Shown here: positions 1-64,000 of the stretch, one piece after another
Numbering within the stretch: position 1 is the stretch's first letter
Layout: each line of letters opens with the position of its first letter
Origin: Paraspadella gotoi
Lineage: Eukaryota > Animalia > Chaetognatha
Assembly: GCA_051294375.1 (NCBI GenBank)
Contig: JBJCIZ010000868.1
Location: 9,988-73,987, forward strand
Length of the DNA: 64,000 nt
Reading direction: 5' to 3'
Made by a program: the position numbers and the translations under genes
Notes under the pieces: generated by a model
The model's input: the letters and a program-made list of their open reading frames with translations, nothing else
Told to the model about the DNA's origin: nothing
Database searches by the model: none

Positions 1-3000
1 GTAGTGAGGTACTACCTCGTTTCTTTTGGCGTGTTACGTTGTCTCTGGATCTTGTTCTGTCTTGTTCTTCTTGGTAGAGTGCCAATAGAGCCTTCTCCTC
101 CTTCCAGTTTTGTAATTGAAAGAACGACGACGGACGACGACGATGACGATTGCCAGTGAAGCTGACGGACCTCACAGGGAAGCGCATTATTAATTTCTTC
201 TAAATAGAAATAGGGAAAAGAAAAAAATGTTTTTCTGGTTTTTATTCTCAAACACATTTTTTTTTAAAAAAATAAACAAAGAAAAAAAAATATGACGCAT
301 TGTTAAGGTGTAAATTTTAATATTGTTGCCATTGCGTTGTCGTTGCCGTTTGCTCTTTGAATTAGTGCCCTCGTTGTCGGTCGGACGCAGATCTCAGTGC
401 GCTCGGCGTGTCTTGTCGAGGTTGTCGTCATGGCTCGTTGTCCCGTGGTCGTCGTCGTCATCCTTTGCCCGTTTTTTGTGATGGAGAAGCCACAAAAAGT
501 CCGTCGATCCGCAGAACGTGATTGACGCGCTTGAAAAAAAGGTTGATGAAAGTTTTTTTTTAATACAATGTAATGTAAAATTAACTTTTTTTTATTAATG
601 CTGGTCTTGACTTATTTGAAATAAAGTTGGCTGAATTGTAAAAAATAAAAATAATTTATGAAATGAAGGGCGACAATTTTGTTATCTTTAGGTTGGGGGG
701 GAGCAAAAAAAGTTTTTCCTTGGTTTTGTTACTTCATTTATAAACAAAACATATTTCACACCATTTTTTTTATGATTTTATCAGCTGATTTTTTTTTAAA
801 TCTTCTTAATCAGCGACTGTCTGGTGACGCCACGTTCACTCTGTTTACAAGACGAAAAGAACTCAAAAATATCAATATATTATTTTGGCAAGATTTCCAG
901 TTATTGAAGATGATTTATTTTTTTTCCTGGTGGTCTTTAGGGTATATCGGGAACGATTGATAAATTGAAAGTCGTTTAAATCTAAGCATTTTGGGGGATG
1001 TTGAAACAATATAAACACGGTCAAGGATATATCATTAAAGATCCTCGTCGAAAAGGCTAAATGGTGGTGGCCCGATTACTTACTTTCTTCAAGGCCTTGG
1101 TGCCCTCATGTTTAACTGTTTGTTTTAGCGATCTAGTCCAACTAGAATCGAGTTGATTATTTCCGTATCAGAACGACGAGGTCAAGATTGTTTTTTATTT
1201 TGAAAAATGACATCTTACTTATCTTAATGAAAGATTTTATTGAGGAATTCCTTTTCCTATGTTAATAACTTTGATTGATCTCTCGTCTCTCTCTCTCTCT
1301 CTTGGTTTGGTTTTTTCGTTTTGAAGTTTAATTGGTTTAATATAATTTTTTTTAAGGTTTAAGCTTAAATACAGATATTAAAAAAAATGGCCGACTTTGA
1401 TTCTGCTGACCAACCTTATGAAATTTTAAAACGTAATAATATTTTTTTATTTAAAAAAAACTAGTTTTTTTAGTATAATATTAATTCTCTTTTTTTATTT
1501 TTTATAGCGAAACAATTCAAGGTGGGTACTTTTTTAAGTAAATGAGATATCATTATAGAAGCAGTGAGACTATACACACTAAAACTTTATTCGCAATATA
1601 TTTGGAAATGGATACTGCAATTTGAAAAATTGGAGAAAAATATTCACATCAAATATATCCCGATGAGATGAGTCTTTTTAACGATCCAATAACTGAATTT
1701 TTAAACAGATATGGTTTCTGGTATTTTTACATGTGGAAAGATCTTAACATGTATTAGAAATACTATTTGATAGGTGAAGGGGGTGAATTTGTCAAGTTGT
1801 ATCCGCAGAAAGGCTATCGTTCGGCAACTTGTTCAGCAAACTCTTCAGCTATTTAAATGTTTTATTAAATGGAGGGAAATTGCCCGTTATGTCACGAGCG
1901 ATTCTTCTCTTAATTTAGAGTATTTAATGTCTCCTTATGAAAAGACCTAGAGCACATGTTTCCTTACCAGGCTCGATCTTTCTACCATAGTCGATTTGCT
2001 TATTGTGGCGCGGAGTATTGTTCTGGAGCATTGATTAATTAATTAAAAAAAAACAACTTTTTTTTTTGTCATTAGATATTACTTAAAAAAAACCCCTTGG
2101 AAGTTAATAGGAGGAAAAAAAATAAGAAATAAATTCTTTTGGTTTGTTTAAGGTAATTTATAAATAGCATTTTTTAATTATTTATAATATAAAAATCTTA
2201 ATGCTTTTTTTAGAAACATGGATCTTACCTCTATAATGTCGATGTTGAGAACGGGCCGCCATCAAAATTGAATTTTTAGCAAAAGTAGGAAATAATATCG
2301 TTTTGATTATGACGAACTCTTTGAGACATTACTTTCAAATACTAACATCGCACTTCATACGTTATTTATGTGGAATTTATCTTCTCGTTGTTTTAAATAA
2401 GAGAAATCGGAAATTGGTTTGTTCCTCAGGACCTTATCAGTTTAAATATTTGACTGATTCTCTGATTCTTTTCACTTAAATTTAAAAGACTCTATCACTT
2501 GGGTTACTATTCAAAATGAAATGGAAAATAATGAAATGTTTGAATTGATCTTTCTCATGGTTCGCAGATTAGATTATGAAGCTCAGCAAACTACTCTAAT
2601 CTTTTCTTACACAACACAAATTATTCTTACTTTTTTTTGAATATTATAATAGGGCGCTTCCCTGAACAATCAGATTTATGATTTACTCAGTCCTAAGTTT
2701 AATCTTGCCCGCTCTGGATCGATACAATTTTTGAAAAGAAACCTTAAATTTTCTTTTTTCTATTTCTTACCTTCCGTCGATAAATTTGAGTTTAATTAAT
2801 TCGATCCTCACTTAATTCTTTCTAAATACCTATCCAAACGTTTTTTCATATTTCCGTCGTTTCTAATGATTTAAGACTGCAAAACATTGTTTTAAAAAAA
2901 TTTTTTAGGATGGAGGTCGCTTTAAAAAATACTATCATTTTACTACTTCGATCGCAGCTATTTTGAAAGAATAGACTTCTTGTATACATTTTTTGGACTT

Positions 3001-3737
3001 TGTCGTAATGGAACTGAAATATGGAACGTTTGTGCTTATAAAGTTTTTAAAGATCATCCTGATTTTGCAAACGCGCTGAAAGTTTTGAAAGGAAGGTTCA
3101 ACTCGGCGCCCTCATGCCTTGGGAGAATTAATTATTCTTTATTTGGACCTGGATGAAATGACCCCAACCTTTTTAAAGGTTTTTAAAAGAAATAAAGGAC
3201 AATAATCGGAATATTTATTTCTGGCTTTGACGTTAAAGGAATAAGGCGCTCTATTTCATACACTGTATTTTCTTGAAAAAACTCTCATCTTCATACTTAA
3301 CAGATTTGCACGAGATGGAAGCTATCATGTTGCAATTTGGGGCGGATAAAAAAGCTGTGAGAGTAATTAAAAAAAAACATACAGGCACATACACATTCAT
3401 TTTGTTTTAATATTTTTCTTCTTTTTTTATTTTTGCCCCTAAAAAAAGAAGCTTTTTTAAAAACCAGTTATTTTTCCACTTCTATTGCCGAATCACAAGC
3501 ATTTTGGGACAGAAAAGCGCCGAACCTCTCATCAATTTGAAACAATTGAAAATCCGATGGCTAGTTCTTGTCAAATGCCTCGACTGTTTTTTTTCCGTTT
3601 AAGAATCGATATCATCGTTCTTGCGATTGCTTTTACTATCCTCTCTCTCTCTCTCTCTCGGCTCTATTTATTTATTTTATTTGTCCGTGGCGTGTTTTTT
3701 TTTTAGTTAAGCTTCTTTAAAAAAAAGAAAAGAAAAA

Positions 3738-5640
3738 ATGCCTGTTTATGCTAAACATAAACGATTGAAATTATCCCGTTACAATCAAAGCGGTACTGGG
3801 CTGTTACCAGATCTATGGCTAGAAAACTTGCCTATATTTCGTCGGAGAATAGAGCTTTTGGATTCTACTTTAAATCACCTCGTTCGAGGAATAGAAGATA
3901 GGTTGGAGCTTGTAGTGGAGCCGTCTCTAAAAATGCAAAAACTTTACACTCTCTATCTTTAAGTATGCTCCCATAAAAGTGGGAAGTTTTCTTTCCCTAC
4001 TCCCGAATGGTTGAAACTATCTCGTTCCGTCATCAAAGTTCAAATGCTTTGCACGATAATTTGCGTTTTATCACTGCATCCGGCTAAACTCTTTCCGTCA
4101 AACATAACCCTAATCGACCTTTGCTTACCGTCATCATTTAGATCGAATAAATATCGAGGGTTTGATATTTTCCCTTGACGGTGAGAGATTGAAACAAATT
4201 GGAAAAGCTGAATCCTTTTTTGGCAGTTAACATTTTCTCCATCGACGACGAACGAAGACGGAACAAATTTAATTGCTCAAGATTGTTTTATTGTCGGAAA
4301 TTGGTCTCAACCCCTCACAGGTCAAAAGTTGGTTTAAAAAAATCACAAAGTCGCTTGTTATCAATCTGGTCTCTCCTCAGACCGTGGAAATGCCTAAACC
4401 GGGCTCAATCAAGCGATTTAATTGTTACAAGGCGTTTTATAAGCAACCTTTTTTAATAACCTTTGATTACAGAAACCGTTCAAGAGAACGTTTTGCTCAT
4501 TGAGAAGGAAGAAGAGATTCAACTGGAGACTTCAGTTCCTAGAATTTTTGATTGGGTCAAGACTAAAACCGAGTTGATTCATACAGAGAAAATGTTGCTC
4601 TTGCACCAGCCATTGGTCCCTTGTTCTCGCTTGAAGCCAAAAATCGGGAGTTAGTTCTAACCTATCTCTCTCATTAACTGGGCCTATGAGAGATCAGACC
4701 CCTTTACAACAAGTTGCCTTCTACAGATTCGAGGCAAACCGGGAGGGGAGATAATATTTTGAATCTTATTTAAAAAAGTTTACAGTTTGACTTAAGTTGA
4801 TTGTCGGGGATAATGAAACCAAAATTTTCCTTTTTACATGTCCCCTCTGGATTTCATATCTCACGAAGAAGCGACGAGTGTTACGCCTGTAAAATAACAT
4901 TTAATCACAAAAGACCCATACTTTTGCAAGACCACGGATCATAATCACTTAGTGAATCCTTCCTCTTGACCGGTTCGCGGCCTATATCTAATTACAACGG
5001 AGTGGCCTGTTCGCGTTGTAATCTCGCCATGAAGCCGCCGCCTTACATCCCAATATTTACTCACAATGCCCCAAAATTTGTGAATAAACTCAAATAATTA
5101 TGCAATGCCTGGCCACTTCCAGAGGTAAAGACTATGTTCGAAAAGTGTATAGAGTCATAGCTAAAGGCCCTGAAAAATATACTTGTTTAGAAACTCAGCT
5201 TTTATTGTACGCCCTGTGTAATGAAGAAGAAGAAGAAGAAAGAACTTGGGAGAACGGACCGCCGAAGAGGATTGTGATTGTCGATCGATGAAGAGGTTGA
5301 GATTTTTGGAACTCGTTGTCATTCTCTTGCGTCTCTCTCGACAAATTACTGACGGATCTTAAATCTGCATGTGGTTATGGTTGCGGGGGCTTGCAGGGGC
5401 GGCAATAAAAACTCCTAAATGTTCTCAGGAATGTGTTTCAAAAAAGGATTCAAGAACGTCTTTAGATCCACTTACAGATACTTAAAAAATAAGTTGGGCG
5501 ACTTGTCGATTCTCATTTTTTTGACATTATCAGTAAATTGGGCCTTTCCTATTCTTGGCCTCACTCTGGAAAGATTAGAAGACACTTCTTTCCCCTTTTA
5601 GCGCTTTTAAAGATTCTTTCACTGGTCGATCGATAGATCG
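3738..5640 (+). pseudogene. Frameshifted protein-primed family-B DNA polymerase (pPolB), N-terminal half, Maverick/Polinton/adintovirus type
   Basis: Ordered motifs recovered across frameshifts: GSF..PTPEWL..SVI (~3980-4035); KCFA..LSLHP..NPNR..Y..LDRINIEG..FP..LEKLNPFLAVNIF (vOTU-like, ~4045-4240); MPKPGS..F..KQPFLITFDY(E) (ExoI-like, ~4390-4475); CYAC..DHNHL..NYNGVACSRCNL (EndoVII-like Zn/HNH, ~4875-5025); IPIFTHN; VIAKGPEKY; LRFL(D)SLSFSCVSLDKLL (~5295-5350); AFP..LERLEDTSFP (~5540-5600). The polymerase core is absent. Confidence 0.85.
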
Positions 5641-5664
5641 AAAAGGATTATGAAAAAGTTTATT

Positions 5665-5756
5665 AGGAAAAACAAGTTTTGGTTTGACAACAATTTATTT
5701 GACACAATTTTAGTCAACACTGATGAAGGCTTCAAATGAAAGAGCCGAAACATGCG
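5665..5756 (+). ncRNA. Truncated Penelope-type minimal hammerhead motif with inverted arm
   Basis: CTGATGA-A-GGCT(11 nt)AGCC-GAAACATG at 5720-5754, with the cleavage triplet lost. The upstream segment is the reverse complement of the AATAAATTGTTG motif that follows the hammerhead at 13810. Confidence 0.55.
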
Positions 5757-5935
5757 AAGAGGCCAGGGCCTCTCGGCGCGGCGGCGGCGGCCGGGCGGAA
5801 AATGCGAGGCCAGGGCCTCTCGGCGGAGGCGGCGGCAGCAGCGGCGGCCGGCGGAATGCGAGGCCAGGGCCTCTCGGCGGCGAAGCGGCGGCGGCGGCGG
5901 CGGCGCGGGGGGACGACGACGACGACGATGATGAA
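5750..5935. repeat. GC-rich tandem repeat (ATGCGAGGCCAGGGCCTCTCGGCG x3) with GGC/GAC triplets
   Basis: Three copies of the unit are visible, separated by (GGC)n runs. Confidence 0.8.
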
Positions 5936-6639
5936 ACTGGTGAGGAGGAAAAAGAACGGGAATGGTCGACGGGCATTTTTCGTCAAGAAGAGGGCCAAGG
6001 GCGTGGCCCGGTCGACGGTGAACCGGGAGGATAACGTTCAAGGATTACCTCAAGACGCTCTTCGAGAAAAAGCCCATGACTCACGAATCGAGCTCGATAA
6101 AGAGGCCTTTGATTTAAACTAATACATTTATTATGCGAACAAGCTCTCCTCAGCAGTTTCGATACTAAGCGCGGTTCCTACTGAAAAACTCGATCGATAC
6201 TGCCCTTCGGTTATCTGGGACCGACCGTCGGGAACGACGACGAACGACGACGACGACCCCTTGAGTTCGTTTTTGTTTTTTTGTTTTCGTTTCGGTTCTC
6301 CTTCTCCTCTTTCTTTTTTTTTTGGGTCAAATTTTTTTTGGAAGAGATGATGATAATAAAAATTTTTTTGAAGCTTTTCTATATAAATTTGTTTTTTTTT
6401 TTGTGGCTCGCCGGACGAGAGAGAGAGAGAGAGACGGTTAGCGAGCTGCTAGCGAGCGAGCGAGCGAGCAAGCTCGATAAAGATAAAGAAAAAGAAGGAA
6501 CATTTGTTTTTATTTACACCAAATTTATTTTCTCAAAAAAAAATAAAAACGAACGAAGGAAAGAAAAGGCAAAAGCAATCGCACGCACAAAAAAAAAGAG
6601 AGAGACGACGACGACGATGATGATAGCAATTTTTTTTTT

Positions 6640-7275
6640 CCCTTTCACTAAGATTCCCTCTCGAGGATCCTCCGAGGTTCGACGGGGGGAGAGAGAAGGG
6701 GGTGCTGGCGGAGAAAAGACGATGGGCCTCTGGATCGTAAACGAGGGTTATTTTCAGTTGATCCTTGACACATTTCCGCGGCATCGGCGTCGAAATACCA
6801 GAAATTTTTGACGGCGTCGATCGCTCGATCAAGATCCGAGATATTTTTCAGTAAAAAGACTATTTCGAGAGTCGGGGAGGCGCACAGTTCTACTCCAGGT
6901 CTTCCATCTTGTTCTTCAATTCCGACACTCTTCAAAGTTGAGACTCACCCCCGCCATCCCTTTACGAAACAGAGGACCTTCGTTTCGATTCCCGTGGGAG
7001 CGTCGACGACGGTGCGCCAAAAGTGACGTCTGATGGCGAGGGTGATGTATTGGGCTTGTGAAGCGACAGTTGAGAGCGTTCGGGAATCGTAATGCCTTGG
7101 CTAATCTTCTCGACCATGCCGCAAGCCCTGGAGACGATGTCCGGGAGTAACTCGCGAAGGGAGAGGAATTCGGATATAGTTGAGCCCGACTTTTTGTAAG
7201 CCCCCGCTTAAAGGAACTCTTAACGAAGACCGACGAGAGTCTCGTCGTCTCCGGCTCCAAGAGAACTCTCTGCAT
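6640..7275 (-). pseudogene. Possible PC4/Sub1-like ssDNA-binding domain gene (frameshifted), probably part of the Maverick-like element
   Basis: Across frameshifts reads LAIRRHFW...KGMAGVSLNFEEC.ELKNKMEDLE, resembling PC4 IDIREYW...[23 protein letters not shown]. Confidence 0.35.
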
Positions 7276-8399
7276 TTTTCTCTATCTTTACGTGAGTGAA
7301 GGGAAAAAGATAATGATTGACTCCGCCCATGGCGCGCGAGAGAGCGAGAAGGAGAGGAATTTATTTTATTTTATTTTATTTATTTTCCTCTGTTCTTTTT
7401 CCTAAAATTTTATTTAATGGAAATGAGGAAGGGTGGAAACGAAGCCCGGCTTTTATAGAGGACTGGCATTGAAAAACCATCCGCCTCCTCCGGCGCCCCC
7501 GCTTCTGGAGGGGGGAGGGGGGAAAAAAATGAGGCAAGTAGTAGTAAGAAGGGCCGGGATAGGGCCGCCCCACCGGGAGGGGGGGAGGAGGAGGTATTAT
7601 TTCCTCCCTTAACCTTCGAATCTTCTCCTTGTTTCCGGCCTTTGATAGGGGGGGGAAGAGGGTTGAGGAGTGACCGTTGCAGAAGAGTTTGTTTTCTTTC
7701 TCGGTCGAGAAGGCTTTCTTTTTTGCTCTTTAATGGGGAAGTACTCTCTCCTCCCAGTTCTCTTCAAATTCTTCTTCTTCTTCTCCTTCTTCTCCTTCTC
7801 CAACCACTCTTCGATCCCCCTTAAAACTAAAATGGCAAAAATAGTTTTTTTTTTTGGTTTCCTCTTCTCTTACCACCCTTCTCCCCCCAAACTCCCGCTT
7901 TCCTCACCCTCCTTCTCTAACTCCAGGAGAAACGCGCGGCAAGTATCGCAATATTATTCCTTGATTGAGAGGGCACTTTCGCCTTTTTTCGTTTTTGAGA
8001 GAGGTTGAGGGGGGGAAGGAGGAGGAGGAGGAGGAAGGAGGAGAGCCGCCGATAAAGTGTCGTCGTCGTCTCTTTGTTGTTGTTTTGTTGTTGTTGTTGT
8101 TGAGCGTCCTATTATAGCCTCAACTATCTCATCGAGAGCTTTGCGTCGATACATTTGAAGTTTTGTTTTTCGTTTTCAGACCGCATCGTTCTTTCGAAGG
8201 GAAAGCTCGAGGCTGTTAGCCCGGATGTTGACTTTTTTTTATCGAGCCTTGACCGGCGAAGCCGGGTCAGGTCTATAATGTTTTAGGGTTGCTTCTTTGG
8301 ACGTAGTCGTCGTCGTCGTCGTCGTCCGTCACGACTGTTTTCATATATAAAAACTACTACGCTTTTATAGTGTTGGCTGTGACTACACGTTTTTTTTTA

Positions 8400-9213
8400 A
8401 ATAAAAATTATTATGAATTATGATAAAGTTTTACAAAAGTGTGGCGATCATATGTAAGTTAAATTTAGATATGGCTTTTCATCTTGAAATAGCTGTGATA
8501 TTTTCATATTACATTTGGATTTAAGTATTTTTTGTTTGAATTTCCACTTCATTATGATTTACTGCAATATGCAAATGAGATTAAAGTACTCCTTATAATA
8601 TCCAAATTAGTATATAGAAATGCTTTAATCTAATTTACATATTGGCAGTATATAATATTGAAGATGAAAATTCAAAAAAAATTTGTTTTAAATTTTTAAT
8701 AAAAATGGGAACTCAAAAGGATTTTTTTAATGAGAAGCTATATCTTAATTTTAATACAAATATAAATTAAATCTTTTACAAGCTGCGATTGGAAAAAATT
8801 GGAAAAATTTCCAATTGTAAACAATTGTAACATATTTTTGCCTTTCTTTTATTTCTTTAATTATATATAGATTTTCTTTACTATATTTGTCAGTTTCTGC
8901 TTTTTCTGAACCCTTAAAAACGAGTTCAGTTCGTCTGCAGTGACTGTTCAGCTGGCTTCCAGCTTTCTCTTTCTTTCTGTCTCTTTGTCTCCTTTTCTCT
9001 CTTTCTGTCTCTCTTTCTTTCTCTCTTTCTCTCTCTTCTGGTCTTTCTGTCTCTCCTCACTCTGTACGATCGTTCGTTTTTTGAAAAATTCTGATTATTT
9101 TTCCTTCCTCAAAACTTTTATTATCGCCATTTATCCGCGCTTTTTTTTTCAATACAAAATCCCAAATTTATATCTGAGATATAATTGGAAAGAAATTCGG
9201 TTTTCTTTTTCTT

Positions 9214-9245
<32 letters not shown>

Positions 9246-9686
9246 TCTTATTATTTTTTTAAAAAAAATGAAGAATAACTTATAATGATATGCATTATCA
9301 CATAATAAATCAGCTAATGTGACTATTATATATGCAGCACTTCGCCGAATAATATAAATTGCATGCATCACATTATAAAAAAAAAAATTTTGTTTTATTT
9401 AATTATTGCAACTTTGGACCGGTTGGCCCACTATTGGCAAATTCTATCTAAAATAGGAGTTGATAAGAGAGATATAGTCAAATTAAACATTACTTTTTTG
9501 TTATTCTGATAATTTGTACTATTATTAAATTTATAAATATTTTTAGTGTATATATTTAATCATTTTTAACTTTTTTTTAAATAATAATTATTTGAGTTGT
9601 GGATAACTATTTATAATTAATTAAATATGCAAATATTAAATTTGACCTCGGTCTGGTTTCTTCCTAAAAAAGAACAATCTTTTTTC

Positions 9687-9728
<42 letters not shown>

Positions 9729-10043
9729 CTCTTTTTTTTTTCCTTCTAAAAACTTTTATTATCCCATTTATTATTTTATCTCAATACAAAATCCCAAAAT
9801 ACAATAACTTACTTAAACCTAATTTCTGGTCGTTGCGGAGCACAACAAGTAAACATGTCGAGGAACATGACATAATAACGGCGTTACGTGTATAAAAAAA
9901 AAATCACATAGACTATTTACACGACGCCGTTGCGAGGCAAGGATAACCGATATAAACGAGAGTGACCTAATAATGCGTCTCGTTGGTGGGAAAACATCTC
10001 TCTCTTCTCTCTTTCTCACTCTCCCCCCTCTTTCTTTCTCTCT

Positions 10044-10080
<37 letters not shown>

Positions 10081-10592
10081 TTTTTTTCCTTCTAAAAAAC
10101 TTTATTATGCGGCCATTTTATATTCCGCGCTTTTTTTCTCAATACAAAATCCACAAATTTACATCCGAGATTTTCGTGGGATTTTTTTTCTAAAAATTCT
10201 GATTATTTCTTTATATAAACGAGAGAGACCTAATAATGCGTTTCGTTGGCGGGAAAACTGTCCAGCCTCTCTCTCTCCTCTCTCTCTCTCATCCGTCTCT
10301 CTCTCTCTCTCTTTCACTCATACACGCATTTTTTGTTTATTTAACGATGAATGATTCAGCGCGTCAATGAATCACTATCATCGCATAATGAATGACTATC
10401 ATCGTATCAATGAATGATTATCATTCATATCAATGAATGACTATCATCGCATCAATCATTTGAATTATCATCACATCAGTCATTTTGTATCGATCGCATC
10501 AATTATTGGGTTATCATCCGCGTCAATATTTGGGTTATCATCGCATCAATATTTGGTTATCCATCGCATCATATTATGGTTAACATCGAAAG
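8400..10592. repeat. Composite repeat block: (CT)n microsatellites, repeated TTATCGCCATTTATTCCGCG...AATACAAAATCCCAAATTTACATC modules, ~21-bp TCATCGCATCAAT.. minisatellite
   Basis: Modules recur internally and in inverted orientation at 17170-20690. Confidence 0.8.
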
Positions 10593-10774
10593 NNNNNNNN
10601 NNNNNNNNNNNNNNNNNCGAAAGCGGCTCGATCTTTATGCTTTTAAGATTTTTTCTTTTTCCCTTTCCCACCATTCTCTTCTTTCTTCTTTTCCTCACTA
10701 CTCCCAAAGAAGAGTGAGCCGGTTTCGATCGTCGCATTTTCCTCATTTCGATTCTGGGACTTTTTTTTTTCCGA

Positions 10775-11125
10775 TCAAATGTCTTGATTTAATATCGCTA
10801 GAAGATCCCAACTATTTTCAGGAGCGGAGGAAAATTTGCCCAAAGAGGAAATGGCTCTCGCTAGAGTGAAGTCGTTTATATAGGAGTCGGCAGCGTGATT
10901 GTAAAGACTTAAAAGAATTTGCAAAGGCTCTCGACCGCGAGATAAATGTATGCAAAACCAAACTTGATAAGCCCCGCACACGTTAGTCATTTCGTCTTGC
11001 AACGCTATGTCGTTGTAATAAACCGTTTTGTTTTTTTTTAATTGTTTCCAGATGGCTAGACTTAATCGAGGGTGAGGAATAGCAGTCAGACCGTAAGAAT
11101 CAAATATCAAAATGTAAGTCGAAGT
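10775..11125 (-). pseudogene. Adenain-like (peptidase C5) cysteine protease, C-terminal part, Maverick/Polinton type
   Basis: IFDSYG...YYNDIALQDEMTNVCGAYQVWFCIHLSRG matches the FDSYG / YN..LQ...CG.YC pattern (Asp, Gln, Cys). The N-terminal His-Trp part is missing. Confidence 0.8.
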
Positions 11126-11414
11126 AGTATTTTCAAAATACTAGTTGACTATGAAAAATATCTGAAAGAAGCGAAACTTAGCAAAAAATCCCCTTGCTAT
11201 GAAGACCCCGCTCCAAACCCAAGACCTGGAAGAAATCGTCGGGAACAACCTGGAATCGCTGAACGCGATTCTAACCCGCCTAGAAGAGTTAGAATCCATC
11301 GTGGCGGCGATCGACCAAAGAGGACCGCCGAGAAGAGCTTTGGGCCTCAGAGAACCGCCCAACCACGACGAGAGGGCGATCGTTGCCTTCCCGCGCCGCC
11401 ACCTCTTCTGATCG

Positions 11415-11550
11415 GCGACGCCCACTTCCGGTGACGCCAATTCCCGGCAACGCCCTCTTCCGGTGACGCCAACCCCCACTTCCGGTGACGCCAATTCTCG
11501 GCAACGCCCACTTCCAGTGACGCCAATCCCCCATTTCCGGTGACGCCGAG
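11415..11550. repeat. Short tandem repeat CACTTCCGGTGACGCCAA (5 copies)
   Basis: Unit repeated directly with alternating spacers. Confidence 0.75.
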
Positions 11551-12899
11551 TTTCGTAGTAAGAAGAAAATGAGGATGCTAAAGCGGCTCGCAAAAAAATC
11601 AATAAAAACAAAGAAAAAGTAACAACCCAACTCAACTAATTGCATGACAATATCATCGCCAAGTAGCTCTTTGTCCCTTTTGTCCTTTGTCTTTTATGTC
11701 CTTTTGTCTGTTAGCTTTGTACTGCTTATACAATTTTGTCATCTCTGCAACATCATCAATATAAACAAACAATAAACTCTAATCACCCTATCACATCATC
11801 GCCACCTGCAATGAAAATTTGTCATCTTGCTTCTATTACTACTATTGTTAGCGTTACTGTTATATGCTATTATTAATTACTGTTATTAATTGAAACATTC
11901 TTTGAAATATTATACCACTTCATTGATAGGGAAGCCAGGTTCACTGGGAGTGAATAAATAAGACTGTGAGAGAGTCTTGATTGAAAGCTTGCAGAAACCT
12001 GCTATGTTATTATCTTGTAAGTGTGATGGAGGCCTTAAACCACCAAAGCCTGTCCAAAGTCAGGGACATGATAGCTTATTTATTAAATGAATGGATAATT
12101 TTTATATTGCTTGTACCAATTTCATGCATATATTTTCTTTTTTTTCAACCTACCATTGTTCCCCCCTCCCTCTCCCGGACACCTTCTCTCACTCTCCCCT
12201 CTCTCCATCACTCACACTCTCAGCACAGTTAGGCATTCTCACTACGCACCAGCACGATGACGTCTCACGCCATTCAAGGCCCGAGACGCCATCTTGACGC
12301 AAATGAGGAGCCCAGAATCGAAGGCCGGTAGACTACGCGGGTCTACAGCTCCTCTTCTCTCTCTTTTTCTCCTCCCTCATCATCCTCCTCACGGGGATTC
12401 GGGGTCGCGTTCAAGTTTAGGTGCAGTCTCCTCTCTCTCTCAGACTCTTTCTCTCTCCCCTTTTTTTGGACCTTTTTATATTTTCGGATAGAGTATAGAA
12501 CCCAGTTATGAAATATACTTATTCACCTCCCATTCCCTTCGGTTTCTTCTAGACGTGAGATTTAGTTAGGCCCACAGCCCTCCAGTTAGAGAATGAAAAT
12601 GGTTATTCAAGATCAGAGTTGTTGGGCTAAATCTCCACTTTCTATTCTCCATAGCCAGGCCTCTTGGGCGAGCAAGGCCTAAGCGCTCGCTTGTCACAGG
12701 GATGGCTGAACCCATTCAAAAGCATGCAAGTTGGGCAACACAAATTTTTTTGGTGGTTATCCATAAGAAATGTATTATTTTCTTTCTCCCAATCTCTCTC
12801 TCTCTTCACAATTGACCATTTCACCTCTTTTCAAAACTAAATTCAATCTGCATTGGAAACTTTTCCCCCTCTCTCTCTCTCTCCCCGTCACAAAGACTA

Positions 12900-13320
12900 T
12901 GTTTTTAAGTTAAATTTGGGCCATGAAGAAGTAGTTCGAAAAGAAAAACTCTTAGGCATTGACATAGATGAAAAGTTAATGATGGACTGGAATAATCGAT
13001 GATCTGCTAAAATAAATTCAAAAAGCAAAATTTTAATGATAAATCGACTGTCTAAATTTAAAAAAGAACATGATAGTGGAATGAGACTGATTAACACTGT
13101 TTATCAAAGCCTGGTAGTGTCTGTCTTAAACTATTCCAGTCTGGTATGGATTGCAACAAACAAGTATCAATGGGAAAAATTGGAAAAACTGAATTTAAGA
13201 GCCTTAAAAACCTTTTTCAAACTGCCTATGCATACCTCTTCAAAAATTGTGTATGATGCAGCAGGTACAACAGAAAAGGACAGATTGAGAAAAGAGTAAT
13301 GAAGAGAATATTGAAGTGAC
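12900..13320 (+). mobile_element. Non-LTR (LINE) reverse transcriptase C-terminal fragment
   Basis: KLLGIDIDEKL..W ... VYQSLVVSVLNYSSLVW...LEKLNLRALK...LP.HT is a typical LINE RT thumb region. Confidence 0.75.
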
Positions 13321-13804
13321 CAAAGGAAATGAAATGTTTGAAAGGACAGTACACAACATAGAGAACGACAAACGGAACACAAACATATTACCAATGAAAC
13401 TCTGCTATGAGAAACTGAAGTCGGACAACATCTGCCCTAGCACATTCTATGGATTTTACTGTCATTGCGAGTCTTGAATTTTTTTCATCCAATATTACTT
13501 GTTGATTGGGTTGGTTCGGTTTCTATTCTTAAGCTGGTTTTGTGATCACGTAATAACGTTTTTAACAGTCTGTAGCTTTTTAAATCTTTTTAGTAATTTT
13601 TGATTATTCCTTTTCTGGTTTTAGTTATCACGGTACTAACAATTTGAAAAGTCTGTACATAGTTTTTAAAACAATCTTAGTTCTCGGTAAAACGAAATGA
13701 CCTCAGCCACAGTAAATTGCGCCCCGGTTTAGTCTGTTTCATGTTTCATGTTTCTCCCTCCCCTTCTTAAAATGAAAAATTTGTGAATAATTCACAAAAA
13801 ATTT

Positions 13805-13870
13805 TGGCGCTGAAGAAGGCTCAAATTTGAGCCAAAACATGTATGTCTATAATTAAATAAATTGTTGCAA
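13805..13870 (+). ncRNA. Degenerate Penelope-type minimal hammerhead
   Basis: ggcg-CTGAAGA-A-GGCTC(AAATTT)GAGCC-AAAACATGTA-tgtc, followed by AATAAATTGTTG. G12 is mutated to A. Confidence 0.5.
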
Positions 13871-14749
13871 ACGTATTCACACTATTCCTTTAATCTATTT
13901 ATTTATTTTAAGAAATTAATATCCATGTTATACAGCCTTAAATGAGCCAACAAAATGTTAAACAAAATTGATAGAGGTTTATGAAAATAGTGATAAAACA
14001 TCTTCTGATCTAAAATTAATTTTGCTGAGAAAATTTTAATAGTTATTATTATTGTTATCATTATAGTTATTATTAATTGTACTAATATTTAACAGAGTAA
14101 TTCTTATTAAAACGATTTTACCAATCTTTCATGAGAATTTTTTTCATTTTGATAAAAAAAAGAGGACAGATCGGCCGGAGCGATCTACGGAAGGGAGGGA
14201 GAGTGGTAATAGGTAAGGCCTATGGTAAGTCAAGCTAGTAAAGCTTATTATAAGCTGTATAAAGTTTAATGTAGCTTCTAAAAGCTTTTATAAGCTTTAA
14301 AAAGGATATTGACTGCGTTATGTGGTTCAGTACTTATTTTCCATTTTGCTTAATTTTTAACATTTTTTTATAAAAATACTTATCCTTTAGAATCACTCAA
14401 TATTTATATAAACATAATTTTTTATTATTTTTATGGATGAAAACGAGTTTAAATTCTTTGTTTTTAACTATATTTTACTTAAACAAGTTTGAGCAAACAA
14501 TGTCGGATCTGCCTACGATAATTAATTAATTAATCGATTAATTAATTAATTAATTTAAATATGTAATAATTAATTTTAAATTTATATTCAACTTATCATC
14601 ATCGATGTCCTTAAAATTGGGTTAGGACAGTTATTAAATATGTTTTGTTTACATTTCAATTTAAGTAACAAGACAGGGATTTCTAAAGCGAAATCAAAGT
14701 GGATTTTATTTCTTCAGAAAATAAACAGTAAACAAACGCGTGTCAATTT

Positions 14750-15707
14750 CCAGGCAGAGTGAATAATACAGAATTCGGTTCCCTTTTATACAGCCCAAAC
14801 GGATCAGAGGAAAGGGGTAAAATTTCCGACCATTTGTTCACTATGGCCGGTGCCATTTGTCTTTCGACCAATGGGAAAGTTTCATTGTATTTCCGGTGGG
14901 GCTTCAATAGATCCGTTGATTCCGATTTCGATTCTGGAGTCCTTGATTCCTCTGCGATGAAGCTTTATCACACACTTTCCTACCCACACACAAAATTTCA
15001 TTCCAATCCAACCAGCCAATCACGAGTTATTGGAGCTTTTTGCTAAGGTGGGACGGATGGAACGGATTGATTGACTGATTAATTAATTATTGATAATTAA
15101 TTGACTAATTGATTAATTAACTGATTAATTATTGATTTATGTAATACATTCCTGCATATACATTTAATATAAAGGAAAAAGAATCATAATCATTAGTGAA
15201 ACAGTTTTGTTTTTTTTCCATTTAAACTCATTTCCACTCAAAGAGATCTCATCGAAACTGGTTTCCTGTTCGAATCACACACTTTTCTACTCACCATACA
15301 AAATTCCAGGACAATCGATAATTAAGTGGCAATAAGCTAACTTGGTCAACTTGCATAATTTATAAACTTGCATAATTGGTCAACTGACAAATCTTGGTTA
15401 ACTGACATAATTGGTCTACTGACTAATTTGTCAACTGACATAAATTTGGTCAAACTGACATATATTTGATCAATTAAGATAATTGATTCACTTAAGATAA
15501 TTTGGTCAACCGGATAATTTGGTCAACTCGCATAATTTTATCAACTGGCCTAATATTGTCACTGGCAAATTTGGTCAACAGGCATAATTTGGGTCAAACT
15601 TGCAGAACTTGATCAACTTGCAGAATTTGGTCAACTGGAATAATTGGTCAACTTTAAGAATTTGGTCAACTGGCATATTTTGTCAATTCGGCATAATTTG
15701 GTCAATC

Positions 15708-15740
<33 letters not shown>

Positions 15741-16490
15741 CAATCAATCAATCAGAGAGAGATAGAGAGAGAGAAACTTTAAGAAATTCAAATAAAATGT
15801 GTCTTTTGGTTTTCTAAATTTGAACTTTTTTCCACTCCTACGATTTCCATTCAAAAAATTTATATCCAGCTTTATCACATACTTTTCTACCCACAACAAA
15901 ATCTCAATTTCGATTTATCTTTCCAATTTTTAATAAACATAATAATTATGAGTAAATTTAAGTAAAAATACTTCAAGTTTAATATGACTTTTTTTCCATT
16001 TTAACTCATTTCCACTCGCAACGATTCCATCGAAACTTTATATCCAGCTCAAACACACACTTCCTACCATCATCCAAAATTTCAAGTCAATTGCCCTATC
16101 CCTCATGAGCAATTGGCGTTCAAATAGTGAAATATATTTTTTTGTTTTTTCCATTTAAACCAAGTTTCCACTCGCACTTTCCCTCGAAACTTAATATCCA
16201 TCTCAAATCACACAGTTTCCTACCCACACACAAAATTTCATACCAAATCCATCCATCCAATTCACGAGTAATTGGAGTTTTTGCTAAGGTGGTGGACGGA
16301 CGGACGACGCGACGGACGGACGCCACGGACGGACGGACGGACATCGTTTTTTTTGCATAATTATCATAATTCGATGTTCTGACATGATATAAAGTGTTTG
16401 CCCGACAATATTGAGGGGGCGGACCGACGGGACACGACAAAGTGAATTATAGAGTCTGGATCTGCTGATAAGCAGACCCGACTAAAAAGT
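14750..16490 (+). mobile_element. Helentron/DINE-1-like non-autonomous element with internal ~20-bp minisatellite
   Basis: (GGAC/GACG)n microsatellite at 16294-16341 and terminal stem-loop AGTC.GGATCTGCT-gata-AGCAGACCCGACT at ~16452-16483. Homologous inverted copy at 21400-22150. Confidence 0.5.
15335..15705. repeat. ~20-bp minisatellite CATAATTTGGTCAACTG..
   Basis: About 18 degenerate tandem copies. Confidence 0.85.
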
Positions 16491-17169
16491 GAATTTAACA
16501 AGCTTTCTTTGATATCAAATTTTGCTATTTTTTAAAAATTTTTTGCATCAAATTGCTTCATAAAATCGATAGAACGGGAAAATTGAGTGAACGAATTTTT
16601 TAATTTTTTTTATCAAATACAAAAAATTAAGGGGAAACGAGATCATATATCATATCTTGTATTTATGCTCCGCGCTAATCCACAGCCTTTCACTCCTCAC
16701 TTAAGGTGGATCTCTGAGCTTGACACGGGGTCATCATGCACACATAGCAGATGGAGAAACAGAGACTGGGGCTAAGAAGAACGCACGACCAGTTCTCAAT
16801 GACACGAGAAGGTCTAGCAATTGGAGGGGGGGTAACATCGCAGGAAATGGACCAGTAGATGGATCTTATAGACTAAATGGTTTGCCTCCCTTGGCTTTTC
16901 CGTCTTTTCTTCTGATTGACCAATCAGAGAGAAGGCTTCTCTCAGGAAACCGACAGCAGGGAAGGAGAGGGAACTAGATCACTCTTCAACTTACCTTCAA
17001 GAACTCAACATCAAATTCTATTTTATTGTATTTGTTTACTGTCTGTTTATTCTGCATAATCTCCATCAATAATCGTTATCTCCTCATGTGCTTAAACCAC
17101 GCCTACTTCTTTAGTTGCAGCGATAAAAAATGTTTCAAAAAAAATCTTAAAAGCATAAGGATCGAGCCG

Positions 17170-18129
17170 CTTCGATGGTAACCAATATTGAATACGATGA
17201 TAACCAAATATTGATGCGATGATAACCAAATATTGACGCGATGATAACCAATAATTGATGCGATGATAACAAAATGACTGATGTGATGATAATCAAATGA
17301 ATTGATGCGATGATAGTCATTTATTTGATATGATGATAATCATTCATTGATACGAATGATAGTCATTCATTGATGCGATGATAGTAATTCATTGACGCGA
17401 TAAATCATTCATCGTAAATAAAACAAACAAATGCGTGTATGAGTGAAAGAGAGAGAGAGAGAGAGAGAGAAGAGGAGAAAGAGAGAGAGAGAGAGGCTGG
17501 ACAGTTTTCCCTCCAACGAAAACGCATTATTAGGTCTCTCTCGTTTATATAAAGAATAATCAGAATTTTTAGGAAAAAAATCCACGAAAATCTCGGATGT
17601 AAATTTGGGATTTTGTATTGAGAAAAAAGCGCGGAATAAATGGCGATAAAAAGTTTTTAGAAGGAAAAAAAAGAGAAAGAGAGAGAGAGAGAGAACAGAG
17701 AGAGATAGAGAGAGAGAGAGGGAGAGAGAGAAAGAGAGAGAGAGAGAAAAAGAAGCCATATAAAGAAATTTTTTGTACATTGAAAAATTATAATCCCTAT
17801 TAACAAATATATATAGTTGAAAATACTCAGTTAACGACTATGATATTTTTTGACTTCCAAATATTGTGTTTTTTTTCCTTTCTGTTTCGTTGTGATTTGA
17901 TTTAGAACTTCCAAATAATATAATAATATTGCGTTATCGCGTTATTAGGTCATGTTCCCTTGACATTGTTTACTCGTTGCCTCGCAACGGCCCCTAAATC
18001 CAGGTAAAGAAGAAAAAAGCGCGGAATAAATGGCAATAATAAAAGTTTTTAGAAGCGAAAAAAATAATCAAGAATTTTCAAAAAACGAACGATGCACGCA
18101 AGAGAATCGTAAAGAGAGAAAGAGACAGA

Positions 18130-18172
<43 letters not shown>

Positions 18173-18586
18173 CGAAGCTTAACAGACGCTGCATAGGCGG
18201 AACTCGTTTACTCGTCCGCCAAATTAAAAATTAGTTACTATATACTAATTTGACATTGCAGTAAGTACTATAATTTCAATTAGCATATTGCAGTAAATTA
18301 TAATGAAGTGAAATTCAAACAAAAAATACTTGAATCGATATGAAACAGAAGAAAAATGGACACACATTTCAACTTCATCACTGCCTCACTAATGAACTGC
18401 TTGATAAATAGATACATTGTTTGGTAGTTTAAACCATAAACCGGCAAAAATAGGCAGTAAAAAAATGATCGGCATATAGCATACAATCCGGCATATTCAA
18501 ATTGTGAAAAAAAATTTAATAATCATTCATTGACGAGATGAATCATTCATCGTAAATAAAACAAACAAATGCGTGTAGAATGAAAT

Positions 18587-18617
<31 letters not shown>

Positions 18618-18774
18618 CACGAGAAAGAGAGAGAGAGGCTGGTCAGTTTTTACTCTCGTTGTATAAAAGAATAATCAGAATTTTAGAGAAAAAAATCCAC
18701 CGAAAATCTCGGATGTAAATTTGGGATTTTGTAATTGAGAAAAAAACGCGGAATAAATGGCGGAATAAAGAGAA

Positions 18775-18815
<41 letters not shown>

Positions 18816-19849
18816 TAGAGAGAAGCTGGACCGCCCTGCAGAGCTGAACTCGTTTTTCGAACGTATCTGAGTAGGGACGAACTCTTTTCCTTTCTAATAT
18901 TTTTTTTACTTATCAAACAAAATTTTAGGTCCTCATCTTAAAAAAGTTTTAATCTTGAATGAAATTTTAGATTGTTCTTTTTTTTAAAGAAGAAACCAGA
19001 CCGAGGTCAAATTTCATATTTGCATATTTAACTAATTTATAAATATTTATCCCAACTCAAATAATTATTATTTTAAAAAAGGATAAAAAATGATTAATAA
19101 TATACACTAAAAAAAATTTACAAATTTTAAAATTGTAAAAATTATTAGAATAACAAAAAAAGTAATGTTTAATTTGACTATATTCTCTCTCTCAACTCCT
19201 ATTTTAGATATAATTTGCCAATAGTGGGCCGACCGGTCCAAAGTTACAGTAATAAACAAAAACAAAAAAAATTTTTAGTTTAAAAAATTATATATGCAAT
19301 TAAATTAATCTGCGCAATTGCCGGACATATAGCAGGTATATGTATAGCAGAAAGCTGATGTATATGTGACATTGCCTGCATTATAAGTTTTTTTTCCTTT
19401 TTTCGAAAAATGAATCCACGAAAAATCTCGGATGTAAATTTGGGGATTTTGTATAGAGAAAAAAAATAAAATGGCGATAATAAAAGTTTTTAGAAGGAAA
19501 AAAAATAATAAGAATTTTTCCACAAAACGAACGATCGTACATAGAGAGAGAGACAGAGAGAGACAGAGAGAGAGAGAGAAAAGAAGCTGAACAGAGCCGG
19601 AACTCGTTTACTCGTTTACTCGTCGCCTGGTGAAAAAAAAAGTGACTAAAAAATCTTTTTTTTGTTAAAAAAAAAAAAAAAAAAAAGAGAGAGAGAGAAG
19701 AGAGAGAGAAAGAGAGAAAGAGAGAGAGAGAGAGAGAGCCGGAACTCGTTTAATCGTTTACTCATCGCGCAGTTGACTAAAAATTATTTTTGTAAAAAAA
19801 AAAAGAGATAGAAAGAGAGAAAGAGAGAGAGAGACAGATAGGAAGAAAG

Positions 19850-19889
<40 letters not shown>

Positions 19890-20690
19890 AAGTTTTCCCG
19901 CCAACGATACGCAATATTAGGTCACTCTTGTTTATATCGGCGTGATCTCGGTCAAGTTGATTTTTTTTTATACACGTAACGTTTCCGTTGCCATCAAAAC
20001 GCGTTATTAGGTCATGTTCCTCGACATTGTTTACTCGTTTGCCCCCCGCAACGGCCACGAAATCCAGGTCAAGTAAGTTATTCTTCACATTTTCTCACAA
20101 AAATCCACGAAAATCTCAGATGTAAATTTGGGATTTTGGTATTGAGAAAGAAGCGCGGAATAAATGGCGATAATAAAAGTTTTTAGAAGGAAAGAAATAA
20201 TAAAGAAATTTTTAAAAAAAAACGGTGGTAAAAAAAAGTGAATAATTTGTTTTTTGTAAAAAAAAAGAAAAGAGAGAGAGAGAGAGAGAGGGGGAGGGAG
20301 GGGAGGGAGACGGAGGGAGAGAGAGAGAGAGCCTGAACTCGTTTTTTTAAAACGATTCAGAAAGGCAGCGCCTGATCAAATATATATGTTTTTAGAAAGA
20401 AAAAAATAATCAGATTTTTTCAAAAAACGAACGATCACGCAAGAGATCGTACAGAGAGAGACAGACGCACACAAAGAGAGACAGAGAGAGACTGAACTCG
20501 TTTTAAACGATTCAGAAAAGGCAGCGCCTGAAAAAAATATATATATAATTAAAAAATAAATAAAAGAAAGGCAAAAAATGTTACAAATGGTTTACAACTG
20601 GAAATTTTTCCAATTTTTTCCAATCGCAGCTTGTAAAAGATTTTATTCTTATTTGTATTCAAATTAAGATATAGCTTCTCATTAAATATA
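17170..20690. repeat. Inverted, rearranged and expanded copy of the 8400-10592 composite repeat block
   Basis: Reverse-complement matches: 10090-10590 with 17170-17700; 9400-9680 with 18970-19270; 9820-9990 with 19890-20080; 8730-8860 with 20560-20685. Confidence 0.8.
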
Positions 20691-20900
20691 TATTATATAT
20701 TAAATATAATGTAATTTTTGATAATGTTCAACTCAAAATATAAGGAAAATATTTATTGTAGTTAATAGTTATACCACCGCACAAATAATTATTATTGTGA
20801 CATATCTCAAATAATTTTTTTGTTCCCAAGAGCTCCATTCTAAGTCCTACATGGCTATTACAATTACTTTTTTTGTCATTTTTTGACTGAATAATTAAAC

Positions 20901-21253
20901 CTGTAAAATCCGACAGGGCATAAAGTACAGTTGCTTTGACCCTTGTATTTTTGGTATTGTCCAGCTGGGCAGGAAGAGCAGATTTTTGCTCCAGATGATG
21001 AATAACTGCCTGGAAGACAACGTAAACACCTCACAGACCCAGGTAATGACTGATATTCACCTATTTTGCACTTTTCACATCCAACTTTTGAGTTAATTAG
21101 TTTGTAACCTGGTTTGCATAGTATACATTTAGATGAAGCAGGCTTATTAGAATATGACCCCTTGGGGCATGGTGTGCAAGGTCCATAATGACTAGTAGAA
21201 CTTGTATATGTTCCAACAGGACAGTCTACACAAATTGTTGCCCCAACATCATT
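20901..21253 (-). CDS. Two host exons (21253-21109, 21060-20901) encoding Cys-rich ephrin-receptor-like (GCC2/GCC3) repeats, SVEP1/SCUBE-like extracellular protein
   Basis: In-frame splice across a 48-nt GT-AG intron: NDVGATICVDCPVGTYTSS..CTPCPKGSYSNKPASSKCILCKP|GEYQSLPGSVRCLRCLPGSYSSSGAKICSSCPAGQYQKYKGQSNCTLCPVGFY. Confidence 0.85.
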
Positions 21254-21399
21254 CTTAAAAAAAAAGAAATATTAATTGTAAAAAAATTATAAAAAAATTG
21301 GCATTACTCTTTTTTATAAACTAAATTAACAATTTGTGCATATAATGTTGCATAAACTCACTGCTGATATTAGTAGAACTAATCTCTGATGAAAGAAGC

Positions 21400-22150
21400 C
21401 AGCTCGTCAGCATATCCCGACTCTATAATTCACTTTGTCGGTCCGTCGGTCCGCCCCCTCAATATTGTCGGGCACTAACTTATATCATGTCAGAACATCG
21501 AATGATAAATTAAGCATTGTGATTAAACTTTCTTTCGTTGTGTTTTGATATATTTGAAATTAAAGACGAAGTCTTTATACATCAACAATTTTATTTTTAT
21601 TGTTCAGACAAGTTTCGGCTTTCATTAAAGCACCGATGAAGGCTTGAATGAAAGCCGAAACTTGTCTGAACAATAAAAATAAAATCGTTGATGTATCAAG
21701 ACTTCGTCTTTAATTTCAAAAATAAATTATGCAAAAAAATGATGTCCGTCCGTCTGTCTGTCCGTCCGTTCCGACCGGTTGTGTATCTAATTTCTATTAA
21801 ATATGGTTCTGATCATATTTTGAAAGTTTTTTGAAAATCTGAATCTAGATTCAGGCACAATTCATAACCTATCACTAACCCAACACCTCCTATAATCATT
21901 AATAACTTATGATAGCTGAAAAAGAAATACATCGAATAATAAATATCATAGGATTAAGCTCTCATCGCAGGAGTATCAAGCCACCAGAATCAAATCGGAT
22001 CGGAGGCTCGGTCAAAATGGAATCGCCGAATCCTGATTGGTAATGGTTAAGCATGAACCGGAATCGACCAATCAGCTAGCAGAATCATTGGAACTGTAAA
22101 TTTTACCCACGTCGCCGATCCTCTTCCCAAGATAAAAACAGACTTAGCAT
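21400..22150 (-). mobile_element. Second Helentron/DINE-like copy, interrupted by a Penelope fold-back insertion
   Basis: Reverse-complement match to 16340-16470 and 14920-14965; (GTCC/GTCT)n at 21744-21769. Confidence 0.5.
21513..21721 (+). mobile_element. Mini Penelope-like fold-back insertion with hammerhead motif
   Basis: Inverted arms 21553-21631 and 21642-21720; CCGATGA-A-GGCTT(6)AAGCC-GAAACTTGTC at 21633-21666; 40-nt tail 21513-21552; TSD ATAAATTA at 21505-21512 and 21722-21729. The uninterrupted site is seen in the 16340-16380 copy. Confidence 0.8.
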
Positions 22151-23080
22151 GTTCTAGTTTCAGTAGCATTGATCATGACTCCTGCGCGTGTCTCACCGTC
22201 ACCTTTATTCTCAGAATAAAAATTCATCTTGATTTCGTCCATAGAAATCCATGAGTTTTTCCTTAAATGATACACTGCGCCATGCTAACTTTCATCGTGT
22301 CTTACATAGGGATCGTTCATACCAAATTTCAATAAATTTGGTCTAATAGTTTTCTCGGAACGAGTTCTGGTAACAAAAAAGGGGTCTATGGCAACAGCCG
22401 GGTTGCCTGTGATGCCCATTGGCATGGGGCATCTCACTGTTGGCTTTGGGGGCTTCCGACCCTCAGTGACGCCTCCAGTCACTGGCGCGGTTACCCTACA
22501 ACGGTCTCGCTTTGCCAACGCAGAGGGAAGTCGTTAGAACTGTGGATGGAACACTACGCCTGGGATGGTGTGGTCCCCCTCTGAGCCAACGGATTTGGCT
22601 GAAGGATGGTGGACGTGAGGCGGTGTGAATACACCGCCACAGGTCCCTAATTTTATAATTTGAAGCCTTCTGGATTTATCTCAAGTCTCGCAAAATTACG
22701 ACTCAGACCAGCAAGATAACCAGAAGACGATTTGGCTGAACGCATGTTAACATTAATGAATTTTTGTTTCCCCCAAAAAATTAAAAGCAAACCTACAGCT
22801 TTATATAATATAATCTGAACGTATGGACGACACAAGTTTCAGAGTAAGAATGATTTATTCTTCAACATGGTTAATAACAATAACAGTTAAAAGCTCAGAT
22901 GCTAAGTCTATAACAATGGATATTTACAGGGTCAAAGTTTGACCATAAGGGGAAGAGCAATACAATCGAGGGTAAGGTTGAAATAAGGTCAAATGGTTTG
23001 GCCGAGGTTGCGTGTTGTAATTGTTCGTCCACACATCCCCCCACCAAGGCTTCAACCAGGTGGGGAGAAGGCTTGAGAAG

Positions 23081-23962
23081 TCATTGAATTGCATCGTCGT
23101 TGTCTTCGTCGTCTTCCGGCGGCTGGAGCATCGTCGGAAGAATGTTCAAAAGGCCGGGAATTGAAGATGATTGACGTCGAGCAACGCGCGGCGTCGTGGA
23201 AGACGCGAGTGGCGCCGCTTCCATTTCCGGAGGCGGGGACATGGGCGGAGGTGCTGAAGCACGACGAGGGCGGCCGCGTGGTCGTGCTTGAGGTGGATCT
23301 GGAGGTGCGACTTCGTCAGTGACGGCGGGTTTGAGTCGATCGACGGAAATAACTTCGACGCCGCGGCCCGGTATTTCAATTTTGAAAGTTTTTGAGCCAC
23401 GTTCGAGGACGTTGTAAGGGCCGTCGTAAGGCGGTTGGAGCGGCGTCGAATGTCCGTCGCGTCTGACGTAGACGCGGTCCGCGTCGGCGAGCGTTCCTGG
23501 CACGTGAGAAGGTGGCGCCGCATGCCAAGCGGCGGGCAGGGGCTGCATGAGGGCAACATCCGCTCGGAGGTCATTGAGAATTCGTGCGCGTGCGTCGGCG
23601 TCGACGTCGGTTTCCGGGACCGGAAGTAGCTCGCCAGGAAGAGTCAGCGTCTCGCCGAGCGTCAGTTCTGCGGGGGAGGCGTCTGAGTCTTCTCGCGGGG
23701 TTGCGCGGAGGCTCAAGAGAGTCCATGGAAGCTGCGCTAACCAGTTATGACCGGCGGCGTCGCAGCGGGCGCGAAGGGCTGCCTTCAGTGTTCGGTGGAG
23801 ACGCTCGACCATCCCATTGGATTGGGGGTGGTAGGCGGTCGTAGTTGAAGGATCGAAGCCGACTACCGCCGCCACATGGCGCCACAATTCCGATGTGAAT
23901 TGGGCGCCGCGATCGGTGGTGACGACGGAGGGAACGCCGAAACGGGAGACCCAGTTTTGCAA
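23081..23962 (-). CDS. pol: Integrase core and C-terminal domain of element A
   Basis: WVSRFGVP..VTTDRGAQF..TTAYHPQSNGMVERLHRTLK; GPY motif (PPYDGPY). Confidence 0.92.
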   Translation of the reverse strand: MQNWVSRFGVPSVVTTDRGAQFTSELWRHVAAVVGFDPSTTTAYHPQSNGMVERLHRTLKAALRARCDAAGHNWLAQLPWTLLSLRATPREDSDASPAELTLGETLTLPGELLPVPETDVDADARARILNDLRADVALMQPLPAAWHAAPPSHVPGTLADADRVYVRRDGHSTPLQPPYDGPYNVLERGSKTFKIEIPGRGVEVISVDRLKPAVTDEVAPPDPPQARPRGRPRRASAPPPMSPPPEMEAAPLASSTTPRVARRQSSSIPGLLNILPTMLQPPEDDEDNDDAIQ

Positions 23963-24129
23963 GAAGGCGGCGGCGACGGAGGNNNNNNNNNNNNNNNNNN
24001 NNNNNNNCGGGCGGAAGTGTCCGCGGAGCGGCGCCCGCTTGGCCAGCGGGCGTGAAGAGGTCGATCATGCGTGAGAGATGTGTTGTGGCCGGAAACGCTA
24101 GGCAGCGGGCCAACCAGAAATCAATGTGT

Positions 24130-25800
24130 CACGTGCGCGAAACATTTGGGCGGTGGGTTCAAATTGCTGGAGGGGCGCGCGGACGTGGCGCTGCGTGCTT
24201 GGCGCGCTGGCAAAAGTGTCGCACCCTGACGCCGCCCTGCGTGCGACCCGTCGGAAGAGACTGATGGCCACACAAAACGCGTCGTTAATCAGTTTTTGGA
24301 TGGCGAACTCCGGGTGAGCGATGCATGTGTGGCTTTCGAAAAACGCGTCGGCGCCATGACGCTGGATACAAGTGGGCGTGCCCCGGGAAGCCAGAGATGT
24401 CGCAAATAGCGTCGTGTTGTGATCGTTAACTGGTTTTTGAGAACGGAAGCGCCGTATGGGGGTCGTTGAGACAAGACGCTGGACCATCCTCTGTCGGCGG
24501 CTTGATTCGCCGCCATTGCTCGATATTGACTTGAAAGGGCGCCGATGGCGTTTGACGGTGGCGGCAATGTCCTCACGTGCTTTTTGCGCGTTCGAGGCTG
24601 GTTCACGTGAGCTGCGGGGATTGGCGGGGGCGAATGGTGCTGGGAGTTGGAGTTGGTGGAGTTGGGCGGTCCGTGAAAGGGCTCGGCGACGAACGTTCGG
24701 CCTTTCAGCTAATATTAACGAAGTCGCCGCATGAATTCGGCGATGCCCGCCAACTGGTAAGGTCTGCTCATGGTGTGAGGCTTCGGCCTTCTTCCCGCAG
24801 CGCCGAACGAGCCGATAATGTGGTCGCTGAAAAAGCGTGAAGCGGCGTCCCTTCGAACATTGGCCCGAAACATGGCGGATAGAGGCCGTGGCGGGCGAGG
24901 AGTCCTTGTTCCAAAAGGCGGCCATTTGCGCTGATTTGGTTTCAGTGGCTTTGAATGGAACCCCAGAGGCTGCCACTGGCCCGTTGACCAGCTGTTCGAG
25001 GACGGCGCCGGAACGGCACGTCGGAGGCGTCGACAGTGAGAGAAAGAGGAGCGCCGTCGATTGAATGTACCAGCATAGTGGGTCCGGCGAGGGCGTCTTT
25101 GATCGCCTTGAAAGCGGCGTCTTGGGGCGCCGCCACTTGAACGTGCGCGCGGTTGCCGCGAAGAACTTCAAGGAGGGGGTCTAGAATGATGAGCGGCGTG
25201 GGACGAAACGGCGGTAATAATTGAAAGAACCCCGAGGAAGAGTATGTCGCGTTGGAGTTCTTTGATGGTGGTGGGCGGTGGCCATTGTACGCAAACGCCT
25301 CCACCTTTCGCTGAAGTGGGCTGACCACCATTTTTGTCGACGTTGAGCCAAGAAACTCTAGCTGGAGAGCCGAAACGCACTTGGCGCCGATTTGACAATG
25401 AGGCCATTGTCGGCGAGGGCGTTGAAAGAGCGCTTGGAGATCCTCTTGGTGCTCCTCGTGTGAATGAGATGACACAAGGAGGTCCGTGCTAAGTAGAACG
25501 AAGATGTGGGGGATGCCGGTCAGGGACTTGATCCATCATGCGTTGAAAGTCCTGAACCGCAATTTTTTTAGCCCGAATAGGCATGAAGAGAAATTCGTAG
25601 AGCCCAATGGCGTAATTACGCGTTTTGTGCGGTCTTCCTTCGCGACGGGATCTGAATGATACCCCTTGGCAGAGGTCGATCTTCGAGAAGACCGTCTTCC
25701 GGCAACGTCGGCGTTTGAAATCCATTAGGTGAGGATCGGGTAGCGGTCGTCAACGTGACGCCATTGAGGCGCCGATAATCGCCGCAAGGACGAAGAGACC
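24130..25800 (-). pseudogene. pol: Indel-rich duplicate of the RT-RNaseH-INT zinc finger segment of element A
   Basis: Colinear with 25800-27390; junction reads CQRAKTQRH|NRW|SLRPCGDYRRLN. Confidence 0.85.
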
Positions 25801-27813
25801 ATCGGTTGTGGCGCTGCGTCTTGGCGCGCTGGCAAGTGTCGCATGACGCCGCCCATCGTGCGACGTCGGAAGAGACTGATGGCCACACAAAACGCGTCGT
25901 TACGAGTTTTTTGGATGCGCGAACTCCCGGGTGAGCGATGCCATGTGTGGCGTCGAAAACGCGTCGGCGCCATGACGCTGGAACAAGTGGGCGTGCCCGG
26001 GAGCCAGAGATGTCGCAAATGAGCGTCGTGTTGCTGATCGGAACTGTTTTGAGACGGAGCGCCGTATGGGGGTCGTTGAGAAGACGCTGGACATCCTCGT
26101 CGGCGGCTTGATCGGCCGCCATTGCCTCGAAATTGACTTGAAGGGCGCCGATGGCGTTGACGGTGGCGGCAATGTCCTCACGTGCTTTTTGCGCGTTCGA
26201 GGCTGGTTCACGGTGAGCTGCGGGGATTGGCGGGGGCGATGGTGTGGGAGTTGGAGTTGAAGTTGGAGTTGGCGGTCGTGAAAGGGCGTCGGCGACGACG
26301 TTCGCCTTTCCAGCTATATGACGAATGTCGCCCGTGAATTCGGCGATGCCCGCCAACTGGTAGGTCTGCCTCATGGTGTGAGGCTCGGCCTTCTTCCGCA
26401 GCGCCGGAACGAGCGATATGTGGTCGCTGAAAAGCGTGAAGCGGCGTCCCTTCGAACATTGGCCCGAAACATGGCGGATAGAGGCCGTGGCGGGCGAGGA
26501 GTCCTTGTTCCAAAAGGCGGCCATTTGCGCTGATTTGGTTTCAGTGGCTTTGAATGGAACCCCAGAGGCTGCCACTGGCCCGTTGACCAGCTGTTCGAGG
26601 ACGGCGCCGACGGCGACGTCGGAGGCGTCGACAGTGAGAGAAAGAGGAGCGCCGTCGATTGAATGTACCAGCATAGTGGAGTCGGCGAGGGCGTCTTTGA
26701 TCGCCTTGAAAGCGGCGTCTTGGGGCGCCGCCCACTTGAGTGCGCGCGGTTTGCCGCGAAGAACTTCAAGGAGGGGGTCTAGATGATGAGCGGCGTGGGG
26801 AACGAAACGGCGGTAATAATTGAAGACCCCGAGGAAGCGTTGGAGTTCTTTGATGGTGGTGGGCGTGGCCATTGTACGCAACGCCTCCACCTTCGCTGGA
26901 AGTGGGCTGACACCATTTTTGTCGACGTTGTAGCCAAGAAACTCTAGGCTGGAGGCGCCGAAAACGCACTTGGCGCGATTGACAATGAGGCCATTGTCGG
27001 CGAGGGCGTTGAAGACGCGCTTGAGATCTTCTTGGTGCTCCTCGTGTGAATGAGATGCCACAAGGAGGTCGTCTAAGTAGACGAAGATGTGGGGGATGCC
27101 GGTCAGGACTTGATCCATCATGCGTTGAAAGTCCTGACCGGCATTTTTTAGCCCGAATGGCATGAAGAGAAATTCGTAGAGCCCAAATGGCGTAATTATC
27201 GCGGTTTTGTGGCGGTCTTCCTTCGCGACGGGGATCTGATGATACCCCTTGCAGAGGTCGATCTTCGAGAAGACCGTCTTCCCGGCAACGTCGGCGTTGA
27301 AATCCATTAGGTGACGGATCGGGTAGCGGTCGTCAACGGTGACGCCATTGAGGCGCCGATAATCGCCGCAAGGACGAAGAGAGCCATCGGGTTTACGTGT
27401 CACATGGAGGGGCGACGCCCAAGCCGAAGTGGATCGTCGGATTATGCCGAGTTCCAACATTTTTTCGAACTCGGCCTTGGCGGCGGCGAGTTGATCAGGG
27501 GCGAGGCGGCGGGCGCGGGCGAAGACGGGCGGACCTTTCGTGGGTATGTGGTGTTCGACGCCGTGTTTGGGCGGCGCCGAGTTAAAGACGAGTTTTGTGA
27601 GTTCCGGTCGCTCATCGAGAAGCGTGGAGTAGGCGTCACGGACGTGCAGAACGCGAGGTGGCGCCGCGGCTGAGGCGGCGTCGTGGGCATGGCCAGAGAT
27701 GACCATATAATCGTCGAGGTCAAGAAGGATACGGCGTTGATGATCGACGCCGAGATGATGTTCCATTAAAAAATCGGCTCCGAGAATGGGCGTGGCAACG
27801 TCGGCGATGATGA
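25800..27813 (-). CDS. pol: Pol of element A (protease end, RT, RNase H, integrase HHCC)
   Basis: ILGADFL; LRPCGDYRRLN; FSKIDL..GYHQI; MPFGLKNA; YLDD; VDASD; H..AHPG..C..CQ. Confidence 0.93.
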
Positions 27814-28090
27814 NNNNNNNNNNNNNNNNNNNNNNNNNNNNNNNNNNNNNNNNNNNNNNNNNNNNNNNNNNNNNNNNNNNNNNNNNNNNNNNNNNNNNNN
27901 NNNNNNNNNNNNNNNNNNNNNNNNNNNNNNNNNNNNNNNNNNNNNNNNNNNNNNNNNNNNNNNNNNNNNNNNNNNNNNNNNNNNNNNNNNNNNNNNNNNN
28001 NNNNNNNNNNNNNNNNNNNNNNNNNNNNNNNNNNNNNNNNNNNNNNNNNNNNNNNNNNNNNNNNNNNNNNNNNNNNNNNNNNNNNNNNNN

Positions 28091-29357
28091 CGCCGGCGTT
28101 GGCGTTTGACGGCGCCATTGGGCATGGGCGTCCGTCACGATTCGTCCCGTGGCATTTGAAGGCGTTGGAGCCGAAATTGTAATGGTAGAAGCATTTAGCT
28201 TCACCCATTGGCGGTTCGCGGTGTGGCGGGGAGCGAGGCGTCANNNNNNNNNNNNNNNNNNNNNNNNNNNNNNNNNNNNNNNNNNNNNNNNNNNNNNNNN
28301 NNNNNNNNNNNNNNNNNNNNNNNNNNNNNNNNNNNNNNNNNNNNNNNNNNNNNNNNNNNNNNNNNNNNNNNNNNNNNNNNNNNNNNNNNNNNNNNNNNNN
28401 NNNNNGCTGCTGCGAAAAAGGGCGTTGCGTTGAGCGCGGCGGCGGCCGGCGGACTGCGTTCGCATAAGAAAAGGCGGCATCGTCGGCGTCAGTTGATTCA
28501 TTTGGAGTCTCCAGTGGCTCGTCCGCTGTGACCTCAATGGAGTTGACGGCGTTCACCGAGGTTGAGGCGCGGTCGGAGCTGCGAAGTTGGCCAGAAGGGA
28601 GAAAAAACTCGTCGGCGTCTTTGGCGATGTCGACGGGCTTCTTGTCCTTCCTGACGGCGTGTTCTCTCATGCTCTGAGGAAGAGCGGCAGCCAATATGGC
28701 GGCCTTGATGTGATCGATGGTGAGGCCTTCAAGGACGGCGTCAATCGCAGAGAGGTGTTGAGAGGGGGTGACGCCTTTCAGCGACGTCATCTTCAGCGCC
28801 TTTGCGGCGCGTCTGTTGGCATCTTCACCATATATGTCTTTCAAGTGGGCGACGAGGTTGTTATGGGCGTCGGGACCTTCATCAATGCGCAAGGCATGTG
28901 GAATAAGCCGGTGGCGGGAGATGGGGATGGCACTGAGGATTTGCGCCTTCTTCTCTGCCGGATTGGTGACGCTGGTGGCGCCGAATTCCACAGCGGTGTG
29001 GTCCAGCCACTCTTCAATGTGGTCGGGATCAAAAGTCGTCAGCTTTGGGTTCCGTCTTCTTGCAGGGGCGTCGGAGGCAGGTCGGGGGCGGACTGCGTCG
29101 TCAGCGTGGTTGGCGTCGCTGGTGCCATTGTTTTCATTCGGAGGTAGTTCCGTTGATGCGGTGCTTGCATCTGCTGATGGAGGGTTTGGTCTCTCTGTGA
29201 CCGAGGCGAGTCTCGCGTTCATCTCAAAGAACATTTCAAAAAGTTTTTCAATTTTGCTTTCGAGGTTAGGGACAGATGTTGAGGAGGCGGCGTCGTGAAA
29301 TGCGTCGTCGCGGACGGCGCCGTCAGAATGTGAGGCGTTGCGCGTTGTTACTGGCAT
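28091..29357 (-). CDS. gag: Gag of element A (gapped)
   Basis: ATG at 29357; KLTTFDPDHIEEWL..EF, TPSQHL, and a Mag-type knuckle CFYHYNFGSNAFKC..PC. Confidence 0.85.
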
Positions 29358-30032
29358 TGTGTCTATTTCTTCGTCGGCGGGAGATGGAGGACGTAAAGTA
29401 CTTGGACGGCGGGACATCAAGGAGAAAGAAAGAAAATGAGTTGAGATATTTTATGTTTTTTTTTTTGTTTTTTTTTCTTTTGTGTGTGTGTTTTTTCACG
29501 GGGCTCACCACGTATGGACGACACAAGTTTCAGAGTAAGAATGATTTATTCTTTCAACATGGTTAATAACAATAACAGTTAAAAGCTCAGATGCTAAGTC
29601 TATAACAATGGATATTTACAGGGTCAAAGTTTGACCATAAGGGGAAGAGCAATACAATCGAGGGTAAGGTTGAAATATAGGTCAAATGGTTTGGCCGAGG
29701 TTGCGTGTTGTTAATTGTTCGTCCACAACAACACTTTTTTGTAAATCATTTGGCCGAGTGCTTAGCGCGCCGAATTTCAACGTTAAGAAAGAGGTTTCAG
29801 GTTCAAATCTGGCTGAAGTTTCTTTTTACCAAAAGTACTGATGTCCAAAAATTGGTCATAGAGCAATGGCTTACCAAAGGGGGAGTAGCCATATGTGACC
29901 TCGATATCTCTTTAAAATTATCATTTGTACTCAAGTTACAGAGCTTGCCGTCTCAGAAATTCTAGACGAATGCTACTGTAGCTTATCGAGAAAGAAATCG
30001 AGCCAGAGTCGGATTTTTTAAAAGTAATTCTT

Positions 30033-30068
<36 letters not shown>

Positions 30069-30119
30069 CTCTCTTTTTTAGTAGGTATAAAAAGCGGGTC
30101 CTAGGGGACTGGAAAAACT

Positions 30120-30235
30120 GTGGGACCATTTCTGGGGGACGAAGTTGAACGGGACCATCTCAGTGGGACGATCGTAGTGGGACGTAGTGGAGCGGGATGA
30201 AGTTGAGCGGGACGATCTCAGCAGGACGATCATCG
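30120..30235. repeat. ~15-bp GGGACGA.. tandem repeat (possible DNA transposon subterminal repeats)
   Basis: About 8 copies of GGGAC(G/C)A spaced 13-15 nt apart. Confidence 0.55.
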
Positions 30236-30618
30236 GTGGGAGGGAAACTTACCTAGCGTGACAGTTTAATTAACGGACACGCGACGAGTGACCTTAGTGA
30301 CCCGTCGCGTTTTGGTGACAGATGGTATTAAAGGTCAAATCTCACACTTTGTTTAGGATTCATTGTTTATGATTGACAGTTGTCTGTGCGGGTGACAAAC
30401 GAGGTTCACGGTCAATTTTTTTTTAATCTTCACCCTATGATTGATTGCTCGCGAGTACTCGCGAGTGTGACAGCCAAAGGTCAAATTTTCAAGGTTTATT
30501 TCGCGTGTTTGGTGCGAAGAGAATAATGGAAAGCTTTGATTTGCGCTGGCCTCACCCAACGCGAGCCATTTTGTCAGGTTTGTTTGTTTACATTATTGAG
30601 AATTTATTTTAGTTTTTA

Positions 30619-30851
30619 AATATTAGGAATTGTTTATTGTTTGCCAATACAACGATTTTTATTGTCAATAGAACATGTTTCGACTCTGTTTATTCGAGTC
30701 TTCATCAGCTTTGAAAAAAACGTTATCAAAATGCTCTACACATTAATGTAGAGTCGAAACATGTTCTATTGACAATAAAAATCGTTGTATTGGCAAACAA
30801 TAAACAATTCCTAATATTCACTTAGCAACGAAAAGAGAGAAAATAATACAA
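30619..30851 (-). mobile_element. Mini Penelope-like fold-back insertion with intact minimal hammerhead
   Basis: Arms 30619-30687 and 30750-30818; minus strand tcaaag-CTGATGA-A-GACTC(9)GAGTC-GAAACATGTT-ctattga; 33-nt tail 30819-30851; TSD AGTTTTTAAATA at 30611-30622 and 30852-30863. Confidence 0.85.
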
Positions 30852-30999
30852 AGTTTTTAAATAATAATAATTTTTTAATATCTGTAATAAAAAAGTAGGG
30901 GACGACTTTTTTATGTTAAATAGATCAGTTATTAGCATAGAAAAGATTAAAATATATAATATGTTAAAATATTTACGTTAAGTATTAATTTTCTTGCTA

Positions 31000-32890
31000 T
31001 TTATAATCTATTCCACACGGTCACTTTGCCCTAGCTTTGGCAATGACCTTAGATTGACCGGACACAGTAATAGGGCCGAGGCGACCGTAAGGTCAAGTTG
31101 GTCCGGGCGATGATAAAAGTGGATCTACTTCTCTTACATCGTCACAATTCTTCACCTTCTCCTCACTTTTATTAATATTATTTTCGTCTTCTACATTGGT
31201 GAACCCGACTTAAGATAAGTAGCCTTCTGATTTATACTAATACTGATTGATTGATTTATGATCGGATTGATCGAGTAATTGATCGATTATTTTATTTAAT
31301 TAGTGGAAAAGATTCACTCAGTTTCATTGCCTATTTTCGCGATCAGTTTATTTTCGATTTTTGGCGCATTTTTCTTCAAAGAATTTTCAATTTCAAAAAT
31401 TAAACGATTTTTCGAAATTTCTATTTTTCTCAGTCGCGCGCGTCCCACATTTTCGTTTTTTTAAAGTCCAACATTTCGTCTCGTCTACCATCTTCTACCT
31501 GGATTACCTCATCAAAGCTCAAGATTAATTTTTTTTATTAGGCGTTTTCAACGATTTCTCTTGAGCTCAATTTTGAATTTTTTGAAATACGATACTAACC
31601 CTAATCAATTCTTATCCCTTTTTTGAAAAAATTTATAATTAGCTCTAAGTTTTAAAATTTAACTTTTTTTAAAATCTAACCTACGGTATTGTGAAAAACC
31701 GTCTCGCCAATGCGTTTTTCATTTTACTGCGCCGTTTAAGCAAGTTTTATCAGAAATTTTGCTAGCTCTATTGCTATAGAACAATTATGCGAAAATTTTT
31801 CTTTCTGATTTTTCCCTTGATTAAAAATATTGAAAAAATTTTTGACTTTTCTGTTCGGCGCAGATTTAGACATTAATACAGTAAATATTTTACAGCCAGC
31901 ACTTCCTGCAGATCATCATGGAACACATCTTGGATCTCGAAGCTCCCCAAGGACGTGGAACCCGCCGCGCCTCCACCTCGCCGTCAGCAGAGAACCTCAA
32001 ACGACGCTGCACAGAGGACGTCGTCACGCCACCCACCATCACCGTCGAGCAGGACCCCACCACCGACCTCATCACTCCACCATCGCCGACCAAGATGACG
32101 CCTTCAAGACGCCGCGTGGCGATCAAACCAGGGTAAAGAGCGTTTACACACCCCCCCCAATCCAATGTCGGCTCCCTTTGAACCGTACCAGGATCTTCAA
32201 ATGGGCTTATTACCACCTTCAACAACAGGATCCTGGGATTGGAGGCAAAACAGGATAGTTTCAATGCGAGCGTAAAGACATCAATAGAATACCTCACATC
32301 ACAGGTTCAGCGCCTGCTAGCAGCTCAGCAGGCACCACCGGCGATGCCGCACAGGTCCACAGGCGACCTCAACCAAAGATTGTGCCAGTTCGCAGGGCAG
32401 CAACACCCGTTCGACGCCGACGCGGTAGGAGCCTCCTCCACCGTACCCATGGATTATCAGACGTCATGCACCAACCGTTCCAAGACGCCTAAGTTGCCGC
32501 CTTTTGATGTCGGCAACATCCGAGCCTGGCTTGCTGCAGTCGAGGGGAGTTTCCACCTCGCTGCAGTTGTGGATGAGCAGCACAAAAAGATGCACCCGCA
32601 GGAGCATCAGGTGTTGGTCAAGGGTTTTTACACCAATGACCACCCTGTCTCAGGTGGGTATCAGGCCCTGAAAAGGCACCTGTCTGAGCTGTTCGCCGAG
32701 AAGCCCCGGCAGAAGGCACAGAAGCTCCTAGGTCATCACTTCCTCGCAGGACGCACTCCTTCGCAGTTTGTGGCCGCACAGCGCGCTGAGGTCGAATCCC
32801 TGACGATCGACCATCTCCTCAACGCGATCCTGTCTGAGGTCCTCCCAGCCCACGTGGCCGGAAGGGTAGTCAGTGATGGGGATGAGACCA
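31000..32890 (+). mobile_element. gag: Truncated Mag-like Gypsy: LTR end, PBS and frameshifted gag
   Basis: ...CTACA (31195) followed by TGGTGAACCCGAC (tRNA-Trp-like PBS); ORF 32239-32890 KLPPFDVGNIRAWLAAVEGSF..GRTPSQF..LTIDHL is homologous to element A gag. The LTR start is not resolved. Confidence 0.75.
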
Positions 32891-33131
32891 ATTTCTTTTA
32901 TACTTTTAATTGAAACAGTCTACAAAGCCTATTGGCTGATAATTACAAGTTGCAATGTACATTGAATGCGCAGATGACGATTTTGGGGGTAGGGCCCAAA
33001 ATCGCCGTCTCCCATTGGACGATAATTATTTAATTATTTTACACCAATCAGATACGTCTGCCTCTGGTGGCCAGCTCAGAAACTAGTATTTATAACTTTT
33101 CCCTTTACGAGTTTTACGATGACAATAATGG

Positions 33132-33163
<32 letters not shown>

Positions 33164-33629
33164 GGGGGTGTTTACCCTTTACAACCCTCCCCCCCAAGGA
33201 GAGAAAAAAGGTGAGTAACCTTTTTTCGTACATGTATATCCTTTTCACTTAATTTAAACGATCCTTTCTCTCACAAATAATATTTTTGTTGTCCCATTCA
33301 TTTTATTTTCACCTTGACCTCGCTTCTTTCCATTTATTAACTCTTTTTTCGACATGACCACCAGACGCACAGTTCTACAATACGTAAGTATTACTATCAC
33401 GGAATACGTAATTTCTTTAGGTAAAGTTTAAAATAACAAATTCAACATGTCAAAATAATCGAAAATCACAGAAATAAAATTCTAGTTCAGTAACGTAATC
33501 TCAATTAAATTGTTGATAAACAAACATAAATTGACGAGAATTATAGCACGAGATAATTTTGGGAACACAAAAAAAAGCAAGTAAATATCAAGTAAAGATG
33601 TCGCTTACATCTTGCATTTACTATTCACG

Positions 33630-33743
33630 ATGCAATTTACTCTGGGATTTTTCCAAACTTTATTTTGCATTATTTTGATTTTGAACTTTGCAAAAGGGCA
33701 GAATTACGGATACGATTACGAAATCGTTTATTATGGTAATACA
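33630..33743 (+). CDS. Exon 1 (signal peptide) of the antisense gene of family B
   Basis: MQFTLGFFQTLFCIILILNFAKG|QNYGYDYEIVYYGNT; also present at 59335 and 61926 with CACC-ATG context. Confidence 0.6.
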
Positions 33744-34167
33744 TAGGACTAAGCTCTGACAAAAAAAGGCAGAGGTTTTTTTAATATATTCTCCTTGGAA
33801 TAAGTATCCTCGTGAAATAATAGAACGGGAAATAAAAGGTAAAGCGTTTATTGAGAGAGAGGCGTCCAGTAATCAGCAAAATGTAAGAACAACGGGAGAA
33901 ATGTGTAAAAGTGAAATCGTGAAAATCAATGAGCCCCGTGAGGAAGAGGACGAGGAATGGGGAGGAAGAAGATGCAGGAGGTGAAGCCCCTCCTCCTCAT
34001 CGCGCCCCATACTTTGACCGAGATGGCATCTTTATTTCATAAAAGTCCACTTTACTCTTCTCTATTCGATTCCACCTAATTCCATCAAATTCAACTTTTC
34101 TTCTCTATCCGATTCCACTTAATTCTATCAAATTCCACTTTTCTTCTCTATCCAATTCTACTTTATT

Positions 34168-34865
34168 TAGGACTAAGCTCTGACGAAAAAAGTCAGAGGT
34201 TTTTTTAATATATTCTTTGACCGGCCAATGTAGAATGATGGCAATATTGCTATTTTTAAGTTTCAAAAAAATCCGACCATAAATATAGAAAATATTAACC
34301 AAAATCTTCGGAAAATCCACCCCTTCTTTGGAAGATTTTCGCCATATAAGATTTTTTCCGAATCTGACTCCCCCTTAGCTCCTCTTTTACTTTTACTTTA
34401 AATAAAAATTTCATCAAAATGGACTAATTCACTTTAACATGATCATATCATATTAAAATAACCAAATGAAATGTAAAGAAAAATTTTGAGAGCCCTTCAG
34501 ACATATTGCTATCGGATTCCTGAATTCGAAGTTTATTGTAAAATGACAACATACCTTAAATGCGTTGACATTGTATTGAAGTTGAGAAATCCCTTTATTT
34601 TATATATAAAAATTGCGTCAAAAATATTTTCCCGAGCGGACCAGTCCATTTGAATCGAATGGTTCAATGTCAAAATGATGGTTTTTTGTCAAGAGGAAAA
34701 AAATGCGAGCCCTTCAAATGTAACAGGATCGGAATCGAGTGTTTTTACATCTGTTTTTTACCTGAATTTTTCCCAGGGGCGTTGACATTATTTGGTAGTC
34801 AGATTTTAACGAAAATCTCCATTGAAAAAGTCTTCCTCAATTTCTAAGAACGACGTAGACTCCTA
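34168..34865. mobile_element. ~700-bp non-autonomous element, TAGGA...TCCTA ends, 7-bp TSD
   Basis: TSD CTTTATT on both sides; second copy at 47564-48285; a related 5' end at 33744. Confidence 0.8.
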
Positions 34866-35534
34866 CTTTATTCCATCAAATTCCACTTTTCCAAAAAATT
34901 CCACTCCTCTTCCACGTCAGATTTCGTTTTATTCCATGTTGCCAATCTCAAATGGCTTCGCCAAAGAGAGAGTGAGAGAAGGAGAAATTGACTCAGAGAT
35001 TTTTTTATTTAGAAATAGTAGTTAATATTTGGCATCAAGCAACGGCAGGTGAACAGTGCATTGCTCATTCACATCACCCTGAAATTAAATTAACTATGGA
35101 GGGCAAAGTTTGCCGTGAAGTAGAAGTAATGATTCGTTTTCAAATTGAAATATTTATAAACCCTCTGCCGTGAGTAGGCAAATAACACGCGAATTTTTTC
35201 ATATATTTGTTGTGTTGACAGTTCCTCGCCAGCTAGCGTGATGCAGGAGCCTTCCGGGCGACGTATGGCCACTTCGTCGGTCGCGATTGGAAAGGGCATC
35301 CCCGCCATGCGAAATGATTAACGTAGGGGCGTGGCGAACGCGCGCGGGCGAAACTTGTTTGGCGTACCTCATCTCGTATCGCCGGTAGCCGAAGCTCGCG
35401 TCGTCGCACTTACATCTTTAATAAGTTCCGGTCTTGCAATTGCAAGGTGCGGCGATGCTGGTGCTGCTTGAAGCTTTTCATTTGTCTTCAGGTTTCACTA
35501 AGTGAAGTCCCCACTCTCCATATTCCTTGGCGAA

Positions 35535-36395
35535 ACGGTGTCTCTCAAGTGGAATTAAGTTTTCTCTCTGCTGGAAAACATCAATGGAATCAGTCATTCA
35601 TAGATGGAACAGCAAATCGGTGACAGAACCAATTTTTCTTTTCGTGGAAATGGCGATGGAACCAACTCTCTCCTTGATGGAACCGAATCTTTGTCCGGCA
35701 GAATTGCATATCGGCAATGGAACCAAGTCCCTCCATGATGGAACCGATTTTTTGTCGATGGAATAGGTTTCCCTTGATGAAACCAATTTTTTCGGTGGAA
35801 ATGGCGATGGAAGCCAAGTCTTTCATGGATGGAATCGAATCTCTCCATGACGGAATCGAGGTTTTCCTTCGTCGATGGGACGGCGTCCCGAGACTCCTTG
35901 ATGGAACCAAAGTCATCTCCGTTGGAATCGCGTCTTTCGGCGACGGAAAAGGTTTTCTCTTTGATGGAACCGAGTCTTTCCCTTGGTCGAATCACGCCTT
36001 GGCGATGGAACCAAGTATTTCGTTGATGGAACTCGGTGGAACCGGTTCCCGTCAATGGATCCGAGTATTTCTCTGATGGAACCAAATCTTTGTTTGGTAG
36101 TTCCATATTGACGATGGAACCAAGTATTTCCCTCATAGGGCCGAATCTCTCCTCGATGGAATCGCGTCTCAGCGATGGAACCAAGATGGAACCGATCTCT
36201 CCATGTTGGAATCGTGCGTCGGTGATGGAACCGAACCTTTGTTTGGTAGAACTGCATATCGGCGATGCAACAAAACATTTCCTTCGTAGGACCGAATCTC
36301 TCCGCGATAGAATCGCATCTCAGCGATGGAACCGCGTCTTTCAAGGATGTAATTGGATCTCTCTCCGATGGAATCGCGTCTCGGTGATGGAGAAA
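35535..36395. repeat. ~20-21-bp minisatellite with conserved (C)GATGGAA(C/T)C core
   Basis: Roughly 35-40 cores at regular spacing with variable linkers. Confidence 0.85.
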
Positions 36396-37309
36396 CGTCC
36401 AGAATGCTTTGTCTGACTTCTACTGAGGGAAGATCGACGCTCTCGCCGAATTCCTGACTCCGGGGAAAAAAAAATTATGACATGTACTTAAAGGTCAAAC
36501 GCGGCACGGTACCAATTTTCAACCTCAATTTTCAATTTTCAACCAAACTTTAAAACAACGATCGACGGCGTAAGGAGAAGAGAAAAGGGGAAAAATATTT
36601 TTCTCTACTTTAAACCCGCGTTGTGGCGCCGCGTCAAAGAGAGCGCCATCTCGCGTGAGACGTCGGACTCGACGCCGGAATTTACCAAAGGTTTATTAGA
36701 AAGAAAAGGAAAAAAGAAACTGTCGTTTCCAACTTTCTTTCTTTCTTTCGTTTCCAACTTTTTTTTTCTTTCTTTCTTTCTTACACCGCGCCCGCCAAAG
36801 TCATTAAAGTCGAACTTCAAATCNNNNNNNNNNNNNNNNNNNNNNNNNNNNNNNNNNNNNNNNNNNNNNNNNNNNNNNNNNNNNNNNNNNNNNNNNNNNN
36901 NNNNNNNNNNNNNNNNNNNNNNNNNNNNNNNNNNNNNNNNNNNNNNNNNNNNNNNNNNNTTTGTAGTTATTTCGACTGTCTCGAGTCCTTATCGGGTTTA
37001 AAAACCCTTTCTCGTCTTTCAAAGTGACAGAAAAATTGAGTACTCGTGACCTCAATCTCAATTCTTTCTCTTTTCCTCAGATGTTTTCGGCGTCGGCGGG
37101 ACCGTCTCCGATTTCCACTTTGACGATTTCGACGATTTCCACTTTGATGGGGACGGTGACCGTCTTCCCTACCGGCAACAGGGCGGCGGCGATAGCGGCG
37201 GCGCTATTCGCGCTCTATAGCCCTATAGCTCTATAGCGGCGGCAGCGAATCTTCCGGTTTCTCTCGTCGTCGGGAGAGCATGTTTATCTTTAAAAAGAGC
37301 CTTTTTCAC

Positions 37310-37875
37310 TCGTGAAGGGCAGGGAATCTTACCCACACTCGGCGTCACCCTTTTCTCGGCGGAAAAGGTCCGGGGAAGGTCTTCTCCTCCTCGGCGAAAC
37401 TCTTCTCTCGGCGGAGAAGGACTGGGGAAAGGCTTCCCCTACTCAGCTTCGCCCTTTTCTTTCGGCAAAGAAGGGCCGGGGAAAGTCTTCCCCTACTTGG
37501 CGACGCTCTTCTCTCGACGGAGAAGTCCAGGGAAAAGACTTTTCCCTTCTTCCTCTCTTCGGCGAGGCCCTTCTCTCAACGGAGAATTCCGGGGAAAACG
37601 ACGTTTCCCTTCTCTTACTCTTCTTCGGCAGGGCCCTTCTCTCGACGGAGAAGTCCAGGGAAAAACGACGTTTCCCTTCTCTCTTTCTTCAGCAAGGCCC
37701 TTCTCTTGGCAGAGAAGTCCAGGGAAAAACGTCGTTTCCCTTCTTTCTTCCTTTAGCGAGGCCCTTCTCTTAGCAGAGAAGTCCAGGGAAAAACGTCGTT
37801 TCCCTTCTCTTTCTTTTCTTCAGCGAGGCCCTTCTCTTGGCAGAGAAGTCCAGGGAAAAACGTCGTTTCCCTTTG
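37310..37875. repeat. ~59-bp tandem repeat with two hairpins per unit
   Basis: CTTCTC-N6-GAGAAG and GGGAAA-..-TTTCCC in each of ~9 units. Confidence 0.85.
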
Positions 37876-38206
37876 GCGTTCCTGAGTAAAAAAAAGATTA
37901 ACGCCTTCAGCCCTGCCTTCCTTTCTTCCTTCTTCACTCCGTTCAAAAAGGCAACAAGGGTGGGTAGAGACGGCGACGATGTGATTCAGAATGAAATCAG
38001 AATGAATCAAGACAGACGAAGAGAGAAAATGAAGAGAGAAATTTGTTACATTAAGTAACATTTTTTTCTATTTTTCTTCTTCATGATTAAATTGATATAT
38101 TTTTTTTAATGCCGAAAAAAAGAACGAAAAATATGAAAAGAAAGTCTTCAGGAATACAGGGTGGAAAGGTGGTTAATGTACAAGACAGCACATTGGGCGC
38201 CACCTC

Positions 38207-39189
38207 GGACGATCTCGCCTTCCTTGACGAGCTCGTCCAGACCAGTGAAGGCTCCAACAACAACAACAATGACAACGGAAAAGTCGGGATCCTTNNNNNN
38301 NNNNNNNNNNNNNNNNNNNNNNNNNNNNNNNNNNNNNNNNNNNNNNNNNNNNNNNNNNNNNNNNNNNNNNNNNNNNNNNNNNNNNNNNNNNNNNNNNNNN
38401 NNNNNNNNNNNNNNNNNNNNNNNNNNNNNNNNNNNNNNNNNNNNNNNNNNNNNNNNNNNNNNNNNNNNNNNNNNNNNNNNNNNNNNNNNNNNNNNNNNNN
38501 NNNNNNNNNNNNNNNNNNNNNNNNNNNNNNNNNNNNNNNNNNNNNNNNNNNNNNNNNNNNNNNNNNNNNNNNNNNNNNNNNNNNNNNNNNNNNNNNNNNN
38601 NTTCCCAGTCCGACAGTGAGCAGCGATGTTTCGACCGACCTCCCGATTACCAACGATGTTGCTGTTGTTGTCGCTATCGCGGGGGCATCCGATCACGGGG
38701 ACGACAAAGAGGAAGCGGGAGGACGGTGAGGCAACGCCAAGAGCCCCGACCTATTGCTCCCAAGGGCGCAGCCACTGAGGGTGATTCCACCTACCTCTTA
38801 CTCGTACCCGGTAAAAGAACAAACAAATGGACATACGCAACAAAACGAATTTATTAATAAAAAAAAATTAAACTTTTCTTTCCAGGGAATCTCAATCTTC
38901 ATTGTCGGGGCCACTATGGGAGCCATTCTGTCGTTGGCGACGGTGGCGTTTTGCAGATGCCAACCTTGACGACTTACGATCCCGGATCTTGAGTCGGGTC
39001 TGGACGACGACGACGCCGAAGACGTTACCCATCCAAAGTCGGCGGAAGGCGGCGACGCGGAGATCGCGAACAACGACAGTGAAAATTGACGACAAAAAGA
39101 GAGGGGGCGACGGCGACGATGACGAAGACAACGGCGACGATGATTGTGCCCCCGAGCCTTTACCTCCCGGGTCTGACACATTCCCGTAA
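38207..39189 (+). CDS. 3' exons of the antisense gene of B1 (acidic ectodomain, TM helix, acidic tail), slightly frameshifted and gapped
   Basis: DDLAFLDELVQTSEG..; intron GTAAAAG...TTTTCTTTCCAG at 38811-38885; GISIFIVGATMGAILSLATVAFCRC; ends ..PEPLPPGSDTFP*. Confidence 0.6.
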
Positions 39190-39333
39190 TTCGTTAAATA
39201 TTATTGTTTGTTTTATTCTAGTTATTTTTACTTTTACTATTTTTGAATTAGAATTATATTTTTTCGGACGAAACACTTTTTTCCCAGAGAACGAGTGTCT
39301 CAGCAGTGCAGGCGCTGCGGCGCAGCTGCCTTT

Positions 39334-42300
39334 TTAACGAATCTTAGCTGAGCCAGAGTCGAGATCAAAATCTGTTAGACTGGTTGGTAACTTTTTCTCT
39401 CGAGTTGAACGACGAAGAGGCGGTTCCTCTTGTTTGTTATTTTCATCATCTCTTTCATCATCATTTCTGTCAGCATTCGAGACTGAGTCATTCTGTGTTT
39501 GGCTCTTTTTTCTTTCAACTACGGCTTTAAGATGATTTGCATGAATGATTCTCTCGTTCCCATTTTGTGAATTTCTAATTACATAGTTTACATCAGAAAG
39601 ACATTTAACTACTTCGAATTCTGTCTCATGATATTTTGAGAGAAAACGACTTAGCTTCATCAGCCGAGATCGCGAATTTTTTGTAAAGTACGCGATCACC
39701 TGATTCAAACTTTGGCATTTGAGCACGGAGATCATAATACTTTTCTGGGTTGCGAGTGATTTACCCATTTTTTTCGGCGACAGCTTGGAAGAGGCGGGAC
39801 TGTCGATCTTGCAGTCCACGGACAACAGCTGGAATGGATTGACGTGGCGTGTCGACCGGAAATGCCAGAGATGCTGGGGTAAACATCTCTGAACCAGTCA
39901 GCAACTTAAATGGGCTGAAGCCAGTGGAATTGTGAGGTGTGCAATTGATCGCATATTGCGCCTTTTTAAGGCGAGAGTCCCATTCAGCACCGTCAAGACG
40001 GTCGCCGTCCGCATCCGGTTCCATCAACATGGATGTCAACAAACCGGAAGTGGACCTGAGATGGCGCTCACCAAGCCATCACCCATTGGATGATAAGCTG
40101 TCGTTTTGGACTTGTTAATATTTAACAAGGAGAAGTTGCGGCATCACTGTGGAAATTACTAGCACGGTCACTGGGAGAGTTTGTGGGCAACCATATGTGG
40201 GATCCAGCGGTCGTACAATGTGGTCAGTACTTCTTCTGTGGTCATGCCTTTGAGGGCCTCCAACACACAGAATCTCGTGAAATAATCTTGCATATATCGA
40301 TTACCCTTTTGGTGACTGGCAACGGACCTTTTATGTCCATTGCCACACGCTCATTGAAGTAGGAGCAGAAATCTTGCTGCAGAGGAGCTTTGCTGTTGTG
40401 GAGCTTTCGTCTTTGGCAGATTTTACAAGATTTCACCCAATCTTCTACTGAAGCTGCAATCCCAAAGAAAAAGTATCTTTTCCTAAGGGATTCAATGGTT
40501 TTGTTGATTCCCAGTGGCCCATGTCATCATGATAGGCCTTTATCACATCTGGGATCAACTTTTCCGGAACTACAGCCAGGAAACTTTCAGTTCCATCAGT
40601 TTCTGTCCAAATTCTGTGACAACGTTGTCCTTTACTTTGAACTGATCAAAACTGGCGTAATAAGATCGAAGGGCGGGGCTTTCTTTTCGGATCCCTTTTC
40701 CTTCAGGACGTTGGCCGGCCTCTAACCAAGCACGGAGCTTGGTCAGATCCCCATCGTCCTCCTGCAACTGTTGCCACATCTTCCACCGATCCTCACTATC
40801 TGGAGCGTCCCCCAAGCTTGGGTCGGCGGCTTCAGAGCCGTTTTCCCGGGATTAGCTCTTGTCGCAACAGGAGCTACTACTACAGTCACAGGAGAGACTC
40901 CTTCGACTACTTCACCCCATCGACCCTCAGGTGATGGGTCAGATCTTGAAAGATCAACTCGGCTGAGAAGATCAGGTCCAAGATTCTGCTTACCAGGCAA
41001 GTGCTTAATTTTGAAGTCACCAAACTCTGCCAACTTCCAAGGATTCGAATTACGAAACCTTGTGGTTGACGGGCTCGTAAGAGATATGTAAGGGCTTTAC
41101 AGTCACTGTGGATGACAAAGTCCTTCTTGGAAAGCAGATAGGCTTTGCAATTTTCCATAGCTAAATGCAAAGTTTTCAGCTCACCCATGAAAGCTGAGTC
41201 TGGAGACTTCTGCTTCTTGCCTTCTCGGACTGGTCCTTTATGGGATTGACTCCCATAGAGAATTGGCCTTAGTTTGCCAGACTCCTCATCTTGTTGCTCA
41301 AGATCCAACTAGATGCTGTCTGAGACCAATCAGTCCCGAGATGAAATGTCTTGTCAAAATCAGGCAGCTTCAAAACCAAATCGGAGCACAGAACTTGCTT
41401 CAATTCATCAAAAGCAGTTTGGCAATCTTCTGTCCACTTGAAGGCAACATCCTTCTGGGACAGCCTATAAAGGGGCCTTGCAATCAACGAAAAGTTTGGG
41501 ACAAACTTTCGATAAAAATTAAAAAGGCCACAAAGGATTGGACTTCCTTTACTGTTGTAGGAGTTGGCCAATTCAACACTGCTTTTGTTTTATTAATTTC
41601 GGGCTTTATCCCTTCCGATTGACCACGTGACCAAGAAGTTGAATCTCATTTTTACACAGGGACATTTACTGGGCTTGGCCTTTAGCCCAGCCACTTCTAA
41701 CCTTGTCAGTACTTCCTCTAGATGGATTAAGTGATCATCAAGTTATGATCAAAGACATTATATCGTCAAGGTAAGCGAGGCAAGTACTGAAGGTCAGACC
41801 ATGCAGAGCCAGTGACATGAGCTCTGTGAAGGTACCTGGACTTCCTTGCAAACCAAAGGGCATCCGATTCCAGCAATATTGCAGGCCATTTGGCACCTGG
41901 AAAGCCGTAAGTGGACGACTTTCTGGTTCCATTGGCACTTCCAAGAATCCCCAATTAAGGTCAATCTTGGAGAACCATTGTGTCCCGAATGGCATCAAAC
42001 ACATCACTCATCCTTGGATGACCCTGGATGAGACAATGGTATTCAGATTCAACTTCCGGTAATCAATTGCAAATCTTGCATTTTGGTGGACGGTTCCATC
42101 CTCGTCCTTTTTGTCCACAAGCACAGGGTAAGTGCGATGAGGACTGGAAATCTGGAGATGATTCCAGCTTCCTTAGATTTTTTACGTGCTCTTCAGCAGC
42201 TTTTTGCTTGGCAAGGGGAAATTGCCTTGGTGGTTCCACCACAGCAGTAACCCCTTCCTTAAGTGTGATCTTATGTTCCACCAACGAGGTCTTACCAATG

Positions 42301-43160
42301 TCCCAAGTACCTCGAGAAATGGCGCGATACTTCCGCCTTAACAGAGCTGAAACCTTTTGTTTTTTCTCTTCATCCAGATGGGCAAGATTAACTAATCCCA
42401 TCTGGATGACCATCTGGAGATTCATCTCCTTCAACATCATGACTCATATCAATCACTTCGTCGGCGGCGGGTCCAGCGCTACGCAGGGTGAAGCAACTCC
42501 CATCGTACTGCGACGATAAAGCTTCATTGGTGTCGCGAACCAGTTCTTGATCAGAACCGGGACGGACTTAGCGGGACGGACAGCATAGCGCGGGATTACC
42601 ACTCCATACCGGCGGCAAGCATAACTACAATCTATCTCCAACAAATCTTCATCAGAAAAATCAGATTCAACATCAACATATTTATCATTTGCTCATGACC
42701 CGGAATGACAATAGTCTCTCTCAGTTTCAGATTACATTCAGATTTAGTAGTGACAGAAAATATTTTAGCCATTTCACCCATCCCCTTTTTTCCTTCATGA
42801 TATCTTAACCATTTGTTATTGCATGACACGGTTTTGTTTTTAATATCTAAAGTCATTGAAAATAACTCCATTCCTTTTAACCCAGTATACAAATATCTCT
42901 TTCTTTAACCACATGAAACAGTACATTTTTTACTAAACTGTTTACTTTACATTTCATTACAATAGACCCTAACATGCCTAGATCTCCTCCCCAACCCCAA
43001 CAATCCTCACTGACCCCCTTTCTAGTGGCTTACTAATTTTTAAAATGTCACGTAAAATATCCACAGAAATAAGATTTAAAGAGCCACTTCCAGTATCTAA
43101 CATAGTTTCTAGGGTCCTCTCACCCAAAAGTGAGGGGATGAAAGGTCCAGGGATGCGCAG
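39334..43160 (-). pseudogene. pol: Frameshifted pol of B1 (PR, RT, RNase H, integrase)
   Basis: MLDTGSG (~43103-43083); FSKIDLNWGF; MPFGLQGSP; YLDD; TDWS; HLPGKQNLGPDLLSR; GHWG..C..CQ; VAMDIKGPLP. Confidence 0.9.
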
Positions 43161-43162
43161 GT

Positions 43163-44693
43163 CTAGTTTGTGGATGACGCTGGCGTCGTCGGCGGCGTCA
43201 CTTCCGGGGCGTCATTTCCGGCGGCGTCAGCGTCTGCATCAGTGGGAACAGGCGAGTCGACGGCGACTGGATCCTCGAGCACCTCGGTGGCGTCCAAATC
43301 CACGGGTGGCGCCGCGGCGAGTGGGCGTGGAGCTCTCTCGGCGCACGCACTTCCGGTTTCGCCGGACGCGCCGATGGCGTCGCTACGAGTTTGGTCGACG
43401 TCGTCCGTCTCGTTCCCGGCGCCAGTGCTTTCATCTTTGCCCGGCGCGGTTTTTCCTTTCCCTTGGAATTGGCGAGGACGTTTTTCCGGGTGTAGCTGCC
43501 AACAATCGGCGCGGCGATGATTGGTGGTGCCACAGTGCCAACAACCAGACGATGAAGGAGCGGCGCCATTCCGATGGGCGCCGGTTGCGCCGGTGGCGTG
43601 TACGACGGCGCGCGGTTCCTCTGAGTAGCCCCTTGTTTCAAACGAGCGAGCTAGCGACACGGCGCGATCGATGGTTTCGGGGAAAAGATCACGTACCTTT
43701 TCCCCCAGCTCTCCGCAGAGATTGTTGACAAAGACGTCCCTCGTCCTTTCCTCGATTTGCTTGCCCGTGGCCGTGAGACCATAGGCGCGAACAGCAAGGG
43801 TCTGGAGACGCGCTGCGAAGTTGAGCAAGGACTCTCCTGGCTTTTTGACGGCAGAGTTGAGGTCATGACGAGCAGCGGTGTCCATTGATGTCTCAACCTT
43901 CCGACTAAGATGATCCCTGATGTCCTCGTAGGTCGCCTCGGGATTTTGGATCATAAAAGTCGCGGCCAGGGACCTTGGAATGCCTTTCAGCAAAGCGAGA
44001 TACTTTGCCGACCAGTACTCCTTACGGAGCCCGCATGCGCTGGCTTCAGCTTCGAATGCAAAGCTGAATGCCCTAATGGAGTCAGTTTCCGAATATGTCG
44101 GGAAGGTGGGTTTAAGCGGAGAATGATGACGGACGACGCGAGCAACAGCGCCTCCACTTCCGGCGGCGGCGGCTGGAGTCGACGTAACCGGCGTGGCCAG
44201 AACCGGCGACGAGGCATCGACGGGCGCGGCGGCGGCATGGGCCGCCACGGGAGCAGCTTCCGGCGCTGAAGAAGTGATGCCGGGGGCGTTAACCACGTCG
44301 ACGCCGCGGGCGTCGATCTCGTCGTATCCCAACAGCGGAGTCACATACTCACTTGGTTGAGTAATGAGTGGAGACGGTGTCGGCGGCGTTACCGGCGTCA
44401 GCGCGTCGGCGGCGTCGCGGGTGTCGGTGGAGATGGCAGCGCTGGTGGCGCAGGAGGCGACGCCGCAGTGTCGCTCAAAGAGGCGGCGGTCGGCGTCCTA
44501 GACAATGCTGCTACGGATGAGCAAGCAGCTGCATCCCCTGCGACATCTGCTGCATCATCGCCATCATCTGATGCAGTGCCGGCCCGAATTGGTTGGCTGA
44601 AGTCGATGCAGATGGCGGCGGCAGCGGCGTCCGCGGCGTCGCCGTCGATTCCTCTCCCGGCAGAGTCGGCTCTCTCGTCGTTTCGTCGTTCAT
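43163..44693 (-). CDS. gag: Gag of B1 (5' part frameshifted)
   Basis: 393-aa ORF with KKPGESLLNFAARL (MHR-like) and CCHC knuckle CWHCGTTNHRRADC. Confidence 0.85.
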
Positions 44694-45331
44694 TTTCTTT
44701 TTTATTTTTCGCTTTTTGTTTTTTACGTTTAAGAAAAATAAAAATTACTATTAAAATTAGTTGCATGAAAAATGCGAGCGCAGAAATAGACGATGACGTT
44801 GGATCAGTTAATTCGCCGAAACACGAGCCCAGAGAACCGAGAGTGACATTCGAGTTCGCCGTGATTACACCAGTCGATGAGAAGCGCAGTGAAAAATGGC
44901 ACTAGACGATCCCAAAGCCGATGCCACCACTTGTAGAGGGGCCGAATATTCTAGCTTGCACTCCTATCTTTTAGTGACTTAGCAGCGTGTTTTAGTGATA
45001 ATCACGGATTTTGGTGACAAGTTTATTTGAACGGAAATCACAAGAGCAGCAATTACAACCTTCTTCTTCTTCTTCTAGATCTATTCTACAATTTCTTTTA
45101 TACTTTTAATTGAAACAGTCTACAAAGCCTATTGGCTGATAATTACAAGTTGCAATGTACATTGAATGCGCAGACGACGATTTTGGGGGTAGGGCCCATA
45201 ATCGCCGTCTCCCATAGGACGATAATTATTTAATTATTTTACACCAATCAGATACGTCTGCCTCTGGTGGCCAGCTCAGAAACTAGTATTTATAACTTTT
45301 CCCTTTACGAGTTTTACGATGACAATAATGG

Positions 45332-45362
<31 letters not shown>

Positions 45363-45855
45363 GGGGTGTTTTCCCTTTACAGAGATCCTGAGTATTATTA
45401 TATAAAGCCTGTCCAAAGTCAGGGGCAAGATAGCTTATTTATTAAATGAATGGATAATTTTTATATTGGTTGTACCAATTTCATAAGAAAGAAAATAAAA
45501 TCGCCAGACGAATTCCTTAGAAATTCCATTGTCCAATAAGAAATTATTTTGAATTCTTTTTTGTAACCAAAGTTTCTCTCTCTATGAAAATGAATGCCAC
45601 TTTGTACAATTAGCCAATTCGATTACATTCGCTTTTCTGATTTCCATAAATCGATTCATCTCATTTTGTTCGCCATTTTTAGCTCGACCACCTCCACTAT
45701 TGTTTGCTCAAACTTGTTTGCCAAAAATCCTGATTTTTTAAAACCGGAAGTGGCGCAACGAAAAAAATGGCTTTTAAGATCCATAATGAGCATCCAGGGA
45801 AATTTTTTTATTGTGGAATTCGTTTTTTTCACTTAATTTGGCACAAGAAACATTT

Positions 45856-46071
45856 CAGATTTTGGGAACTTTCTAAAATGTATGATATTTGTAACTTTTT
45901 TATTTAATTTACACCTTGTGGAACTTTGCAGATTTTGGGAACATTCTAAAGTGTATGATATTTGTAACTTTTTTATTTAATTTACACCTTGTGGAACTTT
46001 GCAGATTTTGGGAACTTTCTAAAATGTATGATATTTGTAACTTTTTTATTTAATTTACACCTTGTGGAACT
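45856..46071. repeat. 73-bp tandem repeat x3
   Basis: CAGATTTTGGGAAC starts at 45856, 45929 and 46002. Confidence 0.9.
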
Positions 46072-46641
46072 CTTAAAATACTTTAAAAGGAATTCTAAAA
46101 AATCAAATTTCTCGCATAAACCAAAACTGTATAGCATACAATATAAATCAGTTAGTACTTTATAATTTTATATATTTAAAACAATTGAAGCTGCAGTATA
46201 CTGCAGCAAGTTGAAGTACCATATAATTACCGGGATAAGGTCCCAGACTTATAAAATACTTATTAGCATATACTAAGATTCATTTTGATATAATTTCAAT
46301 CAATTTGGGCCTAAGACTTAGTAAGAGCATTATGATCCATGTAATACAGTATCTAAATTCATTTGTATATTGCAGGATAGGGCGAATTAAATATAGTGCT
46401 CAACTGTACTTGTAACCAAAATTATGTCACTCTCGAACCATTATTTAATACAAATGTAAAAACTTTAAAAAGAGAGCCTAAAGATGTCGCTGCGATCGCT
46501 AGAACGGAGGCATTTTCTATGTCAGTAAAAAAGAACAAAAGAGCAACGGGGAAAAGGTATAAAGAAGCCGGATTTCATCATAATATAAAAGATAGTTATT
46601 TCGTAACAGCAAGTAAGAAACTACTGGTATCTAACACTTAC

Positions 46642-46869
46642 ATTATTTTTTTTCCAGGCAGATCTTCCTTGACCGCATTCTTGACATTCTTTACCATTAA
46701 CAGCAACAGTTCCTTTTTCACATATGTGACAAAAATCTGATCCAACAATATTACTAATAGATCCTGTTGGGCATTTTCTACACATTATTGATCTCATTTT
46801 ATTACTAAAGTATGATTCTGGGCATTTTTCACAGTAATGCTGTTTGTTCTTGCTTTGATATTCTCCAGG
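46642..46869 (-). CDS. Host exon with Cys-rich ephrin-receptor-like repeats
   Basis: AG|PGEYQSKNKQHYCEKCPESYFSNKMRSIMCRKCPTGSISNIVGSDFCHICEKGTVAVNGKECQECGQGRSAWKKNN|GTAAGT, 228 nt, open. Confidence 0.8.
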
Positions 46870-47018
46870 CTATTTGATTATGACCCATTTATTTTCATGA
46901 TAAACTGATCTCATGCATTGATTAATAATTATAAATTTAAAGAAGCATCCTTTAGTTTTTAAGGCTAAATTAAAAAAAATAGAATAAATTTGTCACCAAT
47001 TTTCTTAAGAAGTTTTAA

Positions 47019-49003
47019 GGCCTGGGATCACTGGCCAAAAGTTATAATTATGATTAAATAAAGCTTGTATCGAAAAGTAGAGGTCCAGTTGATTCTGAAA
47101 ATGTATTCACTTTATCTTCTCTTCGAATCCATTGCTGTTTTTTTCGAATTTTATAATACTATATAAAATAAAAGAAACCTTTTGGAAGAGTTGCGGCCCA
47201 AACGGCTAAAGGGATTTTTATGAAATTTTACATAAATTTACTTGAGGACAAAGGTCCCAATTCTATGAGAGGGATTTTCAAATTCACTTATCTTCATAAG
47301 AAAAAAAAAAGAATAAGAAAATTGTGGCATTAAATTCTAAATATCTTGAAAACTAGTAACATTTTCCAAAATCCCTCTCATAGAATTTTCTCCCACCTTT
47401 CCATACTTATAAAAATAATTTTAGTTTATTTTTATTTCAAACGGTTTAGCTCCAACTCTTTTTGTTTATTTTTTTTTTCTTTTTTTTGTAGATTTTACAG
47501 AACTGAAAGTCGAGCAAAGAACTTTAAAATTGATACGCTTTTCCAAAATCTATTTTCATTTCTTAGGACTAAGCTCTGACGAACAAAGCCTGAGGTTTTT
47601 TTAATATATTCTTATACCGCCAAGGTAGAATGATGGCAATATTGTTAATATTAAGTTTCAAAAAAATCCGACAATTAATATAGAAAATATTAACCAAAAT
47701 CTTCGGAAAATTCACCCCTTCTTTGGAAGATTTTCGCCATAGAAGATTTTTTCCCGAATCTGACTCCCGGTTAAAAACTCTTAGAATTCCGATCGTTAGC
47801 TCCTCTTTTATTTTTACTTTAAATAAAAATTTCACCAAAATGGACTAATTTACTTTTACTATGATGGTATCATATCAAAATAATCAAATAAAATGTAAAG
47901 AAAAATTTTGAGAGCCCTTCAGACACTTTGCCAAAGGATTCCAAAATTGGACGTCATTTGTTGAACAGGAACATTCCTCAGTCACGTTTATATCGTTTTC
48001 AAGGAAAAAATCCCTTTCATTTCTAATATAAAATCAGAGATGAAAAATGTTTCCGTCCAGAAGCAGTCTATTTGTTCTGGCTTGTTTGATATCAAGATGT
48101 TGAAGATTTGAAAGAGAAAAAAAATGCGAGCCCTTCAGATGCAACAGGATCAGAATCAAGTGTTTTACATTGATATTTTACCAGAATTTTTACCAGGAGC
48201 GTTTATATTGTTTGGTAGTCAGATTTGAACGAAAATCTCCATTGAAAAAGTCTTCCTCAATCTCTAAGAACGACGTAGACTCCTACATTTCTAGTTTAAA
48301 TGATGGCTTTACCGATCTTTAAAGTTTTATCCAAATTTTGTACAATTTTTTTTAAATTAACAAATGGCTGTGGCTGGGGAAAGCAGTCAGTTAACAAGGA
48401 GGAATGCTGTTTATTTATTTTTTTCTCAGTCTTGTTTTGAACCAGTTTTGAACCTGGGTAACAGAAACTAAAAGTCAAAAGCAGAGCATGAAGCTGGTCC
48501 GTCTGTGGAATCTGTGGCAGTCTATGGCACCATTGAGGGTTGTTATCAAAGTGGACCCAACTTAAGATGCCAGGGGACGAATGTCTTTGAATTTTACAAT
48601 TTTACAATTTTTAATTATTCTTTTTTGTAATAAAATGATAATAGACATCCTCATATAAGCGTTCTGCTCTCTCTCTATATAAACGTTTATGATTTCATCA
48701 TTAATTGATTCTATAACATAATTGGAATGACTTGGTTTTAGTTGTTAGTATTACACTGAGGTAGGTGCTGTTAATTGAAAACAAAATTAAAAATTTGCGT
48801 TTAAAAATGACTTTACCGTGTTGGATGAAATTTTTAAGGTTTACTGATAAAAAAAATTGCCCGATTTTTAGTTACCTCTTGAAGCTGAACCTTAATCAAA
48901 TTTAGAGTTTTTTTTTTTTAAACGTGAAGGGAATACACTTTCTTTGACATAATAATAAATTGTACAAAGCTTTATGCAATTCTTGTTTGAATGATCCCAG
49001 GCC
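47019..49003. mobile_element. Non-autonomous TIR transposon with TTAA TSD (Kolobok-like)
   Basis: TTAA-GGCCTGGGATCA ... TGATCCCAGGCC-TTAA, a perfect 12-bp TIR with RR termini. Confidence 0.75.
47564..48285. mobile_element. Second copy of the TAGGA...TCCTA element, nested in the Kolobok-like element
   Basis: 7-bp TSD CATTTCT on both sides; colinear with 34168-34865. Confidence 0.8.
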
Positions 49004-50230
49004 TTAAGCCATCAGGGGTTGCCGAGTACTACTGACATCAGTGATCTTATCAGCTATCTAAAATCATCAAAGGTTTTTAAAAGATTTGAATCCTCAGTGG
49101 TGCCTCAAAACAAAATTTATTTTTTGACTATTATTGTAGCTCAGCTTATTTTATATAATAATACTTCTATACAGTAGCGCGTTTAAGGATAACAAAATAC
49201 AAGATATTTAATTCCATTAATTATTATTTTAATGTAATAAGGTCTGAAGAATTCGATGATGATAACATTTTTTTATAGCATCAACGAATAAGGGACTCGC
49301 AGCTGCAGGAGAATCCACCATCAGCAGCCGCAGCAGGAGACGGAGCCCACGAGGCCCACGCGGACCAAGACCCGAACAAAGGAGGCTCTCATAAACTCTA
49401 TGACCCGAACAGGACCAAGAGCCAATAAGGAGAAGAAGAGGATTATAGGAGACTAAGTTGTGGGCCAATGAGAACACGGCCCAGGGTCTTGGTGAAGTGA
49501 GAGAGAGAGAAAAGTAGATGGTAGGATTTTGCTGTGAATGATCTTCAGATTGTTTCTTGCGCTCACAAAGGAAAGAGCTATTGAAAATATTCGCCTGACT
49601 TTACCTCGTGTTTGAATATTAATAAAATCCCTTATCGTTGTCACTTGTAGCATCACTGCAGCACCGGGACAACTGTCGCCTAAAGTTGCTTTACGGGTTC
49701 TTTGGCTTTGCTGACTCCACTGGCTCGCTAATCAATTCTTTCTCGTCTCACTTCTTCTTCTTTACTATCNNNNNNNNNNTTTTATGGTCTTAAACATCAA
49801 GATGCTAAGAGAGAGAGAGAGAGAGAGACAGAAATAGTAAAGGGAGAGATATTTTTAGAGAGAGTGGGAGACATCCGGGATGTACGTGAGCGACTGTGAA
49901 TTTCGAAGATGAGGGAGAAGAAAGCGAGAAGACGAAGGAGAGGAAGAAGGCGAGACAGAGGCCTATTCCTTATAACTCGACCCCTCAAAGAAAAAGAAGA
50001 TGTCCTCATCTTCCTAAGTCTCCCTGATCCCCACTTTTATGACCTTAAGTCTACCTTCGTCGCTTTCTCTGGTCGACCCGAGCCTGGCCGTCGCACCCAG
50101 TGGTAATAAAATCCTCGCCTCTCTCGACCTCCGAGCAAATTATTTTAATCCTTTGAATTTTTTGAAACTTTGCATTCTACCCCCTCAAGACAACTCTTTT
50201 TTACTGTTTACCCATCTTCACCGGGTAATC

Positions 50231-51830
50231 ATGGATTTGAACAAGTACGTATATCGTAAACAAAAAGAACGAGTACCAGTAATCAGGGAAACATGCGGAA
50301 TTAGAAATAATATTAAAATCGTAACATAATTATTCACCGAGAAATATACTTTTCTCGAACGTAAACAAAATGACATCGTTTTCACTGGAGTTTACTTGAA
50401 CTATAGTTTTAGGGAACCGTACTTAGAATTGATCATGGAGAAGTTTCAAAAAGAAAATAATAACATTGTCATGATCGATAATTAATTCTACTGGCTCCTG
50501 GAGGAATATAAAAAAAACTAATAATAATTCCTTGACTATTATTGAGTTGTCGGAATACAAACGAAAGGGGGAAGACCACGAATGAACTGTTAACAAATGA
50601 TTTTGTAACAATAATTTTGAAAAGAAAAATTTATTCATTTCACTGCCAGAAACAAATTCGTCGATAGCCTAAAGTTTCTCATATCATTACTTATTGACGA
50701 GAATTTATTTCCGTTACATAACGTATACAAGGCCATCAGTACTAAATGTATTTTTATACAAAATAAGATCATAATAATAATTCCATCGTGTAATCACGAA
50801 AAACGTTCTATCTGACTCGATAGAACAGAAAAACTAAATGAATTCTCCTGGACTTATTTCAACAACATGAAATAACACGTACAAGACTCAAACGTAATGA
50901 TTAATATTATTTGGCAATATTATGGAGCATATTAATTTGCAAGATTTTGACTGGATCATGGTATTAATTTTAGTTATGTTTTAATTATTCATTTTAGCTC
51001 ACCCAAACTTGTGTTTAACGCTTGCCGGCGTTGTCGGGGCTGACACGTCCCAGAGGCACGCCTCGTGTGCAACTATTTGGCGGGCTGCCTTGGCACAGTG
51101 CTCCGGGAGGTGCACTTTAACTCGAATGGGAATGGAGGCATCATCAACGTGGCGCAGCTGGTTCCCAGCTGCGCCTTGCCTCCTCCCGGCCCGCGACCTG
51201 CACTCCCGGACGATTCCGCGGTGGCGGAGGCGGTGCCAGTGATGGGGCACTTCTCCCTACCCTCGCCGCGTTCGCCGTGCTCCTCTCCGCCATTGGCGAA
51301 GTCACCATCTTCACCTGTTTCCCAAACGTCCGAAGAATTCCTTGGACGACGACCATCTTCTTCCGTCCGCGTGGCGTCCAATTTGTCGCCATCTTCCGCG
51401 GCGGCCAGGGACTCCTCACCGGGATCGGCGTCCCTCCCCCTTTCGGCGATCGTCTCGGATTACGAGAGCGTCGCCGGCGAAATCTTCCGCCGGCGAAGAA
51501 TCAGAAAATGACTCGGAACCTGACTCTCCGGTTTTGGAGAGATCTCGTTCCGGGTCGCCGTCAGCACCAGGATCTCCCAGGTCGGAGAGATCCCGTTCTG
51601 GATCTCCATCCCCGGCACCGTCACCTCAGACATCTCCTCGGGACTCTCCGAGGAGTCCTCCATCTCCGCGATCAGAGCGATCTGGTTCGGAAGAGCCGTC
51701 ATCTGCAGACGCCAGCCCGGCGCCATCTTCTCCGGCGGCTCTCAATGATGACGATGATGATGATGATGACGACGACGGTGGAATGGACGTCGAAGACATC
51801 GACTTCGAGGAGGGGGACTCCATGGATTAG
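50231..51830 (+). pseudogene. Putative antisense cargo gene of Gypsy C (degenerate AT-rich exon, short intron, S/P/R-rich exon with acidic C-terminus)
   Basis: ATG at 50231; GTATT...TTCATTTTAG at 50961-50997; overlapping GC-rich ORFs to ..DDDDGGMDVEDIDFEEGDSMD*. Lies 3' of, and convergent to, the C integrase. Confidence 0.4.
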
Positions 51831-52469
51831 GAATAAGGTGAGGGGGCAGTTTCAATTTGTTTAAAACGCAATTTCAATTTGTTTAAATTCAACGTCGTAG
51901 AAAAAGTATAACTGGTAATAACGGAACATGCTGAGCCTAATACTTAGCAGAAGAAATCGCGGATTATTCCTTTCTACAGAGAGTGGAAGAAACTCAGCTA
52001 CGTCGTAGATAGATCGATCAGACCCATTCATTCACTACAAACATTCTTTTAGCTTTCTCTCATCCTTGATTTCGCTCAACTCCAACATTAGAGTTTAATT
52101 GGAGACTTTTATACATCAACGAATAATAATAGAAACAGTAAACAACCACTGACCGACCAATCCTTGGTAGATCGATATCCATTTTATTCAATGGACTAAC
52201 AGAGGAACTAACCATATTTTCATTCTCCCTTCCAGACACTCAACGAGCGGCTGACGCTACTTCATTGGAACGGAAATCTCGGTCGATGCCCTTTTGTTCC
52301 ACGATCCTGGCTTGCTCGTTGCGAACTCAGACGTAGCGCTACAATCAATCGTAATTAAGAGATGAAAAGATGAAAATATGAATAAATGAATAAAATGTAG
52401 TAATGAACAAACAGACGTAGAATTATTGTTATTGATTGAACACTGTTGAAAATAGATTAATAATCATAG

Positions 52470-55400
52470 TTACAACACCTTTTGACTTGAATCGTCCAAA
52501 TAATAGTCAGTTAATCTCGGGGGCAGCTTCCTCGATCGGTTCGAGCGCCTAGCAGCAGCTTCGCTAGCGCTCAAATGATGATCAATAACTTCATCGTCCG
52601 ATTCAGACTCTCTTCCGGTTTTGTCGTCGAACGGTTCCTCTTGTTGACCCATTTCCATGATGATGGCTCTCTCAACAACTGGGCGCAAATGATTTGCATG
52701 AGTCACCCGTTCCTTGCCGGACTTTACGTCTCGAATGATGTAATTCACATCGGACAACTTTTTGGTGATTTCAAAAGTGGAATCAAAATATTTAGGAGCA
52801 AATGCTTTAGCTTCATGGGCGGCTATCGCAAACTTTCGGTAAAGAACTTTGTCACCAATATTAAACTCAGGAATTTTAGAAAGAAGATCATAATACCTTT
52901 TTTGTATCGCCAGCTCATGACCCATATGTTCCATTACGGCGCGGAACAATCTCGATTGCCTGTCTTGCAACCCTCGAACGGTGCCTGAAATAGTTTCTCC
53001 CGCGTTTTCCACCGGATAAACAAGCGTCATCGGAACAAACATTTCACTACCGGTGAGTGTTTTGAAAGGAGAAAAAGAGGTAGAACGATTTGGCGTCGCG
53101 TTAACTGCCAATTGTGCCTTCTTCAGGCGTGTATCCCATTCAGCGCCGTCCAATCGATCACCATCAGCATCCGGTTCCATCAACATGGCAGTCACGAGAC
53201 CTGAAATGGAGCGAATGTTTCTTTCAACCAAACCGTCTCCCATCGGATGGAAAGGAACCGTCTTTGTCTTGTGGATGCCGAGGAGATGATAGAAATCTTT
53301 TGCGGCGGCGCCATGAAACGTCGGTGACGCATCACTATGAAACGCGAATGGAACTCCGAAATATTCAATTTAATGCTCATACAATGCAGTAAGTACTTCT
53401 TCTGCAGTAACTCCTTTTAAACCAGCGAGAATAGTTAATCGACTGAAATAATCAGTGATAATCAATATATAACGGAATTTGTTTATGTTAGTCTCTCTTA
53501 AAGGGCCTTTAATATCAAATGCAACTCTTTCATTGAAATAACTGCAATAATCTTGTTGCAACGGGGCTTTACGGTTTTGCTGCTTTCTCCTTTGACATAT
53601 TCCGCACGAACGAATCCAGTCTTCGACGACGGCGGCCAAACCAAAAATGTAATATCGACGTTGGAGAAATTCAACCGTTTTATTCTGTCCCCAATGACCT
53701 TGGTTGTCGTGCGCTAAGCGCAGCAATTCCAAAACTGCATTCTCAGGTACCACGGCCAAATTCTTACCTTGTCCGTCCTTGCCCGTCCAAACTCGAACTA
53801 TTACATCATTACTTACCTTGAATTGGTCGAAACTTGCGTAGTACGACCTTAGTGCGGGACTTTCCTTACGCGCCTCTTTTCTTTCAGAACGTTGACCGGT
53901 CTCTATCCAAGCCTTGAGCTTGATCAAGTCCCCATCGCTCTCTTGTAACGGCCTCCACTTCCTCCACAGATCCTGTTGGATCAAGGCGTCCCCCAATCCG
54001 GGATCAGTATCGGATGTGGATGCAGCTGCAGCTGCGTCATTGGCCCGTTTTGCAACAGGAGCAACTACTACAACTGGAGCGACACCTTCCGACAATTCTG
54101 ACCAGTCCTGTTCTGGCACAGGATTGTTTCTCGCGAAGTCAATCCGACTCAACAAATCAGGCCCAATATTTTGCTTACCTGGTAAGTGCTTGACTTTGAA
54201 ATCTCCAAACTGGGCTAACTTACCTAGCGTTCTTATGACGAACGCTTGTGGGCGGCGACTAGACAACAGATTTGAGAGAGCAAAGTTGTCTGAATAGAGA
54301 ATAAAGTCGCATTTAGCCAGAAGATAATTATGTCGCCAGCATAGCCGTCGTGAGACTCTTAAATTCTCCTAAATATGAGGAATCAGGCGATTTCCTCGTA
54401 GTGGTCGACACATCAGGTCCTGTATGGACCTTACTTTCATAAAGGATGGGCCTTAACTTACCTGTGGCATCGTCGACTTGAGACAGAATGTAACTGGAGT
54501 TCAGAGCACTCCAGTCAGTCGCAAGGTGGAAAGTTTTATTAAAATCTGGCAACGCCAAGACAAGATCCGAACACATTATATCCTTGAGCTCTTCGAATGC
54601 TTTTTGACAAGCGTCACTCCAATGGAACTTCCGGTCCTTTTTGGAAAGCTCATAGAGGGGTTTTGCGATGCCAGAGAAATTCGGAACAAATCTACGATAA
54701 AAATTGCAAAAAGCAACGAACGACTGAACCTCTTTTACCGTAGTCGGTGTTGGCCAATTTCGGACAGACTGAGTTTTCATGGTATCCGGTTTGATGCCAT
54801 TCTCGTTTATCACGTGACCCAATAATTCAATTTCATTTTTACAGGGACTAACCTTGGAAGCCTTGGCCTTCAGTCCAGCAACTTCGAGCTTAGTTAAGAC
54901 CTCTTCCAAATGCACCACGTGTTCGTCGAAATCGTGATCGAAGACAATGATGTCGTCAAGGTAGGCGAGGCAGGTGGAGAAGGTGAGACCATGCCAGTTC
55001 CATCAGCTCAGTGAAGACGGCCAGCCCGCTTTGCAAACCAAATGGAAGAACGGTCCACATGTACCGACCGGCGTTTGGAACCTCAAAACATGTCAATGGA
55101 GCTGACTCAGGTAACATTGGAATCTCATGGTACCCATAATTTAAATCAATTTTCGAAAACCAACGCATGCCAGAGATATTGTCAAACACATCTCCCATTC
55201 TCGGGAGGCATTGCGTCCTGGGAACCGTAGACAGATTTAATTTCTGGTAATCAATGGCAAAACGTGCATTTTCATGCACGACGCCATGTTCATCACGTTT
55301 CTTGCACAATACCGGCCAGCTTCTGAAGCAAGATTGACTACAACGCGTGATGAGTCCATGTTCTTCTAGCTCACGCGCTTTCTCTTCCGCAGCCTTCTGT

Positions 55401-55525
55401 TTGGCCAGTGGAAACTGACGCGGCGGATCGATTACCGTTGTCACACCTTCTTTCAATTGCAGTTTACATTCACCCAATGACGTGCGGCCAATGTCCCATT
55501 GTCCGCGGCTAATAGTGTTGGACAT
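52470..55525 (-). mobile_element. pol: Gypsy C pol fragment (RT, RNase H, integrase), related to family B
   Basis: FSKIDLNYGYHEI; LPFGLQSG; YLDD; ATDWS; GHWG..CGICQ; VAFDIKGPL; GDGLVER; strong protein similarity to B1 pol. Confidence 0.92.
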
Positions 55526-55575
55526 AAACTCTCGTCGTGGTCCGTCGACCTTATTTACCTTTTGTAAAAGTCTTT

Positions 55576-55748
55576 GATGCGATAAACCTTTCGTTTTCGT
55601 TGTTGTTATGATTTAGAGAAAAAACAAAGTTTTTAATTGTGTTACAACGAATTTAATTAGAGATACGGACATGTTTCGGCTCACATTTCGAGCCTTCATC
55701 AGCGTTTGCCATTGTAACACAATTAAAAACTTTGTTTTTTCTCTAAAT
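55576..55748 (-). mobile_element. Mini Penelope-like fold-back insertion with intact minimal hammerhead
   Basis: Arms 55611-55647 and 55712-55748; minus strand acg-CTGATGA-A-GGCTC(7)GAGCC-GAAACATGTC-cgt; 35-nt tail 55576-55610; TSD TGTAAAAGTCTTT at 55563-55575 and 55748-55760. Confidence 0.85.
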
Positions 55749-55887
55749 GTAAAAGTCTTTAAAAATATAAACAATCGATATTTATTTNNNNNNNNNNNNN
55801 NNNNNNNNNNNNNNNNNNNNNNNNNNNNNNNNNNNNNNNNNNNNNNNNNNNNNNNNNNNNNNNNNNNNNNNNNNNNNNNNNNNNNNN

Positions 55888-58800
55888 AAGCCGCCGACCC
55901 AAGCTTGGGGGACGCTCCAGATAGTGAGGATCGGTGGAAGATGTGGCAACAGTTGCAGGAGGACGATGGGGATCTGACCAAGCTCCGTGCTTGGTTAGAG
56001 GCCGGCCAACGTCCTGAAGGAAAAGGGATCCGAAAAGAAAGCCCCGCCCTTCGATCTTATTACGCCAGTTTTGATCAGTTCAAAGTAAAGGACAACGTTG
56101 TCACAAGAATTTGGACAGAAACTGATGGAACTGAAAGTTTCCTGGCTGTAGTTCCGGAAAAGTTGATCCCAGATGTGATAAAGGCCTATCATGATGACAT
56201 GGGCCACTGGGGAATCAACAAAACCATTGAATCCCTTAGGAAAAGATACTTTTTCTTTGGGATTGCAGCTTCAGTAGAAGATTGGGTGAAATCTTGTAAA
56301 ATCTGCCAGAGACGAAAGCTCCACAACAGCAAAGCTCCTCTGCAGCAAGATTTCTGCTCCTACTTCAATGAGCGTGTGGAATGACATAAAAGGTCCGTTG
56401 CCAGTCACCAAAAAGGGTAATCGATATGTTATAATCTTTCAAGATTATTTCACGAGATTCTGTGTGTTGGAGGCCCTCAAAGGCATGACCACAGAAGAAG
56501 TACTGACCACATTGTACGACCGCTGGATAAACCACATATGGTTGCCCACAAACTCTCACACCAGTGACCGTGCTAGTAATTTCCACAGTGATGCTGCAAA
56601 AGATTTCTATACACTTGTTAAATATTAACAAGTCCAAAACGAAGCTTATCGATCCAATGGGTGATGGCTTGGTCGAGCGCCATCTCAGGTCCACTTCCGG
56701 TTTGTTGACATCCATGTTGATGGAACGGATGCGGACGGCGCCGTCTTGACGTTGCTGAATGGGACTCTCGCCTTAAAAAGGCGCAATATGCGATCAATTG
56801 CACACCTCACAATTCCACTGGCTTCAGCCCATTTAAGTTGCTGACTGGTTCAGAGATGTTTACCCCACATCTCTAGCATTTCCGGTCGACACGCCACGTC
56901 AATCCATTCCAGCTGTTGTCCGTGACTGCAAGATCGACCAGTCCCGCCTCTTCCAAGCTGTCGCCGAAAAAAATGGTAAATCACTCGCACCCAGAAAAGA
57001 TATTATGATCTCCGTGCTCAAATGCCAAAGTTTGAATCAGGTGATCGCGTACTTTACAAAAAATTTCGCGATCTCGCTGATGAAGCAAGTCGTTTTCTCC
57101 AAAATATCATGAGACAGAATTCGAAGTAGTTAAACGTCTTTCTGATTGTAAACTATGTAATTCGAAATTCACAAATGGGAACGAGAGAATCGTTCATGCA
57201 AATCATCTTAAACCCGTAGTTGAAAGAAAAAAGACCCAAACACAGAATGACTCAGTCTCGAATGCTGACAGAAATGATGATGAAAGGGATGATGAAAATA
57301 ACAAACAAGAGGGACTGCCTCTTCGTCGTTCAATCGAGAGAAAAAGTTACCAACCAGTCTAACAGATTTGATCTCGACTCTGGCTCAGCTAGATTCGTTA
57401 AAAAGGCAGCTGCGCCCGCAGCGCCTGCACTGCTGAGACACTCGTTCTCTGGGAAAAAAAGTGTTTCGTCCGAAAAAATATAATTCTAATTCAAAAATGG
57501 TAAAAAGTGAAAATAACTAGAATAAAACAAACAATAATATTTAACAGAATTACGGGAATGTGTCAGACCCGGGAGGTAAAGGCTCGGGGGCACAATCATC
57601 GTCGCCGTTGTCGTCCGTCTATCGTCCGTCATCGTCGCCGTCGCCCCCTCTCCTTTCATCGTCAATTTTCACTCTGTCTTTGTTCGCGATCTCCGCGTCG
57701 CCGCCTTCCGCCGACTTTGNNNNNNNNNNGTCGTCGTCGTCGTCGTCGTCGTCGTCCAGACCCGACTCAAGATCCGGGATCGGAAGTCGTCGAGGTTGGC
57801 ATCGGCAAAACGCCACCGTCGCCAANNNNNNNNNNGCTCCCATAGTGGCCCCGACGATGAAGATCGAGACTCCCTGGAAAGAAAAGTTTAATTTTTTTTT
57901 TTATTAATAAATTCGTTTTTTTTGCTTATGTCCATTTGTTTGTTCTTTTACCGGGNNNNNNNNNNNNNNNNNNNNNNNNNNNNNNNNNNNNNNNNNNNNN
58001 NNNNNNNNNNNNNNNNNNNNNNNNNNNNNNNNNNNNNNNNNNNNNNNNNNNNNNNNNNNNNNNNNNNNNNNNNNNNNNNNCCCCGCGATAGCGACAACAA
58101 CAGCAACATCGTTGGTGATCGGAAGGTCGGTCGAAACATCGCTGCTCACTGTCGGACTGGGAANNNNNNNNNNNNNNNNNNNNNNNNNNNNNNNNNNNNN
58201 NNNNNNNNNNNNNNNNNNNNNNNNNNNNNNNNNNNNNNNNNNNNNNNNNNNNNNNNNNNNNNNNNNNNNNNNNNNNNNNNNNNNNNNNNNNNNNNNNNNN
58301 NNNNNNNNNNNNNNNNNNNNNNNNNNNNNNNNNNNNNNNNNNNNNNNNNNNNNNNNNNNNNNNNNNNNNNNNAAGGATCCCGACTTTTCCGTTGTCATTG
58401 TTGTTGTTGTTGAAGCCTTCACTGGTTTGGACGAGCTCGTCAAGGAAGGCGAGATCGTCCGAGAGTGGAGTTGCGTTGTCGTCGTTGGTTGCAAAAAGAG
58501 AGTCGAGAAGCTAAGAGAAAAAAGTTTTGTCGATTGCGTCAACTAAGGCTGTCGAATAAACAAAAGATTCACCTCTTCAATATCTTCCCCGCCGTCGTTG
58601 TTTCCTTCTGTGGCTCCATCCGGGCCGGTGGATCGTCTAATATTGATAAAATAAATAAATATAAATAAATCTTAACCATACCATTTGTTGTTGTAATGCT
58701 GTATTACCATAATAAACGATTTCGTAATCGTATCCGTAANNNNNNNNNNNNNNNNNNNNNNNNNNNNNNNNNNNNNNNNNNNNNNNNNNNNNNNNNNNNN

Positions 58801-59427
58801 NNNNNNNNNNNNNNNNNNNNNNNNNNNNNNNNNNNNNNNAGAGAGAGAGAGAGAGGGGGTGTTTGCCCTTTACAACCCTCCCCCCCAAGGAGAGAAAAAA
58901 GGTGGGTAACCTTTTTTCATACATGTATATCCTTTTCACTTAATTTAAACGATCCTTTCNNNNNNNNNNNNNNNNNNNNNNNNNNNNNNNNNNNNNNNNN
59001 NNNNNNNNNNNNNNNNNNNNNNNNNNNNNNNNNNNNNNNNNNNNNNNNNNNNNNNNNNNNNNNNNNNNNNNNNNNNNNNNNNNNNNNNNNNNNNNNNNNN
59101 NNNNNNNNNNNNNNNNNNNNNNNNNNNNNNNNNNNNNNNNNNNNNNNNNNNNNNNNNNNNNNNNNNNNNNNNNNNNNNNNNNNNNNNNNNNNNNNNNNNN
59201 NNNNNNNNNNNNNNNNNNNNNNNNNNNNNNNNNNNNNNNNNNNNNNNNNNNNNNNNNNNNNNNNNNNNNNNNNNNNNNNNNNNNNNNNNNNNNNNNNNNN
59301 NNNNNNNGCTTACATCTTGCATTTACTATTCACCATGCAATTTACTCAAGGATTTTTCCAAACATTATTTTGCATTATTTCGATTCTGAACTTTGCAAAA
59401 GGGCAGAATTACGGATACGATTACGAT
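55888..59427 (+). mobile_element. pol: Gypsy B2 partial copy: integrase, antisense gene region, and a locally inverted LTR-end/3' UTR piece (58840-59427)
   Basis: Near-identical reverse complement of 38207-40830; GHWGINKT..CKICQ; 58840-59427 matches 33150-33720. Confidence 0.9.
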
Positions 59428-59429
59428 TA

Positions 59430-60890
59430 AAATGTTCCCACTCTCAAAGAATCCACCTCCTCAGGTTTGATTAAAATCAATCACAACCTAAACCCCAAAA
59501 AATATTCAAAACTCGGCAGGGGATTCCATCGCACCTGGCCAACTCCCTGAGGCCATTCCCTTCAAAACCATTTTTCCACTTCATCTTTTTCAATGGACTT
59601 TAACCCATTCTCGTTTTGTCCTTCGATCCAATTCTTTGTCCACACAACCCAAGAATTCATCTCAATTATTCCATTCTATATCTTCCTTTCACTAAACTAC
59701 CAATATAATGTCAATGAGCAAACCTCTGGACAACCCCTGCTGGAACCCTCCCTTTATCTTGTCCTTGTTTATCTCGTAAGCATAATTAATTTCCCCACAC
59801 CTCGATTTCAACTCTACTAAATAAGTAAATCGGCCATTGATTCAAAATGTGTGGTAACACGTGACAGCCTAATCCGCTCGCGCTTCCTTCTCTTTTCTGC
59901 TATCTTTCCTTGATCCAGACTAAATGAATTTTATTATAAAAAATTGATCCCTACCTTCTCGGAATCTACATTTTCAGCCTTTCCTTTCCTTCTACCTCTT
60001 ACAATTCTATCTCTCCCATTCTTTTCTCCTTGCAAAATCTATACTTACGCTGCGCACTTGGATGTTAGCACAGTCAAACCCAATTTTTTTAAATTATCCT
60101 ATATTCTCAAATTCATGTTATCTTCACCCAAATGTTCCCAAGTTTCCCTCACCATCCTAGAATAATCAAGATCACTCAAAGAGGGCCACATTAATTTTCC
60201 AATAACCACATCCTAGTTTCTATTTTTTGGAAATCTATCTTCAATAATTTATGCCCAATCCCTACCCCGGGACATGATTGGCTGGTAATTTTTATTCACA
60301 CCACAATTCATAGCCTCTTCACATAAAACTCTGGTCCTACCACTTATGTATCCTTCTGGCCCATTTAAAAGTAAATTCATTCGCGTTTCCCCTTTTAATA
60401 GTCTAAAAACATCATGCAACTTAAAATTTTATAGAGTAAAAATATCCCTTAAATTTCATCATAAGGTGTTTATAGTCAAAGCGCTTTCTATCTCTATTTT
60501 CTTCAACAAACTTAAATCACCTAATTATAACATTATTCACAAGGAATTATCAATCACATCTCTCAATTTATTTAAACCATGTACTATTACTGGAACCAAT
60601 CACTCTTTCCATAAATCACAATAAAATTAACCACGTTCCCAAAAACCCACTTTTTAATTTTTACTGACTATCCACCAGGTAAACTAACAACTCTTTTCAC
60701 AACTTTCCCAATCATCTGACACAATGCATAGATATTCCAGCATTAATCATCTCCATCACAGCTGGATATGAACACTGAATACCTTCGTTTCATATCATTT
60801 ACGGCCTGACATTAAGTTAGGCATCGTTCCTTACCAAATGTGTTCTCTTGGTCCCCAAAATTCCTAATCCTCTGTCAGCCATTAAAGTAT
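59430..60890 (-). pseudogene. Highly degenerate gag-like fragment of an unrelated LTR element
   Basis: Broken frames, e.g. FESMADLL..LVELKSRC..KIKGGFQQGL; purine-rich minus strand. Confidence 0.3.
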
Positions 60891-60900
60891 CCCAAGCAAC

Positions 60901-63900
60901 TGTGAGGGGCGCATCGAAAGTTATCTTAGCTTCTATGCGCACTTCCTCTCTTTATTGGACCTTGCTAGGCCAGCCGCCGTGTTTTTAGTGATAATCACCG
61001 ATTTTGGTGACCAAGTTTATTTGTCCACTGCTCATGAAGGAATCACAATAGCGCCAGCCTAATTACAACCTTACGTCTTCGTTGATCTTTTGCTTCTAGA
61101 TCTATTCTACAATATTCTTTTATAACTATTTAAATTATTACGATGGTTGTAGAGAAACAGTCCTCTAAAGCCTATGTGCCTGACCCTGAAATTTACAAGT
61201 TGCAATGTACATTGATCATGCGCAGACCGCGACGATTTTGGGGGTTGGCCCAAAATCGCCGTCTCCCATTGGAGCCGATAATTTATTTTAATTTATTTTA
61301 CACCAATCAGATACGTCCGGCCTCTTGAGTGGCAGCTTAAAGAAATAGTATTTATAAGCTTTTCCCCTTTACGAGTTATTTACGATGACAATAATGGTAG
61401 TGATCCAGAGAGAGACGAGAGGGAGAAGAGAGAGAGAGAGGGGTTTGCCCCTTTTACAACCCTCCCCCCCAAAGGAGAGAAAAAAGGTGAATAACCTTTT
61501 TTTCTACAGTATATCCTTTTCACTTATTTAACCGATCCTTTCTCTCACAAATCTAATATTTTTGTCCCCATTCATTTTATTTTCACCCTTGACCTCGCCT
61601 TTCCATTTATTACTTCTTTTTTTCCGACAATTGACCACCAGACGGTGGAAGTACACAGTTCTACAATTACGTAAGTATTACTATTCAACGGAATACATAA
61701 TTTCTTTAGGTTAAAGTTTAAAATGAACAAATTCAACGGTAAAATAATTCGAAAATCACAGAAATAAATTCTAGATTCAGTACGTAATTCAATTAAACTC
61801 TGATTGGATAAACAAAACATAAATTGGACAGAATCATAGCACGAGATAAATTTATGAACACAAAAAAAAAAAGCAAGTAAATATTCAATAAAAGATGTCC
61901 TTACATCTTGCATTACCTATTCACCATGCAATTTTACTCTAGGATTTTTTCAAACATTTAATTTTGCATATTTCAATTTTTGAACTTTGCAAAAAGGGCA
62001 GAATTACGGATTTACGATACGAAATCGTTTATTATGGTAATACAGCATTACAACACAAATGTATGCGTTAAGATTTATTTATATTATTTATTTTATCAAT
62101 ATATAGACGATATCCACCGGCCCGGATGGAGCCACGAAGGAAACAACGACGGCGCGGGAAGATATTGAAGAGGTGAATCTTTTGTTTATTCGACAGCCTT
62201 AGTTGACGCAATCGGACAAAACTTTTTTCTCTTAGCTTCGACTCTCTTTTTTGCAACCAACGACGACAAACGCAACTCCACTCTCGGAACGATCTCGCCT
62301 TCACTTTGACGAGCTCGTCCGACCAAGTGAAGGGCTCCACAACAACAACAATGACAACCGGAAAAGTCGGGATCCTTAATGACCACGCATATTACGTCGC
62401 CTTCGGGACCGATTCCTCTCATTGATCTCACCCAGACGACGAGGTCCGTCATTATCGACGACAGTTCGGCGCCACGGTGGACATTGGTAGGGAGAGAATG
62501 ACAATTACCCCTCGATTTCCCAGTCCGACAGTAGAGTCAGCGATTGTTCGACCGACCTCCGATCACCAACGATGTTGCTGTTGTTGTCGCTATCGCGGGG
62601 GCGTCCGATCACGGGGACGACAAAGAGGAAGGCGGAGGACGGTCGGGAGCAACGCCAAAGAGCCCCGACCTATTGCCTCCCAAAAAGGCGCGCAGCCACT
62701 GAGGAGTGATTCCACCTACTCTACTCGTATCCCGGTAAAGAACAAACAAATGGGACATAAGCAAAAAAAAAAACGTAATTTATTAATAAAAAAAAAAATT
62801 AAACTTTTTCTTTCCAGGGAGTCTCGATCTTCATGTCGTCGGGAGACTATGAGGCCATTTCTTTCGTTTGGCGACAGTTGCGTTTTTGCCGATGCCAAAC
62901 CTCCGACGAACTTCGATCCCGGATCTTGAGTGGGTCTGGACGACGACGACGACGACGACGACGACGTCACCCAACCAAAGTCGGCGGAAGGGCGGCGACG
63001 CGGAGATCGCGAAACAAGACAGAGTGAAATACGATGAAAGGATAGGGGGCGACGGCGACCGAATGACGACGATGACGACGACAACGGCCGACGATGATTG
63101 TTGCCCCCGAGCCTTTACCTCCCGGTGTCTGGACACATTCCCGTAATTCGTTAAATATTATTGTATTGTTTTATTCCTAGTATTTTCACTTTTACCATTT
63201 TTGAATTAGAATTATATTTTTTCGGACGAAACCACTTTTTCCAGAGACGAGTGTTCAGCAGTTGCAGGCGCATGCGGCGCAGCTGCCCTTTTTAACGAAT
63301 CTTAGCTGAGCCAGAGTCGAATCAAAATCTGTTAGACTGGTTGGTAACTTTTTCTCTCGAGTCTTGAACGTACGAAGAGGCAGTCCCCTCTTGTTTGTTA
63401 TTTTCATCATCCTTTCATCATCATATTCTGTNNNNNNNNNNNNNNNNNNNNNNNNNATTTCTGTCAGCATTCGAGACTGAGTCATTCTGTGTTTGGGTCT
63501 TTTTTCTTTCAACTACGGGTTTAAGATGATTTGCATGAACGATTCTCTCGTTCCCATTTTGTGAATTTAATTACATAGTTTACTACAGAAACGTTTAACT
63601 AGCTTGAATTTGTCTCATGATATTTGAGAAAACGACTTAGCTTCATCAGCCGAGATCGCGAATTTTTTGTAAAGTACGCGATCACCTGATTCAAACTTTG
63701 GCATTTGAGCACGGAGATCATAATATCTTTTCTGGGTTGCGAGTGATTTACCCATTTTTTCGGCGACAGCTTGGAAGAGGCGGGACTGTCGATCTTGCAG
63801 TCCACGGACAACAGCTGGAATGGATTGACGTGGCGTGTCGACCGGAAATGCTAGAGATGCTGGGGTAAACATCTCTGAACCAGTCAGCAACTTAAATGGG

Positions 63901-64000
63901 CTGAAGCCAGTGGAATTGTGAGGTGTGCAATTGATCGCATATTGCGCCTTTTTAAGGCGAGAGTCCCATTCAGCACCGTCAAGACGGTCGCCGTCCGCAT
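60901..64000 (-). mobile_element. Gypsy B3 partial copy: 3' LTR (60901-61458), antisense gene region, integrase C-terminus
   Basis: Indel-rich match to LTR 44932-45381, to 33184-33743 and to 38207-40015. It is the only copy with the antisense gene region contiguous. Confidence 0.88.

What the first reader, a model, noticed from the sequence alone, without database searches (positions are those of the whole stretch)
61926..63146. Intron-containing antisense gene for a type I membrane protein inside a Ty3/Gypsy retrotransposon
Seen: the three family-B copies (33630-33743 + 38207-39189; 57550-58739 + 59335-59427; 61926-63146) share a ~1.9-kb region between the pol stop and the 3' LTR. On the strand opposite gag-pol it has three short AT-rich GT..AG segments (B2: 58681-58637, 45 nt; 58572-58511, 62 nt; 57951-57874, 78 nt; B1: 38811-38885, 75 nt), similar in size to the host introns (46-48 nt) in this window. 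Splicing a consensus (using the extra AT present in B3 exon 2) gives MQFTLGFFQTLFCIILILNFAKG-QNYGYDYEIVYYGNTALQQQM|TISTGPDGATEGNNDGGEDIEE|LLDSLFATNDDNATPLSDDLAFLDELVQTSEG...PSPTVSSDVSTDLP...SYSYP|GISIFIVGATMGAILSLATVAFCRCQPRR..(D/E-rich)..PPGSDTFP*. Inference: signal peptide, acidic low-complexity ectodomain, one TM helix, stop-transfer and acidic tail. It is not a sense-strand env and shows no fusion-protein features. Antisense orientation would let introns survive reverse transcription, and the gene could be driven from the 3' LTR side. It may be an undescribed accessory or captured cell-surface gene. No single copy is intact, so the frame is a reconstruction.
Basis: partly seen in the sequence, partly recalled or inferred. 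Interest (0 to 1): 0.85.

Follow-up and report, generated by a model that had tools for sequence, protein, structure and literature searches.

The report
Retrotransposon carries spliced mucin-like surface gene
A Ty3/Gypsy jumping gene carries, backwards between its polymerase gene and its end repeat, a three-intron gene whose introns are all missing from contigs of one probable RNA run and whose product is predicted to be a mucin-like cell-surface protein, which would let the element alter the surface of its host cell.

Summary
All three family-B copies in the window carry the same antisense cassette between pol and the 3' LTR. Contigs of one public run (RNA by guess) lack all three introns. 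The frame that follows the ATG gives a Ser/Thr/Pro-rich stretch (58% S+T+P), and contig lengths keep it in frame with the membrane helix. Predicted product: about 320 aa, signal peptide, mucin-like stalk, one helix, Cys-Arg-Cys, acidic tail. No homologue was found; no Env or FAST fusogen features. Antisense extra genes at this site are known from plant and fungal elements, and intron-bearing ones recur in this scan, so the layout is a known kind. A mucin-like surface cargo was not found in seven literature searches. Most likely a captured gene kept as an accessory surface glycoprotein; a passenger is not excluded. Strand, level, protein and selection are not shown; host unidentified.

The parts
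60978..61458 (-). 3' LTR of copy B3 (starts TG at 61458; far end diverged or error-rich)
   Evidence: matches the 5' LTR of B1, 44986-45381; edge read
61460..61470 (-). polypurine tract of B3
61926..62036 (+). B3 exon 1 (signal-peptide-like; 8 indel events against B1)
   Evidence: an X1 contig ends at 62036 and a joint leaves from there
62037..62106 (+). B3 intron 1, 70 nt, GT..AG
   Evidence: joint 62036 to 62112 in X1, depth 80.7; an unspliced contig 62018-62135 at depth 12.5 also present
62107..62172 (+). B3 exon 2
62173..62235 (+). B3 intron 2, 63 nt, GT..AG
   Evidence: loose end at 62238 reads exon 2 into exon 3
62236..62734 (+). B3 exon 3 (Ser/Thr/Pro-rich stalk; many one-base frame breaks)
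   Evidence: X1 records 3 and 4
62735..62817 (+). B3 intron 3, 83 nt, GT..AG
   Evidence: joint to 62817 in X1; exact joint on B1
62818..63146 (+). B3 exon 4 (membrane helix, Cys-Arg-Cys, acidic tail, stop)
63293..64000 (-). 3' end of B3 pol (integrase), runs off the window
59335..59427 (+). B2 piece with most of exon 1, set between N gaps in the opposite orientation (probably scaffolding)
58708..58739 (-). B2 end of exon 1
58637..58707 (-). B2 intron 1, 71 nt (reader gave 58681-58637)
58573..58636 (-). B2 exon 2, 64 nt
58511..58572 (-). B2 intron 2, 62 nt
57952..58510 (-). B2 exon 3, with two N gaps; first 45 codons 58% S+T+P
57874..57951 (-). B2 intron 3, 78 nt
57550..57873 (-). B2 exon 4, with two 10-N gaps and an in-frame stop at about 57619-57621
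55888..57402 (+). B2 pol fragment (integrase)
   Evidence: Pfam Integrase_H2C2 E 4.9e-20 on 55617-56384
32889..33183 (-). B1 3' LTR, cut short at 32889
   Evidence: 98% to 45089-45381
33185..33195 (-). B1 polypurine tract
33630..33735 (+). B1 exon 1, 106 nt, open
   Evidence: hydropathy up to 2.85 over 11 residues
33744..38199 (.). 4.4-kb foreign stretch that begins 8 nt into intron 1; B1 lacks the rest of intron 1, exon 2, intron 2 and the start of exon 3
38200..38810 (+). B1 rest of exon 3, with an N gap and an in-frame stop at 38727-38729
38811..38885 (+). B1 intron 3, 75 nt, GT..AG
   Evidence: joint in X1, depth 80.3, side 140
38886..39189 (+). B1 exon 4: helix (19-residue hydropathy 2.17), in-frame stop at 38967-38969, later frame break
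39334..42443 (-). B1 pol, frame-broken, order RT, RNase H, integrase
   Evidence: Pfam RT_RNaseH and Integrase_p58_C; RT part 66% to family A RT
43163..44497 (-). B1 gag
   Evidence: atlas look-alikes 0.94-0.95 with Retrotrans_gag, zf-CCHC, Ty3_capsid; no Pfam hit
44920..44929 (-). B1 primer-binding site (starts TGG, 2 nt after the LTR)
44932..45381 (-). B1 5' LTR, 450 bp, TG..CA

Best explanation
Family B is a Ty3/Gypsy retrotransposon that carries a three-intron antisense gene between pol and the 3' LTR, spliced in contigs of one probable RNA run and predicted to encode a roughly 320-aa mucin-like type I membrane protein, likely captured from a host gene and likely kept as an accessory surface glycoprotein that would shield or re-tune the surface of cells in which the element is active. 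Steps. Shown: the element, the cassette in 3 of 3 copies, removal of all three introns. Inferred from junctions and contig lengths: one frame from the ATG to the helix. Predicted from sequence: cleaved signal peptide (about 23 aa), Tyr-rich acidic tip, Ser/Thr/Pro stalk of roughly 170 aa that would be O-glycosylated and extended, one helix, juxtamembrane cysteines, acidic cytosolic tail. From established knowledge: the genomic RNA runs the other way, so the spliceosome does not see these introns and reverse transcription copies them; the gene needs its own transcript from the 3' side. Inferred, untested: the protein works by bulk and charge, as sialomucins do (blocking adhesion, immune contact or incoming enveloped viruses), not by membrane fusion.
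For: Cassette in 3 of 3 copies with kept splice sites. Three introns absent from X1 contigs at depth 62.6-80.7, next to an unspliced contig at 12.5. A 727-nt contig runs from exon 4 into pol, so the transcript-like sequence is of the element. Each of these two checks passes by chance one time in three. The acidic frame hits a stop at joint 1. S+T+P 58% in the first 45 codons of exon 3, 37% and 31% further on. Two hydrophobic segments at the expected places. B1 against B2: 7 silent and 8 replacement codons in 129, more silent than neutral change usually gives, but too few to test. Plant families keep antisense genes here in most copies and transcribe them from an own promoter (PMC7264820, parts 1-2 read). 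Mucin-like proteins block virion attachment by bulk (PMC8147968, abstract and introduction).
Against: One run, one study, RNA only by guess, contigs only: strand, start, level and translation are not shown, and a flank taken as silent is covered too (30 of 30 bins). No copy in the window is open end to end. I saw lengths and junction letters of the contigs, not their whole sequence, so internal stops are not excluded. In the 5' part of exon 3 the two B1/B2 differences are both replacements in the Ser/Thr frame but one is silent in the acidic frame, and B3's own length over the middle of exon 3 (139 nt) fits the acidic frame, which also looks protein-like. The cassette diverges faster than pol (about 3 against 1.5 substitutions per 100 between B1 and B2). 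No homologue, host or mobile, so capture is not shown. Nothing here ties the protein to the element's life cycle.
Confidence: 0.45

Rival explanations
1. Passenger. The element picked up a host surface-protein gene in reverse by read-through and copied it, introns and promoter included; it is still spliced but does nothing for the element (or one copy serves the host).
For: Host-style short AT-rich introns; faster divergence than pol; stops and breaks in all three copies; family A has an unrelated cargo in the same slot. Transduction by LTR elements is known (PMC7264820).
Against: Present in 3 of 3 copies with all visible splice sites kept; PMC7264820 notes that transduced pieces are usually in sense and in few copies; silent changes slightly favoured; no host copy found, though no genome was on hand.
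Confidence: 0.27
2. Attachment coat for spread between cells. The protein goes into the membrane of budding particles or vesicles and binds target cells through its Tyr-rich tip, while fusion comes from elsewhere.
For: It sits in the env slot and is a type I membrane protein; HIV-1's antisense ASP is reported on the cell surface and viral envelope (PMC10186651, passages); Tor elements express env from an internal promoter (PMC4402516, passages).
Against: No furin-type RxxR site, no N-glycosylation sequon, no ectodomain cysteines after the signal peptide in the five pieces read; not FAST-like; mucin stalks on virions hinder attachment (PMC8147968); antisense RNA would pair with the genomic RNA if made in the same cell.
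Confidence: 0.13
3. The spliced antisense RNA matters as RNA (pairing with the genomic RNA, feeding small-RNA control) and the reading frame is incidental or decayed.
For: Non-coding antisense RNAs are reported for micropia, TART and IAP (PMC7264820); two frames are open over exon 2 and the start of exon 3, so openness is cheap in this GC-rich, repeat-rich DNA.
Against: A signal-peptide-like start, a helix and phase kept over three joints are unlikely in a non-coding RNA; the cassette does not overlap pol (144 nt between the stops in B1).
Confidence: 0.08
4. The reader's acidic ectodomain is the true product, through a splice form or allele not seen in X1.
For: The acidic frame is open in exon 2 and the start of exon 3; B3's length fits it; one silent change favours it.
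Confidence: 0.07

Closest known systems
Antisense additional ORFs between pol and 3' LTR (aORF-3R): maize Grande gene23, rice RIRE2, Silene Retand, bean PvRetro13 (PMC7264820, parts 1-2 of 3 read; PMC11963269, passages)
   Same: Ty3/Gypsy host element, same site, same orientation, kept across copies, separately transcribed, no homologue
   Different: Described products are nuclear or DNA-binding (gene23, TRP28); the Retand paper has no occurrence of 'intron' or 'signal peptide'. Here: three spliced introns and a predicted secretory-pathway protein.
brtn of Boty elements in Botrytis (Zhao et al. 2011; paper not held; seen only as title and citations)
   Same: Antisense third gene in a non-plant Ty3/Gypsy element; that it is spliced is my recall and an unchecked AI note (e1-7566594)
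   Different: Fungal chromovirus; I could not read what its product looks like, so a membrane feature there is not excluded.
Env and env-like ORF3: Oikopleura Tor Env (PMC4402516, passages), bdelloid ORF3s (PMC5408684, passages), insect errantivirus Env
   Same: Membrane glycoprotein gene between pol and 3' LTR; Tor3b/4b env has an internal promoter
   Different: Those are sense-strand, with furin site, cysteines and fusion-peptide features; none seen here.
sORF2/FAST-like fusogens of MDG1-group elements (bioRxiv 10.1101/2025.03.14.642691, passages)
   Same: Single-pass membrane protein in an env-less LTR element; three basic residues within 15 after the helix in B2
   Different: Those are 63-107 aa, myristoylated, with a 10-50-aa ectodomain; this is about 320 aa with a signal peptide and an ectodomain near 195 aa.
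Sialomucins / SHREK proteins: PSGL-1, CD43, CD34, CD164, TMEM123 (PMC8147968, abstract and introduction)
   Same: Signal peptide, Ser/Thr-rich stalk, one helix. The Tyr-plus-acid tip and juxtamembrane Cys recall PSGL-1 (recalled, from no call).
   Different: Host genes of vertebrates; no sequence likeness found; glycosylation not shown here. It may work like them but is not shown to be one.
Retroviral antisense genes HBZ, APH-2 and ASP (PMC10186651, passages)
   Same: Antisense transcript from the 3' side; HBZ and APH spliced; ASP at membranes
   Different: They overlap or flank env in true retroviruses; HBZ is nuclear; ASP has two helices and no mucin stalk.

Membership tests
Ty3/Gypsy LTR retrotransposon | LTRs with TG..CA, primer-binding site, polypurine tract | tested here: met
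   B1 LTR 44932-45381, PBS and PPT
Ty3/Gypsy LTR retrotransposon | gag, then pol in the order RT, RNase H, integrase | tested here: met
   the B1 RT piece had no Pfam hit of its own but aligns to family A's RT
aORF-3R antisense extra gene | between pol and 3' LTR, antisense to gag-pol | tested here: met
aORF-3R antisense extra gene | present in most copies of the family | tested here: inconclusive
   3 of 3 copies in the window; no genome on hand
aORF-3R antisense extra gene | transcribed on its own from the 3' side | tested here: inconclusive
   splicing on the antisense strand seen in contigs; start and promoter not shown
aORF-3R antisense extra gene | conserved like gag-pol | tested here: inconclusive
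   7 silent, 8 replacement codons in 129; about twice the divergence of pol
Env / class I fusion protein | sense-strand gene | tested here: not met
   antisense in all three copies
Env / class I fusion protein | furin site, fusion peptide, Cys-bonded ectodomain | tested here: not met
   0 RxxR, 0 sequons, 0 Cys in exons 2-3 pieces; no Pfam or PDB hit; middle of exon 3 seen only in error-rich B3
sORF2/FAST fusogen | 60-210 aa, ectodomain 10-50 aa, MGxxxS/T start | tested here: not met
   about 218 codons before the helix exon, start is not MG (criteria)
sORF2/FAST fusogen | single helix followed by 3 or more K/R in 15 residues | tested here: met
   B2 exon 4
Sialomucin / SHREK-like protein | signal peptide and one membrane helix, type I | tested here: inconclusive
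   hydropathy only; no SignalP or TMHMM on hand
Sialomucin / SHREK-like protein | Ser/Thr/Pro-rich ectodomain | tested here: met
   58%, 37%, 31% S+T+P in three stretches of exon 3; no tandem repeat unit looked for
Sialomucin / SHREK-like protein | dense O-glycosylation, surface display, blocking of virion attachment | not testable with these tools
   needs protein work
Sialomucin / SHREK-like protein | sequence kinship with a named member | tested here: not met
   no hit; only the C-terminal half and short pieces could be searched

The most novel reading that the evidence does not exclude
An env-less LTR retrotransposon uses a captured, still-spliced mucin-like membrane protein as its own surface coat, to shield or deliver its particles or to guard its host cell against competing enveloped elements: a third kind of membrane accessory beside Env and FAST, held in a swappable antisense slot that the sister family A fills with another cargo.
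Probability: 0.15. Interest if true: 0.85.

Novelty: new variant of a known kind. Interest (0 to 1): 0.6.

Why it matters
Antisense extra genes of LTR retrotransposons have no known function, and those described are nuclear. A spliced one for a cell-surface, mucin-like protein would show that these elements can carry intact multi-intron genes and act on the outside of the cell without an env. The exact joints given here make the gene directly testable by RT-PCR, long reads and proteomics. Such genes are missed by ORF-based TE annotation, which the review PMC7264820 itself asks to correct by looking for antisense and spliced transcripts.

Tried and rejected
No whole genome held, so copy number, a host paralogue and genome-wide selection were not tested. 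Run search: 1 run listed, none on record as RNA; this blank is no evidence. No cover in X1 at 61524-61731: not used, so the transcript start is open. Depths (spliced contigs 62-81, gag-pol contigs 5-7) are one figure per contig and were not used to rank expression. Homologues of the cargo: phmmer over 1.84 billion representatives with the B1 stretch 38604-39086 gave 3 hits, all tandem-repeat proteins with 7-8 weak stretches, the best partly over intron-encoded residues; rejected as chance. Word search with B2 exon 4: 0 of 61 candidates. Pfam: 0 families except a sub-threshold DUF2273 on the signal segment. PDB 0, PHROGs 0. No language-model look-alike search of the cargo was obtained, so distant kin remain open. 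Relatives of pol: 1 of 408 and 2 of 3794 candidates, unnamed, contigs about 5 kb; viral contigs 0 of 14 and 0 of 85 stretches; metagenome contigs 2 of 191, one 1.6 kb (not examined), one a distant chromodomain element of apparent fungal type with no such cargo among ORFs of 90 aa or more. Exon-versus-intron indel test: no difference (exons 4.5-7.1, introns 1.6-8.2 events per 100 nt against B3), set aside because B3's errors swamp it. The exon-3 codon comparison was out of register (26-28 replacements) and was redone. The pol control (3 silent, 7 replacement) is unreliable because the B1 frame is broken. Of 12 exon rows listed I classed 8 (4 silent, 4 not) and dropped 4 that lie beyond B1's frame break; 226 further rows were not shown. 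B2's summed exon length was first taken as frame evidence and dropped once the N runs proved to be gaps. No A(A/T)TAAA within about 150 nt after the stop in any copy. No fold was run: the product is mostly low-complexity. Literature searches gave no antisense, spliced, mucin-like or signal-peptide cargo in an LTR element; subscription papers (Zhao 2011, Steinbauerova 2011) and all supplements were not seen and may bear on this.
Full report
The element. Self-comparison of the window shows three copies of one family. B1 is the fullest, on the minus strand: 5' LTR 44932-45381 (TG..CA), a primer-binding site two bases further, gag 43163-44497, a frame-broken pol 39334-42443, a polypurine tract at 33185-33195 and a 3' LTR cut at 32889, 98% identical to the 5' one. 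Pfam finds RNase H and integrase domains in Gypsy order, and the gag has Ty3-type look-alikes. B2 (55888-59427) and B3 (60978-64000) are partial. The host is an unidentified eukaryote; an animal is likely from the kinds of elements present, but no call showed it, and no genome was held.

State of the sequence. The N runs behave like assembly gaps: run X1 has 11 letters where the window has 44. B3, the finding's own copy, has 55 indel events in the five exon stretches compared, and 29 in its LTR and 32 in the upstream spacer, mostly single extra bases. That is the pattern of an error-rich long read, so 'no copy is intact' is partly an artefact. B1 is truly or apparently interrupted by 4.4 kb that starts 8 nt into intron 1, and has two in-frame stops; B2 has gaps and one stop in exon 4.

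The introns. A simple intron rule finds 2 in B2 and 3 in B3 on the gene strand, none on the other, against shuffle means of 0.08 and 0.23 (5 of 200 shuffles reach each count). One public run holds the region (RNA by guess, contigs only); 416 of 1240 contigs laid on 38100-52000 are 99% or more alike, so it is likely the same species. Its contigs lack all three introns: a joint leaving at 62036 and entering exon 2 (depth 80.7), a contig end that reads exon 2 straight into exon 3 (62.6), and an exact 75-nt GT..AG skip at 38811-38885 (80.3). An unspliced contig over intron 1 has depth 12.5. Because the run also covers a flank taken as silent, it may hold DNA, and an intronless DNA copy cannot be excluded; but all visible window copies keep the introns, and sense-strand reverse transcription would not remove them, so RNA is the simpler reading (inference).

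The frame. The frame that follows the ATG reads exon 2 and the start of exon 3 as Thr/Ser/Pro-rich (58% in 45 codons). Each check has a one-in-three chance rate, and I saw lengths, not whole contig sequence. Against this frame: both B1/B2 differences at the start of exon 3 are replacements in it but one is silent in the acidic frame, and B3's length over the middle fits the acidic frame. I put the Ser/Thr frame at about 0.8.

The product. About 218 codons before exon 4 and 101-108 in it. Exon 1 has a hydrophobic core (2.85 over 11 residues) followed by small residues and a Tyr/acid-rich stretch; exon 4 opens with a 19-residue segment of hydropathy 2.17, then Cys-Arg-Cys and a tail with 20-29% Asp+Glu. 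There is no RxxR site, no N-glycosylation sequon and no cysteine in the exon 2-3 pieces. This is the plan of a sialomucin, not of Env or FAST. No homologue was found; only the C-terminal half and short pieces could be searched, and low complexity weakens these searches.

How it likely works. The gene needs its own antisense transcript; the ATG lies 447 nt (B1) or 468 nt (B3) inside the 3' LTR edge and the stop 144 nt from the pol stop, so the two transcripts converge. Host-style introns suggest capture of a host gene in reverse, but no donor was seen. Retention in 3 of 3 copies with splice sites, and 7 silent against 8 replacement changes in 129 codons, lean weakly to selection. I commit to an accessory surface glycoprotein acting by bulk and charge (0.45), ahead of a passenger (0.27), an attachment coat for spread (0.13), a regulatory RNA (0.08) and the acidic product (0.07).

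Context. Antisense extra ORFs at this site are reviewed for plant elements and Boty, with nuclear products and unknown roles (PMC7264820; PMC11963269). Env-like ORF3s are sense-strand. FAST-like sORF2s are small and myristoylated. HIV-1 ASP is an antisense membrane protein. SHREK mucins block virions by steric hindrance. Seven searches found no spliced antisense mucin-like or signal-peptide cargo. Unchecked notes of this scan list 19 findings in at least 10 genomes with the words LTR retrotransposon, antisense, ORF and intron, 8 shown, with protease, transposase or zinc-cluster cargo; none held all the words for a membrane or mucin cargo, and none matched this sequence. These are leads, not support; they lower the novelty of the layout. 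In this window the related family A has an unrelated GC-rich antisense stretch in the same slot, sharing only an Asp run by tblastx.

Verdict. Observation partly confirmed, with a corrected first intron and ectodomain. A new variant of a known kind: known slot, apparently new cargo class, with splice evidence from one run. Interest 0.6.

Noticed in passing
window 50900-51830 (+): Family-A Gypsy (pol 52470-55612, minus; 62-65% identical to family B over integrase pieces) has its own antisense, GC-rich (0.61) coding-like stretch after pol: frames 51044-51511 and 51243-51830, Ser/Pro/Arg-rich with an acidic end, behind a 38-nt AT-rich GT..AG segment (50961-50998) and a short hydrophobic stretch. 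No Pfam or PHROGs hit; atlas best 0.81, weak. No joint there among the 15 shown (4 hidden).
   Followed up: partly
window 61671-61709 and about 33384-33420 (+): A strong donor-like site and a nearby acceptor upstream of the ATG could be a 37-39-nt 5' UTR intron of the antisense gene, in both B1 and B3; no contig covers it.
   Followed up: partly
window 1-8300: Gene-dense stretch with A-rich ATG contexts, short introns (about 1433-1507, 2153-2214) and GAC-type repeats like those of the cassette; looks like a Polinton or other DNA-virus-like element (impression).
   Followed up: no
window 22819-29727 (-): A third LTR element with 215-bp LTRs (98.6%), gag, RT, RNase H and integrase, and an internal 1.6-kb duplication (24185-25805 / 25808-27390) that may be an assembly artefact; no extra ORF between pol and LTR.
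   Followed up: no
window 20876-21271 (-): Host exon with three Cys-rich ephrin-receptor-like (GCC2/GCC3) repeats, E 4.4e-22.
   Followed up: no
window 45404-45484 and 47563-48289: Very high-copy small repeats (summed depth up to 25,340 and 6,213 in X1); the second family also opens the 4.4-kb stretch inside B1 (33744-34869).
   Followed up: no
window 32182-32913 (+): Gag-like frame of another element abuts and cuts B1's 3' LTR at 32889; no Pfam hit.
   Followed up: no
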